Shown here piece by piece: positions 1 through 64,000 of a stretch of DNA of 64,000 nt. This stretch comes from Syntrophales bacterium (lineage in GTDB: Bacteria; Desulfobacterota; Syntrophia; Syntrophales; CG2-30-49-12), in NCBI GenBank assembly GCA_041648505.1, contig JBAZOY010000001.1, forward strand, positions 79,540 to 143,539, in the 5' to 3' direction. The first letter of the stretch is position 1. The number at the start of each line of letters is the position of its first letter. A program made the translations under genes and the position numbers. The notes beneath the pieces were generated by a model. The model did not search any database. It worked only from the letters and a program-made list of their open reading frames with translations, and was not told the origin of the DNA.

Positions 1-399
1 TCTTGTAGTTATCCACCTCCATGGTTTTACATTCCATACAACGGTCCCATCACCAACTTTATTATCATCTCTCCAGATTGGTTCAGACGTGCCACTTGTA
101 CCTGCGGTAATGCAAGTATAATAACGTCCATTCATGCTTATGGGTAGGACCTTGTCGCCAACACTATAATTCGTTAAACTTTTCCACTTTGGGAATTGAT
201 TATAATCCGCAGTTATATTTGCCATGACTCTGTTCAGATTCGATGATGATCTCAACCATTTGATGGGATCGCTGCTCTTTACTAAAGAGGAGGATAAAAA
301 TGTGATCATCATCGCGCTGAAAATTGCCACGAAAAAGACCGTAATAATAATCTCTATAAGTGTAAATCCCGATTGTCTTATGCAATTTTTACGCTTCAT
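1..399 (-). CDS. Prepilin-type minor pilin/pseudopilin, partial (C-terminus lies beyond the left window edge)
   Basis: My own minus-strand translation from the ATG at 399 gives MKRKNCIRQSGFTLIEIIITVFFVAIFSAMM..., with a class III signal G|FTLIE followed by a hydrophobic helix. The start overlaps the stop of the upstream pilin gene in an ATGA (396-399). It is absent from the ORF track because no stop lies in the window. Confidence 0.75.
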   Translation of the reverse strand, partial: MKRKNCIRQSGFTLIEIIITVFFVAIFSAMMITFLSSSLVKSSDPIKWLRSSSNLNRVMANITADYNQFPKWKSLTNYSVGDKVLPISMNGRYYTCITAGTSGTSEPIWRDDNKVGDGTVVWNVKPWRWITTR

Positions 400-887
400 G
401 GGATAAAACCGGTATTTTTTGTAATGATAATTGTTTTCTTAATGCTCGACTGAGAGAGCTCGAGATTTACGTCGTTTGTTCCCGGCGATCCCCAATCATT
501 AAATACCACCACTGTACCCACCCCTGAGGTTATATTGATTCCTTCCGGGAAGCTGTGTGTCTCAGAAGGGGGAGTTTCGCCGGGGAGATTAAATGCCACT
601 CTTGTCCCTACATCATTACGCCTGTAGAGCGTATATGTTTTTGCGTCGGCTATTTCGAGTTCCCAGCGGGGATTATTATTTGGTTGTAAGGTATCGCCCA
701 TCGCCTTGATCTGTGCAAATCTCAGGTGCGATTTTATAATCCCTTCCTGCGCGATTAAATCCGCATCATTCGTCGAATACCTGTTGACGGCCACAGGGGT
801 AAGAATGGCGAGCAGGATCAATACCACCACAATCTCGATCATGGTGAAGCCGCGCTGATTGATATTACATTTGCAGAATCGTTTCAT
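396..887 (-). CDS. Minor pilin, FimT/GspH-like (prepilin N-terminal methylation domain)
   Basis: N-terminus ...NQRGFTMIEIVVVLILLAIL is a prepilin cleavage/methylation motif. The following LIAQEGIIKSHLRFAQIKA resembles the FimT/GspH helix. The gene is translationally coupled to the next pilin gene. Confidence 0.8.
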   Translation of the reverse strand: MKRFCKCNINQRGFTMIEIVVVLILLAILTPVAVNRYSTNDADLIAQEGIIKSHLRFAQIKAMGDTLQPNNNPRWELEIADAKTYTLYRRNDVGTRVAFNLPGETPPSETHSFPEGINITSGVGTVVVFNDWGSPGTNDVNLELSQSSIKKTIIITKNTGFIP

Positions 888-954
888 GGTCCAGGAGGTA
901 ATTATTCTGTGACGGTTTCAGATTTTTTTCAAAATCCAGATAGCTCAGGCCGGA

Positions 955-1128
955 TTAGCGCAAGATTGAACCGAATGTTCCTGCGGGAATTACCTTCCGC
1001 GGATGAGGAACAATGACAAATCTGTTATTGGGGCGAACTTTTTTGTGGCTTCCGGTATGCCCGGTTTCTACAAATCCATGAGACAATAGAACTGAAATGA
1101 TGTGTTCCGATGAATACCGTTCAGGCAT
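955..1128 (-). CDS. hicA: HicA-family mRNA interferase toxin
   Basis: The sequence from the internal Met, MPERYSSEHIISVLLSHGFVETGHTGSHKKV...VIVPHP.KVIPAGTFGSILR, fits the HicA/YcfA pattern. The start at M30 of the listed ORF overlaps the hicB stop by 8 nt. Confidence 0.8.
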   Translation of the reverse strand: MPERYSSEHIISVLLSHGFVETGHTGSHKKVRPNNRFVIVPHPRKVIPAGTFGSILR

Positions 1129-1333
1129 TGATGAGGGCCTCGCCGACGATGGCGTCTTCAACGGAATGATAGAGCTGCTCGGTGTCTTCATCGGCAAGAT
1201 ATAACGAAACCGCATCCTTCAGGTTTTCAACAGCATCGTCAACAGATGTTCCAAAGCCGGCGATATCTAAATTAAGGCACTGTGAAACACAATACTCCCC
1301 TTCACGGTAAACAACATATTTAAATGATTTCAT
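1121..1333 (-). CDS. hicB: HicB-family antitoxin (UPF0150-like N-terminal domain)
   Basis: 70 aa: MKSFKYVVYREGEYCVSQCLNLDIAGFGTSVDDAVENLKDAV..., typical of the HicB fold. It lies immediately upstream of and overlaps hicA. Confidence 0.75.
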   Translation of the reverse strand: MKSFKYVVYREGEYCVSQCLNLDIAGFGTSVDDAVENLKDAVSLYLADEDTEQLYHSVEDAIVGEALINA

Positions 1334-1763
1334 AATAGCATTCCCTTTTCATCTGATGACAGCAAACTTCCAAAGCAAAATTAATTAACATGCCCGTTAG
1401 ATTATTTAAATTTCATAAGTTTGTCAAATTATTTGGAATGTAAATCCATAAATCATGTATCTTTCTTTTTGACATACTTACATTTTGAAAGAGATTGTTG
1501 CGATTTGCAAGGTTAATTATATCATGGATAAAAAATAAACCTTATCCTGCATTCGCAATGCTCCAAGCCGGATTATAATTCCCAATATCACCGCATGTTC
1601 AGAAATTATCTCCTTTTTTACTCGACACAGGCATTCCCCCTGAGGAACGTTTCGCCAAGGTATAGCGCGTACCCCCATATTAAAAAGTAATAGTTGACCG
1701 CCTTCCGAAAGTTATGTTAAAAATAGATCGAAATTAAAGTCAACCATAATTGGGGGTGATTCA

Positions 1764-2018
1764 ATGAAAACACTGCCACTTTCAGAAGTGAAGATGAAGT
1801 TAAGCGCCCTTGTTGATTTTGTAACCACTTCTGATGAAGAGATCATGATCACAAAAAACGGGCGCCCCGCAGCAATATTAATCAGCCCGGATGAACACGA
1901 AAGCTGGAAGGAAACGCTTGCCGTACGCTCCGATACCATGCTTATGGATGAGATCCGGAACGGCCTTATGCAATTGAAAGATAAAAAAGCGAAACTTTAT
2001 ACACTCGAAGAGCTGTAA
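1764..2018 (+). CDS. Phd/YefM-family antitoxin
   Basis: MKTLPLSEVKMKLSALVDFV...IMITKNGRPAAILISPDEHESWKETL is a Phd/YefM signature. Its stop directly abuts the toxin ATG. Confidence 0.85.
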   Translation: MKTLPLSEVKMKLSALVDFVTTSDEEIMITKNGRPAAILISPDEHESWKETLAVRSDTMLMDEIRNGLMQLKDKKAKLYTLEEL

Positions 2019-2309
2019 ATGAGTGACATATACAGACTCAGGATACCCGACTGCATAGCGGCCACCATTCGTGGGATGCATCCACTGCTGAAAAAGAAGA
2101 TAAAACGATCACTTCAATTTATCTTATCAGAACCGTTTTCAGGAAAAGCTCTAAAAGGCGAACCGGCAGACTTAAGAAGCTACCGCATCAGCCGATTCAG
2201 GGTAATCTATAGAATATCGGGGAAAAAGATCGAAATTGTAGCCATAGGCCCACGGAGCCGCATTTACGAAGAAACATACAGGGAAATCAGAAAAAGCAGA
2301 CAAGATTGA
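2019..2309 (+). CDS. RelE/ParE-family toxin
   Basis: 96 aa with ...LRSYRISRFRVIYRISGKKIEIVAIGPRSRIYE, the RelE/ParE C-terminal pattern. It is paired with the Phd antitoxin. Confidence 0.8.
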   Translation: MSDIYRLRIPDCIAATIRGMHPLLKKKIKRSLQFILSEPFSGKALKGEPADLRSYRISRFRVIYRISGKKIEIVAIGPRSRIYEETYREIRKSRQD

Positions 2310-2357
2310 ATTTTTATCACCCTTCGTAACGGCACACCGGCAGGAGTGTTTCGTTAT

Positions 2358-4331
2358 TCATTCCTGTAATAAATAATCGAAACTTACAGGATTCCGCCCG
2401 GCCGTAGAGATCACTTCGTCCATTCCCTTCAGGGATTTCGCTCTATTGGATTTTATCACTTCACGGTACTTTCCCATCTTCAGGGCCTCATCGAAGTACT
2501 CCATCGCATCCTTTTTTTCTCCCAGATAGTAGTGGGCAATGGCCAGGTTATTAAGCGCCTCCGAATTTTCAGGCAGCAGCGTAATGGCGGTTCTGAAAAA
2601 CCATAAAGCTTCACTGTAATCACCTATCCAGATGAAATAGACGCCAAGATCATTGTAGCCCTTATGGTTAAGAAAATTCAAAACAAGGACGCTTCCAAAC
2701 TGCCTGAGTGCCTCCCGGCCGTCGTTTGCCCTGAAAGCCGTAATCCCTGCCTTAAGGTGTGCGGATTCTTTTTTCATTGAATCCTCTTCCGGTTCGACCA
2801 GTTGTTCAATTCTGAATAACGGGTAGTATTTTTTAACTTTTAGAAGAGTAACGGCAAGGTTTCCCAGGGCCTTTCTATAATCTGGTCTGATCGTGATCGC
2901 CTCATGATAGAGAAATATTGCCTCAATCAAATCGTCCTTTACGATGCAATTAGCCAGGTTATTACGCGCCCAGTAACTGCCGGGATTAACCTTTAAGGCA
3001 TGGGTGTACAATTTAATCCCGTTCTCCCAGGTCTTCGCCTGAACGAAGGTTGTCAGCATAAGCATTACAAGGATAAGGAAAACAGGCAATAGATGAAAAA
3101 ACCTTCTTTCCCGGCGGATAAATATCGCGACGGCCAAAGCCGGTCCCATCATGGAAAAGTAGAGATAGCGATCCGCAACCGTCGAGAACCGCTGAAACAA
3201 AAAAGGAACGATACCGGATACGGGAAGGAAACCCGCCAGAAATATGAGAAAACATGCCAGGTAAAGGGGGCATCTCCGCCGCAGACACCAGAGCGCAACA
3301 AGTAAGCCCAGGGAAACGGTCCAGGAGAGGTATCCCCACCATTGGCTAAGAACAAATTCCGGAGTGCGGGCATAATCAATACCCAGCGATGCGGGATAAA
3401 ATAATTTACCCAGATAAAATGTTGCCGCATCGAAGGCAACAAAAGGTCTCAACCATACAGGCGATATGTATGGCAGCAACTCTGTGCTTTGTACGTGGAT
3501 CGTAACAAGCATTGATAACAGTGAGAGGATAACCCAGGGGATAATGTTCCTCAAGTTGGCTTTATATTCTATCCGGAAAAAGAAGTGATTGATGATGACA
3601 AGAAAGAGGGGAACGACAACACTGACAGGTTTTGCCATGAGGGCAGGAAAGAAACAGGCCAGCGAAAGGCTGTAGTAGAGGTTTTTTAGCCGGTTGTCTT
3701 TAGCCTCCTCTGTTTTCAGGCGCTGATAGATCAGGTAAAGCTGAATGGAGAGGAGGGAAAAAAAACAGGCCAGCAGTGTTCTCAGCTCGGTAATATAAGC
3801 CACGGTTTCCACCTGGACGGGGTGGATGCCAAAAAGTAAAGCACCCAGGAAGGCGGAAAACTTATCTTTAACCAGTGAAGATACGATCAGAAAGATGAGG
3901 ACTGTGTTCAGCAGATGAAGGAAAATATTTATGAGGTGGAATACCCGTGCATGAACGAGATACTCACTGTCCTGGGGCAGATGGTGAGAAACAGAACTCC
4001 ATAATACGGACCATACTGTATAGGTAAGAGGGATATAGAGTTTTAAAAAAGGTTTTTTCCAGTAATTCAGGATGTTTTCAACGCTACCCTCTTTTAGAGG
4101 TTCGTTTTCTGTGATGTTGGGCAGATCATCCCATACAAACGAACTGTTATTAAAGAGCGGGGCATACGAAAGAGATAAAAGGCAGACAATAATTAAGGTT
4201 GATATGGCAAAGCGGAAGGATGGCAAATAAAGCACCTGTTTTACGGAGACAAACCCTTGCCAGCTCTCCCAAGTGTGTCCCCCCCCCATCCACGCGGGGA
4301 GGGGCACAGAAGAAAGGATATTATCCGACAT
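2358..4331 (-). CDS. Multi-TM GT-C-type glycosyltransferase (PMT/ArnT/TMTC-like) with C-terminal TPR repeats
   Basis: About 430 aa of repeated hydrophobic helices, with an acidic FVWDDLPNITENEPL motif in the first loop as in PMT/TMTC enzymes. The C-terminal ~220 aa have TPR-like repeats (YWARNNLANC..., ALNNLAIAHYYLGEKKDAMEYFDEALK). Confidence 0.65.
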   Translation of the reverse strand: MSDNILSSVPLPAWMGGGHTWESWQGFVSVKQVLYLPSFRFAISTLIIVCLLSLSYAPLFNNSSFVWDDLPNITENEPLKEGSVENILNYWKKPFLKLYIPLTYTVWSVLWSSVSHHLPQDSEYLVHARVFHLINIFLHLLNTVLIFLIVSSLVKDKFSAFLGALLFGIHPVQVETVAYITELRTLLACFFSLLSIQLYLIYQRLKTEEAKDNRLKNLYYSLSLACFFPALMAKPVSVVVPLFLVIINHFFFRIEYKANLRNIIPWVILSLLSMLVTIHVQSTELLPYISPVWLRPFVAFDAATFYLGKLFYPASLGIDYARTPEFVLSQWWGYLSWTVSLGLLVALWCLRRRCPLYLACFLIFLAGFLPVSGIVPFLFQRFSTVADRYLYFSMMGPALAVAIFIRRERRFFHLLPVFLILVMLMLTTFVQAKTWENGIKLYTHALKVNPGSYWARNNLANCIVKDDLIEAIFLYHEAITIRPDYRKALGNLAVTLLKVKKYYPLFRIEQLVEPEEDSMKKESAHLKAGITAFRANDGREALRQFGSVLVLNFLNHKGYNDLGVYFIWIGDYSEALWFFRTAITLLPENSEALNNLAIAHYYLGEKKDAMEYFDEALKMGKYREVIKSNRAKSLKGMDEVISTAGRNPVSFDYLLQE

Positions 4332-4346
4332 TGAAGGGTCTTACTT

Positions 4347-4781
4347 TTATTCCGAAACGCTTACTGTCCAGAAGTAAGGCTCGTTGGTCGTGTCATCCGG
4401 TGCGACCCTGGTAAAGGTGACAGTCTTGCCTTTAAAGTCAAATCCAGTAGCGCTCACAATAGAAAGATTGCTGTTCCAGTCTTCTCCCAGTTTTGTATCC
4501 GGCCCGGATACGGTGTCACCATTTCCTGCGGTTAAACTTAAGCCCGGCGCCGGATAGGCGCCGAGGCCATCCTTCAATTTCCACTCCGCGAGTTTCAATC
4601 TTTCCCGGGCACAAAGTTCCGACTTAGCGCCGCCTGACGATTTCTCTATTGCATCCTTGCGCATATCGAGATACTTCGGAATCGCTACCGCCGCCAGAAT
4701 ACCGAGGATAACAAGCACGGCAATAATCTCAATGAGGGTAAAACCTTCTTCATTTTTCATGATCTTTCTTGTTTTAATCAT
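4347..4781 (-). CDS. Type IV pilin (candidate major pilin of the locus)
   Basis: MIKTRKIMKNEEG|FTLIEIIAVLVILGILAAVAIPKYL is a prepilin leader plus conserved N-terminal helix. A GGGAGG RBS lies 7 nt upstream and a sigma-54 promoter lies further upstream. Confidence 0.85.
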   Translation of the reverse strand: MIKTRKIMKNEEGFTLIEIIAVLVILGILAAVAIPKYLDMRKDAIEKSSGGAKSELCARERLKLAEWKLKDGLGAYPAPGLSLTAGNGDTVSGPDTKLGEDWNSNLSIVSATGFDFKGKTVTFTRVAPDDTTNEPYFWTVSVSE

Positions 4782-4831
4782 TTTAAACCTCCCTGAAACG
4801 ATTTTCTTTTCGTTTTTTACTCTAATCTACC

Positions 4832-4846
4832 GCATCTTGCATGCCA
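4832..4846 (-). promoter_or_regulatory. Sigma-54 (-24/-12) promoter for the pilin gene
   Basis: The minus strand reads TGGCAT-GCAAG-ATGC, against the consensus TGGCAC-N5-TTGC, with correct GG/GC spacing. It lies ~50 nt upstream of the pilin ATG. Confidence 0.6.
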
Positions 4847-5004
4847 TACATTAAAGCTAAGGGGACACGGACCACGGAATATATCCCCGTAAAAACATAA
4901 GTATCTGTTAATATTTGATATTTATTTTATAAAAATCTTACTTTGCGATAAAGGACCCGACCTCTGGTAAAGTACGAAGAGCCAGGTTCTTCGTACAATG
5001 ATGG

Positions 5005-6348
5005 TTAATCTACATTTTTTGTAGCTGTTTGTTTGAAAGGATCGGTGTCTATCCCGTATTTTTTGATCCGGTGCCAGAGACTGCGCTGGTTGATGCCGAG
5101 AACTTCGGCAGCCCTTGCCTGAACTCCCGCGGTACGGTTCAGGGCTTCGATGATCAGGCCTTTTTCAACCTCCTCCAAACGTTCATCAATTGTCGTGGAA
5201 TCGGGGAAACCTTCGGAGACCTGGCCGCTCATTGGGCCTATAATATTTGCCGGCAGATGCGACGGCTCGATGAGGCCGTCTTCAGTAAGGACGGCTGACC
5301 TTTCTATGGTATTTTGAAGCTCCCTGATGTTACCCGGCCACGAATACCCGGTAATTACCTGAAGGGCCGGTGGAGATAGTCTGACCGATTCAGATTTTTT
5401 TTCGAGAAAATGTTCTACCAGATAGGGAATATCTTCCCGGCGCTCCCTTAAAGGCGGCAGGTAGATGGAAAAAACATTGATTCGGTAATACAGGTCTTCC
5501 CGAAATAGTCCTTCTTTGACCATCTGGGGAAGGTTCTTGTTCGTCGCCGCGATAAAACGGATATTTACTTTGATTGTCCGGGTTCCCCCCACCCGTTCAA
5601 ACTCTTTTTCCTGCAAGACGCGCAGTATCTTTGCCTGCGTTGTAAGAGGCATGTCACCGATTTCATCTAAAAAAACGGTGCCGCCGTTGGCGGCCTCAAA
5701 TTTGCCGATTTTTTGAGAGATTGCACCGGTAAATGCCCCCTTTTCATAGCCGAACAGTTCACTCTCAAGGAGATTTTCCGGGATTGCCACGCAATTAATT
5801 TTGACAAATGGTTTTCCGCGGCGCAGGCTGTATTCGTAAATACTTGTTGCCACAAGCTCCTTCCCTGTTCCGCTTTCCCCCGATATGAGAACGGTCGAGT
5901 CCGTCGGCGCAACCTTCAGTATCTGCGTGAATATACCTCTCATAACCTTGCTCTGACCGATAATACCCGGGAAAAGTTCCTTTGCCTCAACCTTACTCAG
6001 AATATTTGTGACCTCAATAAATACATCGGAGAAGTGCTCCAGCGTATCTTTTGCCTGTTTTTCTTTTTCCCGTGGTTTCGGAAAGACCGGCAGGCTTTCC
6101 GCCTTTTTTATAAATTTCGTAACCGGTCTCAGCATAATCCACGTAATTATCAGGCCAACAATAAAAGTCAGGAACGCAACGGCAATCTCCCACACCATAA
6201 ATGGCCAGACTTTAACATTTGCAACTCCCCCACTTAGCAGACGGGCAGTAATAATAACCCATAAAAGGGACAGACCGCTGAAAGTGAAGGGAACCAGAAA
6301 ATACAAGCTGACAGGAAAATATTGTTTTCTTATTTTCTTCATTCTCAT
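5005..6348 (-). CDS. Sigma-54-dependent transcriptional activator (bEBP), N-terminally membrane-anchored, no receiver domain
   Basis: AAA+ core with GESGTGKE (Walker A) and the GAFTGA loop, and a C-terminal Fis-type HTH (AAEVLGINQRSLWHRIKKYGI). The N-terminal ~75 aa form two hydrophobic helices. The start overlaps the stop of the platform gene by 1 nt. Confidence 0.85.
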   Translation of the reverse strand: MRMKKIRKQYFPVSLYFLVPFTFSGLSLLWVIITARLLSGGVANVKVWPFMVWEIAVAFLTFIVGLIITWIMLRPVTKFIKKAESLPVFPKPREKEKQAKDTLEHFSDVFIEVTNILSKVEAKELFPGIIGQSKVMRGIFTQILKVAPTDSTVLISGESGTGKELVATSIYEYSLRRGKPFVKINCVAIPENLLESELFGYEKGAFTGAISQKIGKFEAANGGTVFLDEIGDMPLTTQAKILRVLQEKEFERVGGTRTIKVNIRFIAATNKNLPQMVKEGLFREDLYYRINVFSIYLPPLRERREDIPYLVEHFLEKKSESVRLSPPALQVITGYSWPGNIRELQNTIERSAVLTEDGLIEPSHLPANIIGPMSGQVSEGFPDSTTIDERLEEVEKGLIIEALNRTAGVQARAAEVLGINQRSLWHRIKKYGIDTDPFKQTATKNVD

Positions 6349-7577
6349 TATTTAGCCATTTGGGTCAGGTTCCACATGGGTAAAAATATTGCCAGTGCAA
6401 AAAACCCTACTACGGCAGCTAAAGCAACTATCAAAACGGGGCCGATGAGATCTGAAAGTCTCTTTACCGTATAGCTCACCTCATCGTCGTAATGCTCTGT
6501 CACCTGAAGCAACATCTCTTCAATATTCCCTGTTTCTTCCCCAATGGCAACCATGTCTACAACCATGGGGGTAAAGTACTTGGAGGAACCGAGGGGAACG
6601 GCTATACCGCGTCCTTCTTTTATCTGTTCCCGGATCCCGTCGAATTCACGCGCAATGGCCTTATTACCGATGATACTGGACAAGACCGTCATCGCGTTAA
6701 TGACAGGGGTACCGCTGGAATATAACATGCCGAATATACTGGCAAAACGGGACATAGCCGCCTTTATGAACAGGGGGCCTAAAAAGGGAATGCGGAGGAT
6801 TAAAGAATCTTTTATGTATTCTCCCTGTTCTGTTTTGAAAAAGCTTTTTAACCCCACGATCAACGCAATTAAACCAAAGATAAGCAGGTGCCAGTAATGG
6901 AATAAAAACTGATAGAGCATTATGGCGATCTGAGTCGGAATAGGAAGGGTAAGGCCGGACTTGGAAAACATCGACGCAAATTTTGGCACGACAAAGGTAA
7001 GCAGAACAAAAAAAGCAATGGTTAAAGTGATGCAGACGACCATAGGATATTGCAGGGCGGATTTGATATCGGACTTAATCTTTCCTTCATGTTCAATAAT
7101 ATATATAAGACGGTCAAGCGCCTCCGGGACAGTGCCGCTCATCTCTCCCGCTTTGATCATGCTGCGATAGAGCGGTGAGAATATGGTCCCATGCCTGTTC
7201 ATGGCCGCAGACAGCCCTGATCCGCTTTTGATATCCTGGGAAATTACAGAGATGGCGGCTTTTAGGGTACGATCCTCTGTCTGGGCCTCCAGGACCTGAA
7301 AAGACCTTACCAGGGGCACTCCTGCTTTGAACAGAGAGCGGAACTGTTTTGTAAAGATAATTAAATCGGTTATCCCTACAGGGCTTAGTTTCTGATTGAG
7401 TCTCTGCCACCATCCGGCTTGTGAAGCCGCCCCCACTGTTTTTTTCTCCGTCACCTTAGAGGGGATATATCCCCTGTCGGCAAGCATACCCGCCGCTATC
7501 TCGGCGGATTCAGCCTCTATGTCGCCGGTGATAAAACCTCCCTGTTCGTTTATGGCTTTGTAAAAATAGTTAGGCAT
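6348..7577 (-). CDS. pilC: Type II secretion F-family / type IV pilus platform protein (PilC/MshG-like)
   Basis: 409 aa with a duplicated GspF-type domain and 3 TM segments. It sits directly downstream of the pilus ATPase. Confidence 0.9.
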   Translation of the reverse strand: MPNYFYKAINEQGGFITGDIEAESAEIAAGMLADRGYIPSKVTEKKTVGAASQAGWWQRLNQKLSPVGITDLIIFTKQFRSLFKAGVPLVRSFQVLEAQTEDRTLKAAISVISQDIKSGSGLSAAMNRHGTIFSPLYRSMIKAGEMSGTVPEALDRLIYIIEHEGKIKSDIKSALQYPMVVCITLTIAFFVLLTFVVPKFASMFSKSGLTLPIPTQIAIMLYQFLFHYWHLLIFGLIALIVGLKSFFKTEQGEYIKDSLILRIPFLGPLFIKAAMSRFASIFGMLYSSGTPVINAMTVLSSIIGNKAIAREFDGIREQIKEGRGIAVPLGSSKYFTPMVVDMVAIGEETGNIEEMLLQVTEHYDDEVSYTVKRLSDLIGPVLIVALAAVVGFFALAIFLPMWNLTQMAK

Positions 7578-7607
7578 AATTAACGTCCCTGCTCCCTGAC
7601 CGCTCTT

Positions 7608-9317
7608 CTACATTATCACCGCTGAGGTTGCTTCTTCAAGTGTCGTTATCCCCCGGAGTACCTTATTACCCGCGTCGTATTTCAAGGTTCTGAGGTTACC
7701 CTCTTCTACGGCCTTGCGCGCAATTTCATGGGCTGAACATTTTCTCATAATCATGTCCTGGATCAAATGGTCGTTAATGAGTACCTCGAATATACCTGTT
7801 CTTCCCTTATACCCCGTATTTAAACACTGGTTGCAACCCCGGCCGCGCTGAAAATTCGCAAAGTCCCACCTTTCAAGTCCCCAGGAGGCAAGCACATCTT
7901 CGGGTGGATTGTACTGTTCTCTGCAGTACGGGCAAACAGTTCTCACCAGGCGCTGGGCAATAGAGACCAGGAGGGTGGAAGAAAGGAGAAACGGTTCAAT
8001 TCCCATATCAATAAAACGCGAGATGGCTCCAACTGCATCGTTCGTATGTACCGTACTTAAAACACGGTGACCGGTCTGCGCAGCTTGCGTGGCAATTGCC
8101 GCTGTTTCGCCATCCCTGATCTCGCCGACCATTATTATATCGGGGTCCTGACGGAGTATTGATCTTAGACCACTGGCAAATGTCATCCCTGCTTTCCTGT
8201 TCAGCTGGATCTGCCTGATATTTTCAATCCGGTATTCCACAGGATCCTCCAGGGTCATGATATTGCTGTCAGGACGGTTGAGTTCGTTCAAGATAGCATA
8301 AATGCTTGTACTCTTACCGCTTCCCGTCGGTCCGGTGCTCAGTATCATACCGTAAGGTTTCTTTACGATAGCCCTGATTTTCTCTATATCCGATTTGACC
8401 ATCCCGATGCGATCCAGTGAATATATCCCCGCACTTGTATCCAGAAGCCGCAGGACGAGATTTTCTCCGTAAATGGTCGGTATGGAAGACGCACGGACAT
8501 TGATTTCTTTCTTCTCCATGCGAAGGGTAAACCGCCCGTCCTGAGGTATCCTCGTTACGGTAATATCCATATTTGACAGGATTTTTATCCTGGCTGCAAT
8601 TCCTAAAAACATATGTTTGGGGGGAGATTGTACCTCATGGAGCTTGCCGTCTATACGGAACCGAAGCTGTATATTATTCTGCTGGGGACTGAGGTGAATA
8701 TCACTGGCCCCCTCGTGTATGCCCTGGACAAAGATCGAGTTAACAAGCCTTATAATAGGTGCCTCTCCTGCCATGTCCTGAAGGGAAGCTAACTGTATAT
8801 CTGCCATACCCTCGTCTTCGTCTTTTTCCTGAACAAGTTTAGCTTCAATATCTTCTATGCTATCCAGGACACTGCCAAGACCTGACTGAACACCGTAGAG
8901 ATTGCTTATTATCTGATTCAGTTCACGCTCAGTACATACTACCGCTTCTACTTCACAATTTGTCAGTGTTTCAATAGCATCAAAAGTATTAATATCAAGG
9001 GGATCCAGCATGGCGATCGTTAATAGACGACCTTTTCTCGCCAAAGGTGCTATCTGACATTGCTGTGCGTAATCTATAGGGATTAATGCTGAGAGTTCGA
9101 GTTCACAGGGGTATTTACTGGGGTGAAATCTTCTTATTTTCAACTGCCTGCCGAGCACATCTATTATCTGTTCCTCGGTTACAATTCCTCGCTGGACAAG
9201 AATCTGACCGAGCTTCAGATCACTCTTCCCCTGTTCGGTAAGAGCTTTTTCGAGTTGCTCTTCCGTCAGCAGATTTTCCTCGATAAGTATTTCGCCTAAC
9301 CTCTTTCTGCCGGCCAT
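7608..9317 (-). CDS. mshE: Type IV pilus assembly ATPase, MshE-type (GspE family with N-terminal MshEN domain)
   Basis: Walker A GPTGSGKST and a tetracysteine CPYC...CNQC. The N-terminus carries two 24-aa RLGxxLIxxNLLxxxxLxxxLxxQ / KLGxxLVxxGIVxxxxIxxxLxxQ motifs separated by 5 aa. Confidence 0.9.
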   Translation of the reverse strand: MAGRKRLGEILIEENLLTEEQLEKALTEQGKSDLKLGQILVQRGIVTEEQIIDVLGRQLKIRRFHPSKYPCELELSALIPIDYAQQCQIAPLARKGRLLTIAMLDPLDINTFDAIETLTNCEVEAVVCTERELNQIISNLYGVQSGLGSVLDSIEDIEAKLVQEKDEDEGMADIQLASLQDMAGEAPIIRLVNSIFVQGIHEGASDIHLSPQQNNIQLRFRIDGKLHEVQSPPKHMFLGIAARIKILSNMDITVTRIPQDGRFTLRMEKKEINVRASSIPTIYGENLVLRLLDTSAGIYSLDRIGMVKSDIEKIRAIVKKPYGMILSTGPTGSGKSTSIYAILNELNRPDSNIMTLEDPVEYRIENIRQIQLNRKAGMTFASGLRSILRQDPDIIMVGEIRDGETAAIATQAAQTGHRVLSTVHTNDAVGAISRFIDMGIEPFLLSSTLLVSIAQRLVRTVCPYCREQYNPPEDVLASWGLERWDFANFQRGRGCNQCLNTGYKGRTGIFEVLINDHLIQDMIMRKCSAHEIARKAVEEGNLRTLKYDAGNKVLRGITTLEEATSAVIM

Positions 9318-9334
9318 TCTTTTCCGCCCTCTCC

Positions 9335-9370
9335 TTATTCCAATTCTAAATCAAAGCGCTATCTTCGTTG
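9335..9370. repeat. Family B repeat end (partial copy B1)
   Basis: TTATTCCAATTCTAAATCAAAGCGCTATCTTCGTTG is identical to the reverse complement of 46061-46096. It overlaps the last codons and stop of the ExeA-like gene. Confidence 0.8.
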
Positions 9371-10933
9371 ATTTTTAAAAAACACTGTATCATCATCCGG
9401 TTTGGATATGATTTTTGCGTGTAACGTAAGCGGAGATGGTAAATTTCTTACCGCACCCAGGGCTGATTCCCTGTTGACATAACCATCTTTCAAGAAGATG
9501 GAGAATACCAGCCCTTCCCTGAAATTCCAGTACGGAAGAAACATTAACGACGGTAACGCACGTTCATAACTCTTGTATAATTCATAGATTTCTTCGATAT
9601 TTTCGCCACTTGCTACCTGCACCCAGTATTTTCCAGGAGAAAGATGTTTTGATTTTGCGGGAAGCGCCGGAAGCTTGATCACTTCACCGGCTCTCACCTG
9701 ATTAAGATCCTTGAGATGTTGATTCGCAAGGACAACCGCCTGAAATTGCTCAAAAGATAAATCCCCATAAAAATCAGCAGCTGTACGCCACACGGTTCTA
9801 TCCTTTTTTAATCTCACCCCCCCCAGTAGATCAGGCATCGTTTTTGGAACCGCCGGTAATCCCGCCGACACCTCTTCTGCCACTGCTTCGGTCACAGAGG
9901 TTGTGCCCATACCAACCATCTCCGATGCAGAATTAATAACCGGAGAGGGATTCCGGACATTGATAAGGATTGTATGTTTTTTCTCTTTCCCGTAATCGAA
10001 TATTTTAGAGGGGTACAGTCCTGCTACTATCACGAATACACATAAAGCGGTCAGGACCGTTGCCGCTATCCATTTTACATTCCTCCGCTGCTCTAAAAAG
10101 CTTCTCCCTCTACGGGCACAGGAACGAACGAGGAACCATCCGGCTCTTGAACGGTTCTGGATGATCAATGCCAGGATAATCTGATGACACAGAGTTACAA
10201 TCTTCCTCGGATAACCCCCAGTTGCCATATAAAGAGCCCATAAACCCGGGTAAGTAAACAGTGAAGGCGCTTTATCGGTATCGCCGGCTTTTGCAAGACG
10301 GGATATGACCATGCCCCGTGTCTCCCGGAAATTAAGGGGATTCAGGAAATAGTAGAGGTTAACCCGGTCGGCGACGTTCATCATTCTCTTTAACGTCTGT
10401 TCAAATTCCCTCTGGGCAAAGATAACAATCTGGAGTATTTTATACTCATTCGTCTCGTAATTGAGAAATTCGCGCAGCAACTCAAGACAAAAATCCGGCA
10501 GTTTCTGCCCTTCATCAATAAGGAGAACTACCGTCCTTTCATCATCAACGGCCGATTTAAAGAGATAATTTTTGATGCTTTCCCTGAGCTGCCATTCGCT
10601 GTCAAGGCTATCCGATCCGGCAACGCCGAATGTCATCGCTACAACAGATAAAAATTCACGGGGGTTTGTAAAGGCTGGGTCCATGAGAAGGTGTGCTTCT
10701 ATTCTTTCTCCATCCTTTTCAGAAGCGGCAAATTTAAGTAAAAGTTGGCGACAGAGAGTGGTTTTTCCTGTCCCCACATCCCCAATCACCACATTTAATC
10801 CTCGACGGAGACGTACGGCAAGTTCTAACTCTTGCAGGCAACCAGTATGCTCAAGAGAGGGGAAGAAGAATTCCGGTTCCGGCGAGTTGGAAAAAGGCTC
10901 CCTGTTCAGGTTTAAAATCCTGAAATAATCCAT
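9359..10933 (-). CDS. ExeA/MshM-like AAA ATPase with TM segment and periplasmic C-terminal domain
   Basis: GDVGTGKTTLCRQLL (Walker A) and ...VVLLIDEGQKL (Walker B), then a mid-protein TM helix (WIAATVLTALCVFVIVAGLY). The C-terminal region is SPOR/LysM-like. Confidence 0.8.
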   Translation of the reverse strand: MDYFRILNLNREPFSNSPEPEFFFPSLEHTGCLQELELAVRLRRGLNVVIGDVGTGKTTLCRQLLLKFAASEKDGERIEAHLLMDPAFTNPREFLSVVAMTFGVAGSDSLDSEWQLRESIKNYLFKSAVDDERTVVLLIDEGQKLPDFCLELLREFLNYETNEYKILQIVIFAQREFEQTLKRMMNVADRVNLYYFLNPLNFRETRGMVISRLAKAGDTDKAPSLFTYPGLWALYMATGGYPRKIVTLCHQIILALIIQNRSRAGWFLVRSCARRGRSFLEQRRNVKWIAATVLTALCVFVIVAGLYPSKIFDYGKEKKHTILINVRNPSPVINSASEMVGMGTTSVTEAVAEEVSAGLPAVPKTMPDLLGGVRLKKDRTVWRTAADFYGDLSFEQFQAVVLANQHLKDLNQVRAGEVIKLPALPAKSKHLSPGKYWVQVASGENIEEIYELYKSYERALPSLMFLPYWNFREGLVFSIFLKDGYVNRESALGAVRNLPSPLTLHAKIISKPDDDTVFFKNQRR

Positions 10934-10946
10934 GGTTCCACTTCTC

Positions 10947-12578
10947 TTATTGAATAGAATTTGCCGGAGGCACAGGTGATTTTTCGCTTGCCGAAACCGC
11001 CTGAGTCGGCGGCAGTATTGTCGGAGTTATGAAAATGAGAACTTCCTGCATAGATTCGCTTTTACCTGCCCCCTTGAAAAACCATCCCAGCAGGGGAATA
11101 TCCTTCAGCAAGGGGACACCGACTTGCGCATCCTCTTTCTTCTGTTTTGTCAATCCGGAGATAACAATCGTTTCCCCATCCTGAACGATCAGAGACGTGT
11201 TTGTCTCCTTTTTGTAGATGTAAGGGTTCCCCTGTACATTCCTGGAGTTGTCCACCTCATCCTTCTTTACCACCACTTTCATTTTGAGATTCTTGCCGTC
11301 AATCACATGAGGGGTAATCTCCAGCCGGAGAACCACATCCTCGAATTTTACCGACCTCGTAATAGCGCCGGTTGCACTTGTTTCTTCCGTTATATAGGGA
11401 ACTTTCTCCCCGTTTTCCGTATACGCTGTTTGATTGTCCAGAGTTGTAATCGAAGGGCTGGAAAGGATATTCAATTTTCCTTCTTTCTGGAGAGCATTTA
11501 ACTGCATCTCTAAAATGTTGCCCCCGATGGTCCCAAACATGAGACCCAGCGTCCCCGATCCTGTAATGGACGTCTGCGAAGGAGCATTAAAGGCAAACCC
11601 CTGACCACTCAGTCCCGTTCCGCCATACCCGGGAGTATAATTGCCGCTTATCGGATCGCCTGTACCCGACGTTCCACCCGGGGTGATCCAGATCCCTTTA
11701 TCTCCAAATCTAGTACTGTACATGCCACCCCATGAAATCCCAAGATTACGGGCAGTGTCTTGAGTTGTCTCTACAATGTTGGCCTTTATCAGGATCTGCG
11801 GCGTAGGTTTATCTATTTCGTTGATAATCGGCATCATCCTTTCGAGGTCATCCCGGCTTGCCTGAATAATCAGGCTATTACTGTGTGCATTTACCTGTAC
11901 CGATCCCCGTTGTTTACCATCCTTATCTTTTGTTAAAAATTCCTGAAGATTTTCTTTAAGCTTGGGGGCATCCGCATAATCGATGCTGATCACTCTGGTC
12001 AACAGGGGCTGCATCTGCTGAATGCTGATTTCCTGGGCCTTTTGCTTCAGCTCCCGGTCCTTATCTTCCAGGGTTATTACCCTGACAATATTTCCTTCCC
12101 ACTGATAATACAGGCCCTGGTTTTGAAGAATACCCTTAAAAGCGACGTCCCAGGGGACTTCCTTGAAATCAACGGTAATTTCTCCCTTTACCTCATCTTT
12201 GATTAAAATGTTCTGCTCTTCAATTCGGGCCAATGCCCGTATAACAGCCTTGACATCAGCCTGCCGCATTTTCAGGGTAATTTTTCTCACCGGCAGTTGC
12301 CTGTCCTTAACAGACTTCACATCTTTTTCAAGAGAACTGCTCTCCTTCTGCGCACTCCCTGTAACGTCAATGTCTTTCCTGCCGGGAGCCGGAGAATGTC
12401 CTCTTGCCGTCTCTGCCATCTCTTGCCATTTTTCGAAGAAGGGATCTTTTTTTGTCGCCACTTCTTTTACACATCCCGAAAGGGCTATCACCATTCCCAG
12501 AACAAGCGCCAGTCTCCCCCACTTTTTCTTAAAAGCGGCGTTAAACAATATTATCCCCTCCTTCCCTAAAAAATTCAC
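10947..12578 (-). CDS. pilQ: Type IV pilus secretin (PilQ/MshL-like), lipoprotein
   Basis: Lipobox ...VIALSGC, and a C-terminal secretin domain (…VPLLKDIPLLGWFFKG…EVLIFITPTIL). Confidence 0.9.
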   Translation of the reverse strand: MNFLGKEGIILFNAAFKKKWGRLALVLGMVIALSGCVKEVATKKDPFFEKWQEMAETARGHSPAPGRKDIDVTGSAQKESSSLEKDVKSVKDRQLPVRKITLKMRQADVKAVIRALARIEEQNILIKDEVKGEITVDFKEVPWDVAFKGILQNQGLYYQWEGNIVRVITLEDKDRELKQKAQEISIQQMQPLLTRVISIDYADAPKLKENLQEFLTKDKDGKQRGSVQVNAHSNSLIIQASRDDLERMMPIINEIDKPTPQILIKANIVETTQDTARNLGISWGGMYSTRFGDKGIWITPGGTSGTGDPISGNYTPGYGGTGLSGQGFAFNAPSQTSITGSGTLGLMFGTIGGNILEMQLNALQKEGKLNILSSPSITTLDNQTAYTENGEKVPYITEETSATGAITRSVKFEDVVLRLEITPHVIDGKNLKMKVVVKKDEVDNSRNVQGNPYIYKKETNTSLIVQDGETIVISGLTKQKKEDAQVGVPLLKDIPLLGWFFKGAGKSESMQEVLIFITPTILPPTQAVSASEKSPVPPANSIQ

Positions 12579-13084
12579 TCCTGCAATAAGATAGCGAATT
12601 CAGCTTCACGTCTTTCATTTAAAATCATAACCTTATCCGGATATATCTCTTTCAGAACATAACCTTCTATCTCTAAAGGTTCACCTGCTGCATACTCGAT
12701 ACCGTTGATTATCGCTATCTTCTTCCTGTTCATCTCTAAATAGCCGGAGTAACTGAATTTTGCTTCCGATCCGGGGCCGCTGTCTGCTTCGGCTTTTCCC
12801 TTAAGAGTTACCCAGTCACGAAAATATTTATTCAGATAAAACGGGTTATTCTTCCATTGCGTTTCAGCACGGCTGACTATGTAAGCATCAACAGCCGAGA
12901 GCTGATTTCCCGTTATGCCCGCGGTTATATCAGATACGAAAGCGCCCAGGTCGCTTGATTTTGCCGCCATATCAACCGGGGCATTTTTCGCCCGCGAGGC
13001 GATGAAGAAATCATAAGCACCATAGCAAATCACTATCGCCATAACGGAGAGAATGAGTATCTGTTGTTTTGTCAACTTCGGCAT
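12575..13084 (-). CDS. PilP/MshK-like pilus assembly protein
   Basis: N-terminal TM helix. The C-terminal YSGYLEMNRKKIAIINGIEYAAGEPLEIEGYVLKEI pattern is typical of PilP/GspC-type beta domains. It overlaps the secretin gene by 4 nt. Confidence 0.55.
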   Translation of the reverse strand: MPKLTKQQILILSVMAIVICYGAYDFFIASRAKNAPVDMAAKSSDLGAFVSDITAGITGNQLSAVDAYIVSRAETQWKNNPFYLNKYFRDWVTLKGKAEADSGPGSEAKFSYSGYLEMNRKKIAIINGIEYAAGEPLEIEGYVLKEIYPDKVMILNERREAEFAILLQE

Positions 13085-13103
13085 TTACTTCTATGCCCCT
13101 TTA

Positions 13104-13643
13104 TTACTGACTTAAGGCAAGAATGGTTTTCACCTTGAATTCCATGACTTCCCGGTTCTGCTGAATCTGTATTTCCTCTATATGTTCTAAGTAAGGGACA
13201 CCTCCCAGGGCAATTAAAAATCCGCGAAGATCAGGAAAATCACCCGCAATAATTATTTCAACAGGAAGAAAATTATGATCGGTATCGGTTGAATTAAGGT
13301 CTGGAGAAATTGATACTATATTCATACCGGTATTTTTAGCTATATTCCTGAAAGTTATCGAGATTACTCCTATTGCCTCCCGGGATAATTTAGTCTTATC
13401 GGGAAAAGGCAGCACCGATGACATTTTCTTCTCAGACCTGCTTTTCAACGACTGATATATGGGATGGTATGTTTTTTGTTCTTCCGACTGAAATTGTAAG
13501 GCACCAATCTTACGCACCAATTTCGCCGACGCCAGATAATTGGGGATGATCCCGGCAAAGACAATCAGCAACACCCCTGCCAAACAGATCAAAAGGTTAA
13601 CCAGCGTCTCTCTGGGGATCATGTCTTTTATTTTTCGCCACAT
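13104..13643 (-). CDS. PilO/MshJ-like pilus assembly protein
   Basis: Single N-terminal TM helix followed by a coiled segment and an alpha/beta domain. It is positioned between the PilMN and PilP-like genes. Confidence 0.55.
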   Translation of the reverse strand: MWRKIKDMIPRETLVNLLICLAGVLLIVFAGIIPNYLASAKLVRKIGALQFQSEEQKTYHPIYQSLKSRSEKKMSSVLPFPDKTKLSREAIGVISITFRNIAKNTGMNIVSISPDLNSTDTDHNFLPVEIIIAGDFPDLRGFLIALGGVPYLEHIEEIQIQQNREVMEFKVKTILALSQ

Positions 13644-13652
13644 TACCGAACC

Positions 13653-15515
13653 TTATCCTATTCCTATATCAATTATGAAATGCAGGACATCATCTCTCTT
13701 GAAATGTTCAACGCTGTTTTTCTTAATGCTGACCTGCTGGAACATCGGCGAGCGCTCCAGCTTCATGATATAATCGGCAAATAATACATCGAGTGTTTTG
13801 CGGTCTCCCAAAATCAGGCCCTCCATGACCAGGTTTTTTGCCCTTTCTTTTTTGGCCCCTATTTGATGTTTAGCACTACCGAGGTAAACCTTCAGATCAA
13901 TGAGACGTACATTTTCCGGCGTCATTTCAGACAACTCGCCAATGATCGCCGTTCCCAGGTATCTATCACTGTACGCTTTAGACGCCTGCTGAAGCTGTTT
14001 AGAAGTAGCGGCCATCCGGGACAGCAGTTTTTGATCAACACGGGGTTTGTACTGCAACAGCTGTTCTTCAAGCTGTGATATTTCGGATTTCTTCTGATTA
14101 ATGGCGTGCAGTTGAGAAAGGAAAACGCCTGCACAAATTAATGCAACAGTTATCAGGGATGCGAAGGCTACACGCGTAATGCGGGCAACATTGGTAAGTT
14201 TTTCTTTATTTTTAGATCTAACTAAAAAATTGGGGGTATATTCGTGATCCGAGAGGGCGAGTCCCAGGGCAGGAGTTAAAGCAATTCTCTCCGGCATAGA
14301 AATATCGAGAGTATCTTTTTGGGGCAACGGAAGCTGAAGAAACTTGAAGGGATCAAGGATATCGCTCTCTATAGCAAGCTGATCACCCACGCATGCAATA
14401 ATGGGCATAGATAAACTCATCACGCTTGATACGTAAATTTTATCAACTCTGTCATAACCCAGGTTTGTACTGTAATGTTTAAATGTCCTCTCTACCTGTC
14501 TGATCACCCTTTCCAGGGCAGGTAAAATAATGGCAAATTTTTCTTCTTCTTTTAAAGTAAAACCTACATCGCCCGCAGTTAACGGCGGGAAGTCAGGACT
14601 GAGGCTGAAAAATACTTTCCGTGCCTCTTCCATGCTCGTTCGGATTGGTTCTCCTTCTATTCCAGACAATTTTGGCAGCAATTCATTAATTCTCTCCTGC
14701 AGAGATTCAACCATGCTGTTAATCCCGGCCTTGATACCCCTGGTCATGGTGAGCTTTCCCCGGGCATAGATATCAATACGTGAGAAATCATTACCTATGA
14801 ACAGACTTGCAAGCGTACTCTCAGCAGCAGGAAGCCACTCCGTAAGGAATATGTTCTGAATGGCAAAGGATGCGACGGATATGCCATCTAACGGGAAGCC
14901 GATTTCGTTGAATTGTTTCTTTAACCCTTCGATCTCATATCTGGGAGCTGTGTAAACCATCGCCGACAACTTCTGCACAGCACCTTCAGTAATTTCTCCC
15001 TGAATTTCATAGTCGAATACTGTTTCTTTTTCATCGAAGGGGAGTTCTTTTCTAACCGTCCAGTAAATGGCATTCTCTATGTGTTTTTTTGCAACCTTGG
15101 GAATCCTGATATGTCGCACATTAACCCGTGCCGAAGACATAATCGCCCATAGATGTAAATTTTTATAGGTTCCACAGAATTTAGATATTTCATTCCTTAG
15201 AAAATTGTTAAACTCGGGTAACTTCCTCGATGTTATATGGCTGAGTGATACACTCCTCCAGTCAATTAACGTCCACCTGTTATCATTAGACGGTGCTGTT
15301 TTCACCATCCTGAGGTACTCATGGCCGATATCGACGCCAACGTTTATTGTCCTTTTTTCAGAAAGGGTTTTTAAGGGAATAACATTTTTTTTCTCTTTAG
15401 GCGGGTCAATATCAGGTTTCTGAACGGGATCAGGGGCGGTAGAATCCTTCTTACTTCGGATTAGATCAAGCAGCTTTTCTGTAGAAGTAATATCTTTCAA
15501 ACGGGACATTTTCAC
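13653..15515 (-). CDS. PilM-PilN fusion (MshI-like) pilus assembly protein
   Basis: N-terminal actin-like ATPase fold (INVGVDIGHEYLRMVK...), then a TM helix (VAFASLITVALICAGVFL) and a PilN-like coiled/ferredoxin region. Confidence 0.75.
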   Translation of the reverse strand: MKMSRLKDITSTEKLLDLIRSKKDSTAPDPVQKPDIDPPKEKKNVIPLKTLSEKRTINVGVDIGHEYLRMVKTAPSNDNRWTLIDWRSVSLSHITSRKLPEFNNFLRNEISKFCGTYKNLHLWAIMSSARVNVRHIRIPKVAKKHIENAIYWTVRKELPFDEKETVFDYEIQGEITEGAVQKLSAMVYTAPRYEIEGLKKQFNEIGFPLDGISVASFAIQNIFLTEWLPAAESTLASLFIGNDFSRIDIYARGKLTMTRGIKAGINSMVESLQERINELLPKLSGIEGEPIRTSMEEARKVFFSLSPDFPPLTAGDVGFTLKEEEKFAIILPALERVIRQVERTFKHYSTNLGYDRVDKIYVSSVMSLSMPIIACVGDQLAIESDILDPFKFLQLPLPQKDTLDISMPERIALTPALGLALSDHEYTPNFLVRSKNKEKLTNVARITRVAFASLITVALICAGVFLSQLHAINQKKSEISQLEEQLLQYKPRVDQKLLSRMAATSKQLQQASKAYSDRYLGTAIIGELSEMTPENVRLIDLKVYLGSAKHQIGAKKERAKNLVMEGLILGDRKTLDVLFADYIMKLERSPMFQQVSIKKNSVEHFKRDDVLHFIIDIGIG

Positions 15516-16065
15516 TCATCCACTTAATATCATGAAAGCTTTGGAAAAGCCTCGCGATATCCTCTCTGGTAAATACTCAGGAGTTATATGTCTTAAGCAG
15601 CTCAATGACTTCTTCAATTTTTGATAATAACTTTAATGTATCGCTATAATCAAGATAATTCGCAAGAAATAAATAATACCGGTATTTTTTAAATACCTTG
15701 TGTTTTATATGGCTTTGTCTTTTTCTTAACTCCTCCGTTTATATTAGCCGGAATAGAAAAGTAGCCTTTCTGATCTGCGAAGTATAATATAAATTTTATT
15801 TCTGAAGAAATTATCATCAAAATGATATATGGATAAAATAAATTATGGTAGTCTGAGACTTTTACAAATTTATTTGCCATTGTCAACAGTAATTTGAGAC
15901 CTTTACAAAACAGTGAAGCCCGTATTAAGAAGAAAAAGATTAAATATCGGTTACCATCCCCCACAGCACCGGCTAAGGCAATATATAAAAGTGTAAGCGC
16001 GTGCATTGACAATTCAGAACCACTTCGGTATTCCAAAGTAAGATATTTTTCTCAGGAATTTTAAG

Positions 16066-18360
16066 ATGATAAAGAGGCTGAAGTCTGTCTTTGTTTTAAG
16101 AGGGTTTTTATTACTGGCAATTTTCACACCGCTTCTCTTTTTACCCCAGGTCTGGGACCTGTACACCCTGCCGAAAGAATGTTTCGTGCGCCTTATCGTC
16201 TCCCTTCTCGTGGTGACCTGGGCCTTCGAAAATATTTCCTCGAAAAAATCGGGCATTTATTTTTCTCCTCTGGGGCTTCCCATCCTCCTCTACACCCTGA
16301 CGCTTTTCCTCTCGCTCATCTACACCATAAATCCCTATACCGGCGCTTATGAAATCTTTCGCCAGCTAACCTGTGTTTTCCTCTTCTTTTTAGTTATAAA
16401 CTACGTGGAAACAGAGAAGGATATCTTAAATATATGCGGAGCAGCCGTTTTAGGCGGCCTGCTGGTTTCAATCCTGGGCATCTTCCAGTACTTCACCTCC
16501 TTTAACCCGGATTGGCTTTACCAGGTAGCCAGGCCTTCTGCTACTTTCGGCAACAAAAACATGGCCGCCGAATACGTCATTATGGTAATCCCCCTCTCTC
16601 TCATTCTTTTCCTTAAGGCCGGGGATGAAAGGCCAAGGCTTTTATGGGCTGTAGCCGCCATTGAAATGATAGCCTATACGGTCTATGCCAATTCCCGGGG
16701 AGCATGGCTGGGCTTAGCCCTTGGCGGATTGATCACACTCTTGATTCAGACAAGAAGGCACAAAGGACAAAAAACAATAATTGAAGTAATAAAAAAAACC
16801 TGTGCTTCTCCGTATCCGCGCTTTCACTTTTCTCCCTGGAGGGCATCGCTTCTGATCTTTCTACTCTCGCTCCATCTTATTTTTCCCTATATCTTACCTA
16901 CGCCCGCAAAGCTTGCTGTCAGTTACCGTGACAAGATGTCTTCAGCGTTAGACCTGAGCAGTGACAGTGCAAGCAGCCGCCTCGCTGTCTGGGCCAATAC
17001 CCTGGAAATGATCAAAGATCATCCTTTTGGAGTTGGAATCAACAACTGGAAGGTGGTTTATCCGGAATATACTCGTTCCCGGATAATAGATAAGGCTGCA
17101 ACCAGCGAAACCCATTTCGAGGAGGCCCACAACGATTACCTCCAGATGATGGCTGAGATAGGGATTGGTGGCTTTGTCTTTTATTTATGGATCCTTACCG
17201 CTATTGTCAGGATGTGCTGGAAGTCACCTGATACTAAATATTCACCTTTTTTCCTCTGGAGCATTGTCGGCTTCATGATCACGTCTCTCTTCAGCTTTCC
17301 TTCAAAGATGCCTGTTACGTCTCTTTTCTTCTGGCTCGCTGCCGGCCTGATTGTTGTGAGAAGCCGAATGATAACCCCGTCAGGAAGATGGCGGATAATG
17401 GAGGGCGGAAAGATATTTAATCTGTCCTTTCTTGGATTCTCGGTTATCTGGTTAATTTCTATGGTCTTTTTATCATATCTGCAGACCTTTTCCAATTACT
17501 ACTTACACCGGGCTAATATCTTGCTGACAGGAGATAGAAATGAAGATGCGATAGCAGCGTACAGCCGATCGGCAGAACTCAATCCTTTCTACTATTGGAC
17601 CTATTTTGGTCGCGCGAAGGCGCAATATCGCCTCAATAACTTTGCCGCATCTATTGAGGATAACCTGCATGCACTCAATTTTTATCCCCACGATATAAAT
17701 GCCCATGGCAACCTTGGCCTCGCCTATGCCGAAAAGGGTCTCTTCGATCTTGCCGGGAAGGAGTACCGGAAGGTTCTGAAACTTTATCCGGAAGACAAGC
17801 GTGCCCTTTACCGGATGAAAGAGCTCGACCAAAAAAGAACCTCTTATCTTGAGGCAAAAACAGCCTGCGAAAAATCACAGGCCTCATCCCCGGACTCGGC
17901 TGAAACTCGCAATTACAGGGGATATTTATGCTTTCTCACCGGATCATACGACGAAGCGATAAGCTGGTATCGTAAAGCTATTGTAATAGACAACCGGTAT
18001 GCACAAGCCCATCATAACCTGGCAAATGCTTACAGTAAGAAGGGACTGATTGATCCGGCCATCGAAGAATATGAGAGGGCAATCAGGATAAATCCTGATC
18101 TCGTGCAGGCTTACATAGATCTGGGTAATGCCTGTAAAGAAAAAGGGCTGTTTAAAACGGCGGTGGAAATGTATCTGGTGGCTCTAAGGCTGAAACCGGA
18201 TGATGCCGATATCCATTTTTCCCTGGGGGAGATATATTTGACCTGCCTGTATGATAAGGAACAGGCCCTTTTCCATTTAAAGAAAACCCTTACTCTCAAC
18301 CCGCAACATCCGAGAGCCGAACAGATAATAGAGGTCATCAAAATTCTTACTCATGATTAA
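16066..18360 (+). CDS. O-antigen ligase (Wzy_C) family membrane protein fused to C-terminal TPR repeats
   Basis: Multi-TM N-terminus with NSRGAWLGLALGG and the ...EEAHNDYLQMMAEIGIGG motif typical of WaaL/PglL/PilO-type ligases. The C-terminal ~280 aa are canonical TPRs (AHGNLGLAYAEKGLFDLAGKEYRKVLKLYPED...). Confidence 0.8.
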   Translation: MIKRLKSVFVLRGFLLLAIFTPLLFLPQVWDLYTLPKECFVRLIVSLLVVTWAFENISSKKSGIYFSPLGLPILLYTLTLFLSLIYTINPYTGAYEIFRQLTCVFLFFLVINYVETEKDILNICGAAVLGGLLVSILGIFQYFTSFNPDWLYQVARPSATFGNKNMAAEYVIMVIPLSLILFLKAGDERPRLLWAVAAIEMIAYTVYANSRGAWLGLALGGLITLLIQTRRHKGQKTIIEVIKKTCASPYPRFHFSPWRASLLIFLLSLHLIFPYILPTPAKLAVSYRDKMSSALDLSSDSASSRLAVWANTLEMIKDHPFGVGINNWKVVYPEYTRSRIIDKAATSETHFEEAHNDYLQMMAEIGIGGFVFYLWILTAIVRMCWKSPDTKYSPFFLWSIVGFMITSLFSFPSKMPVTSLFFWLAAGLIVVRSRMITPSGRWRIMEGGKIFNLSFLGFSVIWLISMVFLSYLQTFSNYYLHRANILLTGDRNEDAIAAYSRSAELNPFYYWTYFGRAKAQYRLNNFAASIEDNLHALNFYPHDINAHGNLGLAYAEKGLFDLAGKEYRKVLKLYPEDKRALYRMKELDQKRTSYLEAKTACEKSQASSPDSAETRNYRGYLCFLTGSYDEAISWYRKAIVIDNRYAQAHHNLANAYSKKGLIDPAIEEYERAIRINPDLVQAYIDLGNACKEKGLFKTAVEMYLVALRLKPDDADIHFSLGEIYLTCLYDKEQALFHLKKTLTLNPQHPRAEQIIEVIKILTHD

Positions 18361-18363
18361 AGA

Positions 18364-18404
18364 GCTTCGAAAATTGTATTCATCGGCGCTCAAAAATCTT
18401 TTTG
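18364..18404. repeat. Family A repeat arm (partial copy A1)
   Basis: CGAAAATTGTATTCATCGGCGCTCAAAAATCTTTTT matches the arms at 24486-24527 and 29030-29068 (reverse complement). Confidence 0.7.
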
Positions 18405-18470
18405 TTAATCCCTTTTTTTGTAATCCTTCCCTTAAAAGGGAGAGTTTCAGAAAAGCTCTTATGCGAAAAT

Positions 18471-18511
18471 ATAAAAGGGGCCAGTGAATTAATTACACTG
18501 ACCCCTTTTTA
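18471..18511. terminator. Bidirectional intrinsic terminator between convergent genes
   Basis: ATAAAA-GGGGCCAGTG-(9 nt loop)-CACTGACCCC-TTTTT, a 9/10 bp stem flanked by an A-run and a T-run. Confidence 0.7.
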
Positions 18512-18536
18512 TATTTCTCAATTATAACTGGTACAA

Positions 18537-19208
18537 TTAGCGCTTTCTGTAAACGATAACCCCGATATCATCTCCACCCGGAGCGGCATCGCTAGTTTTT
18601 GTCTCAACCATCCCGTTGGGACCGGCAGAAAGAACCCAACCGCTTGCAGGAATACTTGAGTGGAGCGTGGCAGTGTGCATCCCCTCCACATAGACAAGAT
18701 AGTTTTTCCCCCAGGGATCAACCCTTCTCATCCTTTCCACGTAAGGACCTTTCCAGTCCACCTGACTTAAAGTAAGATTAGTCCTGTAAAAGTTATTTGG
18801 CGCCGCTCCCAGGGTTCCTCCCGGGTTATCCGCTACGATATGATTCTCCGCATGATCCACTACAGTCATATTGTCCCATGTGATTTGAACACCTGTACCC
18901 CAGGCATTAGGATCCGTTGTTGTATCATTCGTAGGGCCGCTCCTTAAAACTTGATAATAACTCTCTGTAGTTGCTGATCTTGCCGGCCAGACCCCTGTGT
19001 CGGCATAGAATGATGCTATAGAGGCTGCAATGTATTTACAGTCTTCAAGGGCACCAGTCTCCCCACCCTTTTTTATCTTATCAACAGCGATGGGAATTAC
19101 CACGGCAGCCAAAACAGACGTTACCGCCAGTACTGCCGTTACTTCAATCAGGGTATAACCCTTTTCCTTTAAGGTCCTCCTGAATTTTTCTAAAATTTTC
19201 TTCAACAT
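18537..19208 (-). CDS. GspG-like pilin/pseudopilin (prepilin N-terminal domain)
   Basis: KGYTLIEVTAVLAVTSVLAAVVIP prepilin motif, a GPYVERMRRVDPWGKNYLV GspG-type core and a C-terminal GGDDIGV. Confidence 0.8.
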   Translation of the reverse strand: MLKKILEKFRRTLKEKGYTLIEVTAVLAVTSVLAAVVIPIAVDKIKKGGETGALEDCKYIAASIASFYADTGVWPARSATTESYYQVLRSGPTNDTTTDPNAWGTGVQITWDNMTVVDHAENHIVADNPGGTLGAAPNNFYRTNLTLSQVDWKGPYVERMRRVDPWGKNYLVYVEGMHTATLHSSIPASGWVLSAGPNGMVETKTSDAAPGGDDIGVIVYRKR

Positions 19209-19271
19209 CTTTTACCTCCTTTGTATTTCCGGTCTCGGGTCTTTTTCCCCAGGACACGGACGTTGACTAAT

Positions 19272-19862
19272 TTATTTTATCCTGAACAGGATATCGTCTC
19301 CACCAATTGTAATTGAAGGCCCTGTTTGTCCAAAGACAGTTTCGAGTTCTTTATTAGGCCCGGCGGAAACAACAAACGCAGGCATGAAACCGCTTATATT
19401 AGCAGGCTGCAGACCTTTCACGTCAATGTAATATTTGTCTCCCCATGGGTCTTGCCTGACTCTTTCCAGATAGGGACCGCTCCATTTACTCTTTCCTGAT
19501 GTAGGATAGGCTTGGACATTGGTGACCAGGTGGTCGGCCATATAGTCTATGGAAACCGGAATGGTTACGCCGGTACCAACAGCCGGTGTATCCCCCTCAT
19601 TGCTATGAAGGCCATCATATTTTGTATCAGATGACTGCCTCGCCGTGCCCACTGCCCATACAGGCCAATCTTTCATGTCCTTGTTAAAGGCCAGTACTGC
19701 ATTTGTTATGGTCTGTACGTCCGCCTCTGCCGCAGTTATCTTAGCATCTCCTATAGAGCTGAGCATCATGGGGGTAAGCACCGCCGCCAGGATAGCAACT
19801 ACAGCCAGGATCACAATAATCTCAATCAGGGTAAACCCCTTTTTGTTTTTTAACATCTTCAC
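19272..19862 (-). CDS. GspG-like pilin/pseudopilin, paralog of 18537-19208
   Basis: KKGFTLIEIIVILAVVAILAAVLTP, then GPYLERVRQDPWGDKYYIDV and a C-terminal GGDDILF. A sigma-54 promoter lies upstream. Confidence 0.8.
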   Translation of the reverse strand: MKMLKNKKGFTLIEIIVILAVVAILAAVLTPMMLSSIGDAKITAAEADVQTITNAVLAFNKDMKDWPVWAVGTARQSSDTKYDGLHSNEGDTPAVGTGVTIPVSIDYMADHLVTNVQAYPTSGKSKWSGPYLERVRQDPWGDKYYIDVKGLQPANISGFMPAFVVSAGPNKELETVFGQTGPSITIGGDDILFRIK

Positions 19863-19948
19863 TTTTTTTACCTCCCTTTTTGTTTTAGCCGCAAAGACAA
19901 ATTACTTCGCGACTTTCTCTTTCTGTTTTTCTATTTCATTAGTATCAA

Positions 19949-19963
19949 GCAAGCGGCGTGCCA
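19949..19963 (-). promoter_or_regulatory. Sigma-54 promoter (perfect -24/-12 match)
   Basis: The minus strand reads TGGCAC-GCCGC-TTGC, ~87 nt upstream of the ATG at 19862. Confidence 0.8.
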
Positions 19964-20042
19964 ATAATGAGCCGGTTTCCTAATTATTGGACACCAACCT
20001 TAATCTTCACAATAATTGGCAACCGGCAGCAGAAAACACTTA

Positions 20043-20169
20043 TCTACTTTTAGTAGAAATAGATAAGGTGATTTCCCGATAATTACTGATTCAAGTAATT
20101 GATACTAAATGATTTCATGAAAAATCTACTATAAAGGAAATTCGAGCGTAAAAATCTACTAATAGTAGA
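20043..20169. promoter_or_regulatory. Candidate enhancer (UAS) sites: TCTACT-N3-AGTAGA palindromes
   Basis: TCTACTTTTAGTAGA at 20043-20057 and TCTACTAATAGTAGA at 20155-20169, plus a half-site AAAATCTACT at 20121-20130. They lie 80-200 bp upstream of the sigma-54 promoter. Confidence 0.5.
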
Positions 20170-20284
20170 ACTTCCTGAAGTATCCTGATTGCCCCCCTTC
20201 CGTTTTCTGCCTGATGAGGAGTTTTACCAATTAACTTGATATTGTTTTTTATAATTGTTATATTTTTGATAAATATATAAGATG

Positions 20285-20395
20285 TAATCAGTTAAGTGAT
20301 GGGCTATAGAAAAGAGGCCTTTGCAGCGGGGTGAGACGTGCATGGTCGGAAAAGATTTCTGAGCGTCGATAAATACAAATTTCAAAATTCTCGAG
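20285..20395. repeat. Family A repeat (half copy A2, inverted orientation)
   Basis: The reverse complement reads ...GAAATTTGTATTTATCGACGCTCAGAAATCTTTTCCGACCATGCACGTCTCACCCCGCTGCAAAGGCC..., which aligns to 24486-24560. Confidence 0.7.
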
Positions 20396-20404
20396 AACCG
20401 AACG

Positions 20405-21604
20405 ATGCTGAAGGATAAAAAAATAGTTGTTGGCGTAACAGGCGGCATTGCCGCTTATAAAGCAGCGGAACTGGTGAGAGAGTTTATCCGGAGGGGGGCT
20501 CATGTCAAGGTCGTCATGACGAAAAATGCCTTGAAATTCATTACACCCCTTACTCTCCAGACGCTCTCAGGAAACACTGTATTTACTGATATGTTCTCAC
20601 CGCTGAGAGAATCTGAGATAGCCCACATATCCCTTGCGGAATACGCGGATGTCATGGTGATCGCCCCGGCAACGGCAAACATCATCGGAAAGATTGCCTC
20701 CGGGATAGCGAATGATCTTCTTACTACCACGATTATGGCAACAAAGGCACCTGTCCTCATCTGTCCCGCCATGAATACAAACATGTACACAAATGTTATT
20801 GTCAGAGAAAACATAGAAAAACTTGCGTCAAGGGGTTATCTGTTTATCGAGCCGGATTATGGGGAACTTGCCTGCAGATCAGAAGGAGCAGGAAGACTGC
20901 CGGAAATAGTTGATATTGTGGAAGAGGTAGAATCAATCCTGACCTTAAAGGATTTAAAGGGAGAAAGAATACTTGTTACCGCCGGCCCCACCCGCGAACC
21001 GTTTGACCCGGTAAGGTATATTACCAATTATTCTTCAGGGAAAATGGGTTATGCCCTCGCACAGATGGCCAGGCGAAGAGGTGCCGAAGTTACCCTTATC
21101 AGCGGTCCTTCGTCACTGCCGGTTCCCCCGCGTGTTAAATTCATTCCCGTATCAAGCGCCATGGAGATGAGAAATGCCGTCATGAAAAATCTCGAAGAAT
21201 CAACTGTTATCATCAAATCCGCTGCGGTGGCCGATTATCGTCCTGCCGTCTATTCCGGCTCCAAGATAAAAAAGCAGGCCGGTCCTTTTACCATCTCTCT
21301 GGAGAGGAATCCCGATATTATTTCAGAGGCGGGAACGAAGAAAGGGAAACGAATCCTCGTCGGTTTTGCCATGGAGTCGGAGAATCTTCTGGAAAATGCA
21401 AAAACCAAGATGTTAGAAAAAAATATGGATCTTATCGTGGCCAACAATGTTACTGAAGAGGGAGCCGGATTTCAATCCGACACAAATATCGTCAAGATCC
21501 TGAGCAGGAACGGAGATGTAGAGGAACTGCCCGTAATGGACAAGGTAGAAGTGGCAGACAGGATACTGGACAGGATAAGAAGCCTTTTAAAGAGTGACCG
21601 CTGA
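20405..21604 (+). CDS. coaBC: Bifunctional phosphopantothenoylcysteine decarboxylase / phosphopantothenate-cysteine ligase
   Basis: 399 aa. KKIVVGVTGGIAAYKAAELVR is the flavoprotein N-domain, and the C-terminal CoaB domain is colinear with Dfp. Confidence 0.92.
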   Translation: MLKDKKIVVGVTGGIAAYKAAELVREFIRRGAHVKVVMTKNALKFITPLTLQTLSGNTVFTDMFSPLRESEIAHISLAEYADVMVIAPATANIIGKIASGIANDLLTTTIMATKAPVLICPAMNTNMYTNVIVRENIEKLASRGYLFIEPDYGELACRSEGAGRLPEIVDIVEEVESILTLKDLKGERILVTAGPTREPFDPVRYITNYSSGKMGYALAQMARRRGAEVTLISGPSSLPVPPRVKFIPVSSAMEMRNAVMKNLEESTVIIKSAAVADYRPAVYSGSKIKKQAGPFTISLERNPDIISEAGTKKGKRILVGFAMESENLLENAKTKMLEKNMDLIVANNVTEEGAGFQSDTNIVKILSRNGDVEELPVMDKVEVADRILDRIRSLLKSDR

Positions 21605-21610
21605 GGTTTT

Positions 21611-22330
21611 ATGGCTGATGCAGAAGAGAAAGTGAGAGGAGAACTCCTTGAAATAGTGGGGTCTCTCAAGACCTTTGTTCATTCATATACTGAGTTCGGT
21701 CGTCCCGTATCTTCTCTCTACCTGAAGGAAAAGGAAACGCCGAACCCGCCGCCTGATCAGCCCAAAGATACCAATAGATCACCCTCTATTACCCTTGAAG
21801 AGGTAAGGAGTGAAATGGGCGATTGCCGAAGATGTTCCCTCTGCCAGGTCAGAAACAACCTTGTTTTTGGCGAAGGCAACCCACGAGCCGATCTTGTGTT
21901 TGTAGGGGAGGCGCCAGGGAGGGATGAAGACAGGCAGGGAATACCTTTCGTGGGGCATGCCGGTCAGCTTCTCACCAAGATCATTTCGGCCATGGAATTG
22001 TCAAGGGATGAAGTTTACATATGCAACATTCTAAAATGCCGTCCTCCGGAGAACCGTAACCCGAAACCGGATGAAATCAAGGCTTGTGAACCTTTTCTAA
22101 TCAGGCAGCTTGAAGCGATCAAGCCCAGGATAATCTGTGCCCTCGGTACATTTGCGGCCCATACCCTGCTTAAAACAGATATCCCCATTACGGTCATGCG
22201 TGGAAAATTTCAAGTGTATCACGGTATAAAACTTATGCCCACATATCATCCAGCCTATCTTCTGAGGAATCCCAGCGCAAAAAAGCAGGTATGGGAAGAT
22301 ATGAAGATGGTTATGAACGCCCTTGCATAA
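21611..22330 (+). CDS. Uracil-DNA glycosylase, family 4, with ~70-aa N-terminal extension
   Basis: C..C.LC...[38 protein letters not shown] plus HPAYLLRNP motifs. Confidence 0.88.
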
Positions 22331-22376
22331 CCTGAAATCAAATATTATTCGCCGACATCTGTGATGAGGTAAAGCA

Positions 22377-23687
22377 ATGCTAAAAAAAACCGGAATACTG
22401 ACTTTAATTTTCAGTCTATTGATCTTTTCTGTCTGGCTATCGTCCCCCTCTTACGGAAAAGACAAAGTCCCCTACCCCGTTTTTGATGTTATCACCGTCA
22501 ACGCTGCTATTACACCGCCGGTCGCCGAATATATCCTTCAGAGTATTGATGAATCTTCAAAGCGAGATGCAGAGGGCCTGATTATTCTTCTTGATACCCC
22601 CGGGGGGCTGGACCTGGCCATGAGGGATATAGTAAAGGGCATTCTCAATGCACCCATTCCAGTGATGGTTTTTGTCTATCCCTCCGGTGCCAGAGCAGCC
22701 TCAGCAGGAGTGATTATCACAGTTGCAGCCCATGTTGCTGCCATGGCCCCGGGGACTAATATCGGAGCGGCTCACCCCGTCGGCCTTGGTATAGGCACGA
22801 TGGATAAAACGATGACTATAAAGGTGGAAAACGACGCCACGGCCTATGGCATGAGTCTCGCGAACAAAAGGGGACGAAACGAAAAATGGGTGGAAAAGGC
22901 AATCAGAAAAAGTGAATCCATAACAGCCGAAGAGGCAGCAAGGCTCAAGGTGATTGATTTCGTTGCCGCTGACCTCCATCAACTGCTGCAGCAGGCTGAT
23001 AATAAAGAGGTGACCCTCCCTTCAGGAAAAAAGATTCTGAAAACGAAGGGAGCCATCATTAATTATAAGAAAATGGGGATACGTCACAGGATACTATCTG
23101 CATTAAGTGATCCCAACATTGCCTATATCCTGCTACTAATGGGTCTTGCCGGCCTCTATTTTGAGTTTGCCCATCCGGGTGCCATACTCCCCGGAGTTGT
23201 CGGCGGTATCTCCCTTATCCTTGCTTTCTTTGCCCTTCAGACTATGTCTGTCAGTTATGCCGGGATTCTCCTTATTCTATTCGGTATTATTCTCTTTATT
23301 GCCGAAATAAAAGTTATCAGCCATGGTCTCCTTACCGTAGGAGGCGTTATATCCCTTGCAATGGGCTCTTTAATGCTCTTTGATTCTCCTGACCCTGCTC
23401 TCAGGGTATCGTTGAAAGTTATGATACCCTCGCTTACCATCATCTCAGGGTTTTTTGTCATTATTATAGCTATTGTTTTCAAGGCCCAGTTGAGAAGACA
23501 ACATACGGGAGGGGAAGGTATGGTGGGCGAGCAAGGCCGTACGGTTACCGACGTCTATGAAGAAGGGGGAAAAGTGTTTATCCATGGCGAGTACTGGAAT
23601 GCATTTAGTGATGAATTAATTGATAAGGGAAAGATCGTCAGGGTCGTAGAAATTGAGGGTCTTAAACTGAAGGTTCAGGAAATTTAA
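22377..23687 (+). CDS. NfeD-family membrane-bound ClpP-class serine protease
   Basis: Signal sequence, ClpP-like domain (LLDTPGGLDLAMRDIV...), 4-5 TM helices and a C-terminal OB domain. It lies upstream of the SPFH gene. Confidence 0.88.
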   Translation: MLKKTGILTLIFSLLIFSVWLSSPSYGKDKVPYPVFDVITVNAAITPPVAEYILQSIDESSKRDAEGLIILLDTPGGLDLAMRDIVKGILNAPIPVMVFVYPSGARAASAGVIITVAAHVAAMAPGTNIGAAHPVGLGIGTMDKTMTIKVENDATAYGMSLANKRGRNEKWVEKAIRKSESITAEEAARLKVIDFVAADLHQLLQQADNKEVTLPSGKKILKTKGAIINYKKMGIRHRILSALSDPNIAYILLLMGLAGLYFEFAHPGAILPGVVGGISLILAFFALQTMSVSYAGILLILFGIILFIAEIKVISHGLLTVGGVISLAMGSLMLFDSPDPALRVSLKVMIPSLTIISGFFVIIIAIVFKAQLRRQHTGGEGMVGEQGRTVTDVYEEGGKVFIHGEYWNAFSDELIDKGKIVRVVEIEGLKLKVQEI

Positions 23688-23705
23688 TGTAAAAGGAGAA
23701 TAGAA

Positions 23706-24458
23706 ATGACGTATCCGTTTATACTCTTAGTTGTCGTGGTTATTATGTTTCTGGCATCGGCCATCAAGGTACTCAATGAGTATCAGAGGGCGGTTATTTT
23801 TCGTCTGGGGAGAATCATAGATACCAAGGGGCCTGGTCTTATCATCCTGATTCCCGTCATAGATAAAATGGTCAGGGTAGATATGCGGACTATCACCATG
23901 GATATTCCCCCACAGGACGTCATCACCCGTGACAACGTCTCGATCAAGGTCAACGCCGTCGTTTATTTTCGGGTTGTTGACGCGAACTCCGCCGTGATCG
24001 ATGTGGAGAATTACCTTTATGCGACATCGCAGCTCTCCCAAACGACTTTGCGGAGCGTCTGCGGCCAGATGGAACTGGACGAAATCCTCTCCGAGAGGGA
24101 AAAGATCAACCTCCAACTCCAGGAGATCCTGGATCGGAATACCGAACCCTGGGGCATCAAGGTCTCCCATGTCGAGGTCAAGCAGATCGATCTGCCCGAA
24201 GAGATGAAACGGGCCATTGCCAAGCAGGCTGAAGCGGAGAGAGAGCGAAGGGCAAAGGTTATTAATGCCGAAGGCGAGTTCCAGGCCGCCCAGAAGCTGA
24301 TCGACGCGGCAGCTCTCATGGCGACGCAGCCGATCTCCCTCCAGCTCCGCTATCTCCAGACCCTGAACGCGATCGCAGCAGAGAATAATTCAACAACTAT
24401 TTTCCCCGTTCCGATCGACATGTTCGCACCGTTCATTAAGTTAATGGAGAAGAAATAA
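23706..24458 (+). CDS. SPFH/band-7 (stomatin-like) protein
   Basis: N-terminal TM helix followed by [11 protein letters not shown]..., and a coiled [24 protein letters not shown] region. Confidence 0.9.
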
Positions 24459-24470
24459 TCAACTGCTCTT

Positions 24471-24681
24471 ACAAAGTTCGAAAGCTTTGAAGATTATATT
24501 CATCGGCGCTCAAAAATCTTTTTCAACCATGCACGTCTCGCTTCGCCGGCAAAGGTACAACTCGCACTTACTTGTTCAGAAAATACCTTTGCCGGCGCTG
24601 AACTGCCTGCAAATGTATGGTGCCCGAAAAATCTTTAATTCGCACCTTCTGAATCAAATTTTCGCTGTTTTACAAAGGTCG
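24471..24681. repeat. Family A repeat, long copy A3 (with nested 14-bp hairpin insertion)
   Basis: Arms ...GAAGATTATATTCATCGGCGCTCAAAAATCTTTTTCAACCATGCA and ATGGTGCCCGAAAAATCTTTAATTCGCACCTTCTGAATCAAATTTTCG. The centre holds CGCCGGCAAAGGTA-26 nt-TACCTTTGCCGGCG. Confidence 0.8.
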
Positions 24682-24685
24682 CTCT

Positions 24686-24740
24686 TATTCCGATTTTAAA
24701 TCAAAGATGAAATCAAGGCGGCGAGGCAGGCGTACATAAA
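24686..24740. repeat. Family B repeat (partial copy B2)
   Basis: TTATTCCGATTTTAAATCAAAGATGAAATCAAGGCGGCGAGGCAGGCGTA aligns with the left part of 45971-46096. Confidence 0.7.
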
Positions 24741-24763
24741 ACACCGGCAGGGTAGAAACTATT

Positions 24764-25201
24764 TTATGGCAGTACCTCGATAGAATCTCCTATTTTAACT
24801 TCACCTCCCGTCAGCACTTCTACAAAGATACCCTCTCTTGGCATGACGCAGTCACCGACCTGACGAAATATATTACACCTCTCGTGGCATTCCTTGCCAA
24901 TCTGAGTAACCTTTACCAAAACTTTTCCACTTATTTTCAGCTTTGTGCCGACAGGCAGCAGATGAAGCACAATCCCCTCTGTGGTAATATTTTCGGCAAA
25001 GTCACCGTATCCTACATCCAAACCCTTTGCGCGTATCTTTTCTATACTATCTCTTGAAAGAAAACTAATTTGCCTGATTCCGGGACCTGCATGGGCATCG
25101 TTGGCAATCCCCATATCCCTCACAAACTGACATGTCCCGATGTTTTTTTTCTTTTCACATTTTTCCTTGCTTATATTAACCGATAAGATTTTTCCTTTCA
25201 T
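24764..25201 (-). CDS. MOSC domain protein
   Basis: MKGKILSVNISKEK...AHAGPGIRQISFLS...GDFAENITTEG fits the MOSC pattern. I moved the start to the internal Met at 25201, where the conserved domain begins. Confidence 0.8.
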   Translation of the reverse strand: MKGKILSVNISKEKCEKKKNIGTCQFVRDMGIANDAHAGPGIRQISFLSRDSIEKIRAKGLDVGYGDFAENITTEGIVLHLLPVGTKLKISGKVLVKVTQIGKECHERCNIFRQVGDCVMPREGIFVEVLTGGEVKIGDSIEVLP

Positions 25202-25528
25202 ATCATCTTTCTCTCCTAACCCGGACAAGCCCGAACCACAATCTGAAAGTCGGTATAGACAGCGATCTTTCATAGAATATCCCGAAGATTACACTGTGAT
25301 CTATACCTGTTTCTTCAAAAGATGTAAAGGATCTAAGTCCGCCACTAAAACCAACGAGCATCGTTTTAACAGTGGACTAAGGGATAATGAAAATGATATA
25401 ATGACCAAATTTAGTAGCTCGATAATTAGCGGTTCGTGATCTTTATCTTTTCAAACTTCCGGGGCTGTATCCAGGCTGTGTCAGGGTTAACACTACACCG
25501 CCAGTTACAGCACTAAAAATAATAATCC

Positions 25529-26317
25529 ATGATTGATTACAGAAAGTTTACCATAGCTATCGCCAGGGAAGCGGGAACCGTGCTCAAACGGATGCTGAAC
25601 AACAAGCATACCACCTCTTACAAGGGCGAGATTGATATAGTAACTGAAGCAGACCGGCTATCTGAGGATTTGCTCATCGGGAGGATTTACGAGAGATTCC
25701 CTGACCATGATATCCTGGCGGAAGAGTCTAAAGGGACCGACAAAGGCTCGGACTTTCGCTGGATTATTGATCCGCTTGACGGGACAACAAATTACGCCCA
25801 TGGTTATCCTGTTTTCTGTGTATCCATTGCCTTAGAGAAGAAAGGTGAGATATGCCTCGGTGTCATCTACAATCCAATGCTGAATGAGATGTTTGTAGCA
25901 GAGAAGGGAAAAGGCGCTTTTTTGAACGGACGTAGGATTTCCGTTTCAGGTACTGCAGAACTTTCTAAAAGCCTGCTGGCAACCGGTTTTCCCTATGACA
26001 TCCGGGAGTCTGAAAACAATAACATCGCTTATTTTACTGCCATGGCCGTCAGCGCCCAGGCCATTCGCCGGGCCGGCTCGGCGGCTCTCGATCTGGCCTA
26101 TGTCGCCGCAGGCCGTTATGATGGATTCTGGGAACTTAAATTGAAGCCCTGGGACACGGCTGCCGCATGGCTCCTGCTTGTTGAAGCCGGCGGTGTGGTA
26201 ACAGATATTATGGGAAGGGACTTTTGCCTTTCATCTCCTCATATCCTTGCTTCCAATGGAAAGATACACCTGGATATGATGGAGGTCTTGAAAAAGACCG
26301 GCATTTATCATCAATGA
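25529..26317 (+). CDS. Inositol monophosphatase family protein (SuhB-like)
   Basis: EEs..., WIIDPLDGTTNYAHG and WDTAA motifs. Confidence 0.9.
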   Translation: MIDYRKFTIAIAREAGTVLKRMLNNKHTTSYKGEIDIVTEADRLSEDLLIGRIYERFPDHDILAEESKGTDKGSDFRWIIDPLDGTTNYAHGYPVFCVSIALEKKGEICLGVIYNPMLNEMFVAEKGKGAFLNGRRISVSGTAELSKSLLATGFPYDIRESENNNIAYFTAMAVSAQAIRRAGSAALDLAYVAAGRYDGFWELKLKPWDTAAAWLLLVEAGGVVTDIMGRDFCLSSPHILASNGKIHLDMMEVLKKTGIYHQ

Positions 26318-26384
26318 TAACCTTCATACTGGAAACCGGGATTAGGAATCAGAATAGAAATGATCCCGGCTCTTTACCTCCAGC

Positions 26385-27062
26385 TCATGAATAGTTACAA
26401 GCTCTTTTGTAGATTATTATTTTTCGGAGATCACCGGTAATAGGAAGTCTGAAATCATGGCATCCAACGCATTTCATTCCCAGTTCTTCGGAGATTGCAG
26501 CAGAATCCGTGAGTTCTTCTCCCCTGATGTTTGGTCCTTTCATCGCGATCAGGATGCCGTTACGGGAGAGGAAAAAAGCACCCATCGAGAGAAATTGGGG
26601 CAGTTTTAACGTAGCCCTTGAGATAACAACGTCGAAGGCGTGACGATAAATTTCTCTTTCCATTGCCCTCTCGGCTCGCTCATGTATAACCGTTGTTTCC
26701 TCAAGATTGAGGGTACGGATGATATGTTTGAGAAAGGATGCCTTCTTGCGGGATGATTCGAGAAGAAATATTTTCAGTGAATTAATTGCTATTTTTAGAG
26801 GGATCCCCGGAAATCCAGCACCTGTACCGATATCAAGGACTTTACCTTCCTTTTTTTCTATAAATGGAAATGGTGTTAAAGAATCACCAAAATGCTTGAT
26901 CGTTATTTCATCAGAAGACTTTACCGAAACCAGATTGATCTTTTTGTTCCAGAAAAGAAGCTCTCTGTGGTACAAAGAAAAGAGGTTTTTTTCCCTTTCC
27001 CCGAGAATAATCCCCATAGCGCCGGCAGCCTCGGTAAGAATGCGGGATAGATTTTGTTCCAT
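26385..27062 (-). CDS. rsmG: 16S rRNA (guanine527-N7)-methyltransferase
   Basis: VLDIGTGAGFPGIPLKI SAM motif. Length and overall pattern match GidB/RsmG. Confidence 0.88.
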   Translation of the reverse strand: MEQNLSRILTEAAGAMGIILGEREKNLFSLYHRELLFWNKKINLVSVKSSDEITIKHFGDSLTPFPFIEKKEGKVLDIGTGAGFPGIPLKIAINSLKIFLLESSRKKASFLKHIIRTLNLEETTVIHERAERAMEREIYRHAFDVVISRATLKLPQFLSMGAFFLSRNGILIAMKGPNIRGEELTDSAAISEELGMKCVGCHDFRLPITGDLRKIIIYKRACNYS

Positions 27063-27240
27063 AATAAGTTGATAATATCAGAACAGACCAGTCACGGGCA
27101 ATAAAAAAAGGGGAGAAGGCAATTATTGTTGGAGGAATCGGGATAGCGAAAATTGTGCATTAAGGAATCCAATCTTTGTCGTTGCTGAAGAAAGGATTTT
27201 AAAGAAAATTTATTCAAGAATTACTAAGGAGGTGTAAAAA

Positions 27241-28908
27241 GTGAACGAGGAACTTAAATCAACCGTGGAAAAATGGGAGCAAGAAAAGCTTATTCCCGCG
27301 CAAAAAAAGGTGCCTCCCCGGCAAGAGCGTTTTACCAACAGTTCTAATATAGAAGTTAAGCCCATCTACACTCCTGTGGATGTGACAGACTCGAATTATT
27401 TAGAAGACATAGGGCTCCCGGGAAGCTACCCCTATACAAGAGGAATCCAGCCCACCATGTATCGTGGCCGCCTCTGGTCTATCCGTCAGTATGCAGGCTT
27501 CGGTACACCGGAGGAGAGCAACCGCCGTTTTCGCTTTCTTTTAGAACAGGGACAGACGGGCTTGAGCATAGCTTTTGATCTTCCAACACAGATAGGCTTG
27601 GACTCCGACGACCCAATGGCAAGTGGTGAAGTAGGAAGAGTTGGAGTAGCCATTGATAATTTGCAAGACATGGAAACAATGTTTAAAGACATCCCGATGG
27701 ACAAAGTCAGTACTTCCATGACGATCAACGCCCCTACCGCCGTTATTCTGGCAATGTATGCGGCCGTGGCCAGACGACAGGGTGTGCCGTTATCAAAATT
27801 AAAAGGTACTTTACAAAACGACATCCTTAAAGAATATATCGCTCGCGGTACTTATATCTTCCCTCCTAAACCTTCTCTGCGTCTTATTGCTGATACCGCT
27901 ACATACTGCGTCAATGAGATGCCAAGTTTTAACTTTATAAACATCGGCGGCTATCATATTCGGGAGGCAGGAGCTAATGCTGTTCAGGAAGTAGGCTTTG
28001 CTTTTTCGAATGCCATCGCTTATGTGGAAACCTTAATTGCTGCCGGTCTGGACGTAGACCAGTTTGCACCCCGTATTTCATGGATTTTCAATACGCAGAA
28101 CAATTTCTTTGAAGAAGTCGCCAAGTATCGCGCTGCCAGACGGCTTTGGGCAAAGATAACGAGAGAAAGATTCGGCGCTAAAGATCCTCGTTCATGGATG
28201 TTCCGTACTCATGTCCAGGACGGTGGATCATCCCTTACCGCCCAGCAACCTCTCAATAACCTGATCAGGGGCACTATCCATGCACTAGCCACAGTAATGG
28301 GAGGGATTCAGTCCCTGGCTATCTGTTCCTATGATGAAGCGCTTGCTATTCCTACCAAGGAATCCGCTACACTCTCCGTACGCATTCAACAAATCATCGC
28401 CCATGAAAGCGGCGTGGCCGACACTATTGATCCTCTTGCCGGCTCTTACTACCTGGAATCTCTTACCAATAAGATGGAGGAAGAGATTGCGTCCTGTATT
28501 AAAAACGTTGATGAGATAGGTGGTGCGTTAACAGCCATCGAAAACGGCTATATGAGCAGCCAGATAGAGGAAAATGCCTATAGATACCAGAAAGATATAG
28601 AAAATGGTAAACAGATCATCGTAGGTTTAAATAAGTTCAGCACTGAGGAAGAGCAGCCGATAAAATTACAGCCGGTTGACTTTGCAGTTGAAAAGCAGCA
28701 GGTGGAGCGTCTGAAAAAGCTTAAAAGCGAGCGAGATAATCGGCGTGTAAATGAAGTTCTGGCCAACGTAAAAGAAAAAGCTCAAGGCAATGACAATATA
28801 ATGCCTGCTTTAATTGAAGCTGTAGAGGCGTATGCCACCCTAGGTGAGATATGCAATACTCTTCGGGATGTCTTTGGAGAATTTGCATCAGACACACCCA
28901 AAGGTTAG
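27241..28908 (+). CDS. Acyl-CoA (methylmalonyl/isobutyryl-type) mutase, large catalytic subunit only
   Basis: GTG start after a GGAGG RBS. PGSYPYTRGIQPTMYRGRLWSIRQYAGFG and TGLSIAFDLPTQ are mutase TIM-barrel signatures. No B12-binding domain is present in the protein or in an adjacent gene. Confidence 0.88.
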   Translation: MNEELKSTVEKWEQEKLIPAQKKVPPRQERFTNSSNIEVKPIYTPVDVTDSNYLEDIGLPGSYPYTRGIQPTMYRGRLWSIRQYAGFGTPEESNRRFRFLLEQGQTGLSIAFDLPTQIGLDSDDPMASGEVGRVGVAIDNLQDMETMFKDIPMDKVSTSMTINAPTAVILAMYAAVARRQGVPLSKLKGTLQNDILKEYIARGTYIFPPKPSLRLIADTATYCVNEMPSFNFINIGGYHIREAGANAVQEVGFAFSNAIAYVETLIAAGLDVDQFAPRISWIFNTQNNFFEEVAKYRAARRLWAKITRERFGAKDPRSWMFRTHVQDGGSSLTAQQPLNNLIRGTIHALATVMGGIQSLAICSYDEALAIPTKESATLSVRIQQIIAHESGVADTIDPLAGSYYLESLTNKMEEEIASCIKNVDEIGGALTAIENGYMSSQIEENAYRYQKDIENGKQIIVGLNKFSTEEEQPIKLQPVDFAVEKQQVERLKKLKSERDNRRVNEVLANVKEKAQGNDNIMPALIEAVEAYATLGEICNTLRDVFGEFASDTPKG

Positions 28909-28933
28909 TAATCTAAACTTGAATAAGATGATA

Positions 28934-29078
28934 GCTGAATTGAAAGACCTTTGCACAATAGCAAAAATTGGATTCAGAAAGCGTGAATTAAAGATTTTTC
29001 CGGCACCATGCCCTTACATTAAAGCGAAACATGCATGGTCAAAAAAGATTTTTGAACGCTTATGAATCCAATTTTCAA
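28934..29078. repeat. Family A repeat, compact full copy A4 (archetype)
   Basis: Terminal inverted repeats AAATTGGATTCAGAAAGC / GCTTATGAATCCAATTT, subterminal AAAGATTTTT motifs and a central ACCATGC...GCATGGT hairpin. Confidence 0.8.
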
Positions 29079-29128
29079 AAGGTCTCTGTCCTTCCTTCCC
29101 GATGCATTAAAGATTTTTGTGCCCCTTC

Positions 29129-31801
29129 TTAGCCCCAGTTCTTCCCTGAGGTCACATTTACCTCAATGGGTACCCGAAGATTAATTACTCCCTCCATCTC
29201 TTCCTTGACAAGCCCCATAACTTCTTCCTTTTCCGTCAAAGGAACCTCAAATACCAGCTCATCGTGGACCTGCATAATCATGCCGGCGGAAAGATTCTTC
29301 TCCGCAAAACGCCGCGAGATATTGAGCATGGCTATCTTGATAAGATCAGCCGCCGTTCCCTGGATTGGGGTATTGATGGCCATGCGCTCGGCGAACTGGC
29401 GTACGGAGACGCTGGGACTGTTTATTTCCGGAAGATACCGACGGCGGGCAAGAATCGTAGATACAAATCCGTCCTGTCTCGCCTTTTCCAGAATGCTATC
29501 CAGATAAGCCCTCACACCCCTGTATTTTTTAAAGTATCCATCTATATAAGCCTGCGCCATTTTCTGGGGCACCCCCAACTGCCGGGCTAAACCGAAAGCG
29601 CTCATTCCGTAAAGGATGCCAAAATTGATCACCTTGGCCTGCCGTCTCATATCCGCGTTGATCATCTCCGGGAATACTCCAAAGACCTGGGAAGCCGTTT
29701 TACTGTGGATGTCTTCACCAGCCAGGAAAGCATCTATGAGGGTCTTGTCTTCGGAAAGGTGTGCCAGAACACGGAGTTCAATCTGAGAATAATCGGCACA
29801 GACAATTTCCCTGCCTTCCTCCGCAATAAAGGCCTCTCTTATCCGTTTTCCCTCGAGGGTTCTTATGGGGATATTCTGCAAGTTCGGATTGCTGCTGGAA
29901 AGTCTTCCCGTAGCAGTAACCGTCTGATTATAGGAAGTATGAACTCTCCCTGTTTCCGGGTTGACCAGCAGAGGCAAGGCATCAATGTAAGTAGTTTTCA
30001 GCTTGGCCATGCTCCTGTAGGCAAGTATTTCTGCGGGAAGTTCATGGTTCCTGGCCAGAAAAGTAAGAACCTCCACATCGGTAGAATACCCCCCCTTGGT
30101 CTTTTTCCCTCTGGGAAGCCCAAGCTTGTCAAAAAGGATACTCTGGAGTTGTTTGGGTGAGGCGATATTAAATTCCTCACCTGCCAGCCGATAAATCTTT
30201 TCTTCAGAGAAGGACATCAGTTGTTCGATCTCTTCCGACATCGTCTTCAGCAGCGGAAGGTCCAGCAAAACCCCCTTTTTTTCCATCGAAGCCAGGACAG
30301 GAATAAGAGGCATCTCCACCCGGTAAAAGAGTTCATTAAAACCCTCCCGGTCAATCTTTTGTGAGAGAACACTGGACAGCCCGAAGATCGCATCCACCCG
30401 CCGACAGGCATAATCCTTCATCTCCTCCAAAGAAACGGAAGAAAAAGGGATTAACTTGGCCCCACTGCCGATTAAATCTTTGGTGGAGACAATCTGACAA
30501 TTGAGTTGATCCCTCACCACATCGGCTAAATCAAAACTGTGCCTCGTGGGGTTGAGGACATAAGAGGCCACCATCGTGTCACACCCGAGGCCTTTCAGAT
30601 CGACCCCCATTCCGGACAAAACAATCAGGATACTTTTCATGTCGTGGCCGTGTTTTTTGATCCCTTTATCGGAAAGAAAAGGAGTCAGAGCATCCAGTAC
30701 CTCGTCTTTCTTCAGATGAACCGGCGCCCCCGCGAAATCACAGGCAATAGGTATATACCACGCCTCTTTCTGCCCCGGGCAAATGGACAGGCCGACAATG
30801 CCAGCCCGCATCGATACGTCTGACGTAGTTATCATATCAAGGGAAAATTCTTCTACGCTCTTAAGCCTCTCTGTCAATGCCGTAAGCTCATCCATTTTCA
30901 GGATCAGACGGTACTCCCCTGTCACTTTATCTTCCCGGATATTCAACTCATCAAGCAGAGATGAAAACTCAAATTCCATAAACAGCTTTTTCAAAATCTC
31001 TCTGTCGGGAGCGGAATAACGGGAACTTTCCAGATCAAAATCTACACAGGCATCCAGTTTGATTGTAGCAAGCTCCTTGCTCAGCCTGGCCTGGTCGGCA
31101 AATCTTCGAATACTTTCCTTTACCTTTGGATTCCTCAGCCTATCCACATTTTCCAGAACCCCTTCCAGTGTCCCATATTCATTAATCAACTTCTGGGCAG
31201 TCTTCAGACCAACCCCCGGGATGCCGGGGATATTATCAGACGCATCTCCCATGAGACCCAAAATCTCCACCACCCTTTCAGGCTCGACCCCGAAGCGGAT
31301 TTTCACAGCCTCAATATCATAGGTCTTGTCTTTCATCGTATCAATCATGATAATATCGTCTGATAAGAGTTGCAGCATGTCTTTATCTCCCGAAACAATG
31401 ACAGTCTTCATCCCTGTTTCGGCATATCTCTTGGCGAGTGTCCCGATGATATCATCAGCCTCAATGCCCTCTTTTTCCAAAACAGGAATGGAAAATCCCC
31501 GGGCGACATCTTTGATGAATGGAATCTGAGAGACCAGTGCGTCCGGTGTGGCCTGCCGGGTAGCTTTGTACTGTTCGTAAGCTTCATGACGAAAGGTAGG
31601 ACCTTTAAGGTCAAAGACAATCGCGATAAAATCGGGCTTCCACTCCCGGAGAAGCCTTATCAGCATCATGGTAAACCCGTAGATGGCATTGGTGGGAAAT
31701 CCTTTGGAATTAGAAAGATTTTTGATTGCATAGAAAGCGCGATACATATAGTTACTGCCATCAATCAAGAATAACGTGGGTCTCTTAGTTTCCTCGGTCA
31801 T
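29129..31801 (-). CDS. polA: DNA polymerase I
   Basis: 890 aa with a 5'-nuclease domain (LFLIDGSNYMYRAFYA), a 3'-5' exonuclease-like domain and family A polymerase motifs (DYSQIELRVLAH, QVHDELVFE). Confidence 0.95.
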   Translation of the reverse strand: MTEETKRPTLFLIDGSNYMYRAFYAIKNLSNSKGFPTNAIYGFTMMLIRLLREWKPDFIAIVFDLKGPTFRHEAYEQYKATRQATPDALVSQIPFIKDVARGFSIPVLEKEGIEADDIIGTLAKRYAETGMKTVIVSGDKDMLQLLSDDIIMIDTMKDKTYDIEAVKIRFGVEPERVVEILGLMGDASDNIPGIPGVGLKTAQKLINEYGTLEGVLENVDRLRNPKVKESIRRFADQARLSKELATIKLDACVDFDLESSRYSAPDREILKKLFMEFEFSSLLDELNIREDKVTGEYRLILKMDELTALTERLKSVEEFSLDMITTSDVSMRAGIVGLSICPGQKEAWYIPIACDFAGAPVHLKKDEVLDALTPFLSDKGIKKHGHDMKSILIVLSGMGVDLKGLGCDTMVASYVLNPTRHSFDLADVVRDQLNCQIVSTKDLIGSGAKLIPFSSVSLEEMKDYACRRVDAIFGLSSVLSQKIDREGFNELFYRVEMPLIPVLASMEKKGVLLDLPLLKTMSEEIEQLMSFSEEKIYRLAGEEFNIASPKQLQSILFDKLGLPRGKKTKGGYSTDVEVLTFLARNHELPAEILAYRSMAKLKTTYIDALPLLVNPETGRVHTSYNQTVTATGRLSSSNPNLQNIPIRTLEGKRIREAFIAEEGREIVCADYSQIELRVLAHLSEDKTLIDAFLAGEDIHSKTASQVFGVFPEMINADMRRQAKVINFGILYGMSAFGLARQLGVPQKMAQAYIDGYFKKYRGVRAYLDSILEKARQDGFVSTILARRRYLPEINSPSVSVRQFAERMAINTPIQGTAADLIKIAMLNISRRFAEKNLSAGMIMQVHDELVFEVPLTEKEEVMGLVKEEMEGVINLRVPIEVNVTSGKNWG

Positions 31802-32113
31802 AAAATTTTCTTTCCTTAAAAGACTTCCAACAAAATCTGTTTCCTGTGTAAATTAAGGTTTTCCCGGTAATGATTGGAAGCGAAACGGAGGCAAATTGAA
31901 TGTTTGAACCTGAAAGGTAGGTTTTATATTATATAAAAAAATGGGCGAAATGGGCACTGCCCCCCATTTACCCTTACATTTCCCCTTACAGTCGTTACGC
32001 CTGAAAAAAGGTTAAGCCGCCTGAAAAAGTGGTAAGCTTCTTCAGGTCGGTCTTGAGCAGCTTGTCAGGCGAAATTTCATATGATCATAATCATATATGT
32101 TGAATGTCGATGA

Positions 32114-32473
32114 TCAGAAGCTACGGCCACCCCTTGATCCTCCTCTGCCACCACCACCGGAACCTCCTCTATTACCGCCTTGGCCTCCTCTGCCGCCACC
32201 ACCGTATCCTCCTCTACTACCGCCATTTTCGGTGCGAGGGCGAGCCTCATTCACGTTAAGCGCTCTTCCTTTTAGTTCTTTGCCATTTAGACCATCGATC
32301 GCAGCCTGTCCTTCATCTTTAGATGTCATCTCCACGAATCCAAATCCTTTTGATCGACCACTATACTTGTCTTTTATAATGGTGGCCGATTCAACCTGCC
32401 CAAATTGTTCTGAAGCCAGCCGTAAGTCCTCTTCGGTGACCTCGTACGACAAATTTCCCACATAAATCTTCAT
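32114..32473 (-). CDS. RRM-type RNA-binding protein with glycine/arginine-rich tail
   Basis: MKIYVGNLSY (RNP2), KGFGFVEM (RNP1) and a C-terminal GGSRGGYGGGGRGG tail. The start is set at the internal Met preceded by an AAGGAG RBS. Confidence 0.88.
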   Translation of the reverse strand: MKIYVGNLSYEVTEEDLRLASEQFGQVESATIIKDKYSGRSKGFGFVEMTSKDEGQAAIDGLNGKELKGRALNVNEARPRTENGGSRGGYGGGGRGGQGGNRGGSGGGGRGGSRGGRSF

Positions 32474-32723
32474 TCTAATCTCCTTTTGTAATAAATTATA
32501 AATCTTCACATAACCTAATAACAATTAGGCAGCCTGTATCAACCACAACACGGGAAAAACAGACTTTACCTTCCGTATAAATAAGCTGTACCTTTTGATA
32601 TTCATCACCTAACCATTTGGATTTTATATCACACCTTCTCTCGCTTCACAACTAACCACTTTTTATAAAGCTTGTATTCGACGACTTAAAGTTCGTCTAC
32701 GGGACTGCGTACACCATACCTCC

Positions 32724-32890
32724 TTATATTTTATTGAGTAGCTGGGTGTAAATCATTATCGTACTGACGTCCTCGTGATCCAATAACTCCTGGATTGTTC
32801 GGACGTCACAACCATTTTCGAGCAGATGTGCAGAAAAAAAATGGAAAAAGGCGTGCCGGGGCCAGTCAACCGGACAAAAATGAGCGTTAC
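32724..32890 (-). pseudogene. Remnant of a tyrosine recombinase/integrase (C-terminal ~55 codons only)
   Basis: My own minus-strand translation gives ...[45 protein letters not shown]. This matches the R-H...HLLE.G.D.RTIQELLGH.D..TTMIYTH catalytic C-terminus. There is no upstream reading frame. Confidence 0.7.
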
Positions 32891-32945
32891 CCTATTTCCC
32901 CCCTTGGAGTACCCGAGTGAAGCGCAATGTTGGACGATGTAAAGG

Positions 32946-33290
32946 TCAGCGACCGCCGCCATACCCCATGCCACCACCGGGCCCCATGCCGCCACCTCTG
33001 GCGGGTGGTTCGTCAGGCAAGGTAATGCCACGTGCTTTCGCTCGTTCTTTCATCTGCTCATGATGTTCCTTGCGGATTTGCTCTCGTTCCTCTGCGGTTT
33101 CCGCGGAGCGCATTTTAGCCCGATATTCGGCACGCTCCTGTTGCGTCATAAGCTGGCTGCCATAGATTTGCTTTTGCTCCTCTATTTGGGTCTTTTCTTG
33201 GACTGGTTCCTGATCAGCCGCCAACAGTAAGCCGGCGGATAAAGACAGGCCGGCAGTCAAGAGGGACACCATTAACAATCGTTTTATCAT
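32946..33290 (-). CDS. Small secreted charged protein, unknown function
   Basis: The start at the internal Met has a GGAGG RBS. Signal peptide MIKRLLMVSLLTAGLSLSAGLLLA, then a Glu/Lys/Arg-rich helical middle and a Gly/Met-rich tail. Confidence 0.65.
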   Translation of the reverse strand: MIKRLLMVSLLTAGLSLSAGLLLAADQEPVQEKTQIEEQKQIYGSQLMTQQERAEYRAKMRSAETAEEREQIRKEHHEQMKERAKARGITLPDEPPARGGGMGPGGGMGYGGGR

Positions 33291-33614
33291 TGTTACCTCC
33301 TTATGAATGTGGGTTGACCAATTCCGGGACAATAACCTCCGCAACACGTTCAGTAGTTACGCCTCACAATAATTATACAAGTCTGTATAAATCACAGACC
33401 CGGAAAAACAGGCTTTACCCTCCGTATAAACAAGTTTCGACTTTTAATATTATATTTTCCCCACCTATCCGTCCAGCTGAAACTTTTTGCATCCTCGGAT
33501 TGTCTAATATTAACTTTTGGAGTAATATTTGCTAAACTCTCATTGAAAAAGTCTCTCTTAAATTAAAAATGAATCTTTACACGAACAACTAAAAAAATCA
33601 AAAGGAGAATTCAA

Positions 33615-34247
33615 ATGCAGATGCTCAACGAAGTTATGTTAAACCGCAAGATAATAGCGATTAAACATACGACGGGACAGCGTTTATCGGGAACGGGTCT
33701 TTTACTTCTGCTTCTTTTAATGATCTTCGGAATAACCTCATGTTACTACCAGGCACCGCCTGTTAGGCTTTCCAAGCGGGCGATGGAGGTCCCAGTAAAA
33801 GCGCCTGCCTTTCAAATCTATTTCTACCCCAAGATGGGTCAGTCACCCGATCAGCAGGACCGTGACCGCTATGAATGCTATAATTGGGGGATGAAGCAGA
33901 CCGGTTTCGATCCGGGCTCACCTTCGATTCCTCCTGAACGTCGTGTTACCGTGGTTCCGGTACCACCGCCCGGGCATGATACGGCTGTAGGCGCAATTAC
34001 CGGAGCGGTAATTGGAGCGTTGGTTACAGGACCGAGCCACGCGGGTGAAGGTGCGCTGATTGGGGCAGCCGCTGGTGCTCTTGCAGGAGCTGTCTCCGAC
34101 ACTACACGGCAGGCACAAGCTAAGGAGTTAGGGGATGCCTACGCAAGGCAAGATCAGGAGAGCTACGCTCAGCTTGATGGAAAGGCACTTGAATTCCGGC
34201 GAGCGATGGCTGCCTGCCTGGAAGGTCGCGGTTATAGCGCCCGTTAA
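33615..34247 (+). CDS. Lipoprotein with glycine-zipper segment
   Basis: Lipobox MIFGITSC and a glycine zipper AVGAITGAVIGALVTG...GALIGAAAGALAGAV. It shares a split Cys-containing motif with the next gene. Confidence 0.7.
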   Translation: MQMLNEVMLNRKIIAIKHTTGQRLSGTGLLLLLLLMIFGITSCYYQAPPVRLSKRAMEVPVKAPAFQIYFYPKMGQSPDQQDRDRYECYNWGMKQTGFDPGSPSIPPERRVTVVPVPPPGHDTAVGAITGAVIGALVTGPSHAGEGALIGAAAGALAGAVSDTTRQAQAKELGDAYARQDQESYAQLDGKALEFRRAMAACLEGRGYSAR

Positions 34248-34283
34248 ATATTCTAACAGCTTTATTTTATGGAGGGAATAACC

Positions 34284-34985
34284 ATGAAAGTTTTTTTGAA
34301 ATGCATTACGTGGATAACTAGCGGGCTGATAATAGCTGTTTTATCAGGATTCCTATGGTTCGGGTTTCCCCAGGCGTCATATGCACAACACGATGATCGC
34401 CATGGAGAGAAACAGCATGGAAATGGGAACTTTATGGATTCACGATATGGTCATAATCATTATTACCCGTCTCACGGCAACTTCGTTACCGCATTACCAA
34501 AGAATCACCATGTCGTGGTTTATGGAGATGAGCGATATTATTTCCATGGTGGAATATGGTATCGCCCGAGTGGGTTGCGGTTTTCCATCATCGTGCCTCC
34601 CATAGGCGTTGTCGTTTCTTTTTTGCCGCCATATTACACGTCAATCTGGGTAAAGGGTTATCCTTACTATTATGCCGATGAAGTTTATTACGCTCCGGCT
34701 GTGGGCGGTTATATGGTGGTTGCTCCCCCGCAGGGTACAGTCAGCCGGATACCACCGCCGGCATCGTCGGCACCATCAGTAGAACGTTTGTTCATCTATC
34801 CCCGTAAAGGTCAGAGTGAGCAGCAACAGGCGGATGATCGTTACCAGTGTCACCGCTGGGCCGTGAATCAGACTAACTACGACCCGACCCAACCGCCTGC
34901 CGGTAATCCATCTGCCCAGAAGAATGCAGACTATCAACGTGCAATGGGCGCCTGTCTCGACGCCCGCGGGTATACAGTGAAGTAG
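34284..34985 (+). CDS. Secreted Tyr/Trp/His-rich protein, unknown function
   Basis: The start at the second Met has a GGAGGG RBS. Signal peptide ends ...PQASYA. The core is YY/WY-rich, and the C-terminal IYPRKGQSEQQQADDRYQCHRWA...YQRAMGACLDARGY motif is shared with 33615-34247. Confidence 0.65.
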   Translation: MKVFLKCITWITSGLIIAVLSGFLWFGFPQASYAQHDDRHGEKQHGNGNFMDSRYGHNHYYPSHGNFVTALPKNHHVVVYGDERYYFHGGIWYRPSGLRFSIIVPPIGVVVSFLPPYYTSIWVKGYPYYYADEVYYAPAVGGYMVVAPPQGTVSRIPPPASSAPSVERLFIYPRKGQSEQQQADDRYQCHRWAVNQTNYDPTQPPAGNPSAQKNADYQRAMGACLDARGYTVK

Positions 34986-35008
34986 TAGATGTGAAAACTT
35001 TGAATTTC

Positions 35009-35086
35009 GTCATTTCGAGAAGCGCTGGCGACGAGAAATTTAGATATTTTGAACTATTACAGATTTCTCACTTCGGTCGAAATGAC
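35009..35086. repeat. Long imperfect palindromic (REP-like) element / probable terminator
   Basis: GTCATTTCGA...GAGAAAT-(loop)-ATTTCTC...TCGAAATGAC, with a 10-bp outer stem and a 7-bp inner stem, just after the stop at 34985. Confidence 0.6.
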
Positions 35087-35240
35087 ATAATTAGCCGTTT
35101 TTCAAAGCTCTCTAATATTCAATGCCTAACAAGTTTAATTTTTTATTATATATTACAGAATGGTTACTGTCGTTATTTACCCGGTATTTTTGCATGTATC
35201 CCTAACGCCGGCAGTAACCCAGATGCAGAGCACACCGGTG

Positions 35241-36086
35241 TTAATCCGCGTAAACTGAATAACTGACTAAATTCTTGCCACCATTCTTTACCGAATACAT
35301 CAAATCATCAGCCTGCTTCATCAATTCGTCAGGCGTTTGTGGCGTTTAATACACGTTAACACACCAATAGAAAATGTCACGGGCCAGTCGTTTCTGTACA
35401 TTTCATCCAGAAGGCTGATTTGAATTTTAGAGATGGCGACCCGGGCTTGGACTTGGTCGGTTTCAGGTAATAGAAAGGCAAACTCATCCCCGCCCAACCG
35501 TGCGACAATATCCATTTTTCTCAAGTGGGTCTTGGCATATCTGACGACCGTGCAGAGAACATTATCACCCATACTATGACCAAAACGGTCATTAACGGTC
35601 TTGAAATTATCAAGGTCAAAATAGGTTACCGTAAACGGGTGTTTGTGTCTTTGAGAGCGTTCAATCTCCATCTGCACCAACTCTAAAGAAGAAACGCGCA
35701 TTAACAGCACCGGTCAAATTATCAATGCGCGCTAACTCCTTTTCTTGTTCAAGTGCTTTTCTCAAGGCTGACAAAAGTAACGTCACAATAATAAAGAAGC
35801 CAAACCTGATTGTACTGTTCCAACAGTAAACGGCAGGGTGCGAATAACGATGTCCTGATGCAATATCAGCGGTAAACCAAACAATGCTACTGACGATAGA
35901 GGCCGTAACTCCAAAGCGTCTGCCCGCAAACCAGGTAACCAAAGCTATGGGAAACAGGTAAAATAAAGAAAACCCTATCTCATATCCTATCAGGAAATCA
36001 CTAACACCGATCCCTATTATAAGAACAGTTCCTGTTATCGCCCAAAAGAATTTATTCTGTTTCTCGAGCCTTGCAACTATATTCAT
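35241..36086 (-). pseudogene. Membrane-anchored GGDEF diguanylate cyclase disrupted by two frameshifts
   Basis: Three consecutive frames together read a 4-5 TM N-terminus, then DNLTGAVNARFF | LELVQMEIERSQRHKHPFTVTYFDLDNFKTVNDRFGH..GD...ARLGGDEFAFLL...FSIGVLTCI | TPQTPDELMKQADDLMYSVKNGGKN. The shifts sit in a TTCTTCTTT run (~35685-35693) and an AAA run (~35345-35347). Confidence 0.8.
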
Positions 36087-36169
36087 TGCTGTTTACACTT
36101 CCTGTAGACACAAATTGAAGATATCGAGCGAGCAATAATTATACGGCTTGTATAGACGAATGGACATTC

Positions 36170-36955
36170 CTAGTGCATGATACTTTTTCTTACCTTTTCC
36201 ACAATTCTTGACATAACTTCCCCTGCCGAATCGTTAATGATAACATCAGAAGTGCTGTCATAGGGCGTGGGAGAGTTATTGATGATCACCAGTTTGGCCC
36301 CTGCCCTCTTGGCATAAGCGGGCATATAAGCCGCGGGGTAGACAACAAGGGATGACCCGATAACGATCAGAAGTTCACAAGTGCTGGAGTAGTGGGTCGC
36401 ATTTGTCAGCGTCTCTTCAGGAAGGGTCTCACCGAAGAAAACCGCATCGGGTTTCAAAATACCCTGACAATCTTCACACTCGTAAGCAGCAATCTTCTCC
36501 ATTAATTTCTTTTTGATCTCTTCCAGTGGATAGCGTCTATCGCAACTGAGACACTTCACCCACTGCATGTTGCCGTGTAACTCGTATACCTTTTCCGGAT
36601 TGCTTCCCGCCTTCTGATGGAGGTTATCTACGTTCTGAGTAATAACACAACTCAACTTCCCCATCTTTTCCAAATCGGCAATGGCATAGTGTGCCTTATT
36701 CGGTTTGACATCAGAAAGCAAACCGCTTTCAAATAAGTGGCTCCACAATCTTTTCCGTATCTCCGGAGACCGCAAAAAATTACCGATGGTAAAATCATCG
36801 GGATCCACTTTAGTCCACAACCCATCCGGGCCACGAAAATCAGGAATACCGGATTCCGTGCTGATACCGGCTCCCGTAAACACCACTATCTTCCTGGCTT
36901 TTACAATCATATCCGCTACCATTTTAATTTTTTCATCTAACGGTTCATAAGCCAT
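36170..36955 (-). CDS. cobB: NAD-dependent protein deacylase (Sir2/CobB family)
   Basis: GAGISTESGIPDFRG, QNVDNLH and a Zn ribbon CLSC...CEDC. Confidence 0.88.
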   Translation of the reverse strand: MAYEPLDEKIKMVADMIVKARKIVVFTGAGISTESGIPDFRGPDGLWTKVDPDDFTIGNFLRSPEIRKRLWSHLFESGLLSDVKPNKAHYAIADLEKMGKLSCVITQNVDNLHQKAGSNPEKVYELHGNMQWVKCLSCDRRYPLEEIKKKLMEKIAAYECEDCQGILKPDAVFFGETLPEETLTNATHYSSTCELLIVIGSSLVVYPAAYMPAYAKRAGAKLVIINNSPTPYDSTSDVIINDSAGEVMSRIVEKVRKSIMH

Positions 36956-37060
36956 GCCGTATCCCCTTGATAACCTGATACATCAACTTGATCTAAATCT
37001 CCTTAATTCTATCTTTATTGCTCTGAATTTTGTGTTTTGGCCGGGATATAAGTCATACCC

Positions 37061-37843
37061 TTATTCCGGCGGAGATAGTAACCTGGCGTATTCCTCCATC
37101 ATCTCCGTCAAGCCCCCGGCATCTTTTTGATCAATCATGCTTTTCAGTTCAGACAGCGTTTCCTCGTACCAGCCGATGATCTTGCCTATGTCCGGATTCA
37201 TACTAATAATCTCGGCATACAGCCCCGGATTGTTAGTAAAAACCTTTTCCACAATCCCGAGTTTCGTCTGAAAAACAGGAGTGGCAAACCGGTTCAGTTC
37301 CGACAGGCTTACCCCTGTTTTGCCAAGTACCATACCCATGGTGATCGTGTTTAGATGGTTTAGTCCCTGAACAGTGGCCATCATCGCATCATGTTTTTCC
37401 GGCGAGGCTTCTACAACAAGGGCATCATTTTTTTCAAGGATCGCCTTCAGCCAGGAAAGCCATTTTGCTGTTCTCTCCGGGCACAGGACCACACGGTGTC
37501 CCACTATAGAAGCCACGTGAGGGCCGAAGAGAGGATGACATCCTATAACCTCTGAAACGGAAGTCCCAAGCATCGTCTTAACCGGTTCCACTTTAAGGGA
37601 AGTCAGGTCCATCAATAAAGATTCTTTTTTCATCAACGGCCCGACTTTTTCAATAACCTCCATGGTAACCCGTACCGGAACACTCACAATGACCACCTGG
37701 CAGGTACTTGCCATTTCTTCAAAACTCATTCCCGTAGTTCTTCCGGACACATGGACGGTATACCCCTCTCTGACGAAGAACTCGGCAAACCATTTCCCCA
37801 TCCCTCCGGTACCGCCAATGATTCCTATCTGAATATCGTTCAT
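37061..37843 (-). CDS. tyrA: Prephenate dehydrogenase
   Basis: Rossmann motif [15 protein letters not shown] followed by a PDH dimerisation domain. It overlaps the aroC stop by 4 nt. Confidence 0.8.
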
Positions 37844-38916
37844 CGTGTAATGGCTTTCTGTCTTAATAAGTGGTCTATCAGGACTATCCTGACCATGGCT
37901 TCACAGACAGGAACGATCCTCGGTATTACCGAAACATCGTGCCTTCCCTTGACAGACAGTTCCACCGGTTCCCCCTGTATATTAATGCTCTGCTGGACCT
38001 TTTCGATGGAAGATATCGGCTTGCAGGCCACCCGTATAACGATTTCATCGCCATTGGTAATACCCGCCAGTATCCCGCCGGCATTATTGGAAAGGAATCC
38101 CTGCGGCGTCATGGGGTCATTGGCCTGCGACCCGGTCATACCCGCAACGGCAAAGCCGGCTCCTATCTCCACACCCTTTACCGCACCGATACTCATAAGG
38201 GCACCGGCAAGATCGGCGTCCATCTTGTTAAAGACCGGCTCTCCCAAGCCCGGGGGGCAACCTCTGACGATGATCTCCACAATACCCCCCAATGAATCCC
38301 CGTTGAGCCTGGCTTCTTCCAATTTTGCCTCCATCTTTTTGCATGCTTCAGGATCGGGGCAGACCAGCCTGTTCTTATATAATTCCTCCGGGGAAAGCTT
38401 CCCGTAGGCAGAAAAAGACAGGGACACCGTAACACCGCCCAATGCCCTGGTATAGGCCAGGACTTCAATCCCTTCCTGTAAGAGCAACTTTCCGGCAATC
38501 GCCCCGGCCGCCACACGGGCTACAGTCTCCCGGCCGGAGGCGCGGCCTCCCCCCCTGTGATCACGGATACCGTACTTTTTAAAATAAGTGAAATCGCCCT
38601 GGCCGGGTCTGAAAACATCCCTGAGACTGTCATAGGCCCCGCTATTGGCATCCTTGTTATAGACAATCATAGAAATGGGAGTTCCTGTAGTCTTTCCCTC
38701 AAATGTACCTGAGAGAATCTCAACAACGTCCCCCTCTTTCCTGGGCGTGGCAGAAATGATTTGTCCCGGTTTTCTCCTGTCCAGATCTCTCTGTATATCC
38801 CCCTCTGAAAGTTCAATGCCTGGCGGACATCCTTCCACCACGGCACCAAGAGCTTTCCCGTGTGATTCACCCCAGGTAGTTACCTTAAAGAGAACACCTG
38901 TAGTACTTCCCGACAT
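37840..38916 (-). CDS. aroC: Chorismate synthase
   Basis: [24 protein letters not shown] and [18 protein letters not shown] signatures. Confidence 0.95.
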
Positions 38917-39083
38917 TTTAACCTCTCCTTTTGTCTCCCGCCCTACCCTTCCGTTTGGCCGTACTTCCCGGGAAACAGGCAGATTTGCTCGACAACCTCG
39001 TCTTTATTCTCACTTACAATCTCAATTTAACTTAAATTTATGACATACACCTGTAAAAATTGCAAAAGTTAAAACCTGTAGTA

Positions 39084-39112
39084 ATACCAACTTCAAATCA
39101 AAGATGATTTCT
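39084..39112. repeat. Family B repeat end (partial copy B3)
   Basis: ATACCAACTTCAAATCAAAGATGATTTC resembles the left end of 24686-24740 and 45971-46096. Confidence 0.5.
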
Positions 39113-39172
39113 ACGGCTGATCCCCATTTTTCGTTTCGTGGTTTGTATGGCGAAGGGACGGAACGTTATTGC

Positions 39173-40123
39173 TTAACGATCAGTTTTAAGTGTCCCGATC
39201 AGATCGTTAATGTCCCTGATTTGATGTATCTTCAGATAATGGTCAATTCCTTCAATAATCTCCATTGTGGCACGGGAATTGACAAAATTTGCCGTGCCGA
39301 TCTGAACAGCACTCGCACCGACAATCAGGAACTCAATGGCATCATTTGCATCCATAATGCCCCCAATCCCGATGACAGGGATGGAGACCCTGTTGACAAC
39401 TTCCCAGACCATCCTCAGGGCAATCGGCTTTATTGCCGGCCCTGACAGTCCGCCGGTAATGTTTTTAAGGTGAGGTCTTCTCTGCTCAATATCAACAGAC
39501 ATGCCGGTTACGGTATTGATCAGGGAGACGGCATCAGCCCCTGCCGCCGCGACGCTTTCGGCAATTTCAGCAATATCCCTAACATTGGGAGTCAACTTGA
39601 CAATGACGGGAAGGTCTGTGACGGATTTCACCGCCCGCGTTACTTCATGAGCAGTATCAGGATCAGCGCCAAAAGCAATACCTCCCTTTTTGACGTTGGG
39701 ACAGGAAATATTGAGTTCCAGACCATGGACACCATCCGGCGTACTTAATATTTCGGCAACTTTTTTATATTCATCAATGGTTTCTCCATAGATGTTGACA
39801 ATGACAGTCATGTCGAACTGTCTCAGGAAGGGGAGTTTTCTATCAATGAAGGCTCTTACACCTACATTGTTCATCCCGATAGCGTTGAGCATCCCGCACG
39901 GGGTTTCCATAATTCGCGGCGGCGGGTTTCCCTCCCTCGGTTCAAGTGACAACCCTTTGACAATCAGGCCGCCTAAGCGGTTAAGGTCTATATACGGCAC
40001 GTACTCCTCGCCGTAACCGAAAGTCCCCGATGCCGCCATAACGGGATTCTTTAGGATCAGACCACCTATATCAACCGCCGTCAACGGTTCGTAATTATCC
40101 AGTTGATCAGTCCTACCTTTCAT
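39173..40123 (-). CDS. pyrD: Dihydroorotate dehydrogenase (class 1B) catalytic subunit
   Basis: [15 protein letters not shown] and NISCPN motifs. The start is moved to the internal Met (MKGRTDQ...), 13 nt after the pyrK stop. The longer listed ORF would overlap pyrK. Confidence 0.9.
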
Positions 40124-40136
40124 CACAGACACCAGG

Positions 40137-40997
40137 TCAGCTCCAGATGATATCACGTATATTAAAAACGGGCCCGTCCTTACATACGTGCTTGTATTGA
40201 GGTTCGTTGTCCTTTGTACCGCCATGCGAGACGGATGTTTTATCACCTCTATCTTTTACATGTATTGCACAACCGAGACAGGCCCCGATACCACAGGCCA
40301 TACGCTCCTCTACCGATACCTGACAGGGAATGGGTTGACCATTCAGAACCTCGGCCAGCCGCCTCATCATGGGGGAAGGACCGCAGGCATAGACAACTGA
40401 ATTACCGCCTGTAAACGATTCCATGTCATCCGCCAGCAGTTCTGTAATGAAACCATGATGACCACTGCTGCCGTCATCGGTACTGATTCTCATTTCAGTT
40501 GAGAGCTCTTTCATTTTATCCGCCCCTACAAGTTGATCTGTACTCTTTGCACCCAGATAACTGATTATCTCCTGCTGATTACCTGTCGGGAGTTCCCTGT
40601 AATGAGAGGCAAGAAACGACAGGGGCGCAACACCGATTCCCCCCGCAAGAAGAACAATTTTTCTCATTTCCGGAAAGATATCAAATCCATGCCCCAGAGG
40701 ACCAAGAATCTCGATATATTCCCCTGCTTTCCGTCGGGAGAGAGCAAACGTGCCCTTCCCTGCGATTCTGTAGATCAGCTCAATTATCAGACTGTTTTCA
40801 TTACGATCAAATGTATAGACGCTGAGGGGTCTTCTCAGGAGGAGATCTCTTCCGTCCCTCACCCTTACCATGACGAACTGACCGGGTAGAGGCGTCGCCC
40901 ATGATACCGGAAGTCTTACGCGCATTAAAAAATGCTGCGCGATTAATTCCCGATTCAGGACGATTTCCCCAACTGAGGGGGACATGAGATCGCTCAT
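40137..40997 (-). CDS. pyrK: Dihydroorotate dehydrogenase electron-transfer subunit (FAD/2Fe-2S)
   Basis: FNR-like fold with RPLSV and GGIGVAPL, and a C-terminal C..GIGAC.GC cluster. Confidence 0.88.
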
Positions 40998-41009
40998 GAA
41001 GGATCTTCT

Positions 41010-41495
41010 TTAGATATCCCTCAGACATGCCCACATGATAAGGGCATCTTCCTTGGGATCAGTGTAATAGAACGGTCTTATTCCTTTGACCGTAAAGCCA
41101 AACTTTTCGTATAATTTTATGGCACTTTCATTAGAAGGGCGCACCTCAAGAGAAGCCCAGGCAACCCCTTCTTCACGGGAAATTCTGATCATCTCTGTGA
41201 CAAGCATTGAAGCAATCCCGGTCCTTCGCATTGTTTCCTTTACCGCAACATTGTGAAGGTGAACTTCCCCGGCAGCAATCCAGAGATTGATATAACCGAC
41301 AATTTCTTTCCCCCGCGCTCCCCGTATCTTAGCCACCATATTATGTGACACGGGTGAATATAATTCCTGCACAAATATGCTCTTTGACCAGGGCGCAGGA
41401 AATGAAGCCCGTTCGATAGATAAAACCTCCTCCAGGTCCTCCCATGTCATGTTTGTAATCTCAATGGCTTCTAACTGTCTCTGTTTAGCTATCAA
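41010..41495 (-). CDS. rimI: Ribosomal-protein-alanine N-acetyltransferase (GNAT)
   Basis: GNAT motif A (VAVKETMRRTGIASML). Size and pattern match RimI. Confidence 0.75.
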   Translation of the reverse strand: MIAKQRQLEAIEITNMTWEDLEEVLSIERASFPAPWSKSIFVQELYSPVSHNMVAKIRGARGKEIVGYINLWIAAGEVHLHNVAVKETMRRTGIASMLVTEMIRISREEGVAWASLEVRPSNESAIKLYEKFGFTVKGIRPFYYTDPKEDALIMWACLRDI

Positions 41496-41601
41496 TTTTT
41501 CTACTTAAATTTTTAGAAGTTTAATCTGAAGATTTATAATTAATCCGTAGCTGAAAAATCTCTGCCATCAAATGGTTTACACACCTCACCGTAAACGCTA
41601 T

Positions 41602-42012
41602 TTACGGTGAGGTTGTTAATAAATCACTGGCCAAGTATATATTCTTCTTGCCGTATTCTTTAATATAACAGGCAAACTCATTCAGATTCATTTCTTTTTT
41701 TCTCGCATCGGAAAGCTTAAGCAGCATGGGAAGATTAACTCCGGTAACTACCTCTACCTTTCCTTCTTTAAGAAAGGAGAGAGAAATATTAGAAGGGGTA
41801 CCTCCAAAAAGATCCGTCAGAATCAAAACACCCTGTCCCTGATCCAGCTTCTTTATCGAGACATTGATTTTCTTCTTCAAATCCTCCGCACTCTTCGTCT
41901 TATCAACTGAGATACAAAGCACAGACTGCTTCGGCTTGCCTTCGATTAATTCAGTCGCTAGTAACAGCTCATTTCCTAAGTCTCCATGAGTCGTAATAAG
42001 CACACCTATCAT
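41602..42012 (-). CDS. PTS EIIA component, mannose/fructose family
   Basis: MIGVLITTHGDLGNELL with the phospho-His region. The start is set at the internal Met preceded by a G-rich RBS. A perfect 12-bp hairpin overlaps the stop codon. Confidence 0.8.
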   Translation of the reverse strand: MIGVLITTHGDLGNELLLATELIEGKPKQSVLCISVDKTKSAEDLKKKINVSIKKLDQGQGVLILTDLFGGTPSNISLSFLKEGKVEVVTGVNLPMLLKLSDARKKEMNLNEFACYIKEYGKKNIYLASDLLTTSP

Positions 42013-42092
42013 CCTTTGACCCCCCCCCGTGCCGTTTAGCATAATAAAATAATCGATCGTTGACCGGTTGTCAAGGTTTCGTTCTTTCCTTC

Positions 42093-42121
42093 TTGACAGA
42101 TAACCTGCCTTTATCTATAAA
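42093..42121 (+). promoter_or_regulatory. Sigma-70-type promoter candidate for the NUDIX gene
   Basis: TTGACA-17 nt-TATAAA. Confidence 0.45.
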
Positions 42122-42247
42122 AAAGCTAAAGTTACTCACTGTGAAACATTCACAAAAAACCGCGAAAATTAAACATGGCAAGCAAAGAACAGCAAGCAGG
42201 AACCGTCGAAATATCTTCAAAAATTTAACGGCTACGGATATCACATT

Positions 42248-42694
42248 ATGACAGTAAAGGTCAAAAATCTCTGTCCTAACTGCGGCACAGAAATAGAATG
42301 CTATCGCAACCCTTTCCCCACCGCGGATATTATTATCGAGTTGGATGAGACAGGTATCGTTCTTATCAAACGGAAAAATCCCCCACATGGATGGGCCATT
42401 CCCGGAGGGTTTGTTGACTATGGAGAATCCCTTGAAGAAGCAGCCGTAAGAGAAGCTAAAGAGGAGACAGGCCTGGATGTTATCCTCCTTAAACAACTGC
42501 ACACATACTCAAGGCCGGACAGAGACCCTCGGCATCATACAATCACCACCGTCTTTATTGCCAGGGCAAGCGGTACCCCTGCCGCCGCCGCCGATGCCGC
42601 AGAAATTGGTATATTCACAAAGGAAAACCTACCATCTCCACTTATGTTCGACCACAAACAGATATTGGCAGATTATTTTAACCAGAGGTTATAG
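42248..42694 (+). CDS. NUDIX hydrolase with N-terminal zinc ribbon
   Basis: CPNCG...C and the NUDIX box [23 protein letters not shown]. Confidence 0.88.
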
Positions 42695-42785
42695 CCCGAA
42701 AAATATTCACGTTTATTTTTAGAGGGAGTGATTTCAGCAAATTTCGGCTTAAAAGTGAGAGAGTCAAAGGCTTATCTGATGCCCG

Positions 42786-43253
42786 TTAACCGACTATATA
42801 AGTACCTGTCCCCACGGCAATGAGCAAATCGTCCTGATTTCTGAGTTCCATCCGGGTCACGGCTACTTTTTTTCCTGTCCGCATAATAGTGGCGGTGGAC
42901 AGAAATTCAGTGCCCCTGCCGGGTCTGAGAAAATCTACACGTACGTCAATGGTACCCATTCTGGCGACCCGCCGTGCAATTTCTTTATACGAAAGCCCCA
43001 GCATCTTCCCTACGGCAGAGGCGGTTATTGTTATGCCGCCGGTGGCATCTAACGCCGCAGAGATAACACCGCCGTGCAGAATACCGTGGATGGGATTGCC
43101 GACAAATTCATCTTTCATGGGAAATCTAAACCCTGCTCCGTCGGTTCTCAGATAATCAACTTTCAACCCCAGAAATCGGTTGAAAGGCATCTTTTCATGC
43201 ACTTTCGCAATGGCTTCAAGCAGGGATTTTATATCTGTCTTAGGTTCGTCCAT
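42786..43253 (-). CDS. Hotdog-fold thioesterase (PaaI family)
   Basis: NPIHGILHGGVISAALDATGG motif. Confidence 0.8.
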   Translation of the reverse strand: MDEPKTDIKSLLEAIAKVHEKMPFNRFLGLKVDYLRTDGAGFRFPMKDEFVGNPIHGILHGGVISAALDATGGITITASAVGKMLGLSYKEIARRVARMGTIDVRVDFLRPGRGTEFLSTATIMRTGKKVAVTRMELRNQDDLLIAVGTGTYIVG

Positions 43254-43293
43254 TGGTACTTCCGGTTTTCAATTCAATCCTTTTATACCTTTT

Positions 43294-43522
43294 TCACTTT
43301 TTACAGGTAACGATATCACTGGTCAGCTTTCGGCGGCCAAGCCGGGAGAAACATGCCTTGTGCATAATGGCGTCATAGGAGCGGGTTCTGGGAAGGCCAT
43401 GATGGATATGTGCAGGAGTGCAAACATCCTTGTGGTCTGGTACCAGGTCCCCTGCCCAAGGGATGAAGCGCAAGAGGTACCACTGATAGAGGTCATTTTT
43501 TGGTAAAAATTTCCTTTTTCAT
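43294..43522 (-). pseudogene. Small conserved-looking ORF interrupted by a 1-nt frameshift in an A6 run (or assembly error)
   Basis: The minus strand reads ATG AAA AAG GAA ATT TTT ACC AAA AAA TGA, and the long open frame (…NDLYQWYLLRFIPWAGDLVPDHKDVCTPAHIHHGLPRTRSYDAIMHKACFSRLGRRKLTSDIVTCKK*) continues in the +1 frame with no start codon of its own. Confidence 0.35.
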
Positions 43523-43763
43523 GGCGGAATTATAGGGAGAACAAATCTGCATGTCAATGAAATACTGTTCATAACATATGAGGTGCGACGAGATGACCAC
43601 TGATGTCAATAGTGGACACAAAATATTTTCATGCTGCTGACTGTCTCCCATAGAAACTTTTCTCATACATAACCTGCAAGGATTGAAACGACCTTGTCAG
43701 GATCGTCTCAATCCTTATTTTGTCAGGCATCCTGTTGGTACGGTCTGATCAATTCATATTTCA

Positions 43764-44495
43764 TTAGCTTACTTGAATTAGGACAACAGTTGCCATACGT
43801 CCCGCAAGCCTGCCGTCTCGCCGAGCTGAATGGAAGCGCTGATCCCGATACGTGCACCAACCACCCCCGGTGATTGCGGCACGCTCGACACCGGCACTTG
43901 TGAGTTGGAGCCTGGCTAACTCATAAATGTCACACAGATATCTGTCTTTCTCACCTCTAACGAACGCAGCCGAATTATTGCTGTCTTGATTAACGAATGC
44001 CTCGAAGACTTCAGGTCCAACTTCAAAACTGTCTGGTCCAATTGCAGGCCCCAACCATACTGCCACATCTGACCCTGGACGCTGTACGGCAGCCAGGGTT
44101 TTTAGCAGCACTCCAGCGTGCAGGCTCCGCCAACCAGCATGGGCAACACCGACACGGTGACCATCTGTGGCCGCAAAGACAACAGGCAAACAGTCCGCCG
44201 ACCTTACAGCGCAAATCACACCCGGAGTTGATGTCACTGCAGCATCTCCCTGATGGGTTTGATCGAATGGAAGTTCCAGCACGTCGCTCATATGAACTTG
44301 ATCCAGCCAGTGAATCGGTGCTACTGGCTCAAGAGACTTTTCCAGGAGAGCCCGACAATGAACTGAATCGTCAGACGTTTCTAAAAAGGAAACCAACTTA
44401 TCGCCTGACCGTGCCAGAGTTGTGAAAGCACAAATCGAAGTCAGTCTGGGCCAAGATGGTGCAACTACACTGAACCCTTTGTATTCTGAGATCAA
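43764..44495 (-). CDS. pgeF: YfiH/PgeF-family (laccase-domain) peptidoglycan editing factor
   Basis: L.QVH...V, DA..T...G...AV..ADC.PV, GV.HAGWR and C.T....FHS.RRD motifs are present. Confidence 0.85.
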   Translation of the reverse strand: MISEYKGFSVVAPSWPRLTSICAFTTLARSGDKLVSFLETSDDSVHCRALLEKSLEPVAPIHWLDQVHMSDVLELPFDQTHQGDAAVTSTPGVICAVRSADCLPVVFAATDGHRVGVAHAGWRSLHAGVLLKTLAAVQRPGSDVAVWLGPAIGPDSFEVGPEVFEAFVNQDSNNSAAFVRGEKDRYLCDIYELARLQLTSAGVERAAITGGGWCTYRDQRFHSARRDGRLAGRMATVVLIQVS

Positions 44496-44686
44496 TTCAT
44501 TGTCTCCTCGAAAGCAGTAACGATTTTGTCAGCGTCCTTTGCATGCGAAACAAATGTTGTTTCCTCTGTATTTGAAGTCTTCAATATCCTTTTTCCGACG
44601 TACCGCCCGTCATCAGGCCGCCGTCCCGCAGTTCGCTCAGTAGATCACGCATGGCTGTCCCTTCCCATACCCGGGACGAGTGCCCT

Positions 44687-44884
44687 TCAGGACCTCAGGA
44701 TTTCTTTCACCCGGCCGACGATGCCACCCTCCAGGCACACTTTGATGCCGTGGGGGTGGTGGGGAGATTTGGTAAGAATATCCCGGACGATGCCTTCTGT
44801 AAGCGCACCGGTTCGCTGATCCTGCTTTTGGACCACCTTCACCCGCACACCGGCTGAAATATCAGATCGGTTTTGTCCATTCAT
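44687..44884 (-). CDS. ywbE: YwbE-family small protein
   Basis: MNGQNRSDISAGVRVKVVQKQDQRTGALTEGIVRDILTKSPHHPHGIKVCLEGGIVGRV. The start is set at the internal Met. Confidence 0.8.
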   Translation of the reverse strand: MNGQNRSDISAGVRVKVVQKQDQRTGALTEGIVRDILTKSPHHPHGIKVCLEGGIVGRVKEILRS

Positions 44885-44987
44885 GGAGATATCTCCTCTG
44901 CTGCCGGACACGCCCCCCCAAAGAAAATTGTCCCGCATATTTCCCGGAGTTGGAGCCGGTTTTCCCGATATTACAAGTCTGAAGAGA

Positions 44988-45359
44988 TCATCTCTTCATT
45001 GGAATGATTTCGATCCAGTAATCGTCCGGATCATTGATGAAGTAGATGCCCATAGCCTTATTCTCATAACAGATGCACCCCATTTCTTCGTGAAGATTGT
45101 GGGCGGCTGCGAAATCATCAACCTTAAAGGCCAGGTGAAATTCATTATCGCCAAGGTTGTAAGGATCTTGACGGTCTTTAAGCCAGGTTAGTTCAAGCTG
45201 GTGTGGCGTTTGGCCATCTCCGAGAAAGACTATAATGAAACTGCCGTCCGGGGCTTCAACACGCCTCTGCTCGACAAGTTGCAGGGCATCCTTGTAGAAG
45301 GCCAGACTTTTCTTCAAATCAAGGACATTGAAATTATTGTGGGCGAAAGTAAATTGCAT
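44988..45359 (-). CDS. VOC-family protein (glyoxalase I-like)
   Basis: FAHNNFNVLDLKKSLAFY...HLELTW...FHLAF...DPDDYWIEII pattern. Confidence 0.8.
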   Translation of the reverse strand: MQFTFAHNNFNVLDLKKSLAFYKDALQLVEQRRVEAPDGSFIIVFLGDGQTPHQLELTWLKDRQDPYNLGDNEFHLAFKVDDFAAAHNLHEEMGCICYENKAMGIYFINDPDDYWIEIIPMKR

Positions 45360-45508
45360 AGTCTTTAATCCTTTACCGTTAAATATGGTTTTAACGGACC
45401 TTGAACACTACAGATCATCAGGCCGATTGGCATCATAACAGCTTTATTCCCCTGTCGCAATCGAATGAACAGGGAAGTTTTAAGGTGCTGTTTTTCTTTT
45501 CCCATGGT

Positions 45509-45799
45509 TCACTCGCTAGCCAGTCTCACCAGGTCTTCGATGGATTCAGGAACCTTGATCAGGTTCTCTTTCCTTGCCTTTGACAGCTTCTTGATTTTGT
45601 TTTCCACTCTGAGTGCGAGACTTCTGCTCCCCAACCTCTTCTCCAGCACCAGGGTCAGAGGGCGCCTACCTCGAAGGTATTTTGACCCGCGGCATCCTTT
45701 TTCCTGGTGCTCTGCAAACCGGCGAGCAACATTAGTTGCAATTCCCGTGTAAAGACTCCCATCGTGGCATCTGATTAAGTACACGTGCCAATTAGACAT
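45509..45799 (-). CDS. GIY-YIG nuclease-family small protein (UPF0213-like)
   Basis: WHVYLIRCHDGSLYTGIATNVARRFAEH. The start is set at the internal Met MSNWHVY. Confidence 0.8.
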   Translation of the reverse strand: MSNWHVYLIRCHDGSLYTGIATNVARRFAEHQEKGCRGSKYLRGRRPLTLVLEKRLGSRSLALRVENKIKKLSKARKENLIKVPESIEDLVRLASE

Positions 45800-45970
45800 A
45801 ATAGAACCCTTCACGTTAGCACTGCCGATTACCGGCACCCCTGCAGAGACCTGGACGTGCCCGATTCGCTCCATGCTAAAACTTCCCGCAAGGGATAGTC
45901 AAGCTGCCGGTTGTAACAGTTCATCTTTTTTGATACTTTTTCGAGAAGATCGGGGGATAGTATACCTGAT

Positions 45971-46096
45971 GCCGGTTTTAAATCAAAGATGAACTCAAGG
46001 CGTCAAGGAGGGGGCGACGCAGGCGTAGATGAAACGTACGTCGAAGAGCCGACGACGATGCCAACGAAGATAGCGCTTTGATTTAGAATTGGAATA
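45971..46096. repeat. Family B repeat, full copy B4 (MITE-like, ~126 bp)
   Basis: Ends GCCGGTTTTAAATCAAAG ... CTTTGATTTAGAATTGGAATAA form terminal inverted repeats. Partial copies lie at 9335-9370, 24686-24740 and 39084-39112. Confidence 0.75.
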
Positions 46097-46283
46097 ACTA
46101 TATCGTTTAAAAATACCCAAACGGATAGGATTACGAACGAATGATTGCTTGAAGAGATTATGTGTTATTTATTGTAGTCAAGATTTTCGGCTGACGCGCC
46201 TGTATAGCAGCTTCCTTTTGGTAATGTGCAAGTGTGATCAAAGAAAAAATGAAGCGTTATTTACATCAATTCCAACATCTTTC

Positions 46284-49193
46284 TCATACCTCCCCCGCTG
46301 TAACAACCACATCAAAGTCCACGGAGAGTTCCTCAAAATGCCTGCGGCCGCACCGGATCTTTTCGGCTTCGGCATTGCGTAGTTTTTCAAAGTCTTTGGT
46401 GCCCTTGGTTTCGCGGACCAGATATAATACCGTGTCGTCATGTTTCAATATTGCCCAGTCGGGGTTGTATTCTCCTATGGGCGTCTCGACCCTAAACCAT
46501 CCCGGCAACTTGACAAAGAGCTTTATGTCTTCCCTCTGGTCGAGTTCCTCCGCAAACTTTCTCTCAATTTCGGAGTCATAAATTACAGCGTCATAGACCG
46601 ATTTCTTTACCTCCAGTCTGTTCGTCAGGTAGCTGATGATTTCCTTGTCCTCGAATAGCCTCATGCTCCATTCCTGATCAGCGATTTTTTCATATTTGAT
46701 GCCATCGATCATCAGCCGGTGCAGTTCCCGTTTAAGAATGCCGACTGCGGCGTCCATGAACCGCTGCGGATTGACGGCGAATTCGGAAAGCCGCCCTGAT
46801 TCGATCAATATTCTGGCAATGGTGGAACGTGTTAGTTCCGTTTCCTTCTGAATGTAGGCGATGATGTCGGGAAGTACGCCAGTAAAGGCGATGTCCGTAA
46901 TCGAACTTCGAATTTCCGTCGTACCGATTCCTTTGTAGGCCGCATCGAGGAGCGCTTCCCGGTAGGAAATGCGGACGGGCTCGACTTTTTCCATCTTCTG
47001 TATGGCCTCAACGGAACGGTTTGCGAGCACCCCCGTAGAATATTCCACAGAATAGGTCGTCTTCGTCTTGATCCGGTTCCAGAGGCTCTCGAAATCCTTA
47101 TCCAGAAAGACCTGCTTGTTGATCCTCAAGGGTCGCTCGTCTTCGTCTTTTTTGATGTGTCTGTCGATTTGATAAGACGCCATGACATCCATGATTTCGT
47201 TCTGTACGTCCTTGAATTCGTCCGGCACGGCAAAGACAAACCCCGGTGCTTTCGGGTTGAAGGCGGGCAGAATCTTTCCATCCTTATCGATATAGCCCTT
47301 TTCTTGAACGGTATTCCAGATCTTCTCGGAGGCATCCCTTCCAAGGGCAGTTTCCTCACCATCTACAACCCGCACGATCCCGGCAAACCCGCCGATGGGG
47401 ATCTTTCCGAAAGTGACCCCACAATCTTCCTCGTATTCCGTCTGGAGCGACCGGGCAAAGTCCTCATAGCTTTCATTGGCCACAACGGTCAGTTTGTTGA
47501 TGTTTTCGTCGAAAACCCGCTCGCCGTCCTGGTTGACGGGTAGCCGCAGTCCCCGACCGATTTCCTGCCGCTTCTTCAGAACGGAAGCCGTCTCGTTGAG
47601 TGTGCATATCTGGAAGACGTTGGGATTGTCCCATCCTTCCCGCAGGGCGGAATGGCTGAAGATGAAGCGGAGCGGTTCGTCAAGAGACAAGAGTTGCTCC
47701 TTGTTTCGCATGATCTTGGTGTAGGTGTCCTCATCCGCCTCAGAGTTCCCCCGCGTATCTTTCAGGACGCCCTTTTTATCCTGTGAGAAGTAGCCGTCAT
47801 GGAGTTTCTCAACCGGATAGGAGAGAAGTCCATGGAAACGAGGCTGGGCAATCAGTTCATTATAGTAATCCTCAAACCATTGGGCAAATTTCCCCTTGGC
47901 AGGTTTGCCCCACTCATCATACGCCCGGTAGTTAGCCACCCGGTCTATAAAAAACAAGGATAGGACTTTAAGCCCCTTGTCTTTAACTTGACACTCCTTT
48001 TCAAGATGCTTCCGGATGGTGTTTCTGATCTGGACTTTCATCAGGTCTTCCCGGATGCCGCCCTGTTCTTCGCCGCGTCGCAGAAAGCGCCCGTTGCTGA
48101 ACCCTACGAATTCATTGCCCGGTTCAGCGCTTATCTCCGAGATGACGTAGCCGTCCCGATAGGCCTCCCGCTCGTTGGAGAGGACGAAAAGATCGGCTCC
48201 CTGTTTCACCTTGACGGTCTTTTCCCGGATGCCGCCCGGTTTGTTTTCATGGATGGCCACTTTTGCGATGATCCCTTTGGTATTGTCCACTTCGACCAGC
48301 TTCGCATACGCGGCATTGAAGGTGTTGGCGCCCTTCGCCTCCGCCACGACAATCTGTTTCACCAGCCGCATCTCGTAGGCCTGGATGGGGTCCAGCTTGT
48401 AAACATGGTTGTAGAGATTCCGGTGTGTCGCCGAATAGCGAAGTGTGCAGAGGGGATTCAGCGTCTTGATGGCCTCCTGAGCCTTGGGCGTATTGTCAAC
48501 GCTTTGAGGTTCGTCGATGATCACAATGGGATTCGTGGCCGTGACGAACTCGATGGGCTGACGGCCTGAAAGCTTGTCGTTCTCCTTGAAGATGACGTTG
48601 CTCTTCTGCTCATCGTCGGTGCCCGTGAAATTCTTGCGGAAGGCGTCGATATTGATGACCATGATTTGAATTGAATTACTCACCGCAAATTGTCGCAGGC
48701 GATTGATCTTCTGAGAGTCGTAAACAAAATACTCATATTCGATATTGTTAAAGAGGGCTTTGAAGTGGTCTTGTGTGATCTCCAGGTTTTTCAGGACGCC
48801 CTCGCGTATCGCCACGCTGGGGACGACGATGACGAATTTCTTGAAGCCGTATTTCCGGCTGAGTTCAAAGATCGTCCTGAGATAGACATACGTCTTACCC
48901 GTTCCCGTTTCCATCTCCACACTGAAGTGAAAGTCCTGTAAAATAGGTATTCGATCAATACCGTGGCGATCCTGAATGGTATTGACATTCGCGAGGAGCG
49001 TTTCATCGTTGATCAGGAGCCGATTCCCCATTCCCAGCTCCGTCTGGACCTGCCCGCTCAACACGCCCTTATAAGAGGTTTCAAAGCGGATTTCAAAATC
49101 CCCCTGGTGCAAGGGCTGACCGTCGAATATGGCCACCACGGCATTGACGGCGTCTATCTGGAATTGTTGCGAGGCGTCGAATTTAAGCTTCAT
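46284..49193 (-). CDS. res: Type III restriction enzyme, Res subunit (SF2 helicase + C-terminal nuclease)
   Basis: METGTGKTYVY (motif I), IIDEPQ (DEAH-like) and ALREGWDNPNV (motif VI), with a C-terminal ...YNPDWAIL...LVRETKG PD-(D/E)xK-like region. It starts 2 nt after mod. Confidence 0.92.
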   Translation of the reverse strand: MKLKFDASQQFQIDAVNAVVAIFDGQPLHQGDFEIRFETSYKGVLSGQVQTELGMGNRLLINDETLLANVNTIQDRHGIDRIPILQDFHFSVEMETGTGKTYVYLRTIFELSRKYGFKKFVIVVPSVAIREGVLKNLEITQDHFKALFNNIEYEYFVYDSQKINRLRQFAVSNSIQIMVINIDAFRKNFTGTDDEQKSNVIFKENDKLSGRQPIEFVTATNPIVIIDEPQSVDNTPKAQEAIKTLNPLCTLRYSATHRNLYNHVYKLDPIQAYEMRLVKQIVVAEAKGANTFNAAYAKLVEVDNTKGIIAKVAIHENKPGGIREKTVKVKQGADLFVLSNEREAYRDGYVISEISAEPGNEFVGFSNGRFLRRGEEQGGIREDLMKVQIRNTIRKHLEKECQVKDKGLKVLSLFFIDRVANYRAYDEWGKPAKGKFAQWFEDYYNELIAQPRFHGLLSYPVEKLHDGYFSQDKKGVLKDTRGNSEADEDTYTKIMRNKEQLLSLDEPLRFIFSHSALREGWDNPNVFQICTLNETASVLKKRQEIGRGLRLPVNQDGERVFDENINKLTVVANESYEDFARSLQTEYEEDCGVTFGKIPIGGFAGIVRVVDGEETALGRDASEKIWNTVQEKGYIDKDGKILPAFNPKAPGFVFAVPDEFKDVQNEIMDVMASYQIDRHIKKDEDERPLRINKQVFLDKDFESLWNRIKTKTTYSVEYSTGVLANRSVEAIQKMEKVEPVRISYREALLDAAYKGIGTTEIRSSITDIAFTGVLPDIIAYIQKETELTRSTIARILIESGRLSEFAVNPQRFMDAAVGILKRELHRLMIDGIKYEKIADQEWSMRLFEDKEIISYLTNRLEVKKSVYDAVIYDSEIERKFAEELDQREDIKLFVKLPGWFRVETPIGEYNPDWAILKHDDTVLYLVRETKGTKDFEKLRNAEAEKIRCGRRHFEELSVDFDVVVTAGEV

Positions 49194-49195
49194 AG

Positions 49196-51184
49196 CTATA
49201 CCGTTCTGAAGGTAATGTTCCGGGTTTTCATGATCTGCACGGCATTGGTCTTGAGCTGGTCGTTGCCTTTGAAGCCTTCGTCCAGGCAGACGACGCGAAC
49301 CGGTTTCATTTCGGCCATCTCTTTGATGACGTCCGGCGTCAAATCCTTTTCCAGACAGATGAGCATGGAACCATCAGCAATAGTGAAAACATCCCTTTCC
49401 GCCAAAACAGTCTTTTCGATTTTCGTGGTCAGGGAGAACCCCGATTTCAGAAGGATTTCGTATAGGATGTTTTCCTGGGAGCTTTGCGGATTGATGTGCT
49501 CGACGAAAAGGGCAATCTGTTTTTTAATGGCTTCTTCATCCTTCGCCACGTCGCCGTCCCAGAGTTTGAAATTAGAAGGCTGGAGCTTGAAGACCTTGAA
49601 ACCAAGATCTGGCTGCGGCTTGGCGGCGGAGAACAGGCCTTTCTTCTTTTCCTGCTCATCTTTGATATTCTTGATAACCCGGCGGATGCGTTCCTTGCCG
49701 ATGTCGGAGATGGTCTTGAATCCGGTTTTGTGGGCTTCGGAATTTTCCTCTGTTGGCTCGGGCAGTTGCACCATAATGAACTTGCGGTTGCCGCCGTCTT
49801 CCTTGTTCAGTTCGAGGACGGCGTGGGCGGTGGTGGCATAGCCAGAAAAAAAATCTAAAACAATATCACCTTCTTTGGTTGCGGTATGCAGGATCTTATT
49901 TATGAAATAGGGTGATTTAGGATAGTCTGGGTTTAAATCATTAAAAAGTCTTTTGAATTCGCGATTAGCAACATCAGTTGAGATATCGCCACCCCACCAA
50001 AAAGATTTTGTCTTCGAAGTCCTCAAGAAATCTTGATCGCCATCATCCGCTTCCTCATCTCCTAAATCAGACATAATGCCTGGCTTTAAATAAACTCTAT
50101 GATCAATATCCCAGCGGCCCTTTTTTTCTGAGTAGCGTGGATGCAAATACTTCAAATTATCTGAGACCTTATCTATTCCCCATCGCCAACGACCATCACT
50201 CCCATCTCCGCGTTTAGGTAAAATTTCTACATCACCATTATTTATACGTTTCAATGAGCAGTACCCTGATTTATGATTAAAAAATATTGAGAAAAACATA
50301 TTAGGCCGGTCTATACGGCGATCTGGCCGTCCTCGTTTCCGTAGGTCTCTTAAAGCAAATCTTTCTCCATTCTCATCTTTATATTTATATTCCTTTAACT
50401 GTTCCTCTGTTAACGGGAGTCCATATGATACAAAATTGCCCCTTGAATAAATAAGCAAATATTCATGACAGGTTGCAACATTTGCTTTATCATTCCTGCC
50501 TTTCATATTGTTAATTACCGTTAGGCTTGCAATGTGGTTCTCCTCGCCAAAAATCTCATTCAGTATACTTCTTAATCCAATAAATTCGTGCTCATCGATC
50601 GAAATAAATATAACCCCATCCTCCCGCAACAGATTCCTTGCCAGAAACAGGCGTGGATATATCATGTTCATCCATTTGGAATGGAATCGACCGTCCGCTT
50701 CCGTGTTCGTGGAGTATTTCCGTCCCTCGTTGTCAATCTGTCCGGTGTAGCGGAGATAGGTGTCCAGACTTTCGCTGTAATCATCAGGATAGATGAAATC
50801 GTTGCCTGTGTTGTAGGGGGGATCGATGTAGATCATCTTGACCTTGCCGAAATAGGACTTCTGAAGGAGCTTCAGGACCTCCAGGTTGTCGCCCTCGATG
50901 AAGAGATTTTCCGTCGTGTCGAAATCTACGGATTCATCGCGGGCGGGCGCCAGGGCAGCGATGCTCGGCTGCTGGATGATCTTGAAGCAGTCGGCCTTCC
51001 CTGGCCAGTTCATCCCGTAGCGTTCCTTTCCCGGATCTACCATTTCTCCAAGGGTCAGCTTGAGCCGTTCAAAGTCAATCTTTTGCCCTTCTGTAAAGGC
51101 CTCAGGAAAGAGGGCTTTGAGCTGTTCCCGTTTTTCCTCAACGATATCAATCGACTTCAGATCCAGCTTTTCAATTTCTGCCAT
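49196..51184 (-). CDS. mod: Type III R-M Mod subunit (N6-adenine DNA methyltransferase, beta class)
   Basis: IYIDPPYNTGNDF (motif IV) precedes VLDFFSGYATTAHA (motif I). The start is set at MAEIEKL with a GGAGGG RBS. The longer listed ORF overlaps abi. Confidence 0.92.
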   Translation of the reverse strand: MAEIEKLDLKSIDIVEEKREQLKALFPEAFTEGQKIDFERLKLTLGEMVDPGKERYGMNWPGKADCFKIIQQPSIAALAPARDESVDFDTTENLFIEGDNLEVLKLLQKSYFGKVKMIYIDPPYNTGNDFIYPDDYSESLDTYLRYTGQIDNEGRKYSTNTEADGRFHSKWMNMIYPRLFLARNLLREDGVIFISIDEHEFIGLRSILNEIFGEENHIASLTVINNMKGRNDKANVATCHEYLLIYSRGNFVSYGLPLTEEQLKEYKYKDENGERFALRDLRKRGRPDRRIDRPNMFFSIFFNHKSGYCSLKRINNGDVEILPKRGDGSDGRWRWGIDKVSDNLKYLHPRYSEKKGRWDIDHRVYLKPGIMSDLGDEEADDGDQDFLRTSKTKSFWWGGDISTDVANREFKRLFNDLNPDYPKSPYFINKILHTATKEGDIVLDFFSGYATTAHAVLELNKEDGGNRKFIMVQLPEPTEENSEAHKTGFKTISDIGKERIRRVIKNIKDEQEKKKGLFSAAKPQPDLGFKVFKLQPSNFKLWDGDVAKDEEAIKKQIALFVEHINPQSSQENILYEILLKSGFSLTTKIEKTVLAERDVFTIADGSMLICLEKDLTPDVIKEMAEMKPVRVVCLDEGFKGNDQLKTNAVQIMKTRNITFRTV

Positions 51185-51215
51185 GAAATAACCCTCCGAA
51201 AGAGGCTGTAAGATA

Positions 51216-52127
51216 TTATGCAACCGGATTATTGTTGTTTTTCCAGATAGGGCAATCCTTCCACTCTTTGGGGAAGCCCATCGGCGCCAAGGGAATATTG
51301 GAATAATCCTCAAGCAGCTTTTCCACCCGATTCGGCCAACGGCTCAACGGCGCTACGTAAGCAATGAGATAGCGAAGCAAGGTTAATACCGCAAAAAGCC
51401 TTTCATTTCTTACTTCGACCGGGGTGTGCCATTCAGGATGCTTGTTGCGCCTTGGAATAGCCGGCTTTATGCCGAGAGCCCGGTTCCATAAGCGGCCATG
51501 ATGAGCGCAAATATTACGTACCTGGTTGAGGCAATGGAGCCAGGAATCCAGGACTTCAGCCGATATTCCGTATACGGCTGCAACATTGCGCCTGATTTCG
51601 GACTCCGTTCCCCGAAATAAAGTGAAAAGCATTCCAAAAGTCATGAGTTCCACGGCCATCCATAACGGCAAGTCGGTTTCCTTTCTGTACTTTTGCCGGT
51701 AGTGCTCAACAAACCGTTCCTGGCTGTGGATGGCTTCCTCGCAGATTTTATGAATCATCTCAATCCTTTTATCATTATTAATTTTTGGAAGATTGGCAGG
51801 ATTGAGATGTCCAAAGGCCCCGTATTTCAAGGTGAAGGTATTGGTCAACTGCGTCCGGACAGCTATCTCTACCCGCTCAATGGCGTCCATGACCAGCAGC
51901 CTCATTTGGCGGTCGAATGTGTACCGCCGCCAGATCATTTCAAAAGTGGTACCTGGCTTTAAAGTGTCATCATCTTGGCGGAAAGGATACCAATAGGCGC
52001 TGAGACGGTAATAACTGACGTTGCTCAGATGAATGAGAAGTGTTTTCTTGTCTGTAACTACCAGACCACGGTTGATTAGGAGGTCGGCCTGCTGATCGAA
52101 AGTGAGAGACGATTTGGTATATTTCAT
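51216..52127 (-). CDS. Abi_2 (AbiD/AbiF-like) abortive-infection family protein
   Basis: MKYTKSSLTFDQQADLLINRGLVV...HLSNVSYYRLSAYWYPF and ...VRNICAHHGRLWNR are characteristic of the Abi_2 family. It lies 31 nt upstream of mod on the same strand. Confidence 0.8.
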   Translation of the reverse strand: MKYTKSSLTFDQQADLLINRGLVVTDKKTLLIHLSNVSYYRLSAYWYPFRQDDDTLKPGTTFEMIWRRYTFDRQMRLLVMDAIERVEIAVRTQLTNTFTLKYGAFGHLNPANLPKINNDKRIEMIHKICEEAIHSQERFVEHYRQKYRKETDLPLWMAVELMTFGMLFTLFRGTESEIRRNVAAVYGISAEVLDSWLHCLNQVRNICAHHGRLWNRALGIKPAIPRRNKHPEWHTPVEVRNERLFAVLTLLRYLIAYVAPLSRWPNRVEKLLEDYSNIPLAPMGFPKEWKDCPIWKNNNNPVA

Positions 52128-52140
52128 ACGGCCCTCGTAT

Positions 52141-52197
52141 AAATAAAAAATCCGCCAAAATTGAGCATGTTTCCGAAGAAACAGAGGCTTGGCGGAT
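52141..52197 (-). terminator. Terminator-like hairpin plus U-run in the abi leader (possible attenuator)
   Basis: The minus strand reads ATCCGCCAA-gcctct-GTTTC-TTCG-GAAAC-atgctcaatt-TTGGCGGAT-TTTTTATTTA, followed by the RBS GAGGG and the abi ATG. Confidence 0.5.
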
Positions 52198-52208
52198 GTG
52201 CTGGTGCT

Positions 52209-52236
52209 ACTATAGCCGTATGCTCAGAAATGTCAA
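52209..52236 (-). promoter_or_regulatory. Sigma-70-type promoter candidate upstream of abi
   Basis: The minus strand reads TTGACA-16 nt-TATAGT. Confidence 0.5.
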
Positions 52237-52678
52237 GTAGATTTTGCAATAAAATTTTCCTTATCTTTTGCATATGTTAAACAATCTTCCAGCGAATCGT
52301 AAATAATTCCTGCTTAATTATGTTCTGTGATCTGCCCCCCCCAAGCTGGTCCAATTTCTTGGGGTAGTTTTGTCTTCATAATCGTCTGACCAGAAATCGT
52401 TGTCGATTGAATATTGACATCAAGAAGAACATCCAGATTTACATTAACTGAAAAACACCCTGTGTCAAGCATTTGTACCTTTCATTCGGCATTCAATAAA
52501 ATGCTCCAATGACCAGAATCAATGATTTGTATTTGAAAGCTTGGACGCATCGTTTTTGCCGATGCTTACCGCTTTCAGGAAGCAATGACTTTTGATTGTC
52601 TTTATACATACTGCCAAGAATACTTTGTCTTATGGCCTATAAGCCGTAAGTATTAATTACCAACTGCATATAATACAC

Positions 52679-53014
52679 TCATTTATCTTCGGGGCCTGAT
52701 ACCGTCTCACGGTGTTCAACCGTTTCTTCCATGGCACGAGTCAAGCATGCTTGTATCAGAGAGATGTAGGTTGCGGTCTCGGGTCCAATGCCTTTTATCA
52801 TCAGTAGTCGTTCATAAGGCTGCTGGAGAACGTAAAAAATGGTTTTGAACTGCTTCAATAGGGCCTTTGCGGTAGGCTTTGTATCAACACGCGGGATGGC
52901 ATATGTCAATAAGAGTTCGATCAATTCGTAATCGGCAAGGACCTTGCCGTAATTCACCACCAACATTTTATGATGATTGAATTTACAGCATAAATGATGA
53001 TTATTGTCGTGCAT
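52679..53014 (-). pseudogene. RadC-like N-terminal (helix-hairpin-helix) fragment lacking the JAB domain
   Basis: ...YELIELLLTYAIPRVDTKPTAKALLKQFKTIFYVLQQPYERLLMIKGIGPETATYISLIQ matches the RadC/UPF0758 N-terminal region. The ORF stops before any JAB/MPN motif, and the downstream frames are broken. Confidence 0.6.
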
Positions 53015-53512
53015 TGAGGTGAATGTAAATTATCAGCAAACGCCCTTCCTTCCCGAATTTAATGAAATTAGGTGGTGGATTTGGGCGGAATCTCAAGGCT
53101 TTCAAAATTTTGCAAGATAGGATATATGATATTAAGGGTATATGCATTGTTGAAAAATAGAATAGAATTATCCATAGAAAATAGCATTCTGTATTAGAGA
53201 GTCACTCTATTGTTCTGACGCGATTTACGAATCCTGTGGTATCTTGGTAAGCTCTGCAAGGATGCCTGAAGAGAAGAAAGAGTTGCGAGGCGCAATTTGC
53301 AGGTGCGCGGGAAGAACCGAACATATGAAATAGGGGAGCTTGGAAGATTTGCAAAGGGCTGCCCGGGGAAAAGGCAAGCCCTGACCGTTGCCAAGAGTGG
53401 CGGTGCTTATGACTTTGTTTTCTTGAATAGTGTTGACTTGGTGGTGAACAAAATCCGTAGCTGAAAAGAGTATTAAGTCAGTTTCCCTTAATTATATAAG
53501 GAAGTGGAGATT

Positions 53513-55465
53513 ATGATGTCGAAGTTGATAGATCAAAGGGGAGACGAGGAGTGCCTGCTCATGGGTAATGAGGCTTTTGCCCGTGGGGCGTTGGAGGCGG
53601 GACTGAACGTTGCCTACGGGTATCCGGGTACCCCCTCCTCAGAAATCATCGAGAACCTTTGCCATGTGGCAAAGGAGAGAAACCTCTATGTGGAGTGGTC
53701 AACCAACGAAAAAGTGGCTTTGGAATCAGCAGCAGCAGCATCCTTTGCTGGACTCAGGTCCCTCTGTATTATGAAACAAAATGGTGTCCATGTGGCGTCC
53801 GATTTCCTCCTCCATCTTGCTCCCTCTGGAATCAGAGGGGGTATGCTCCTTATCTTCTGTGAGGATCCGGGAGCATTATCCAGTGTCAACGAAGTGGAGT
53901 CCCGCTATTTTGCTCCCATGATAGAAATACCCCTCGTAGAGCCGGGAGATTTTCAGGAAGCTAAAGATATGACTAAATGGGCTTTTGAAATTTCGGAAGA
54001 AATCAAACATATCGTCATGGTGCGAAGTGTAACCCGTCTTTCCCATGGCAGTGGAAATGTTAAGTTTGGTACCCTTCCCGACAACCTTGAAAAAGGGCAG
54101 GCCGACTTCAAAATGGATGGTCCTATCCTCGATCCTGATACAGGCCTGATCTTCAGTACACCTGTTATCTATAAGCATCAGCTTCAGCAGGAAAAAATAA
54201 AAAAGGTAAGAGAGATTTTTGAACTGAGTCCATTCAATACCTACCGGGGACCGGAGAAACCGGCACTCTTGATCATCACTTCCAGTATTTGTTACCTCTA
54301 CTGTAAGGAGGCTCTCAGTATATTGGGCCTTGAAGATAGGGTAGGTGTCTTGAAGTTCGGCACAACCTGGCCGTTACCGCCAAAACTTCTCAAAAAACAC
54401 GCTTCCCTGACGGATAAGATCCTGATTGTGGAGGAGGTCCGGCCATTTTTGGAAGAGCACGTTAAAATCCTCGCTGCTGAGATGGCTTCGGAGATCGGGA
54501 TAAAAACCTTTTACGGCAAAGAAAGCGGCCATCTTCCTTCGGTGGGAGAGATGAATCCTGATTTTGTTATATCAGCTCTGTGCAAGATTTTGGAAAGTAA
54601 TAATTATGTAGGAATGCCTTCCGACTACGAGAAGAAGGTAGGAATGCTGACTTCAACCCAAACCCCCAGGAGAGACCTGACTTTCTGTCCTGGCTGCCCT
54701 CACAGGGCATCATTCTGGTCAATTCATAATGCCCTGCAACTGGATGGCCGCAGAGGTTTTGTCTGTGGTGATATTGGCTGCTATTCCCTGGCCATTCTTT
54801 CTCCATCCTGTGGTTTTGGCACCGTGAAGACATTGCATTCCATGGGTTCCGGGACAGGTATCGCTGGCGGCTTTGGAATGTTAAGGCCCTTTGGCATGGA
54901 GCAGCCGGTATTGGCCGTTTGTGGGGATTCTACGTTTTACCACTCCGTCATACCGGCCCTGATCAATGCCGTACATAACAGGGCTAATATTACTCTTCTC
55001 GTCTTGGATAACGGCGGAACAGCGATGACGGGATTCCAGCCCCATCCTGGTTTAAAGCTCAGCGCCATGGGACAGGAGACACCGGTCGTTGATATTGTAC
55101 GGATATGTGAGGCCATTGGTGCCAGGGTTGAAATTAGAGACCCCTTTGAACTGGAGGAGACCAGGGAAGCGATAAATCGCTTCCTGGAGGATGAAGAGGG
55201 CGTCAAGGTTTTGGTGCTGCGACAGATATGCGCATTGAGCCCGGAGAAGAGGGCAGGGAAAAGATACGAGGTGCGAATTGATGAGACTGTTTGCCTAGGT
55301 GAAAACTGTGGATGCAATCGCCTGTGTACCCGGATATTCCGCTGTCCCGGCATTAATTGGAGCAGAGAGAAAAGGAAAGCCGTAATCGATAATGTTATAT
55401 GTGCCGGATGTGGCGTTTGTTCATTTATCTGTCCTTCTGGGGCTATAAAAAAGGAGGAGGCATAA
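53513..55465 (+). CDS. iorA: Indolepyruvate:ferredoxin oxidoreductase, alpha subunit
   Basis: TPP-binding GDIGCY...GDSTFYHS and two C-terminal Cys clusters. The ATG at 53513 follows a GGAG; the listed ORF starts at a GTG at 53504. Confidence 0.9.
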   Translation: MMSKLIDQRGDEECLLMGNEAFARGALEAGLNVAYGYPGTPSSEIIENLCHVAKERNLYVEWSTNEKVALESAAAASFAGLRSLCIMKQNGVHVASDFLLHLAPSGIRGGMLLIFCEDPGALSSVNEVESRYFAPMIEIPLVEPGDFQEAKDMTKWAFEISEEIKHIVMVRSVTRLSHGSGNVKFGTLPDNLEKGQADFKMDGPILDPDTGLIFSTPVIYKHQLQQEKIKKVREIFELSPFNTYRGPEKPALLIITSSICYLYCKEALSILGLEDRVGVLKFGTTWPLPPKLLKKHASLTDKILIVEEVRPFLEEHVKILAAEMASEIGIKTFYGKESGHLPSVGEMNPDFVISALCKILESNNYVGMPSDYEKKVGMLTSTQTPRRDLTFCPGCPHRASFWSIHNALQLDGRRGFVCGDIGCYSLAILSPSCGFGTVKTLHSMGSGTGIAGGFGMLRPFGMEQPVLAVCGDSTFYHSVIPALINAVHNRANITLLVLDNGGTAMTGFQPHPGLKLSAMGQETPVVDIVRICEAIGARVEIRDPFELEETREAINRFLEDEEGVKVLVLRQICALSPEKRAGKRYEVRIDETVCLGENCGCNRLCTRIFRCPGINWSREKRKAVIDNVICAGCGVCSFICPSGAIKKEEA

Positions 55466-55468
55466 TAA

Positions 55469-56125
55469 GTGAAAAAGATGCAGTTGTTGAGGGATCCATA
55501 TAATATCATAATTACCGGTGTGGGTGGTCAGGGGAATGTTATGGCTTCAAGATTATTGGCTAACGTGCTGGTCAATAACGGCTACCATGTCACCATAGGA
55601 GAAACCTTTGGGGCATCTCAGCGAGGCGGCTCAGTTATGAGTCATCTCAGGGTTTCGGCAGAATCCTTATGGAGTCCTCAAATCCCAAAAGGAAGAGCTG
55701 ATATTGTTGTCGCCCTTGAACCTGTCGAGGCAATAAGAGTCCTGATACACTATGGCAACCCGGGAGTTAAGGTGCTAACCAATAGCCGGCCTATCTATCC
55801 TGTAGGTGTCATTGCAGGGGAAATGGATTATCCCTCTCCGGAAGAGGTCAGGGAAACTCTTGGGCAACTATCAGCTTATGCGTTGTTCATAGACGCCACG
55901 GATGAGGCAATTAAACTGGGCAACCCTATTATGGGAAATATCGTAATGGTAGGTGCTATTGTCGGGTTGGATGAACTTCCCATACATAGAGAAGACTTCA
56001 AAAAAGTGATCGAGAGTTCCCTGTCGGCGGATAAGCTGGAAGTAAACCTTAAGGCTTTCGATATTGGACTGGAAAAGGTAAAGAAGCGGCATTGGGGAGA
56101 CTTAAAGGACATTTCAATCAATTGA
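55469..56125 (+). CDS. iorB: Indolepyruvate:ferredoxin oxidoreductase, beta subunit
   Basis: IIITGVGGQGNVMASRLLA, a pyruvate/ketoisovalerate oxidoreductase gamma-type domain. GTG start 3 nt after iorA. Confidence 0.88.
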   Translation: MKKMQLLRDPYNIIITGVGGQGNVMASRLLANVLVNNGYHVTIGETFGASQRGGSVMSHLRVSAESLWSPQIPKGRADIVVALEPVEAIRVLIHYGNPGVKVLTNSRPIYPVGVIAGEMDYPSPEEVRETLGQLSAYALFIDATDEAIKLGNPIMGNIVMVGAIVGLDELPIHREDFKKVIESSLSADKLEVNLKAFDIGLEKVKKRHWGDLKDISIN

Positions 56126-56419
56126 TTATGAACCTAATATCTTGAAAATATTCCTTGACATAAAACGAATATTGAGATAGGGAAAACCTTGCTAATGTAG
56201 CCTCTATGGTCTCCCCGGAGGTCCGCTTTTTACCTTTTCCCCTGAGTAAGAGTAGCGGAAAAGGTTCGGTTAACCAGCCAAATAAAACGTAGTTGTTCAG
56301 CGGATTGTGATTAAACACGGCCGGTAAATAACAGTGAACGGTTAAAATAAAACTAATACTGATGTATGAGGGGGATATTAGGTAATGTTCCCGGCCCATA
56401 CATCGAGAAGGAGGAAAAA

Positions 56420-57190
56420 GTGAATATTGTTGCATGTATAAAACAGGTCCCCGATACAGAAGCACAGATTAAGGTGAAACCCGATGGATCGGGAATTGAC
56501 GAAACTGGAATCAAATGGATCATGAACCCCTATGATGAGTATGCCGTTGAAGAGTCCCTCAGATTGAAGGAAAAGCTTGGAGGGGAAGTCACCGTTGTTT
56601 CTCTGGGGCCGGCAAGGGTCATGGCAACCATCAGGACTGCCCTTGCCATGGGCGCCGACAAAGGGATACACATCTGTGATCCGGCTTTTGATGGTGCCGA
56701 TGCCTATACCACAGGAGCCGCCCTTGCTGCTGCTATCGGCGGTATTCCATATGACATAATTATTTGCGGGCAACGTGCTATTGACGATGATTCCGGTCAG
56801 GTTGGTTCCGTCCTTGCTGAACTTCTCGGTATCCCACAGTTGACGATTGTTACAAAGGTTGACGTGGATGGAAAGTCCATAAAGGTTATCAAGCCTATTG
56901 AGGGGGCCCAACTGTTGATTGAAGGAACTCTGCCGTGTGTAGTTACTGCGCAGAAAGGGTTAAATGAACCCCGTTATGCATCCCTGCCCGGGATCATGAA
57001 AGCTAAAAAGAAACCTGTTGACACCAAAGATGCACAGGCATTGGGCGTAACTGTGGATGTAAAGGCAAAAGTCGCGAAATTCGTACCGCCTCCGGCCAGA
57101 GCAGCGGGGAAGATCATCGGTGGTGATGATCCGGCAGCAAAGGCGGAAGAGCTGGGCAGGCTCTTGAAAGAAGAGGCAAAAGTTCTCTAA
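56420..57190 (+). CDS. etfB: Electron transfer flavoprotein, beta subunit
   Basis: (V)NIVACIKQVPDTEAQIKV... The GTG start at 56420 follows a GAAGGAGGA RBS. The upstream part of the listed ORF has no homology pattern. Confidence 0.9.
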   Translation: MNIVACIKQVPDTEAQIKVKPDGSGIDETGIKWIMNPYDEYAVEESLRLKEKLGGEVTVVSLGPARVMATIRTALAMGADKGIHICDPAFDGADAYTTGAALAAAIGGIPYDIIICGQRAIDDDSGQVGSVLAELLGIPQLTIVTKVDVDGKSIKVIKPIEGAQLLIEGTLPCVVTAQKGLNEPRYASLPGIMKAKKKPVDTKDAQALGVTVDVKAKVAKFVPPPARAAGKIIGGDDPAAKAEELGRLLKEEAKVL

Positions 57191-57232
57191 AAATATTTGC
57201 GAATATATGAATTATCATGGAGGAAAATAGAA

Positions 57233-58210
57233 ATGGCAAAAGGTGTATGGATAGTGGCGGAACTGAGAGATGGTGCCTTTCGCAAGATCAGTTTTGAGCT
57301 TGCCGGCACGGCAAGAAAGCTTGCTGACGAGTTGGGAGAGGAAGTTTGTGCCATCATGTTAGGATCCGGAATTGAAGGAATTGCCGGTGATTTTGCAAAA
57401 TACGGTGTTGATAAAGTTTATGTGGCGGACAACCCTGCCCTGGAACCCTACACTACAGATGCACATGCCGCGGCTGTTGCCAAGGTGGTGAAGGAAAATG
57501 ATCCCTCTATACTCCTGCTGGGCGCTTCCGCTCAGGGAAAAGATCTCTCTTCTCGTCTGGTGGGTAAGCTGGCGACCGGTATGGCTACAGATTGTACTGA
57601 TGTGAAGATAGCAGCCGGCAAGCTTGTCGCGATAAGACCTTTGTATGCCGGTAAGTGCTACGGGGAAGTTGTCGTCTCGGGAACTCCCCAGATGGCTTCT
57701 CTAAGGCCGAATGTATTTCCCGTTGTGGAAAATGCAAAGGCAGGTGCAGTAGTGAAATTTGATCCTGCGCTTGATTCATCTCAGTTGAAGACAAAGGTCC
57801 TTGAGGTCCAGAAGGATACAAGTGGAAAGGTTGATCTGACAGAGGCTAACTCGATTGTTGCCGGTGGACGGGGAGTGAAGGGAGCCGAGGGTTATCAGAT
57901 TCTCGAAGAACTGGCGGATGTCTTAGGTGCAACAGTGGGGGCCTCCAGAGCCGCAGTAGATGCGGGATGGAGACCTTTATCAGACCAGGTCGGACAGACG
58001 GGAAAGGTTGTCTCCCCCAGCCTCTACATCGCCTGTGGAATTTCCGGTGCTATTCAGCATCTGGCCGGCATGAGTTCTTCCAAATATATTGTAGCCATTA
58101 ATAAGGATCCGGAGGCCCCGATCTTTGCAAAGGCCGATTACTGTATCGTAGATGATCTCTTTAAGGTCGTCCCGGAGTTGACTAAGGTATGTAAGAAACT
58201 GCTTGCGTGA
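57233..58210 (+). CDS. etfA: Electron transfer flavoprotein, alpha subunit
   Basis: [11 protein letters not shown]... and the C-terminal FAD-binding [17 protein letters not shown]. The start follows a GGAGGA RBS. Confidence 0.9.
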
Positions 58211-58219
58211 TAATAGATA

Positions 58220-58256
58220 AAAACCGGGAGTGGACTTACCGCTTCCGGTTTTTTTA
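58220..58256 (+). terminator. Intrinsic terminator-like hairpin between etfA and the FeS oxidoreductase gene
   Basis: AAAACCGGGAG-11 nt-CTTCCGG-TTTTTTT. Confidence 0.55.
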
Positions 58257-58308
58257 TGCAGGATAATATCATTAAATAGAGGTTTACATCTGAAGCAGGA
58301 GGTTAACC

Positions 58309-60315
58309 ATGTTACCGATTGCAGGTAAGATAGTTCTCATATTGTTAATAGTTGTTACCGTTGTTGCTTTTAGTAAGAGAGCAAAATTCCTTATTGCCCT
58401 TATTAAACAGGGACAACCGGAAGACAGATCTGACAAGGCCGGTGAGCGTTTGAAATTCTTTCTCGGTCAGGTACTGCCCCAGCGTTGCGTCCTTAAGCAA
58501 GTTACAAAAGGTGACTATGCCGGCATAGGACACATGCTCTTATTCTATGGGTTTTCTCTTTTCCTTCTCAGTTACGGTGTTCATATTGCGGAAGGACTTT
58601 ACGAACCATTATCACCCGCCCTTTTAGGAAGAACCGTTAATAACCTGTTTTTTCTCCTTCTCGATATTGCCGGTCTGGTCGTTATTGCAATGATCATCTG
58701 GGCGGCGATCAGGCGTTATATCGTCAGGCCTGCGCGTCTGAAGCCATCCATGGAAGCAGGAATCATTTTGATTGTGGTTTTTTCTTTAATGCTTCTGAGC
58801 TTTTGCACAGAAGCATTTCGCCTTCTTGCAGAAGGCAGTAATCCCTTTGCCGAGTGGTCTTTTGTAGGCATAGCCCTGGCAAATCTCTTCGCGGACATGG
58901 GTTTACAGGACAAGGCACATATGCTCTACATGATTTTCTGGTGGGTGCATATGATTCTTATCCTGGGCTTTGGCATTTACATTCTCTACTCCAAACATCT
59001 TCATATTCTTACTTCTCACTTCAATCTCTATTTTCATTCCACGGGTCCCAAAGGCTCTCTTCAGCCGATAACGGATATGGAAGAGGCGGAAACTTTTGGA
59101 GTCTCGAAGATTACTGAATTTTCATGGAAACAGCTCCTCGATTTGTACGCCTGCACAGAGTGCGGACGTTGTACTGAAAACTGTCCCGCCAGTAACAGCG
59201 GAAAACATTTAAAACCGGAAGAACTTATTAAGCACCTTAAGGTACACCTCTTTGCCTCGTCGGCAAAGTTGCTCGCGGAAAAGGAAGAAGGGCAAGAAAA
59301 GGAAGAAGGACAGGCCCTTATTGGTGATGTGGTGAACGAGGAAGAGATATGGGACTGCACAAATTGCATGGCCTGTATGGAGATATGCCCGGTAGCAATT
59401 GAACATATCAACAAAATTGATGATATGCGGCGCTACCTGGTTTTGATGGAGAGTAAATTCCCGGCAGCGCTGCAGACTGCATTTAGAAATATGGAAAATA
59501 ACTCTAATCCCTGGGGCATAGGTGCCCATACGAGGGGTGATTGGGCCAAAGAACTGGGTATCAAGACCCTGGCGGAAGATCCAAACGTGGAATACCTGTT
59601 CTATGTAGGTTGTTCCGGATCGTTTGATGACAGGGGCAAGAAGGTAACAGTAGCCTTTGCTAAGATCCTTCAGGCGGCTGGTATCAGCTTTGGTATCCTT
59701 GGAGAAGAAGAGGGGTGCTGTGGCGATTCGGCCATGAGGGGCGGCAATGAGTATCTCTACCAGATAATCGCCCAGGGAAATGTTGAGATAATGAACGGTT
59801 ATAATGTTAAGAAAATTGTTGCCATCTGCCCCCACGGATATAATGTTATAAAGAAGGATTATCCCTTTTTCGGCGGCAATTACGAAGTCTATCACCATAC
59901 CGAAATTATTGCCGATCTGATTGCCAAAGGTAAGATCAAATTGAGCAAGTCTCTGGAGGGGGTATTTACCTACCACGATTCCTGTTTCCTTGGCAGGTAC
60001 AATAATATCTATGATCAGCCAAGAAAAATTTTAAAGTCTGTTCCTGGTTTAAAACTGACGGAGATGGAGCGAAACCATGCGAGGAGCTTCTGCTGCGGTG
60101 CCGGTGGTGCCAGAATGTGGATGGAAGAAGATGTCGGCGAGAGGATCAACAATATGAGGACCGATCAGGCTATTGCGGCCAAAGCAGATACAATTGCCGT
60201 GGCCTGTCCTTTCTGCCTCACCATGTTGACTGACGGGATCAAGGACCGTGAAAAGGAAGAAAGCATGAACTCTCTCGATATTTCTGAAATAGTGTTGAAG
60301 GCCATGGATATTTAA
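58309..60315 (+). CDS. Membrane-bound FeS oxidoreductase (N-terminal ~6-TM domain + 2x[4Fe-4S] + CCG-domain, HdrD/DsrK-like)
   Basis: Hydrophobic N-terminal ~240 aa, then CTECGRCTENCP and CTNCMACMEICP ferredoxin motifs and two C-terminal cysteine-rich CCG-type regions (VGCS..., CCGAGG). Confidence 0.85.
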   Translation: MLPIAGKIVLILLIVVTVVAFSKRAKFLIALIKQGQPEDRSDKAGERLKFFLGQVLPQRCVLKQVTKGDYAGIGHMLLFYGFSLFLLSYGVHIAEGLYEPLSPALLGRTVNNLFFLLLDIAGLVVIAMIIWAAIRRYIVRPARLKPSMEAGIILIVVFSLMLLSFCTEAFRLLAEGSNPFAEWSFVGIALANLFADMGLQDKAHMLYMIFWWVHMILILGFGIYILYSKHLHILTSHFNLYFHSTGPKGSLQPITDMEEAETFGVSKITEFSWKQLLDLYACTECGRCTENCPASNSGKHLKPEELIKHLKVHLFASSAKLLAEKEEGQEKEEGQALIGDVVNEEEIWDCTNCMACMEICPVAIEHINKIDDMRRYLVLMESKFPAALQTAFRNMENNSNPWGIGAHTRGDWAKELGIKTLAEDPNVEYLFYVGCSGSFDDRGKKVTVAFAKILQAAGISFGILGEEEGCCGDSAMRGGNEYLYQIIAQGNVEIMNGYNVKKIVAICPHGYNVIKKDYPFFGGNYEVYHHTEIIADLIAKGKIKLSKSLEGVFTYHDSCFLGRYNNIYDQPRKILKSVPGLKLTEMERNHARSFCCGAGGARMWMEEDVGERINNMRTDQAIAAKADTIAVACPFCLTMLTDGIKDREKEESMNSLDISEIVLKAMDI

Positions 60316-60460
60316 AGTATTGGATTCAGAAGGGGCGTGAATTAAAACTCTCGCACACCATGTATACCGTCGCAATGAAGCGTTGGTATGCATGGTGTGC
60401 TTTTTTATGGTCTAAAAAATATTTTCAGCGGGCTTATGAATACAATTTCCAAAGCTCTCG
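60316..60460. repeat. Family A repeat, full copy A6
   Basis: GTATTGGATTCAGAAGGGGCGTGAATTAAAA...GCACACCATG...CATGGTGTGC...GCTTATGAATACAATTTCCAAAGCTCTC is colinear with 28934-29078. Confidence 0.8.
60353..60406 (+). terminator. Intrinsic terminator (central hairpin of repeat A6)
   Basis: GCACACCATG-28 nt-CATGGTGTGC-TTTTTT, a perfect 10-bp stem. Confidence 0.75.
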
Positions 60461-60470
60461 ATAAGAGAGA

Positions 60471-61679
60471 TTATGCCCCGAATTTTGTTAATCTTTTAGC
60501 GTGTGCAAGCGCCAGACCCATGAGGTAAATCATCGGTATCCGCCCGAGGCCGCCTTGGATACAATCCCTTTCTCCGAAGCGCTCTACCCTGTCCGGTCGG
60601 CAGGTATTCGCTGACAACAGGACAGGCAAAGAATGCCAACTGTGAGAGGCCAGTGCCGCCGGTGTGGAGTGATCACCCGTAACTACCATGACATGCGGAT
60701 GAAGATCGGTAATCCGTGGGAGCAAAGAATCTACCTTCTCGATTATTCTGACCTTTTCAGCAAAATTTCCGTCCTCACCCCTCGAGTCGGTATCCTTGAT
60801 ATGAACAAAGAAAAAGTCGAAATTATGGTAGTTTTTACAGAGGGTATCAAATTCATCTTCTATACTGTTCGTTGAGGTATTAACCGTCATACCTAGAAGC
60901 CGGGCGATTCCCCTGTACATGGGGTAGTTGGCAATAGCAAGGGGATTAAGACCATATCGTTCACTGATACTGGGAAAGTAGCGGTGTCTGGCATATCCCC
61001 TCAAAAGTATCATGTTTGCCTTTTCCTCATCCGCAAGAACATCTGTTGCTTTTTCTACAAGCTCTGTTATGGCGGCGGCGGTATTTTCTGCTTCTCGGAT
61101 CAATGGTCGCGGTGGAAAAGGAAGTACCCCGGTCTTTTGGGGATCTGTTTCCTCTATTTCTTCCCGCAGTTCGTCTCCCCGGAGTACGAACAATGCCCGG
61201 TGTTCCTTTTCAGTCTCAAAGAAAACATCAATACCGGACGTGAGGCGGATCTGTTCCTTAAGCTTCCTGCAGAGCCTCCGGTTAGTTTCACTATCTATGC
61301 GACCTGCACGCCTGTCCGTGACCCTGCCCTGCTTGTCAATGGTGGCGAAGTTGACCCGCATGAACAGGTCTTTTTCCGTCATGGGGAAATCAATCCCTGC
61401 CGCTGAAAGGAGTCCACGCCCCACATTGTTTTCAATGGGATCGTATCCGAAGAGAGCGAAGTGGGCCGGGCCACTGCCTGGTGTTATCCCATATCCGATC
61501 GGATCGAGAAGTCCGCAGATCGATTTTTTTGCCAGGGCATCGAGGTGAGGAGTATCTGCTGTTTCCAGTTCCGTCTGGTTTTTCTCTCCCATGGGTAAAC
61601 CGCCGAGCCCGTCCATGATAAGGAAAACAATCTTTGTCTCATTTTTTACAATTAATTTTTCAACCAGTTCCGGATTCAT
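60471..61679 (-). CDS. apgM: Cofactor-independent phosphoglycerate mutase, archaeal type
   Basis: 402 aa of the alkaline-phosphatase superfamily: LIMDGLGG..., FFFVHIKDTDSRGEDG and VTGDHSTP. Confidence 0.85.
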   Translation of the reverse strand: MNPELVEKLIVKNETKIVFLIMDGLGGLPMGEKNQTELETADTPHLDALAKKSICGLLDPIGYGITPGSGPAHFALFGYDPIENNVGRGLLSAAGIDFPMTEKDLFMRVNFATIDKQGRVTDRRAGRIDSETNRRLCRKLKEQIRLTSGIDVFFETEKEHRALFVLRGDELREEIEETDPQKTGVLPFPPRPLIREAENTAAAITELVEKATDVLADEEKANMILLRGYARHRYFPSISERYGLNPLAIANYPMYRGIARLLGMTVNTSTNSIEDEFDTLCKNYHNFDFFFVHIKDTDSRGEDGNFAEKVRIIEKVDSLLPRITDLHPHVMVVTGDHSTPAALASHSWHSLPVLLSANTCRPDRVERFGERDCIQGGLGRIPMIYLMGLALAHAKRLTKFGA

Positions 61680-61708
61680 GATTCACCACCTCCCTTTTAC
61701 AGCCATAG

Positions 61709-62491
61709 CTAATGTCCTTTAAAGGTAGTTTTGCTTTTTTCGAGAAAGGCCTTCATTCCTTCCTTCTGGTCATCGGTACTGAAGCACTGGGCGCAGCATT
61801 CTGCCTCAATCCGGGTAGCGTTATCGATGGCAAGGTCATAACCGAAATTGATGCTGTGTTTGGCCATCTTGATGGCGAAGCCGGGCTGGCCAGCCAATTT
61901 CATGGCGAATTTTTTGGTTTCCATGAGAAGCTGGTCGGCAGGATAAACCCTATTGGCAAGACCGATTTCATAGGCCCTTTGAGCATTGATCTGTTCCCCC
62001 CCCATGATCAGTTCCTTTGCTCTTCCCATACCGATAATACGGGGTAATCTCTGGGTGCCTCCCCATCCGGGAATCAAACCGAGTAATATTTCCGGCTGGC
62101 CGAAGACAGCCTTTTCAGAAGCGAATCTCATATCGCAGGCAAGAGCGATTTCCGTACCCCCGCCAAGGGCAAAGCCATTTACAGCCGCAATAGAGGGCTT
62201 GGGTATCGTTTCGAGGAGCCGCAATGTTTCCTGGCCTGTCTCCATGAAGGAAAGGGCCTGATACGGCTTCATGTTCTGCATCTCCGATACATCCGCACCG
62301 GCCACGAATGCCTTTTCACCGGAGCCGGTCAGGATCAGGACCTTGATCTGTTCCTCATTTTTACATTGTGTTACGGCATTGAAAAGCTCGGCTATAGTTT
62401 CAGAATTCATCGCATTCAAGGCCTTCGGCCTGTTAAAGGTGATCGTAGCAACCCCCTCCTCAACGGCAAAGAGAATATTCTTGTATTCCAT
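61709..62491 (-). CDS. Enoyl-CoA hydratase (crotonase family)
   Basis: ITFNRPKALNA, GADVSEM and AAVNGFALGGGTEIALACD motifs. Confidence 0.9.
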   Translation of the reverse strand: MEYKNILFAVEEGVATITFNRPKALNAMNSETIAELFNAVTQCKNEEQIKVLILTGSGEKAFVAGADVSEMQNMKPYQALSFMETGQETLRLLETIPKPSIAAVNGFALGGGTEIALACDMRFASEKAVFGQPEILLGLIPGWGGTQRLPRIIGMGRAKELIMGGEQINAQRAYEIGLANRVYPADQLLMETKKFAMKLAGQPGFAIKMAKHSINFGYDLAIDNATRIEAECCAQCFSTDDQKEGMKAFLEKSKTTFKGH

Positions 62492-62530
62492 CTGTACTTT
62501 TTCTCCTTTCTTCTAAAGATACAACTTCGT

Positions 62531-63988
62531 TCAATCAATATTATCCACAAATTCAACTTTGCGGGGAATCTTATGGGGAGAGAGATAATGTCTGCAATGT
62601 CTTACAATTGATTTTTTGTCGGTCTCTTCCCCTTTCTTTTTTACGATAAGGGCCTTTACAACTTCGCCCCTCATCAGATCAGACACGCCAATCACCCTGG
62701 ATGCTTTAACAGCAGGATGCATACCAAGAACAAGCTCGACTTCCTGTGGATAGACATTAAACCCGCTGGTAATGATCATTCGCTTTTTACGGCCGGTGAT
62801 AAAAATATATCCCTCTTCATCAACCTTAGCCAGATCGCCCGTGTAAAGCCACCCATTTCTGATAACCATGGCAGTTGCTTCTTCATCTTTATAGTAACCG
62901 CGCATAACATTCTCGCCTTTAACGATGAGTTCCCCGTTTTCATTTGGCGATACCTCGTTACCCTGATAGTCCACGATCTTCACTTCGACACCGGGGATAG
63001 CAACTCCTATAGAACCAGGTTTCTGCACCATATCAGGTCTGCTGAATGCACAGACCGGCGATGCCTCGGTGAGGCCATACCCTTCCATGACTTTGATGCC
63101 GAATCTCTCTTCAAAGGGGAGTATAAATTCCGGCGGCATAGCAGCACCTCCGGTAATGCAAAGCCTCAGAGAACTCACGTTATAATGCTGCTTGGTCTCT
63201 TTATAAAATAACATGCCGAGAAACACCTCTGGGATAGCGGCAATATATGTTACCTTATACCTTTCGATGGCGTTTAAGATACCACCTATACCGAACCGGT
63301 CCATCAGTACCATGCAGGCCCCGATACGGACGGCACTCAGTAGGTTGATTGCGGTACCGAAGGAATGAAAGAATGGTATCACGCAAAGCGCCCGGTCCTT
63401 TTCCGTACCACCACAAAGGTCCCTGATAAGTTTAGACTGGCCGAGGAGGTTTCGGTGGGTGAGGACGGCGCCAAGAGGCTTACCGGTAAGTCCCGCTGTA
63501 TAGATAATAACGGCAGGATCATCACCGTCGATCTCCGTTATATCAAGCGTAAATGGACCTTTATCGACAATGTCTCTGAAAGGAGAGGCCGTATCCAGGC
63601 CGTTGGTAACGATAAGATGGCGGCAAAGGGGGATATCAAGGCTTATCTCTTCAAAACGCTTCGCTAGCGGAACTTCGGTAATCAATGCTTTTGCTTCGCT
63701 GTTTCCAAGCAGGTGTCTTAGTTCATAAGCTGTGGACATGATGTTGAGGGTAACGGCAACAGCACCGATCTTTTGTATCGCAAAATAGGAAATGATAAAG
63801 TCGGGACAATTGGGAAGTAATAGGGCGACTTTATCTCCCTTTTTAAGCCCTAAGCTTTTCAGATGGTTCCCGAGGGCATTTACCGCTTTGTTCAATTCGC
63901 TATAGGTTAAACTCAGCTCTTCGTAGATTATGGCTACGTTTTCTGCATATCGCTTACAGCTTTCCTGTAGCATTTGTCCCAGACTCAC
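62531..63988 (-). CDS. AMP-dependent acyl-CoA synthetase/ligase
   Basis: IYTAGLTGKPLGAVLTH (AMP-binding motif), GYGLTEASP and YTGDLAKVDEEGYIFITGRKK. GTG start with an in-frame TAG just upstream. Confidence 0.88.
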   Translation of the reverse strand: MSLGQMLQESCKRYAENVAIIYEELSLTYSELNKAVNALGNHLKSLGLKKGDKVALLLPNCPDFIISYFAIQKIGAVAVTLNIMSTAYELRHLLGNSEAKALITEVPLAKRFEEISLDIPLCRHLIVTNGLDTASPFRDIVDKGPFTLDITEIDGDDPAVIIYTAGLTGKPLGAVLTHRNLLGQSKLIRDLCGGTEKDRALCVIPFFHSFGTAINLLSAVRIGACMVLMDRFGIGGILNAIERYKVTYIAAIPEVFLGMLFYKETKQHYNVSSLRLCITGGAAMPPEFILPFEERFGIKVMEGYGLTEASPVCAFSRPDMVQKPGSIGVAIPGVEVKIVDYQGNEVSPNENGELIVKGENVMRGYYKDEEATAMVIRNGWLYTGDLAKVDEEGYIFITGRKKRMIITSGFNVYPQEVELVLGMHPAVKASRVIGVSDLMRGEVVKALIVKKKGEETDKKSIVRHCRHYLSPHKIPRKVEFVDNID

Positions 63989-64000
63989 GATGATCTATAA

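Follow-up and report, generated by a model that had tools for sequence, protein, structure and literature searches.

How is a major type IV pilin gene controlled when the sigma-54 activator encoded next to it lacks the domains through which such activators are usually switched? Enhancer-binding proteins (EBPs) are textbook soluble AAA+ activators, whose switches are receivers, ligand-binding domains or partner proteins acting in trans. In the window (the whole 64-kb stretch of DNA analysed here), an EBP gene lies between the platform gene and the major pilin gene of a pilus cluster. Our best reading is that its product is a one-polypeptide, inner-membrane functional analogue of PilS-PilR, which couples transcription of the pilin gene to the pilus system in the membrane. 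The gene and the parts of its product are as follows.

5005..6348, minus strand: EBP gene, 447 aa from the ATG at 6348
6244..6318, minus strand: hydrophobic helix 1 (aa ~11-35), its cytoplasmic half containing S14-L15-Y16 and P20
6127..6207, minus strand: hydrophobic helix 2 (aa ~48-74), with W53, delimited by hydropathy, AlphaFold2 (AF2) and the family pattern
5968..6126, minus strand: juxtamembrane helix-loop-helix (aa 75-127), putative transducer and dimerisation element
5464..5964, minus strand: sigma-54 interaction AAA+ domain (aa 129-295; Pfam Sigma54_activat, E 6.8e-74)
5239..5448, minus strand: AAA+ lid domain (aa 301-370; Pfam AAA_lid_14)
5056..5178, minus strand: Fis-type HTH_8 DNA-binding domain (aa 391-431; Pfam, E 2.5e-14)

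The first-pass annotation had described a sigma-54 activator with an AAA+ core (GESGTGKE, GAFTGA) and a Fis-type HTH, but with no REC, PAS or GAF domain, and both halves of this description held. The Walker A (GESGTGKE), Walker B (FLDEIGD) and GAFTGA (nt 5739-5722) motifs were read directly in the sequence in agreement with Pfam, whereas no REC, PAS, GAF or HAMP domain was found by Pfam in the full protein even at E<=1. The AAA+ core with GAFTGA, the C-terminal HTH and a -24/-12 element at the target place the protein among the bacterial enhancer-binding proteins (PF00158). It aligned to the structures of NifA, FleQ, NtrC, ZraR and NtrC1 with E values of 1e-91 to 1e-70, and the solved NtrC1/NtrC4 cores align from residue 130 onward. 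All NCBIfam matches begin at residue 91 or later and fall under the curated cut-offs, and no named EBP family is nearer to the AAA+ core than NifA, AtoC or NtrC.

The ATG had also been said to overlap the platform stop by 1 nt, and the junction indeed reads TAATG, the ATG at 6348-6346 sharing one base with the TAA. An alternative ATG at 6342, six nt downstream, would give 445 aa, the length of the database homolog P0001, and is favoured as the start by P0001 and the family alignment. The two genes abut whichever ATG is used.

The N-terminal ~125 aa had been described as two predicted TM helices followed by a short linker. Two hydrophobic helices are there: Kyte-Doolittle values (19-residue windows) exceeded 1.6 at about residues 11-35 and 45-77, and AF2 placed N-terminal helices at 11-39 and 47-84/85, although its models are monomeric, of modest pLDDT (64-69), and used for secondary structure only in the case of the full-length model (pLDDT 64). 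Exactly two hydrophobic peaks, and none past residue 130, were present in 134/134 full-length family members. K/R-rich flanks precede helix 1 (about 3 K/R on average) and occupy the 15 residues after helix 2 (about 3), and the predicted periplasmic loop between the helices is variable and only ~10-15 aa long. From its hydropathy, the two-helix hairpin is predicted to insert into the membrane.

The "short linker", in contrast, turned out to be a conserved helix-loop-helix of ~50 residues with heptad periodicity. An amphipathic helix that begins at P75 prolongs TM2 and is followed by a poorly conserved, predicted-disordered Pro-rich connector (aa 87-100) and then by a heptad-patterned helix (99/102-125) that leads straight into the AAA+ domain, ending 3-4 residues before its start. 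The AF2 secondary structure agrees (helices 47-85 and 99-125, loop 86-98), and in the alignment the heptad positions are V76/F79/A83/L86 and L103/F106/F110/V113/L117/V120. This juxtamembrane element is probably the transducer.

Column identities in the family, which includes members down to 37% identity, were 0.52 for TM1, 0.54 for the heptad helix and 0.55 for the lid. The 29 closer relatives, whose N-termini are at least 47% identical to that of the window protein, share S14, L15, Y16, P20, W53 and P75 without exception; in members down to 37% identity, these residues are conserved but no longer invariant. Additionally, the module contains an invariant VEAxExFP motif. The alignment thus indicates that the N-terminal module is under selection, the juxtamembrane helix-loop-helix equalling the AAA+ lid in conservation. 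A mis-called start with a non-coding N-terminus was rejected on the basis of protein-level conservation down to 37% overall identity.

Does the module conceal a known sensor? Residues 1-127 of the 29 family members contained no Pfam domain at E<=10, and the module had no NCBIfam match. A profile of the 29 N-termini searched against PDB sequences gave a best E of 1.5, on TM2 of a kinase, and every Foldseek match of the N-terminal model in the PDB had E>3. These outcomes led us to reject a cryptic sensor or receiver domain in this region, and with an hhalign comparison added, no HAMP domain is assigned. The layout resembles HAMP transducers and BceS/LiaS-type kinases, which have two TM helices and a minimal outer loop; also shared are a conserved Pro where TM2 ends and two amphipathic helices, the second with heptads, on either side of a connector (~14 aa in the HAMP topology). 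Unlike theirs, the connector is Pro-rich rather than Gly-containing, and an AAA+ activator takes the place of a kinase or MCP as output. No HAMP (PF00672) match was obtained by Pfam in the 29 members at E<=10. The hhalign run of the family profile against six HAMP sequences (that of Af1503 verified) gave a probability of 17% (P 0.0015) with only 17 AS1 columns aligned, the TM2-exit/AS1 segment being matched with the Af1503 HAMP. With Pfam empty and hhalign at 17%, the HAMP assignment was not adopted.

The same architecture is found in more than 130 full-length relatives, all from Syntrophales/Desulfobacterales-type Desulfobacterota. Among 1.84 billion representatives, the N-terminal module occurred solely in front of sigma-54 AAA+ domains (100 clusters). 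Two distant members (41-43% identical), P0129 (955 aa) and P0131 (953 aa), each consist of one ORF that joins the hairpin, the juxtamembrane region and the AAA+ core, with GSFTGA retained, to MshEN+T2SSE in the place of the HTH. They are located outside pilus clusters with no pilin gene nearby. Because the order of the fusion reverses that of the operon, they are not read-through artefacts. In another variant the module is part of a hybrid kinase fusion. P0193, a platform protein fused to the hairpin, was set aside as a probable frameshift or overlap artefact.

The EBP gene is embedded in a cluster in which an MshEN-ATPase, an MshM-like AAA_22 protein, a secretin, a PilM-type protein, a platform protein and an N-methyl pilin occur together, as is characteristic of MSHA-type clusters. 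Upstream of the platform and ATPase genes, the remainder of the assembly operon spans 9359..15515.

13653-15515, minus strand: PilM_2 fusion, assembly operon
13104-13643, minus strand: PilO-like protein, assembly operon
12575-13084, minus strand: small protein, assembly operon
10947-12578, minus strand: secretin, assembly operon
9359-10933, minus strand: AAA_22 protein (MshM/ExeA-like), assembly operon
7608..9317, minus strand: MshE-type extension ATPase (MshEN + T2SSE)
6348..7577, minus strand: platform protein (T2SSF/PilC/MshG type), its stop abutting or overlapping the EBP start
4846-4832, minus strand: sigma-54 -24/-12 element TGGCATGCAAGATGC, 49 nt before the pilin ATG
4347..4781, minus strand: major type IV pilin gene with N_methyl motif, putative EBP target
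2358..4331, minus strand: polytopic membrane and TPR protein, starting 15 nt past the pilin stop

The comparison was made with orthologous loci, as the exact sequences of the window protein and of P0001 matched no contig. All 6 independent metagenome loci kept the order MshE-platform-EBP-pilin, as did each of the 33 GTDB species loci having upstream sequence and the locus of a 38%-identical relative; the order of the assembly-operon genes was the same in L001-L008. The distance from the platform stop to the EBP start was -4 to +5 nt in the orthologous loci. A survey of orthologs, which the first-pass annotation had proposed, therefore recovers both the architecture and the platform-EBP-pilin synteny. 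One relative, P0170 (L045), has no platform gene in front of it.

A sigma-54 promoter had been proposed before the major pilin gene, and TGGCATGCAAGATGC is present there. The -24/-12 consensus (GG-N10-GC) alone is no rarer than chance across the 64 kb. The pilin element is validated by its conservation in related loci, since an equivalent was found in the EBP-pilin spacer of 6/6 metagenome loci besides the window and before the pilin gene in 29/29 genome loci with downstream sequence, against a background of 0.058 per 260 nt, or about 0.057 expected per spacer. A CTGTC motif was enriched upstream of the -24 position, and no sigma-70-like site was found in the EBP-pilin spacer of the window. 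L046, a distant relative, keeps the synteny with no recognisable -24/-12 element. A terminator between the EBP and pilin genes was considered but not adopted: the 9-bp hairpin at ~4972-4996 has no T-tract and is no more stable than its shuffles (z -0.95). Because this hairpin after the EBP stop is unconvincing as a terminator, some pilin transcription may be read-through.

No -24/-12 element was found upstream of pilM in the window or in related loci, so a sigma-54 promoter driving this operon was rejected; sigma-70-like sites upstream of pilM occurred at chance level only.

The first-pass annotation had also proposed a PilR-like function without PilS (background on the PilSR two-component system is given in PMC6058289). 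No histidine kinase, receiver or second EBP was found within the 64-kb window by tblastn with kinase and REC probes and by motif scans, and Pfam detected no HisKA/HATPase or REC among the large ORFs of the window, in agreement with the earlier statement that no partner kinase is encoded nearby. At the far end of the orthologous clusters there is a small kinase and REC-cyclase pair; this kinase pairs with the REC-cyclase, and the EBP has no receiver to take its phosphate. The rpoN gene was not among the ORFs scanned in the window, which covers 64 kb of the genome.

From the invariant adjacency and the conserved sigma-54 promoter, we infer that the EBP activates the major pilin promoter. The invariant platform-EBP-pilin order and the conserved -24/-12 element strongly support a PilR-like role without PilS at this gene. 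What the EBP would sense is a further step. The suggestion that it senses the assembly machinery or the pilin pool gains indirect support from the conserved polar residues of TM1 and from the natural fusions of module, AAA+ core and MshE ATPase. The explanation we prefer, with a probability of about 0.4, is that a membrane-integrated EBP is dedicated to the major pilin promoter and controlled by contact with the platform protein or MshE.

In such a scheme, the EBP gene would lie on one transcript with the assembly genes (PilM to platform) and be coupled to them in translation, machine and activator thereby being made together, and its product would be inserted N-in/C-in beside the pilus machine. 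By analogy with the coiled-coil linker of NtrC1/DctD, the juxtamembrane helices may keep two AAA+ domains as an inactive dimer in the off state. Contact inside the membrane or on its cytoplasmic side would free the AAA+ domains, the favoured partner being the co-made platform/MshE motor and the close alternative the pilin pool. The AAA+ ring would then form and remodel the sigma-54 holoenzyme at the pilin promoter, ~150-200 bp downstream of the EBP gene. The net logic would be 'machine first, subunit second', with PilS-PilR reduced to one membrane protein. The reach of a membrane-tethered hexamer to DNA is explained here only by the proximity of the target gene. An unlikely but more specific version is that the assembled motor templates the hexamer, the hairpin docking on platform/MshE and the ring forming only on a completed hexameric machine. 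If so, pilin transcription would start at the membrane, right where the machine is encoded, and the hairpin-AAA+-MshE fusions would be an extreme case, with the activating ring covalently stacked on the extension ATPase. It would be the first sigma-54 open-complex formation driven by a membrane-embedded activator coupled to a secretion-type nanomachine.

The choice between machine and pilin hangs on two distant fusions, P0129 and P0131, outside pilus clusters. It is possible, though doubtful, that the hairpin binds the N-terminal helix of unassembled pilin instead, a full pool keeping the EBP off and depletion during extension turning it on. PilS of P. aeruginosa, which according to work by Kilmury and Burrows in 2016 reportedly senses PilA through intramembrane contact, would be a precedent, and the putative EBP target is the pilin gene itself. 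The mature pilin N-terminus, FTLIEIIAVLVILGILAAVAIPKY, is essentially invariant across loci, with EBP N-termini 45-66% identical, and the polar S14 and Y16 of TM1 lie near the depth presumed for pilin Glu5. However, an invariant pilin helix offers no covariation, PilS has six TM helices and no sequence relation to the hairpin in Pfam and PDB profile searches, and the EBP-MshE fusions without a nearby pilin gene would be left unexplained. A signal that does not come from pilus parts at all, such as lipid packing, proton-motive force, envelope stress or surface contact, would suit the topology, as two TM helices with a loop of <20 aa are typical of intramembrane sensors, and would suit P0170, with its missing platform gene. 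Such a general membrane or envelope cue is nevertheless quite improbable: the EBP gene is almost always linked to platform and pilin genes, which suggests a pilus-specific input, and the window ORFs nearby include no transporter or partner typical of intramembrane-sensing systems.

The hairpin might also sense nothing and merely localise a constitutively active EBP, regulation then residing in transcription of the assembly operon. The tether would hold the EBP close to its own membrane-proximal locus or curb cross-talk to further sigma-54 promoters. A short, variable outer loop without a sensor domain would be in keeping with this, as would a target promoter no more than ~200 bp away from the EBP gene and the coupling of the gene to the operon, through which EBP dose already reports synthesis of the machine. 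Yet TM1 and the juxtamembrane helices (S14, Y16, P20, W53, P75, VEAxExFP) are conserved far beyond a generic anchor, and the module is kept in variants with other outputs (the MshE and hybrid kinase fusions), which makes a mere anchor rather unlikely. Regulated proteolysis, finally, could free a soluble AAA+-HTH fragment that would act as an ordinary EBP. The Pro-rich connector is a plausible cleavage site, and release would resolve the geometry of a membrane-bound hexamer, but the cluster contains no conserved protease gene and the conserved heptad helix contiguous with the AAA+ domain fits signal transmission better. We consider this very improbable.

As in PilS-PilR of Pseudomonas, Myxococcus and Geobacter, the activator of the major type IV pilin promoter would be a sigma-54 EBP with a Fis-type HTH, and an input element embedded in the membrane is part of one regulatory unit with it. 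The binding site of PilR is (C/G)TGTC, which the CTGTC enriched upstream of the -24 position recalls. Unlike PilS-PilR, the EBP works without receiver, kinase and phosphotransfer: it has no N-terminal receiver with a phospho-acceptor Asp, and the window encodes no cognate PilS-type kinase. Moreover, a 2-TM hairpin that is part of the EBP itself takes the place of the 6-TM kinase as membrane element, and the EBP gene lies inside an MSHA-type assembly operon. The EBP shares with the NtrC1/DctD/NtrC4 class, which is under negative control through a coiled-coil linker, a heptad-patterned helix, here ending 3-4 residues ahead of the AAA+ domain, whereas the upstream module of that class is a phosphorylatable receiver and not a TM hairpin.

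PspF is a soluble EBP that begins at the AAA+ domain and is controlled in trans by the membrane-associated PspA/B/C. Both proteins lack REC, PAS and GAF domains and have an activity tied to inner-membrane events, but here the link to the membrane is covalent and includes a conserved 127-residue N-terminal module. ToxR, TcpP and CadC are similar in being single polypeptides that span the inner membrane, with a cytoplasmic DNA-binding output and no phosphorelay. Their single TM is combined with a periplasmic sensor domain, and their OmpR-type winged helix acts at sigma-70 promoters, whereas the hairpin of the EBP has hardly any periplasmic portion, and its output is an ATP-driven AAA+ ring directed at sigma-54. 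Thus, TM and DNA-binding domain in one polypeptide are shared with the ToxR/CadC type, and the OmpR-type DNA-binding domain and the periplasmic sensor are absent. Vibrio MSHA clusters (mshI-Q) also combine the MshEN ATPase, the MshM/ExeA-like AAA_22 protein, secretin, PilM-type and platform proteins in one operon. To our knowledge, none of them contains an embedded sigma-54 activator, whereas here the activator is a fixed member of the operon and a separate sigma-54 promoter precedes the pilin gene.

In the literature searched, whose coverage is incomplete, no description of a membrane-anchored EBP was found, which is absence of evidence only; surveys of the EBPs of D. vulgaris and of Clostridiales report no TM-anchored EBP. 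A conserved EBP family with intramembrane input would show that an activator in the membrane can drive sigma-54 promoters and that the two-protein PilS-PilR circuit can be reduced to one polypeptide. It would also provide a compact genetic handle on how pilin synthesis responds to the state of the machine or to the pilin pool, and the EBP-MshE fusions hint at a direct physical link between transcription activator and pilus motor. The hosts of the family are syntrophic and sulfate-reducing Desulfobacterota known almost solely from metagenomes, in which pili matter for aggregation and possibly for interspecies electron transfer.

A second sigma-54 promoter had been proposed upstream of a GspG-like pilin pair elsewhere in the window.

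19963-19948, minus strand: sigma-54 element TGGCACGCCGCTTGCT, perfect, upstream of the GspG-like pilin pair

The element is present, but its link to the EBP was not supported: TCTACT-N3-AGTAGA palindromes occur upstream of the pair and not in the pilin promoter region. A search for an enhancer common to both promoters yielded no common palindrome, merely A/T-rich 8-9-mers. The promoter of the GspG-like pair is probably not a target of the EBP. Within the EBP-linked cluster, the gene of the TPR protein (2358..4331) is probably on the same sigma-54 transcript as the pilin gene, and a homologous TPR gene also follows the pilin gene in L003/L004.

The minus-strand ORF at 5005-6348 is real and codes for a 447-aa sigma-54 enhancer-binding protein (EBP). 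Pfam recognised Sigma54_activat (residues 129-295, E 6.8e-74), AAA_lid_14 (301-370) and HTH_8 (391-431), and the Walker A (GESGTGKE), GAFTGA (nt 5739-5722) and Walker B (FLDEIGD) motifs were intact, in agreement with the AAA+ core and Fis-type HTH described in the first-pass annotation. Since every testable defining feature was found, the protein belongs to the EBP family. No REC, PAS, GAF or HAMP domain was detected on it by Pfam, even at E<=1, which bears out the earlier statement on the first three. NCBIfam matches (NifA, PrdR, AtoC, NtrC and others) started at residue >=91 and all stayed under the curated cut-offs; thus, no named EBP family claims this protein. Solved EBP structures (NifA, FleQ, NtrC, ZraR, NtrC1/4 and PspF) matched it only past residue ~118-130.

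The gene lies in a pilus cluster with the following order.

13653-15515 (-), PilM_2 fusion, first in the cluster
13104-13643 (-), PilO-like protein
12575-13084 (-), small protein
10947-12578 (-), secretin
9359-10933 (-), AAA_22 MshM/ExeA-like protein
7608-9317 (-), MshEN+T2SSE ATPase (the extension ATPase MshE)
6348-7577 (-), T2SSF platform
5005-6348 (-), EBP
4347-4781 (-), N-methyl pilin
2358-4331 (-), polytopic and TPR protein
955-1333 and 1764-2309, two toxin-antitoxin-like pairs, inserted between the TPR and minor pilin genes
396-887 (-), minor pilin, end of the cluster in the window

This order was repeated in six independent metagenome loci (EBPs 64-70% identical), in all GTDB loci whose flanks were long enough and in L046, a relative with 38% identity. 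The mature N-terminus of the pilin, FTLIEIIAVLVILGILAAVAIPKY, was essentially invariant across loci. In the six metagenome loci, the distance from platform stop to EBP start was -4 to +5 nt. In the window, the EBP ATG at 6348 and the platform TAA have one base in common (TAATG), as noted before; an alternative ATG 6 nt downstream is the start of the identical database protein P0001 (445 aa, 'MAG: Syntrophales bacterium') and fits the family alignment better. The two genes abut whichever ATG is used.

The EBP gene has a fixed place between the platform and pilin genes, and a conserved sigma-54 promoter follows it. In the window, a -24/-12 element (TGGCATGCAAGATGC) is located 49 nt before the pilin ATG, where such a promoter had been proposed. 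In the EBP-pilin spacer, an equivalent GG-N10-GC element (8-11 of 11 consensus positions) was present in 6/6 metagenome loci and in all 29 GTDB loci having downstream sequence. The background of such matches was 0.058 per 260 nt, and therefore 7/7 would be expected by chance at ~2e-9, a value for related loci whose surrounding spacers have otherwise diverged. No sigma-70-like site was found in the window spacer, and no -24/-12 element ahead of pilM. A hairpin after the EBP stop was considered as a terminator and was not convincing. Across the orthologues surveyed, the architecture was kept in 134 full-length relatives and the synteny in the six metagenome loci and the GTDB loci that had enough flank. 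In L046 (870-2724), the platform-EBP-pilin order was kept around a 137-nt spacer with a TTGACT...TTATTA arrangement and no recognisable -24/-12 element; this lineage may have changed to another type of pilin promoter.

In the 108 nt upstream of -24 (window 4848-4955 and 27 related loci), CTGTC/GACAG was the top over-represented 5-mer (9 of 28 loci vs 1.4 expected, z 6.8) and is a possible EBP binding site. It is reminiscent of the P. aeruginosa PilR site, a likeness that is only suggestive. Additionally, tandem 7-bp C-rich repeats, such as (CCCCTGA)n, were located directly upstream of -24 in several loci (L030, L027 and L035 among them); the window has CCGTGGTCCGTGTCCCC.

Kyte-Doolittle 19-residue windows exceeded 1.6 at ~11-35 and ~45-77 of the window EBP, and AlphaFold2 placed helices at 11-39, 47-84/85 and 99/102-125, with pLDDT ~75-85 in both hydrophobic helices and lower values elsewhere. 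Exactly two hydrophobic peaks (means 2.2 and 2.5) were found in 134/134 full-length relatives, none of which had a hydrophobic window past residue 130. These results agree with the two TM helices predicted earlier. The relatives averaged ~3 K/R ahead of helix 1 and ~3 within 15 residues past helix 2; hydropathy and the positive-inside rule fit an N-in/C-in hairpin with a variable outer loop of 10-15 residues. The protein is a full EBP whose N-terminus is a conserved pair of hydrophobic helices, and it has no phosphorelay parts.

What had been called a short linker after the TM helices is more than a linker. P75 starts an amphipathic helix (V76/F79/A83/L86) continuous with TM2, followed by a Pro-rich connector and a second helix with a clean 3-4 heptad pattern (L103/F106/F110/V113/L117/V120) and an invariant VEAxExFP motif; the AAA+ domain starts three residues further on. 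Among relatives down to 37% identity, column identity was 0.52 in TM1, 0.39 in TM2, 0.54 in the second juxtamembrane helix and 0.55 in the AAA+ lid, vs 0.23 in the outer loop. S14, L15, Y16, P20, W53 and P75 were invariant in 29 closer aligned relatives and conserved, not invariant, in members down to 37% identity. Pfam at E<=10 on 29 N-termini returned only noise, the N-terminal profile had no significant match among PDB sequences (best E 1.5, a kinase TM2), and Foldseek of the N-terminal model against the PDB gave no match (all E>3). Because the TM2-Pro-helix-connector-helix layout looks HAMP-like, the family profile was compared by hhalign with six HAMP sequences (one of them, Af1503, verified against the PDB); just 17 AS1 columns were aligned, at 17% probability. 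A HAMP domain is not demonstrable here, and the region is HAMP-like in topology only.

More than 120 clusters at >=64% identity had equal length (~441-446 aa) and an equal Pfam set; named members were Syntrophales, Syntrophaceae, 'Deltaproteobacteria' and Desulfobacterium sp. N47. Among 1.84 billion representative proteins, the N-terminal profile (128 positions) matched 100 clusters only (E<=1e-3), and Sigma54_activat directly followed the module in every full-length match examined. A scan of 185,579 GTDB species genomes gave 34 loci, a lower bound because the scan was pattern-limited, all in Desulfobacterota-type MAGs or enrichment genomes. The family is widespread within one clade and uncharacterised, and its database annotation is generic. 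JGI labels of P0002, P0010, P0013 and other members read 'transcriptional regulator with GAF/PAS, ATPase and Fis domain' or 'response regulator AtoC'; Pfam found no GAF, PAS or REC in them, and these names are propagated misannotations. A membrane-anchored EBP was not described in the literature searched by full text, nor in the D. vulgaris and Clostridiales EBP surveys.

Two family members carry the module in a different setting. P0129 (955 aa, L009:10001-12868) and P0131 (953 aa, L044:1092-3953) are single ORFs standing alone outside pilus clusters, with the hairpin, the juxtamembrane region, an AAA+ core with GSFTGA and the lid, followed by MshEN+T2SSE in place of the HTH. They were 41-43% identical to the window EBP and 43-44% to the window MshE. 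Read-through is excluded as their origin, because the EBP-then-MshE order is opposite to the operon order. In P0128 (742 aa), the module and an AAA+ core without GAFTGA are joined to HisKA-HATPase-REC. A platform-hairpin fusion, P0193, is probably an artefact.

We read the window protein as a membrane-anchored EBP that serves the pilin gene specifically (probability roughly 0.85). The fixed gene order, the conserved promoter and the lack of a kinase agree with the PilR-like role without PilS suggested earlier for the major pilin gene. It is not a PilR, because receiver and kinase were looked for and absent; functionally, it seems to merge PilS and PilR in a single polypeptide. Nor is it a regulator of the ToxR type; with ToxR/CadC it shares a one-component, membrane-bound logic, and in its hairpin with a minimal loop it is similar to intramembrane-sensing kinases. 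As an operon member that is translationally coupled, the EBP would be made alongside the machine and inserted beside it. The juxtamembrane helices would keep the AAA+ domains as an inactive dimer, as the coiled-coil linker of NtrC1/DctD does, until an intramembrane or juxtamembrane contact freed ring assembly. Tethered ~50 residues from the bilayer and with a flexible ~20-residue lid-HTH linker, the ring would act at the pilin promoter, ~150-200 bp away from the EBP gene; this locus is likely kept close to the membrane as the operon's many membrane proteins are inserted during translation.

As the input to this chain, the platform/MshE motor is favoured because of the MshE fusions and the coupling, and the whole sequence of events with this input has somewhat less than an even chance. 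Sensing of the pilin pool in the manner of PilS is nearly as likely. The hairpin could also be an anchor only, which we consider improbable, as TM1 and the second juxtamembrane helix are conserved beyond a passive anchor's need. A general membrane cue is more doubtful still, and proteolytic release from the membrane very unlikely. The family would gain in interest if the machine-templated activation that the MshE fusions suggest were true.

A second sigma-54 promoter had been assigned to the GspG-like pilins.

19948-19963 (-), perfect sigma-54 consensus TGGCACGCCGCTTGCT, 85 nt before the pair
19272-19862 and 18537-19208, T2SSG-like pseudopilin pair downstream of it

The element was confirmed; its tie to the window EBP amounts to this being the only EBP gene within 64 kb. 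The upstream region (19964-20330) contains two TCTACT-N3-AGTAGA palindromes, ~94 and ~206 nt from -24, and AGTAGATTTTT half-sites. No such palindromes were found in the pilin promoter region, and by sequence they look like a candidate enhancer for an EBP of different specificity.

No kinase or receiver was detected in the 64-kb window (Pfam on large ORFs; tblastn with kinase and REC probes), consistent with the reported lack of a partner kinase. Orthologous clusters often have, at their distal end and on the opposite strand, a ~313-aa histidine kinase and a REC-Guanylate_cyc protein (class III cyclase); the window ends short of the equivalent position.

L001:18076-20011, kinase and REC-Guanylate_cyc
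L003:17146-19079 (L003/4), the same pair
L006:15926-17859, the same pair
L008:15815-17750, the same pair

This pair is not the phospho-partner of the EBP, which has no receiver.

Several neighbouring genes were also inspected. The TPR gene (2358-4331) begins 15 nt past the pilin stop, a similar one follows the pilin in L003/L004, and it is probably co-transcribed from the sigma-54 pilin promoter; its 657-aa product is polytopic in the N-terminal half, which belongs to no recognised family, and has TPRs at the C-terminus. The small, overlapping pairs at 955-1333 and 1764-2309, toxin-antitoxin-like by inspection, were missing from orthologous clusters. Between the pilus operon and the pseudopilin pair, 16066-18360 (+) encodes a 764-aa Wzy_C (O-antigen ligase-like) and TPR membrane protein, which may glycosylate the pilin, because pilin O-oligosaccharyltransferases (PglL/TfpO) are found among the Wzy_C proteins. 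The first 60 residues of the ATPase (MshEN region) contain two RLGxx(L/V/I)(L/V/I)xxG(L/V/I)(L/V/I)xxxxLxxxLxxQ-type motifs, the first with N for G; as this motif marks c-di-GMP binding in MshE, c-di-GMP may gate pilus extension here.

Follow-up and report, generated by a model that had tools for sequence, protein, structure and literature searches.

A dispersed palindromic repeat with a conserved hairpin in intergenic regions of a Syntrophales bacterium

A 64-kb stretch of a Syntrophales bacterium contig (hereafter the window; 46% GC) was found to carry a dispersed intergenic repeat, which we call Family A, as three full copies, a right half, a right arm, a degenerate left half and a 25-nt scrap. 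The canonical unit of about 200 nt folds as a single long, imperfect hairpin whose apical stem-loop varies, and further members occur on unrelated contigs. In our preferred reading, to which we give a probability of about one half, Family A belongs to the broad class of palindromic intergenic repeats that includes the ERIC, Correia, BOX and MITE elements, is old and non-autonomous, and is co-transcribed as a hairpin.

Family A copies in the window

An earlier note, made from the letters of the window, had described a repeated intergenic element centred on a copy at about 28.9–29.1 kb. Profile searches with nhmmer, together with BLAST and a repeat finder, bore out a dispersed multi-copy family, with nhmmer E values down to 2.5e-49, and a 28-nt degenerate pattern of the Family A core occurred four times in the window against 0.00 expected from shuffles. 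The box AAAGATTTTT was present seven times against 0.75 expected, and six of the seven occurrences lay in or beside Family A copies. The ends of the element were set where similarity between copies stops, at GAGAsCTTTG on the left and CAAAGCTCTC on the right, which moves them about 10 nt outwards from the coordinates first given.

The strongest match was a full long form of 205 nt at 24480-24684 on the minus strand (E 2.5e-49), located between convergent slipin and MOSC genes and colinear with copies on three other contigs (L003, L004 and L011). The earlier note had rightly called this copy full but had read an insertion into it; the supposed insertion belongs to the canonical long form, which is shared with copies in other genomes. 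Of three open reading frames that had been read as mere translations of the element, the one checked, at 24487-24699, falls in this copy. The copy that had been taken as the archetype corresponds to a 143-nt element at 28944-29086 on the plus strand (E 6.5e-28), between convergent methylmalonyl-CoA mutase and polA genes. It is present and folds as a single long hairpin (-47.7 kcal/mol, z -6.7), but it is a short form, a deletion derivative without the central hairpin, and not the archetype. Directly after it, on the same strand, lies a 25-nt scrap at 29098-29122 that resembles a left-arm box (GCATTAAAGATTTTTGTGCC) and contains AAAGATTTTT at 29109-29118; an extra submotif had been noticed there. 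A third, divergent full copy of 147 nt was found at 60313-60459 on the plus strand (E 4.5e-22), between convergent Hdr-like and phosphoglycerate mutase genes, where a full copy had been placed near 60316-60460.

The partial copies that had been reported were recovered with one exception. The half near 20285-20395 is a right half at 20316-20392 (plus strand, E 8e-17) that begins at the right arm of the central hairpin, and the arm near 18364-18404 is a right arm of 43 nt at 18361-18403 (minus strand, E 8.6e-10). A piece that had been placed at about 15853-15960 proved to be a genuine degenerate left half plus centre, but with a true span of 15896-16017 on the plus strand: narrower profiles matched it at E ~5e-5, the broader nhmmer profile had no match at this position, and its local alignment score of 29 compares with 11.3±1.7 (maximum 18) for shuffles. 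The exception was a piece suggested at about 41545-41580, for which nhmmer gave no match at E≤20 and the alignment score of 18 was within the range of shuffled sequence.

NCBI protein accessions on both sides of each window copy are consecutive, thus no protein-coding gene is annotated at the Family A spacers. Family A is non-coding: 1-nt indels shift its frame between copies, and stop codons interrupt it in the 29-kb and 60.3-kb window copies and in L004.

A second, unrelated palindromic repeat, Family B, was also present in the window as a full unit of about 132 nt at 45966-46097, with arms TTCCRRTTYTAAATCAAAG and CTTTGATTTAGAATTGGAA, and as solo arms at 9334-9370, 24684-24726 and 39084-39107; positions 9335-9370 and 46062-46097 are complementary at 36 of 36 nucleotides. 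The arm at 24684-24726 directly abuts the 24-kb Family A copy. Termini shared between Family A and Family B were considered and rejected, as the similarity was at chance level (score 10, shuffles 9.9±1.5). The full Family B palindrome sits in a defence-type cluster at 45509-52127, between the gene for a small GIY-YIG protein (45509-45874) and the Type III restriction enzyme gene res (46284-49193), which are followed by genes for a DNA methylase (49196-51313) and an Abi_2 protein (51216-52127). Other repeats in the window included a 72-nt direct repeat (32531-32602 and 33380-33451; 78% identical, 849 nt apart) in a region of small glycine-rich or Gly-zipper genes, with tandem CCTCCTCTGCCRCCACCACC repeats nearby at 32115-32224, and an 89-nt repeat (4687-4775 and 19780-19868; 72% identical). 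The last was rejected as a mobile repeat because it corresponds to paralogous coding sequence, namely the N-terminal prepilin (N_methyl) segments of two pseudopilin genes.

Members on other contigs

We identified nine further members of Family A on unrelated metagenome or MAG contigs (L003, L004, L011-L016 and L020), from hosts with a GC content of 39-64%. Two of these, L003 and L004, were the only true members among six loci returned by a metagenome pattern scan, the other four (L002 and L005-L007) being chance matches to the AT-rich core. As gene callers often translate such repeats, protein databases were searched with a profile of the single open frame of Family A; this recovered 19 pseudo-protein clusters among 1.84 billion representative proteins, and the corresponding contigs yielded the remaining seven members. 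The neighbouring genes are unrelated from contig to contig and include an aldehyde dehydrogenase, a multihaem cytochrome, a Kch channel, an opp-like ABC operon and DsrC/ClpB. A separate observation concerns the 1.7-kb metagenome contig of L014, which carries a full-length MISL RNA at 537-1294 (RF03079, 574 bits, E 9e-175) about 290 nt from the Family A copy at 50-248.

The earlier note had allowed that the copies might be confined to this region as a local duplication; members on unrelated contigs with unrelated neighbours show that they are not. Chance similarity or a purely local segmental duplication could appeal to the low-complexity A/T boxes and to nothing else, and is refuted by E values to 1e-49, by the core count of 4 versus 0 expected and by the occurrence of members in other samples; we give it practically no credence. 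Family A is instead dispersed and fairly rare. Exact-pattern scans of 185,579 species-representative genomes gave no match, a result that says little about the true distribution because the source MAG is outside that collection and the patterns are too strict for divergent members of the L020 type. BLAST searches of plasmids and phages gave no Family A match, and scans of viral contigs gave no member; the one 21-nt match (L028 3334-3354, GGTCGAAAAATATTTTTGAGCCGATG in a spacer of a viral contig of 60% GC) covered only the core box of 21-26 nt and is probably due to chance.

Structure and conservation of the hairpin

Units range from 138 to 249 nt across copies, and the alignments place the 24-kb window copy, L003, L004, L011, L014-L016 and L020 in the long form of about 200 nt. 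The 24-kb copy consists, from the outside inwards, of an outer stem, a 10-nt one-sided bulge, a AAAATTKGATTCA/TGAATNNAATYTT stem and the AAAGATTTTT boxes, then an ACCATRC/GCATGGT stem and a central GGCAAAGGTA/TACCTTTGCC hairpin. Written as RNA, the order for the family is the outer stem, the 10-nt one-sided bulge, a AAAAUUGGAUUCA/UGAAUCCAAUUUU stem and a GCGC stem, followed by an AAAGRUUUUUCG/CGAAAAAGAUUU stem and an ACCAUGC(CGUC)/(GACG)GCAUGGU stem, and then by a purine-rich internal loop (GCAGCGAAGCG, on both strands), a GCAAAGGCAA/UUGCCUUUGC stem and, at the apex, a short capped stem between UGAG and CGAG. The 29-kb copy and L012 have an identical central deletion junction and on this ground form a short-form subfamily; the central hairpin of L013 is longer. 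Terminal inverted repeats of about 18 bp had been described for the element. The ends are indeed inverted repeats (GAGAsCTTTG and CAAAGCTCTC), but this description is too simple, as the whole unit is inverted and forms one hairpin; the outermost stem differs in sequence in L015, L016 and L020.

Over eight long copies, 93% of the cells in 54 predicted pairs can pair, and 20 of the 54 pairs exhibit double-sided (compensatory) changes, compared with 7.3±2.0 in column shuffles (none of 500 reached the observed value) and 1-10 in slid controls. The hairpin is kept by compensatory change, although in inverted repeats DNA-level processes can produce such change too. L015 and L020 have an outer stem of wholly different sequence in which pairing is retained. 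The inner core is nearly invariant, AT-rich boxes included, even in hosts of 63-64% GC. Compared across genomes, conservation is lowest in the outermost stem and highest in the inner core, a gradient opposite to that expected of terminal inverted repeats bound by a transposase; a functional core fits this pattern better than transposase-bound ends do.

This pattern of conservation bears on an alternative reading, which we consider possible but unlikely, that Family A comprises structured non-coding RNA genes or modules of about 200 nt, read from the plus strand, with a core that binds protein or nucleic acid and with paralogues and pseudogenes as the dispersed copies. On such a reading the outer stem need only pair, like the closing helix of riboswitches or ribozymes, and high conservation of the core in hosts of 39-64% GC alongside covarying outer and apical stems is what would be expected. 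The apical stem covaries as GCGC/GCGC, GUGC/GCAC and CGCC/GGUG when read from the alignment, and the one-sided bulges and internal loops are conserved and have not been "corrected" to a perfect palindrome. Unpaired positions on the plus strand are 64% purine, in both halves, and the conserved UGAG...CGAG could form tandem G.A pairs beside the short apical stem, which is closed by GUGA, GUAA or AAA loops. Folding energy was lower on the plus strand in seven of nine copies, with one tie and one reversal, and RNAalifold slightly preferred the plus-strand consensus (-51.95 versus -48.57 kcal/mol). Against these points, counts of G.U versus A.C pairs in consensus folds of both strands separated the strands in neither direction, and the compensatory changes could have arisen in DNA by quasi-palindrome template switching or if both transposase sites changed in parallel. 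Family A is not bracketed by any conserved promoter or terminator, the sequences flanking one copy are unrelated to those flanking another, truncation to a half or an arm is frequent, and the family is rare, with only the 19 pseudo-ORF relatives recovered from the protein databases. Neighbouring genes are heterogeneous, which argues that Family A is not a gene-specific cis-regulator.

Three further observations were set aside. What looks like G.U-rich pairing between the two AAAGATTTTT boxes is lost once they are placed in the consensus register, in which UUUUUCG is paired with CGAAAAA. All co-directional loci have the element in minus orientation relative to the genes; this was rejected as evidence because the loci had been found via a pseudo-ORF on that strand and the sample is biased accordingly. 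A sigma-54 or sigma-70 promoter inside Family A was likewise rejected, as the spacing is wrong and the one weak match, at 9 of 12 positions, lies beside the 29-kb copy.

The inverted conservation gradient and the purine-rich conserved loops would also suit a structured, possibly mobile class of RNA. Modelled in this way, Family A might be an undescribed structured RNA class of about 200 nt, a rod whose conserved core is a purine-rich internal loop and which may have a tandem G.A motif below its capped apical stem; such an RNA would either move through genomes as an RNA-dependent mobile element or provide a protein from another locus with a scaffold or guide. We regard this as doubtful; if it were true, the hairpin-forming "repeat" copies would be the genomic footprint of that class.

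Gain, loss and age of copies

The most direct evidence for mobility of the preferred palindromic repeat came from an opp-like operon. In L020 a Family A element occupies a 331-bp spacer between the third substrate-binding-protein gene and a permease gene. Six relatives whose binding protein belongs to the same 90%-identity cluster (L021-L026) have a 58-bp spacer and no element at this place. In five of them, L021-L025, a left-half fragment is present one gene further upstream, at a place where L020 has only 21 bp; L026 begins too near its contig end to show this second site. The fragment, at 2380-2460 in L021 and the same in L022-L025, is a degenerate left half between the second and third substrate-binding-protein genes. 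Close relatives differ in Family A occupancy, which indicates gain and loss at intergenic sites, and the L020 and L021 spacers are too diverged to define the ends of an insertion. Other candidate empty sites were not clean. The methylmalonyl-CoA mutase of the window has its nearest relatives from other genomes at about 83% identity, and three orthologous mutase loci (L008-L010, ~78-80% identity) lack the element but differ in synteny; L027, a relative via the C-terminus of phosphoglycerate mutase, has a 20-bp spacer and a different neighbouring gene.

Flush direct repeats flank two of eight copies, GTGGTC (6 bp) at L003 and GAAAA (5 bp) at L013, and in L011 a direct repeat AATCA is offset from the element ends; among mismatched-flank controls, 1 of 56 reaches 5 nt. 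The search for target-site duplications that had been proposed thus gave flush repeats of 5-6 bp at these two copies but none at the flanks of the window copies, and flanking repeats are weaker support for mobility than occupancy in the opp-like operon. No transposase, RAYT or recombinase was detected among the approximately 50 window ORFs compared with Pfam, and no autonomous parent was found. This agrees with the remark in the earlier note that no transposase accompanies the copies, and the cognate RAYT gene that it had suggested looking for is absent from these ORFs.

Pairwise identity among the window copies is 60-77%, and the 24-kb copy is nearer to L004 (81%) than to its own genome-mates. 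Copies in one genome are no more alike than copies from different genomes, which argues against a recent burst of Family A. Judged by its sequence divergence, Family A is old in this genome, where halves, arms and scraps are common.

Differences in occupancy between close relatives would also be expected if Family A were a hairpin or cruciform site acting at the DNA level and recognised in single- or double-stranded form, such as a site of recombination or integration, a place where a nucleoid-associated protein binds or the target of another mobile element. Both strands fold about equally well, and AAAGATTTTT boxes occur on each arm, with another next to the 29-kb copy. In L003 a gene fragment at 653-976 that encodes 107 amino acids of a tyrosine recombinase (Phage_int_SAM_4, E 5e-14) stops 29 nt short of the Family A copy. 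That the element interrupts the integrase gene was rejected, since the ORF stops by itself before the element, and this integrase fragment is a single case. The sequence of the Family A ends differs from integron attC sites in having no attC-type core (GTTRRRY/RYYYAAC), the neighbours are housekeeping genes and not cassette arrays, and the window has no recombinase. We consider a DNA-level site improbable, slightly more so than an undescribed RNA class.

Position relative to genes and possible 3′-end role

Every full copy in the window has at least one flanking gene whose stop codon is 0-45 nt away, and on this basis copies of the preferred repeat are probably co-transcribed with the flanking genes. 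On the MOSC side the 24-kb copy is separated from the gene by about 80 nt, with a Family B arm in between. The 60.3-kb copy fills its entire spacer, its left end overlapping the TAA stop codon of the upstream gene, and the 18.4-kb right arm abuts the stop codon of a TPR/O-antigen-ligase gene. The location mostly at gene 3′ ends proposed in the earlier note is accurate for the three full copies, all of which are between convergent genes, but not for two of the fragments, which are just upstream of gene starts: the 20.3-kb right half ends 12 nt before the coaBC start codon and the 15.9-kb fragment precedes a gene starting at 16066.

The main stem of Family A is bracketed by GAAAAUUGG and CCAAUUUUC. 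Symmetry of an A-tract and a U-tract is a feature of bidirectional terminators. In the canonical form the stem adjoining UUUUC is AU-rich, and a simple terminator pattern scan flagged none of the 24-kb, 29-kb and 60.3-kb copies. In the 60.3-kb copy an extra TGTGCTTTTTTATGG creates a 20-bp hairpin (60353-60400; -35.2 kcal/mol, z -7.5) that is followed by U6, and it is this copy only that has the predicted shape of a canonical terminator, for the upstream gene.

A mechanism consistent with the preferred reading can be outlined. A factor supplied in trans would move Family A copies, and inserted copies would decay into halves and arms. Copies near gene ends would be transcribed with the flanking genes, and the RNA hairpin between the A- and U-tracts may then act as a 3′-end structure, whether as an exonuclease barrier, as a site of partial or bidirectional termination or as a processing site. 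The 60.3-kb copy would, in addition, have gained a canonical terminator hairpin and U6.

Comparison with known repeats

In architecture and function Family A appears, by analogy, closest to hairpin repeats of the ERIC or Correia type. ERIC/IRU elements of Enterobacteriaceae and Vibrio are imperfect palindromes of about 127 bp in intergenic, transcribed spacers, with size variants due to internal indels. Like Family A they are non-coding and intergenic, form one long imperfect hairpin, vary in size, lie near gene ends and are conserved across species, and no transposase is known for them. In contrast, Family A has no sequence relation to ERIC/IRU, is about 200 nt long, has a separate apical stem-loop and is found in another host lineage, namely Syntrophales and further metagenomic bacteria of anaerobe-like character. 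Correia elements (NEMIS/CREE) of Neisseria have 26-bp terminal inverted repeats and a TA target duplication, and roles in termination and RNase III processing have been reported for them. They share with Family A a MITE-like hairpin, long and short forms that arise by internal deletion, a position beside genes and co-transcription (probable in the case of Family A), whereas Family A has no TA duplication at its flanks and its outer ends are its least conserved part.

The earlier note had labelled the element MITE/REP-like. REPs are 20-40 nt long, with a conserved 5′ tetranucleotide and a RAYT gene nearby, and act between binding-protein and permease genes in enterobacterial ABC operons (e.g. 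the malE-malF REP). Family A resembles REP/BIME sequences as an extragenic palindrome near 3′ ends, and the L020 element lies between substrate-binding-protein and permease genes; unlike them, it is 140-250 nt long, has no GTAG-type head, and no Y1_Tnp domain was found among the approximately 50 window ORFs. The REP-like part of the label does not hold, given the size of the unit and the lack of a RAYT gene among these ORFs, but MITE-type mobility has some support from the filled and empty site and from the flush repeats at two of eight copies. Family A is similar to IS-derived MITEs in being small, non-coding and multi-copy, with inverted ends, polymorphic occupancy and some flanking direct repeats. 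It differs from them in that no cognate IS was found, the duplication length is inconsistent (5 and 6 bp), the conservation gradient is inverted, and the copies are old and divergent.

The impression that the element matches no described family also stood. A search of Rfam 15 gave no hit in the window at the gathering score and only irrelevant sub-threshold hits, at E≤10 for the 24-kb copy and at E≤1 for five other copies, and a literature search found no relevant description. Family A is an uncatalogued repeat from uncultured syntrophic or anaerobic lineages, with no Rfam entry and no description in the literature searched.

Palindromic repeats between genes influence how mRNAs end, the polarity of operons and the rearrangement of genomes, and to our knowledge nearly all descriptions of them concern cultured Proteobacteria and Firmicutes. 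Gene callers misannotate Family A as "hypothetical proteins", as seen in the 19 pseudo-protein clusters in public databases. A Family A model would remove such spurious ORFs and mark likely 3′-end structures in these MAGs. With an invariant core and a covarying outer stem in hosts of 39-64% GC, Family A offers a test case for distinguishing a mobilising enzyme from RNA-level function and from the dynamics of DNA palindromes.

Follow-up and report, generated by a model that had tools for sequence, protein, structure and literature searches.

AbiF is described in 2025 reports (PMC12373285, PMC12737573, PMC13064643) as a HEPN RNase toxin that is neutralized by the abiF non-coding RNA, the two forming a type III toxin–antitoxin system with a solved ribonucleoprotein structure (PDB: 8VZ6). 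Abi_2/AbiF proteins are no longer obscure in their mechanism, contrary to the initial annotation of the locus studied here. The pair PbAbiF–AbiFr was reported by Zilberzwige-Tal et al. (2025), which we cite through PMC12373285 and PMC12737573; the description of the abiF RNA (Weinberg) and the PbAbiF facts given below are second-hand, from the same two reports and from PMC12165695. In these reports, RNA binding and toxin neutralization have been shown for PbAbiF and AbiF_Cd only (PMC12373285, PMC12737573), and the proteins with demonstrated RNA neutralization are only ~35–40% identical to the Abi protein described here. Abi2/AbiD/AbiF HEPN genes “embedded in R-M operons” were tabulated in 2013 by Anantharaman et al. 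(Table 1; PMC3710099), so the linkage of an abi gene to a restriction–modification (R-M) system, as noted for this locus, was already on record.

The window, by which we mean the whole 64,000-nucleotide stretch of Syntrophales DNA analyzed, carries such a linkage on its minus strand: a probable abi-mod-res defense unit of ~6 kb (roughly 52330..46200) that consists of two separable modules. Layered phage defense of this kind, with an AbiF cassette ahead of a type III R-M pair, is already known. The genes follow one another in the order abi (52127..51216), mod (51184..49196) and res (49193..46284), and all three are intact and strongly match their own families. A minus-strand ORF scan returned 52127..51216 (303 aa), 46284..49193 (969 aa) and, as the longest ORF, 49196..51313, which contains mod. 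Because the abi stop codon TAA (51218..51216) ends at 51216 and the mod ATG lies at 51184, the gap between them is exactly 31 nt; the mod stop codon TAG (49198..49196) is separated from the res ATG (49193) by 2 nt. The initial annotation had reported three co-oriented genes with these spacings, which the ORF coordinates and direct reading of the sequence bear out, and its assignment of the genes to Abi_2 and type III mod-res agrees with Pfam, PADLOC and NCBIfam. The genes that flank this islet are housekeeping genes, and no tRNA, integrase or repeat was found at its boundary.

The product of abi (51216..52127, minus strand; 303 aa) is an AbiD/F-type protein. It matches Pfam Abi_2 (PF07751) with an E-value of 9.8e-59 and 199 bits (cut-off 25.6), covering positions 2–184 of the 184-residue domain, and the PADLOC AbiD model with 8e-79 and 263 bits. 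Residues 14–296 align with residues 18–300 of PbAbiF in PDB 8VZ6 (E 9e-47), and a profile of the window's Abi subfamily matches the same entry at 1.5e-66. The HEPN Rx4–6H motif is present as R204-N-I-C-A-H209 (Rx4H). The aligned residues of PbAbiF are R210 (for R204) and H215 (for H209), and the mutant altered at both positions is reported to be inactive (PMC12373285); across 39 homologues, R204 does not vary and H209 almost never does. The nearest relative, with 82% identity, is found in Smithella sp. SCADC. Pfam reported Abi_2 as the sole domain of the 303-residue protein, with no ATPase domain. On the strength of this homology, Abi is predicted to be an RNase toxin. A Shine-Dalgarno-like GAGGG was read from the sequence at 52132..52136 (minus strand), and a G-rich box occupies the same position in most homologous leaders.

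The initial annotation had abi simply fused into the R-M operon; instead, the gene has its own predicted strong promoter and a conserved abiF RNA/terminator leader. The promoter-like site is of the sigma70 type, TTGACA-16 nt-TATAGT (52209..52236, minus strand; 11 of 12 consensus matches), and no other promoter-like site in the 8 kb scanned scores better. Conservation of the site is 90% in the related loci L083/L084 and L089, and a TATAnT box at equal distance from the abiF motif appears in the consensus of an 80-leader alignment. We predict that this site is the promoter of the abiF RNA and of a read-through abi(-mod-res) mRNA. It is followed by the single abiF motif of the window (52138..52204, minus strand; 67 nt), an AbiFr-like ncRNA and predicted antitoxin. 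On this strand, the outer stem P1 pairs 52197..52190 with 52157..52150, P2 pairs 52189..52187 with 52166..52164, and the variable hairpin P3 pairs 52183..52178 with 52173..52168. P1 and the U-run that follows it (52149..52140, UUUUUUAUUU) form a predicted intrinsic-terminator-like element. As sequence predictions, then, a promoter precedes the RNA and a terminator lies between the RNA and the toxin ORF.

In a permissive local scan, Rfam RF03085 (abiF) gives a full-length match to this leader with 27 bits and an E-value of 0.041, below the gathering score of 37, and a scan of the whole window at Rfam gathering thresholds gave no match. As nine related loci likewise fell under the gathering score, we built a family-specific model from 79 homologous leaders, leaving the window out. 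This model matches the window motif with 72.3 bits (E 3e-19), its sole strong match in 64 kb. The minimum free energy fold of the leader is the abiF motif (-20.1 kcal/mol) with the U-run next to it. Across 80 leaders, 99.4% of cells pair (30–46% in slid controls), with compensatory changes in 6 of 10 pairs, and each of the 79 homologous loci that could be aligned, from many phyla, has the leader ahead of abi. The leader model and the covariation thus place an abiF RNA on the abi strand, immediately 5' of the gene, with Rfam's own threshold not reached. Since the Rfam model misses the whole subfamily at its gathering score, the abiF RNA of this subfamily is probably under-annotated.

The two downstream genes form a canonical type III pair, with predicted methylation and cleavage activities. 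Mod (49196..51184, minus strand; 662 aa) matches N6_N4_Mtase (PF01555) at 6.5e-27 and PADLOC MTase_III over its full length (2e-191, 636 bits). In this N6/N4 methyltransferase, motif IV (DPPY at 121) precedes motif I (FFSG at 445), both intact, and the central target-recognition region lies between them, as in type III Mod proteins. At the DNA level, the target-recognition region is a block at about 50582..49865 (minus strand) that is unalignable with L083–L086 and L089, while the flanking mod DNA is ~90% identical. Res (46284..49193, minus strand; 969 aa) combines an SF2 helicase with a C-terminal PD-(D/E)xK endonuclease directly after mod, the arrangement of a type III Res. It matches ResIII (ResIII/DEAD) and RE_endonuc (3.5e-38), the NCBIfam type III endonuclease (3e-103) and PADLOC REase_III (E 0, 1038 bits), and its motifs are intact (GTGKT at 97; PD...ETK at 911–930). 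Its identity to the Res proteins of L083–L095, L100, L101 and L115 is 80–96%.

Upstream of the promoter-like site, a comparison of translations revealed the 3' stub of an SNF2/DrmD-like helicase gene (52277..52327, minus strand), comprising the last ~13 codons, ending in ...KQELFTIRWKIV, and the stop codon. At the DNA level, homology with related loci has its left edge at this stub: in blastn, window positions 52327..52271 align with L085 3451..3507 and L086 767..823, the former being the end of a 963-aa ORF that matches PADLOC DrmD (3.8e-213) via its L090 homologue. A gene of this type precedes mod in many relatives of the mod-res family, and it is lost in the present genome. The DrmD-like gene of the relatives prompted us to consider membership in DISARM, which we rejected: the PADLOC matches of Mod and Res are to type III models only, the window lacks the set of drmA, drmB (DUF1998), drmC and a DISARM methylase, and the DrmD-like gene is present only as the 13-codon stub.

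To place the unit among its relatives, we compared gene order across homologous loci. The abi gene and its abiF motif lie 5' of mod in L089, L092/L095, L101 and L115 (Abi 78–90% and Res 80–93% identical), so that abi-mod-res occurs in at least four other contigs, and a distant Abi_2 gene overlaps the mod start in L119, L129 and L140. The order is abi-mod-res in L076 and mod-abi-res in L042, L056 and L060. A co-oriented R-M gene lies ≤400 nt from abi in 30 of 80 relatives, mostly of type I; the usual host is a type I locus (hsdM-abi-hsdS), and type III loci that carry abi 5' of mod are rarer. Given this recurrence and the 30 R-M-linked loci, the adjacency of abi and mod-res is more than chance. 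The recurrence also answers an objection foreseen in the initial annotation, that the association might be unique to this genome, and leaves a shared transcript plausible. No R-M neighbor was detected for 45 of the 80 relatives, so any functional link between abi and R-M is facultative.

The slot that abi occupies (52271..51191) holds abi, a NYN-domain gene or nothing in relatives, between flanks of ~90% identical DNA, the NYN gene standing in place of abi in L084. This exchange identifies abi as a modular accessory cassette: together with its abiF RNA, it is a self-contained unit in a swappable slot 5' of mod. The mod-res family carries accessory genes both before mod and between mod and res, and other relatives have NYN, Fic, RhuM, Schlafen or ABC ATPase genes in these slots. 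In a search for an abiF-like conserved structured leader ahead of the NYN gene, the leader of L084 gave no alignment with L085/L086.

Most likely, the source of an abi-mod-res transcript is the abiF promoter, reading through the abiF terminator, since the family's SNF2 gene is lost here. The 31-nt abi–mod spacer (51185..51215, minus strand) contains the mod Shine-Dalgarno sequence GGAGGG (51197..51192) and showed no convincing terminator or promoter and no significant structure (fold z +0.61). A 5-bp hairpin within it, CCTCTTTCGGAGG, was considered as a terminator and rejected, as it is without a U-run, overlaps the mod Shine-Dalgarno sequence, is loosely conserved and lies in this unstructured spacer. 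The initial annotation took the three genes to be co-transcribed; their shared orientation, tight packing and gaps free of terminator-like structure make a shared transcript plausible, and abi is probably co-transcribed with mod-res by read-through.

Transcription of abi could instead end, or become negligible, past the abiF terminator, with mod-res served by a promoter in the abi 3' end; the modules would then share no transcript and their defense would be additive only. The cassette, with a promoter, RNA and Shine-Dalgarno sequence of its own, is autonomous, its slot is freely exchangeable, the abi–mod gap widens to 240 nt in L092/L095, and a promoter-like site at 51255..51228, within the 3' end of abi, could suffice to express mod-res. 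We nevertheless regard this arrangement as unlikely. The internal site is weak (9/12), falls within codons that specify the conserved Abi terminus DCPIW and shows no clear conservation in L101 or L115; moreover, an unstructured spacer of 30–44 nt is conserved in L089, L101 and L115, elsewhere abi and the start codon of the next R-M gene overlap, and with the family's upstream gene deleted no other obvious promoter is left.

The explanation that we consider likely is a two-layer phage-defense unit that joins an AbiF type III toxin–antitoxin module to a type III mod-res module. In the first module, the strong promoter would give rise to a ~60-nt structured abiF RNA, whose outer stem and U-run should terminate most transcripts, and read-through would yield the mRNA of AbiF, the HEPN RNase. 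By homology with PbAbiF–AbiFr and C. difficile AbiF–RCd22, abundant abiF RNA would bind the AbiF dimer and block its active site; an infection that lowered the RNA:protein ratio, by whatever means, would free the RNase and arrest the cell. In the second module, the mod-res pair would cut unmethylated incoming DNA, with the cassette seated in the variable accessory slot directly 5' of mod. The coupling between abi and R-M probably consists of common regulation and joint mobility, not of direct sensing of the enzyme. Several points speak against this explanation: a strong terminator ahead of mod-res is odd for a methyltransferase that is needed at all times, the weak site in the abi 3' end could serve mod-res instead, the Rfam abiF model stays below its gathering score, the window has one abiF motif against two in RCd22, RNA neutralization is known for distant Abi proteins only, and 45 of 80 relatives have no detected R-M neighbor.

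Type III toxin–antitoxin systems are classic addiction modules, and the cassette may serve to stabilize mod-res or ride along in horizontal transfer, or the R-M operon may be a safe harbor for selfish cassettes, any defense synergy being secondary. The promoter-to-res unit is common to contigs with differing flanks, and the unrelated toxin-like genes in the same slots are many, both of which accord with this possibility. Against it, the cassette is readily lost or replaced, and R-M systems are themselves addictive, so that extra stabilization of mod-res is not obviously needed. We give this reading a small chance; it is compatible with two-layer defense rather than exclusive of it.

Taken by itself, the find is ordinary: another HEPN abortive-infection gene in an R-M locus, from a family whose mechanism was solved in 2025. 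The embedded unit is a whole promoter–RNA–terminator–toxin cassette, and a terminator-forming antitoxin RNA therefore precedes restriction genes in a large fraction of the subfamily. In the literature that we found on AbiF and R-M, there is no discussion of how such an RNA affects R-M expression. It is conceivable, though quite doubtful, that the abiF RNA/terminator gates abi-mod-res (or the restriction-side genes in mod-abi-res and hsdM-abi-hsdS-hsdR), making cassette and R-M system one regulatory circuit, or that AbiF is a true R-M guardian, as opposed to two stacked systems. If the gate operates, AbiF–RNA binding, RNA processing or infection-changed termination would set the level of the restriction enzyme. 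Nature provides near-isogenic variants, in which a mod-res backbone of ~90% DNA identity carries abi, a NYN RNase gene or an empty slot; they form a clean experimental series on why RNase toxins accumulate inside R-M operons.

Guardianship in the manner of PrrC/EcoprrI, in which AbiF is held inactive by Mod2Res or monitors it, is freed when a phage anti-restriction factor disables the complex, and abi thus depends on mod-res, could draw on PrrC as a precedent, which resides in a type Ic locus (PMC3710099, PMC12707154), on the strong, co-oriented and often translationally coupled presence of the subfamily in R-M operons, and on L089, where Abi and Res identity to the window are both highest (although the two rankings disagree among L092, L101 and L115), but it is very unlikely: AbiF already has a dedicated inhibitor in the abiF RNA, lacks the ATPase sensor domain of PrrC/RloC, is absent or swapped for a NYN gene in mod-res backbones that are ~90% identical, and in published systems is toxic and neutralized without any R-M system (PMC12373285). 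Members of the subfamily (47–82% identity) are found with type I, type IIG-like or type III systems or with no such system, a spread that speaks against recognition of a single enzyme, and we saw no sign of the dependence on, or sensing of, the R-M complex that the initial annotation had suggested.

Compared with known systems, the two-layer unit resembles PbAbiF–AbiFr (Prevotellaceae, 8VZ6) in near full-length protein homology, aligned catalytic R and H residues and an abiF-family ncRNA directly upstream. It differs in that protein identity is only moderate and the window cassette leads a type III mod-res pair. AbiF_Cd–RCd22 of Clostridioides difficile phi027 shares the order of promoter, abiF-motif RNA, terminator and abi, with the toxin mRNA expected from read-through and the RNA as antitoxin (PMC12373285). 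In RCd22 the abiF motif is present twice and the terminator is a separate element, 168 nt from the ATG, whereas the window has a single motif whose own outer stem and U-run form the predicted terminator, ~10 nt before the Shine-Dalgarno sequence; furthermore, the C. difficile abi belongs to a prophage lysis module rather than to an R-M operon (PMC12373285). ToxIN-type type III toxin–antitoxin systems likewise place an RNA antitoxin gene and a terminator before an RNase toxin gene, the ratio being set by termination. ToxI-like antitoxins consist of tandem repeats that the toxin processes, in contrast to the single structured hairpin motif of the window, and the predicted window toxin has a HEPN rather than a ToxN fold.

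The anticodon nucleases PrrC (with EcoprrI) and RloC of type I loci also place a HEPN RNase toxin inside an R-M locus as a two-layer defense. In these proteins an N-terminal ABC-ATPase sensor domain is joined to the HEPN nuclease, and the restriction enzyme itself keeps them silent, whereas AbiF lacks a domain of this kind and is paired with an RNA inhibitor instead; the varied R-M context of the subfamily likewise argues against silencing of AbiF by physical association with a restriction enzyme. The R-M module resembles EcoP15I and EcoP1I in its tightly coupled mod and res, its Mod motif order (N6_N4 type; IV, target-recognition domain, I) and its Res with helicase and PD-(D/E)xK endonuclease, and it differs from them in belonging to a family that usually has an SNF2/DrmD-like gene upstream and further accessory genes on either side of mod. 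The abi-mod-res unit is exactly the phenomenon tabulated in PMC3710099, and 30 of 80 relatives are likewise embedded and co-oriented. That table predates the RNA and gives no breakdown by R-M type, and to it the present unit adds a less common arrangement, abi 5' of mod in a type III locus, in which the embedded part includes the promoter and the abiF RNA/terminator.

All three genes are present on the minus strand as the initial annotation had described, which both the ORF listing and reading of the DNA confirmed. The stop codon of the Abi_2-family gene abi (51218..51216, minus strand) is separated by 31 nt from the ATG of mod (51184), with GGAGGG inside this gap, and the mod stop codon (49198..49196) lies 2 nt before the ATG of res (49193), so both reported spacings hold. 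The Abi protein matches Pfam Abi_2 (E = 9.8e-59) and PADLOC AbiD (8e-79), Mod is matched along its entire length by the PADLOC type III methyltransferase (2e-191), and Res matches a type III restriction enzyme with 1038 bits and contains ResIII and RE_endonuc domains. The catalytic motifs of Abi, Mod and Res are intact. The islet is flanked by housekeeping genes (2-oxoacid:ferredoxin oxidoreductase, ETF, glyoxalase and NUDIX). A small GIY-YIG-domain gene of 121 aa (45509..45874, minus strand) lies on the same strand as res, approximately 400 nt downstream; the embedded Abi on a Nitratireductor plasmid (L165) is likewise adjoined by a GIY-YIG gene.

The initial annotation had overlooked a promoter-like site and an RNA leader upstream of abi. 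The top sigma70-like site of the 8 kb scanned, TTGACA-16-TATAGT (52236..52209, minus strand), is located directly 5' of abi. The Rfam scan of the window at gathering level gave no match, while a permissive scan matched the abiF RNA family (RF03085) at full length at 52196..52150, between this site and the abi ATG, with a score of 27 bits, under the gathering score of 37. The minimum-free-energy fold of the leader (-20.1 kcal/mol) is the abiF motif, comprising an 8-bp outer stem (P1), a 3-bp inner stem (P2) and a 6-bp variable hairpin. Directly 3' of the folded motif stand UUUUUUAUUU, a GAGGG box and the abi ATG. Because UUUUUUAUUU follows the fold directly, the outer stem looks like an intrinsic terminator, as predicted from the sequence.

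GTDB, sampled at one genome for each species, was searched with an alignment of Abi homologues. This returned 80 Abi loci (L003–L082) from many phyla with 47–82% identity to the window Abi, the nearest being that of Smithella sp. SCADC. The same leader occurs in 79 of the 79 loci with sufficient upstream sequence and runs from a -10-like box through AGCAnACCCGCC, a variable triplet and CCUCUG to a hairpin, which is followed by GC..., GGCGGG and a U-run. In an 80-row alignment of these 79 leaders and the window, the 10 proposed pairs are formed in 99.4% of cells, and six of them show compensatory changes; the P1 base exchanges A-U with G-C, and the first P2 pair appears as A-U, G-U, C-G, G-C and U-A. 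When partners were shifted by 1–3 columns as a control, only 30–46% of cells pair. A family covariance model trained on the 79 leaders, with the window left out, gives the window site 72.3 bits (E = 3e-19), its sole strong match in the 64 kb. On plasmids from cultured bacteria it also detects the motif, 5' of Abi genes with 37% identity. A weak match to the abiF leader model at 42366..42417 (minus strand; 16.3 bits, E = 0.034), within a predicted coding sequence, is probably due to chance. The motif is unmistakable in this Abi subfamily (window 52138..52204 and the leaders of L003–L082) although it is sub-gathering in Rfam, where none of nine related loci tested reached the RF03085 gathering score. 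The variable hairpin of this subfamily is longer than the Rfam consensus, and together with the missed gathering score this means that the abiF RNA is probably under-annotated here.

The window Abi aligns over nearly its full length with PDB 8VZ6 (E = 9e-47), a Prevotellaceae AbiF (PbAbiF) dimer carrying two ncRNA copies (PMC12373285, PMC12737573). Its R204 and H209 correspond in the alignment to PbAbiF R210 and H215, whose double mutant is reported to be inactive (PMC12373285). In C. difficile, the abiF-motif RNA RCd22 has a SigA promoter, and most of its transcription stops ahead of abiF. In cis its repression of abiF is 17-fold; in trans it neutralises the AbiF toxin by binding it directly (PMC12373285). 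A 2026 review summarises AbiD/F as protein and RNA type III toxin-antitoxin systems (PMC13064643). Since the mechanism of AbiF and its RNA has been published (PMC12373285, PMC12737573, PMC13064643), the earlier description of Abi_2 proteins as mechanistically poorly understood is out of date.

To type restriction-modification neighbours, all ORFs of the 80 Abi loci were searched with profiles that started from HsdM, HsdS, HsdR, Mod and Res. Within 400 nt of abi, 26 of the 80 loci have a gene of type I (or IIG-like) and four a type III gene, all on the same strand as abi; five loci have restriction-modification genes farther than 400 nt away, and these searches detected none near abi in 45. Pfam tallies were consistent with these counts. 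The commonest layout is hsdM-[abiF RNA-abi]-hsdS-hsdR, in which abi often overlaps the hsdS start; Smithella, the closest relative, has hsdS-abi-hsdM, annotated plasmids have hsdM-hsdS-Abi-(x)-helicase subunit, and one Elusimicrobia MAG has abi-mod-res. In three Verrucomicrobia MAGs (L042, L056 and L060; ~9900-10900 or 4280-5270), the abiF RNA-abi cassette is located between mod and res, where the distances from the abi stop to the start of res are 6, -1 and -4 nt, and therefore a predicted terminator-like RNA separates the two genes.

Viewed from mod-res, in a Mod-based metagenome scan of 80 loci (L083–L162), the adjacency of Abi_2 and mod, which the initial annotation had suggested surveying, recurs in other contigs. 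Among the loci of the clade sharing at least 80% Res identity with the window, the abiF motif and abi lie 5' of mod in L089, L092/L095, L101 and L115 (Abi identity to the window 90, 78, 81 and 82%, respectively), and abi is missing from L085, L086, L090/L093, L091 and L094. The association is therefore recurrent but facultative. L119 (625-1837; PADLOC AbiD, 1e-74), L140 (3113-4334) and L129 (2-667) each have a distant Abi_2 gene (26–30% identity) that overlaps the beginning of mod. At these three loci the abiF model gave only a weak match (L140 3312-3367, 18.9 bits), and they may represent a variant with a different partner. In L119 and L140, a small ORF of 89–104 aa without a family match lies ahead of Abi_2.

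The content of the slot holding the cassette (52271..51191, minus strand) varies between closely similar backbones. By blastn, the window is 86–92% identical to L083–L086/L089 over both ends of mod (N- and C-terminal) and over res. The slot contains the abi cassette, as in the window, an NYN-domain gene, as in L085 and L086, or, in L083/L084, the abiF promoter and RNA with an NYN cassette behind them. In these last two loci, with Res 95–96% identical to that of the window, the abiF promoter and RNA motif are kept (63 bits; L084 5065-6000, compare window 52289..51191), and in place of the abi ORF stands a 207-aa gene with an NYN domain (RNase-like) that has a TTGACA-17-TATATT box of its own and a leader of GC hairpin and U-run. 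The NYN gene of L085/L086 has no abiF remnant, and its leaders could not be aligned with that of L084. Within mod, the DNA of the recognition region (50582..49865, minus strand) is not alignable by blastn with relatives that are ~90% identical on both sides. This is a swap of the target-recognition domain, and it implies that methylation and restriction have another specificity.

Family-wide, the position immediately 5' of mod is taken by a gene for an SMC/ABC-like ATPase, an SNF2 helicase, Abi_2, NYN, Schlafen, Fic, GmrSD or other proteins, and the mod-res gap can contain Schlafen-ATPase, RhuM, KilA-N, YhcG or UvrD/OLD genes. Accessory defence-like genes concentrate at both positions in L083–L162; they include ~775-aa SMC/ABC-like ATPases (AAA_23, with a weak LmuB match), AAA_21, Schlafen AlbA_2 with HATPase_c_4, RhuM, Fic, KilA-N, YhcG, UvrD with OLD-TOPRIM, GmrSD and HNH. 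At least 46 of the 80 Mod loci carry, 5' of mod, a ~960-aa SNF2 gene or, at a contig edge, its 3' end (for example L085 610-3501, L090 3087-5975 and L101 1985-4906); the best PADLOC match of this gene is DrmD (3.8e-213). With X denoting SNF2, the gene orders are X-mod-res, X-abi-mod-res, X-NYN-mod-res and X-ATPase-mod-res. Given this prevalence, the core of the family seems to be SNF2-Mod-Res and not just the two genes of an ordinary type III system. Only a 3' stub of SNF2 is left in the window (52327..52277, minus strand; the last ~13 codons, ...KQELFTIRWKIV*), so the promoter that would serve X-mod-res is lost, and the one good candidate 5' of mod is the predicted abiF promoter.

A shared read-through transcript of abi-mod-res, in line with the co-transcription that the initial annotation had proposed, is likely, because the abi-mod spacer shows no significant structure in the fold test, its length (30–44 nt) and the ATTCATG start context are conserved in L089, L101 and L115, and abi overlaps the following restriction-modification gene in other loci. 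Against an undivided unit stands a weak promoter-like site inside abi (51255..51228, minus strand), which might serve as an internal promoter. A terminator-forming antitoxin RNA is predicted 5' of restriction genes in many loci, and it may link the expression of these genes to the toxin-antitoxin circuit. The further suggestion that AbiF directly depends on or senses the restriction complex is unlikely, because the cassette brings its own RNA inhibitor, is found with very different restriction-modification types or none, and is freely exchanged in near-identical backbones.

On this analysis, the locus is best described as a type III toxin-antitoxin (abortive infection) cassette of AbiF and abiF RNA that occupies the accessory slot in a mod-res operon of type III. 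Anantharaman et al. 2013 (PMC3710099) tabulated Abi2/AbiF/AbiD as "embedded in R-M operons", and the locus is a type III instance of this already known theme.
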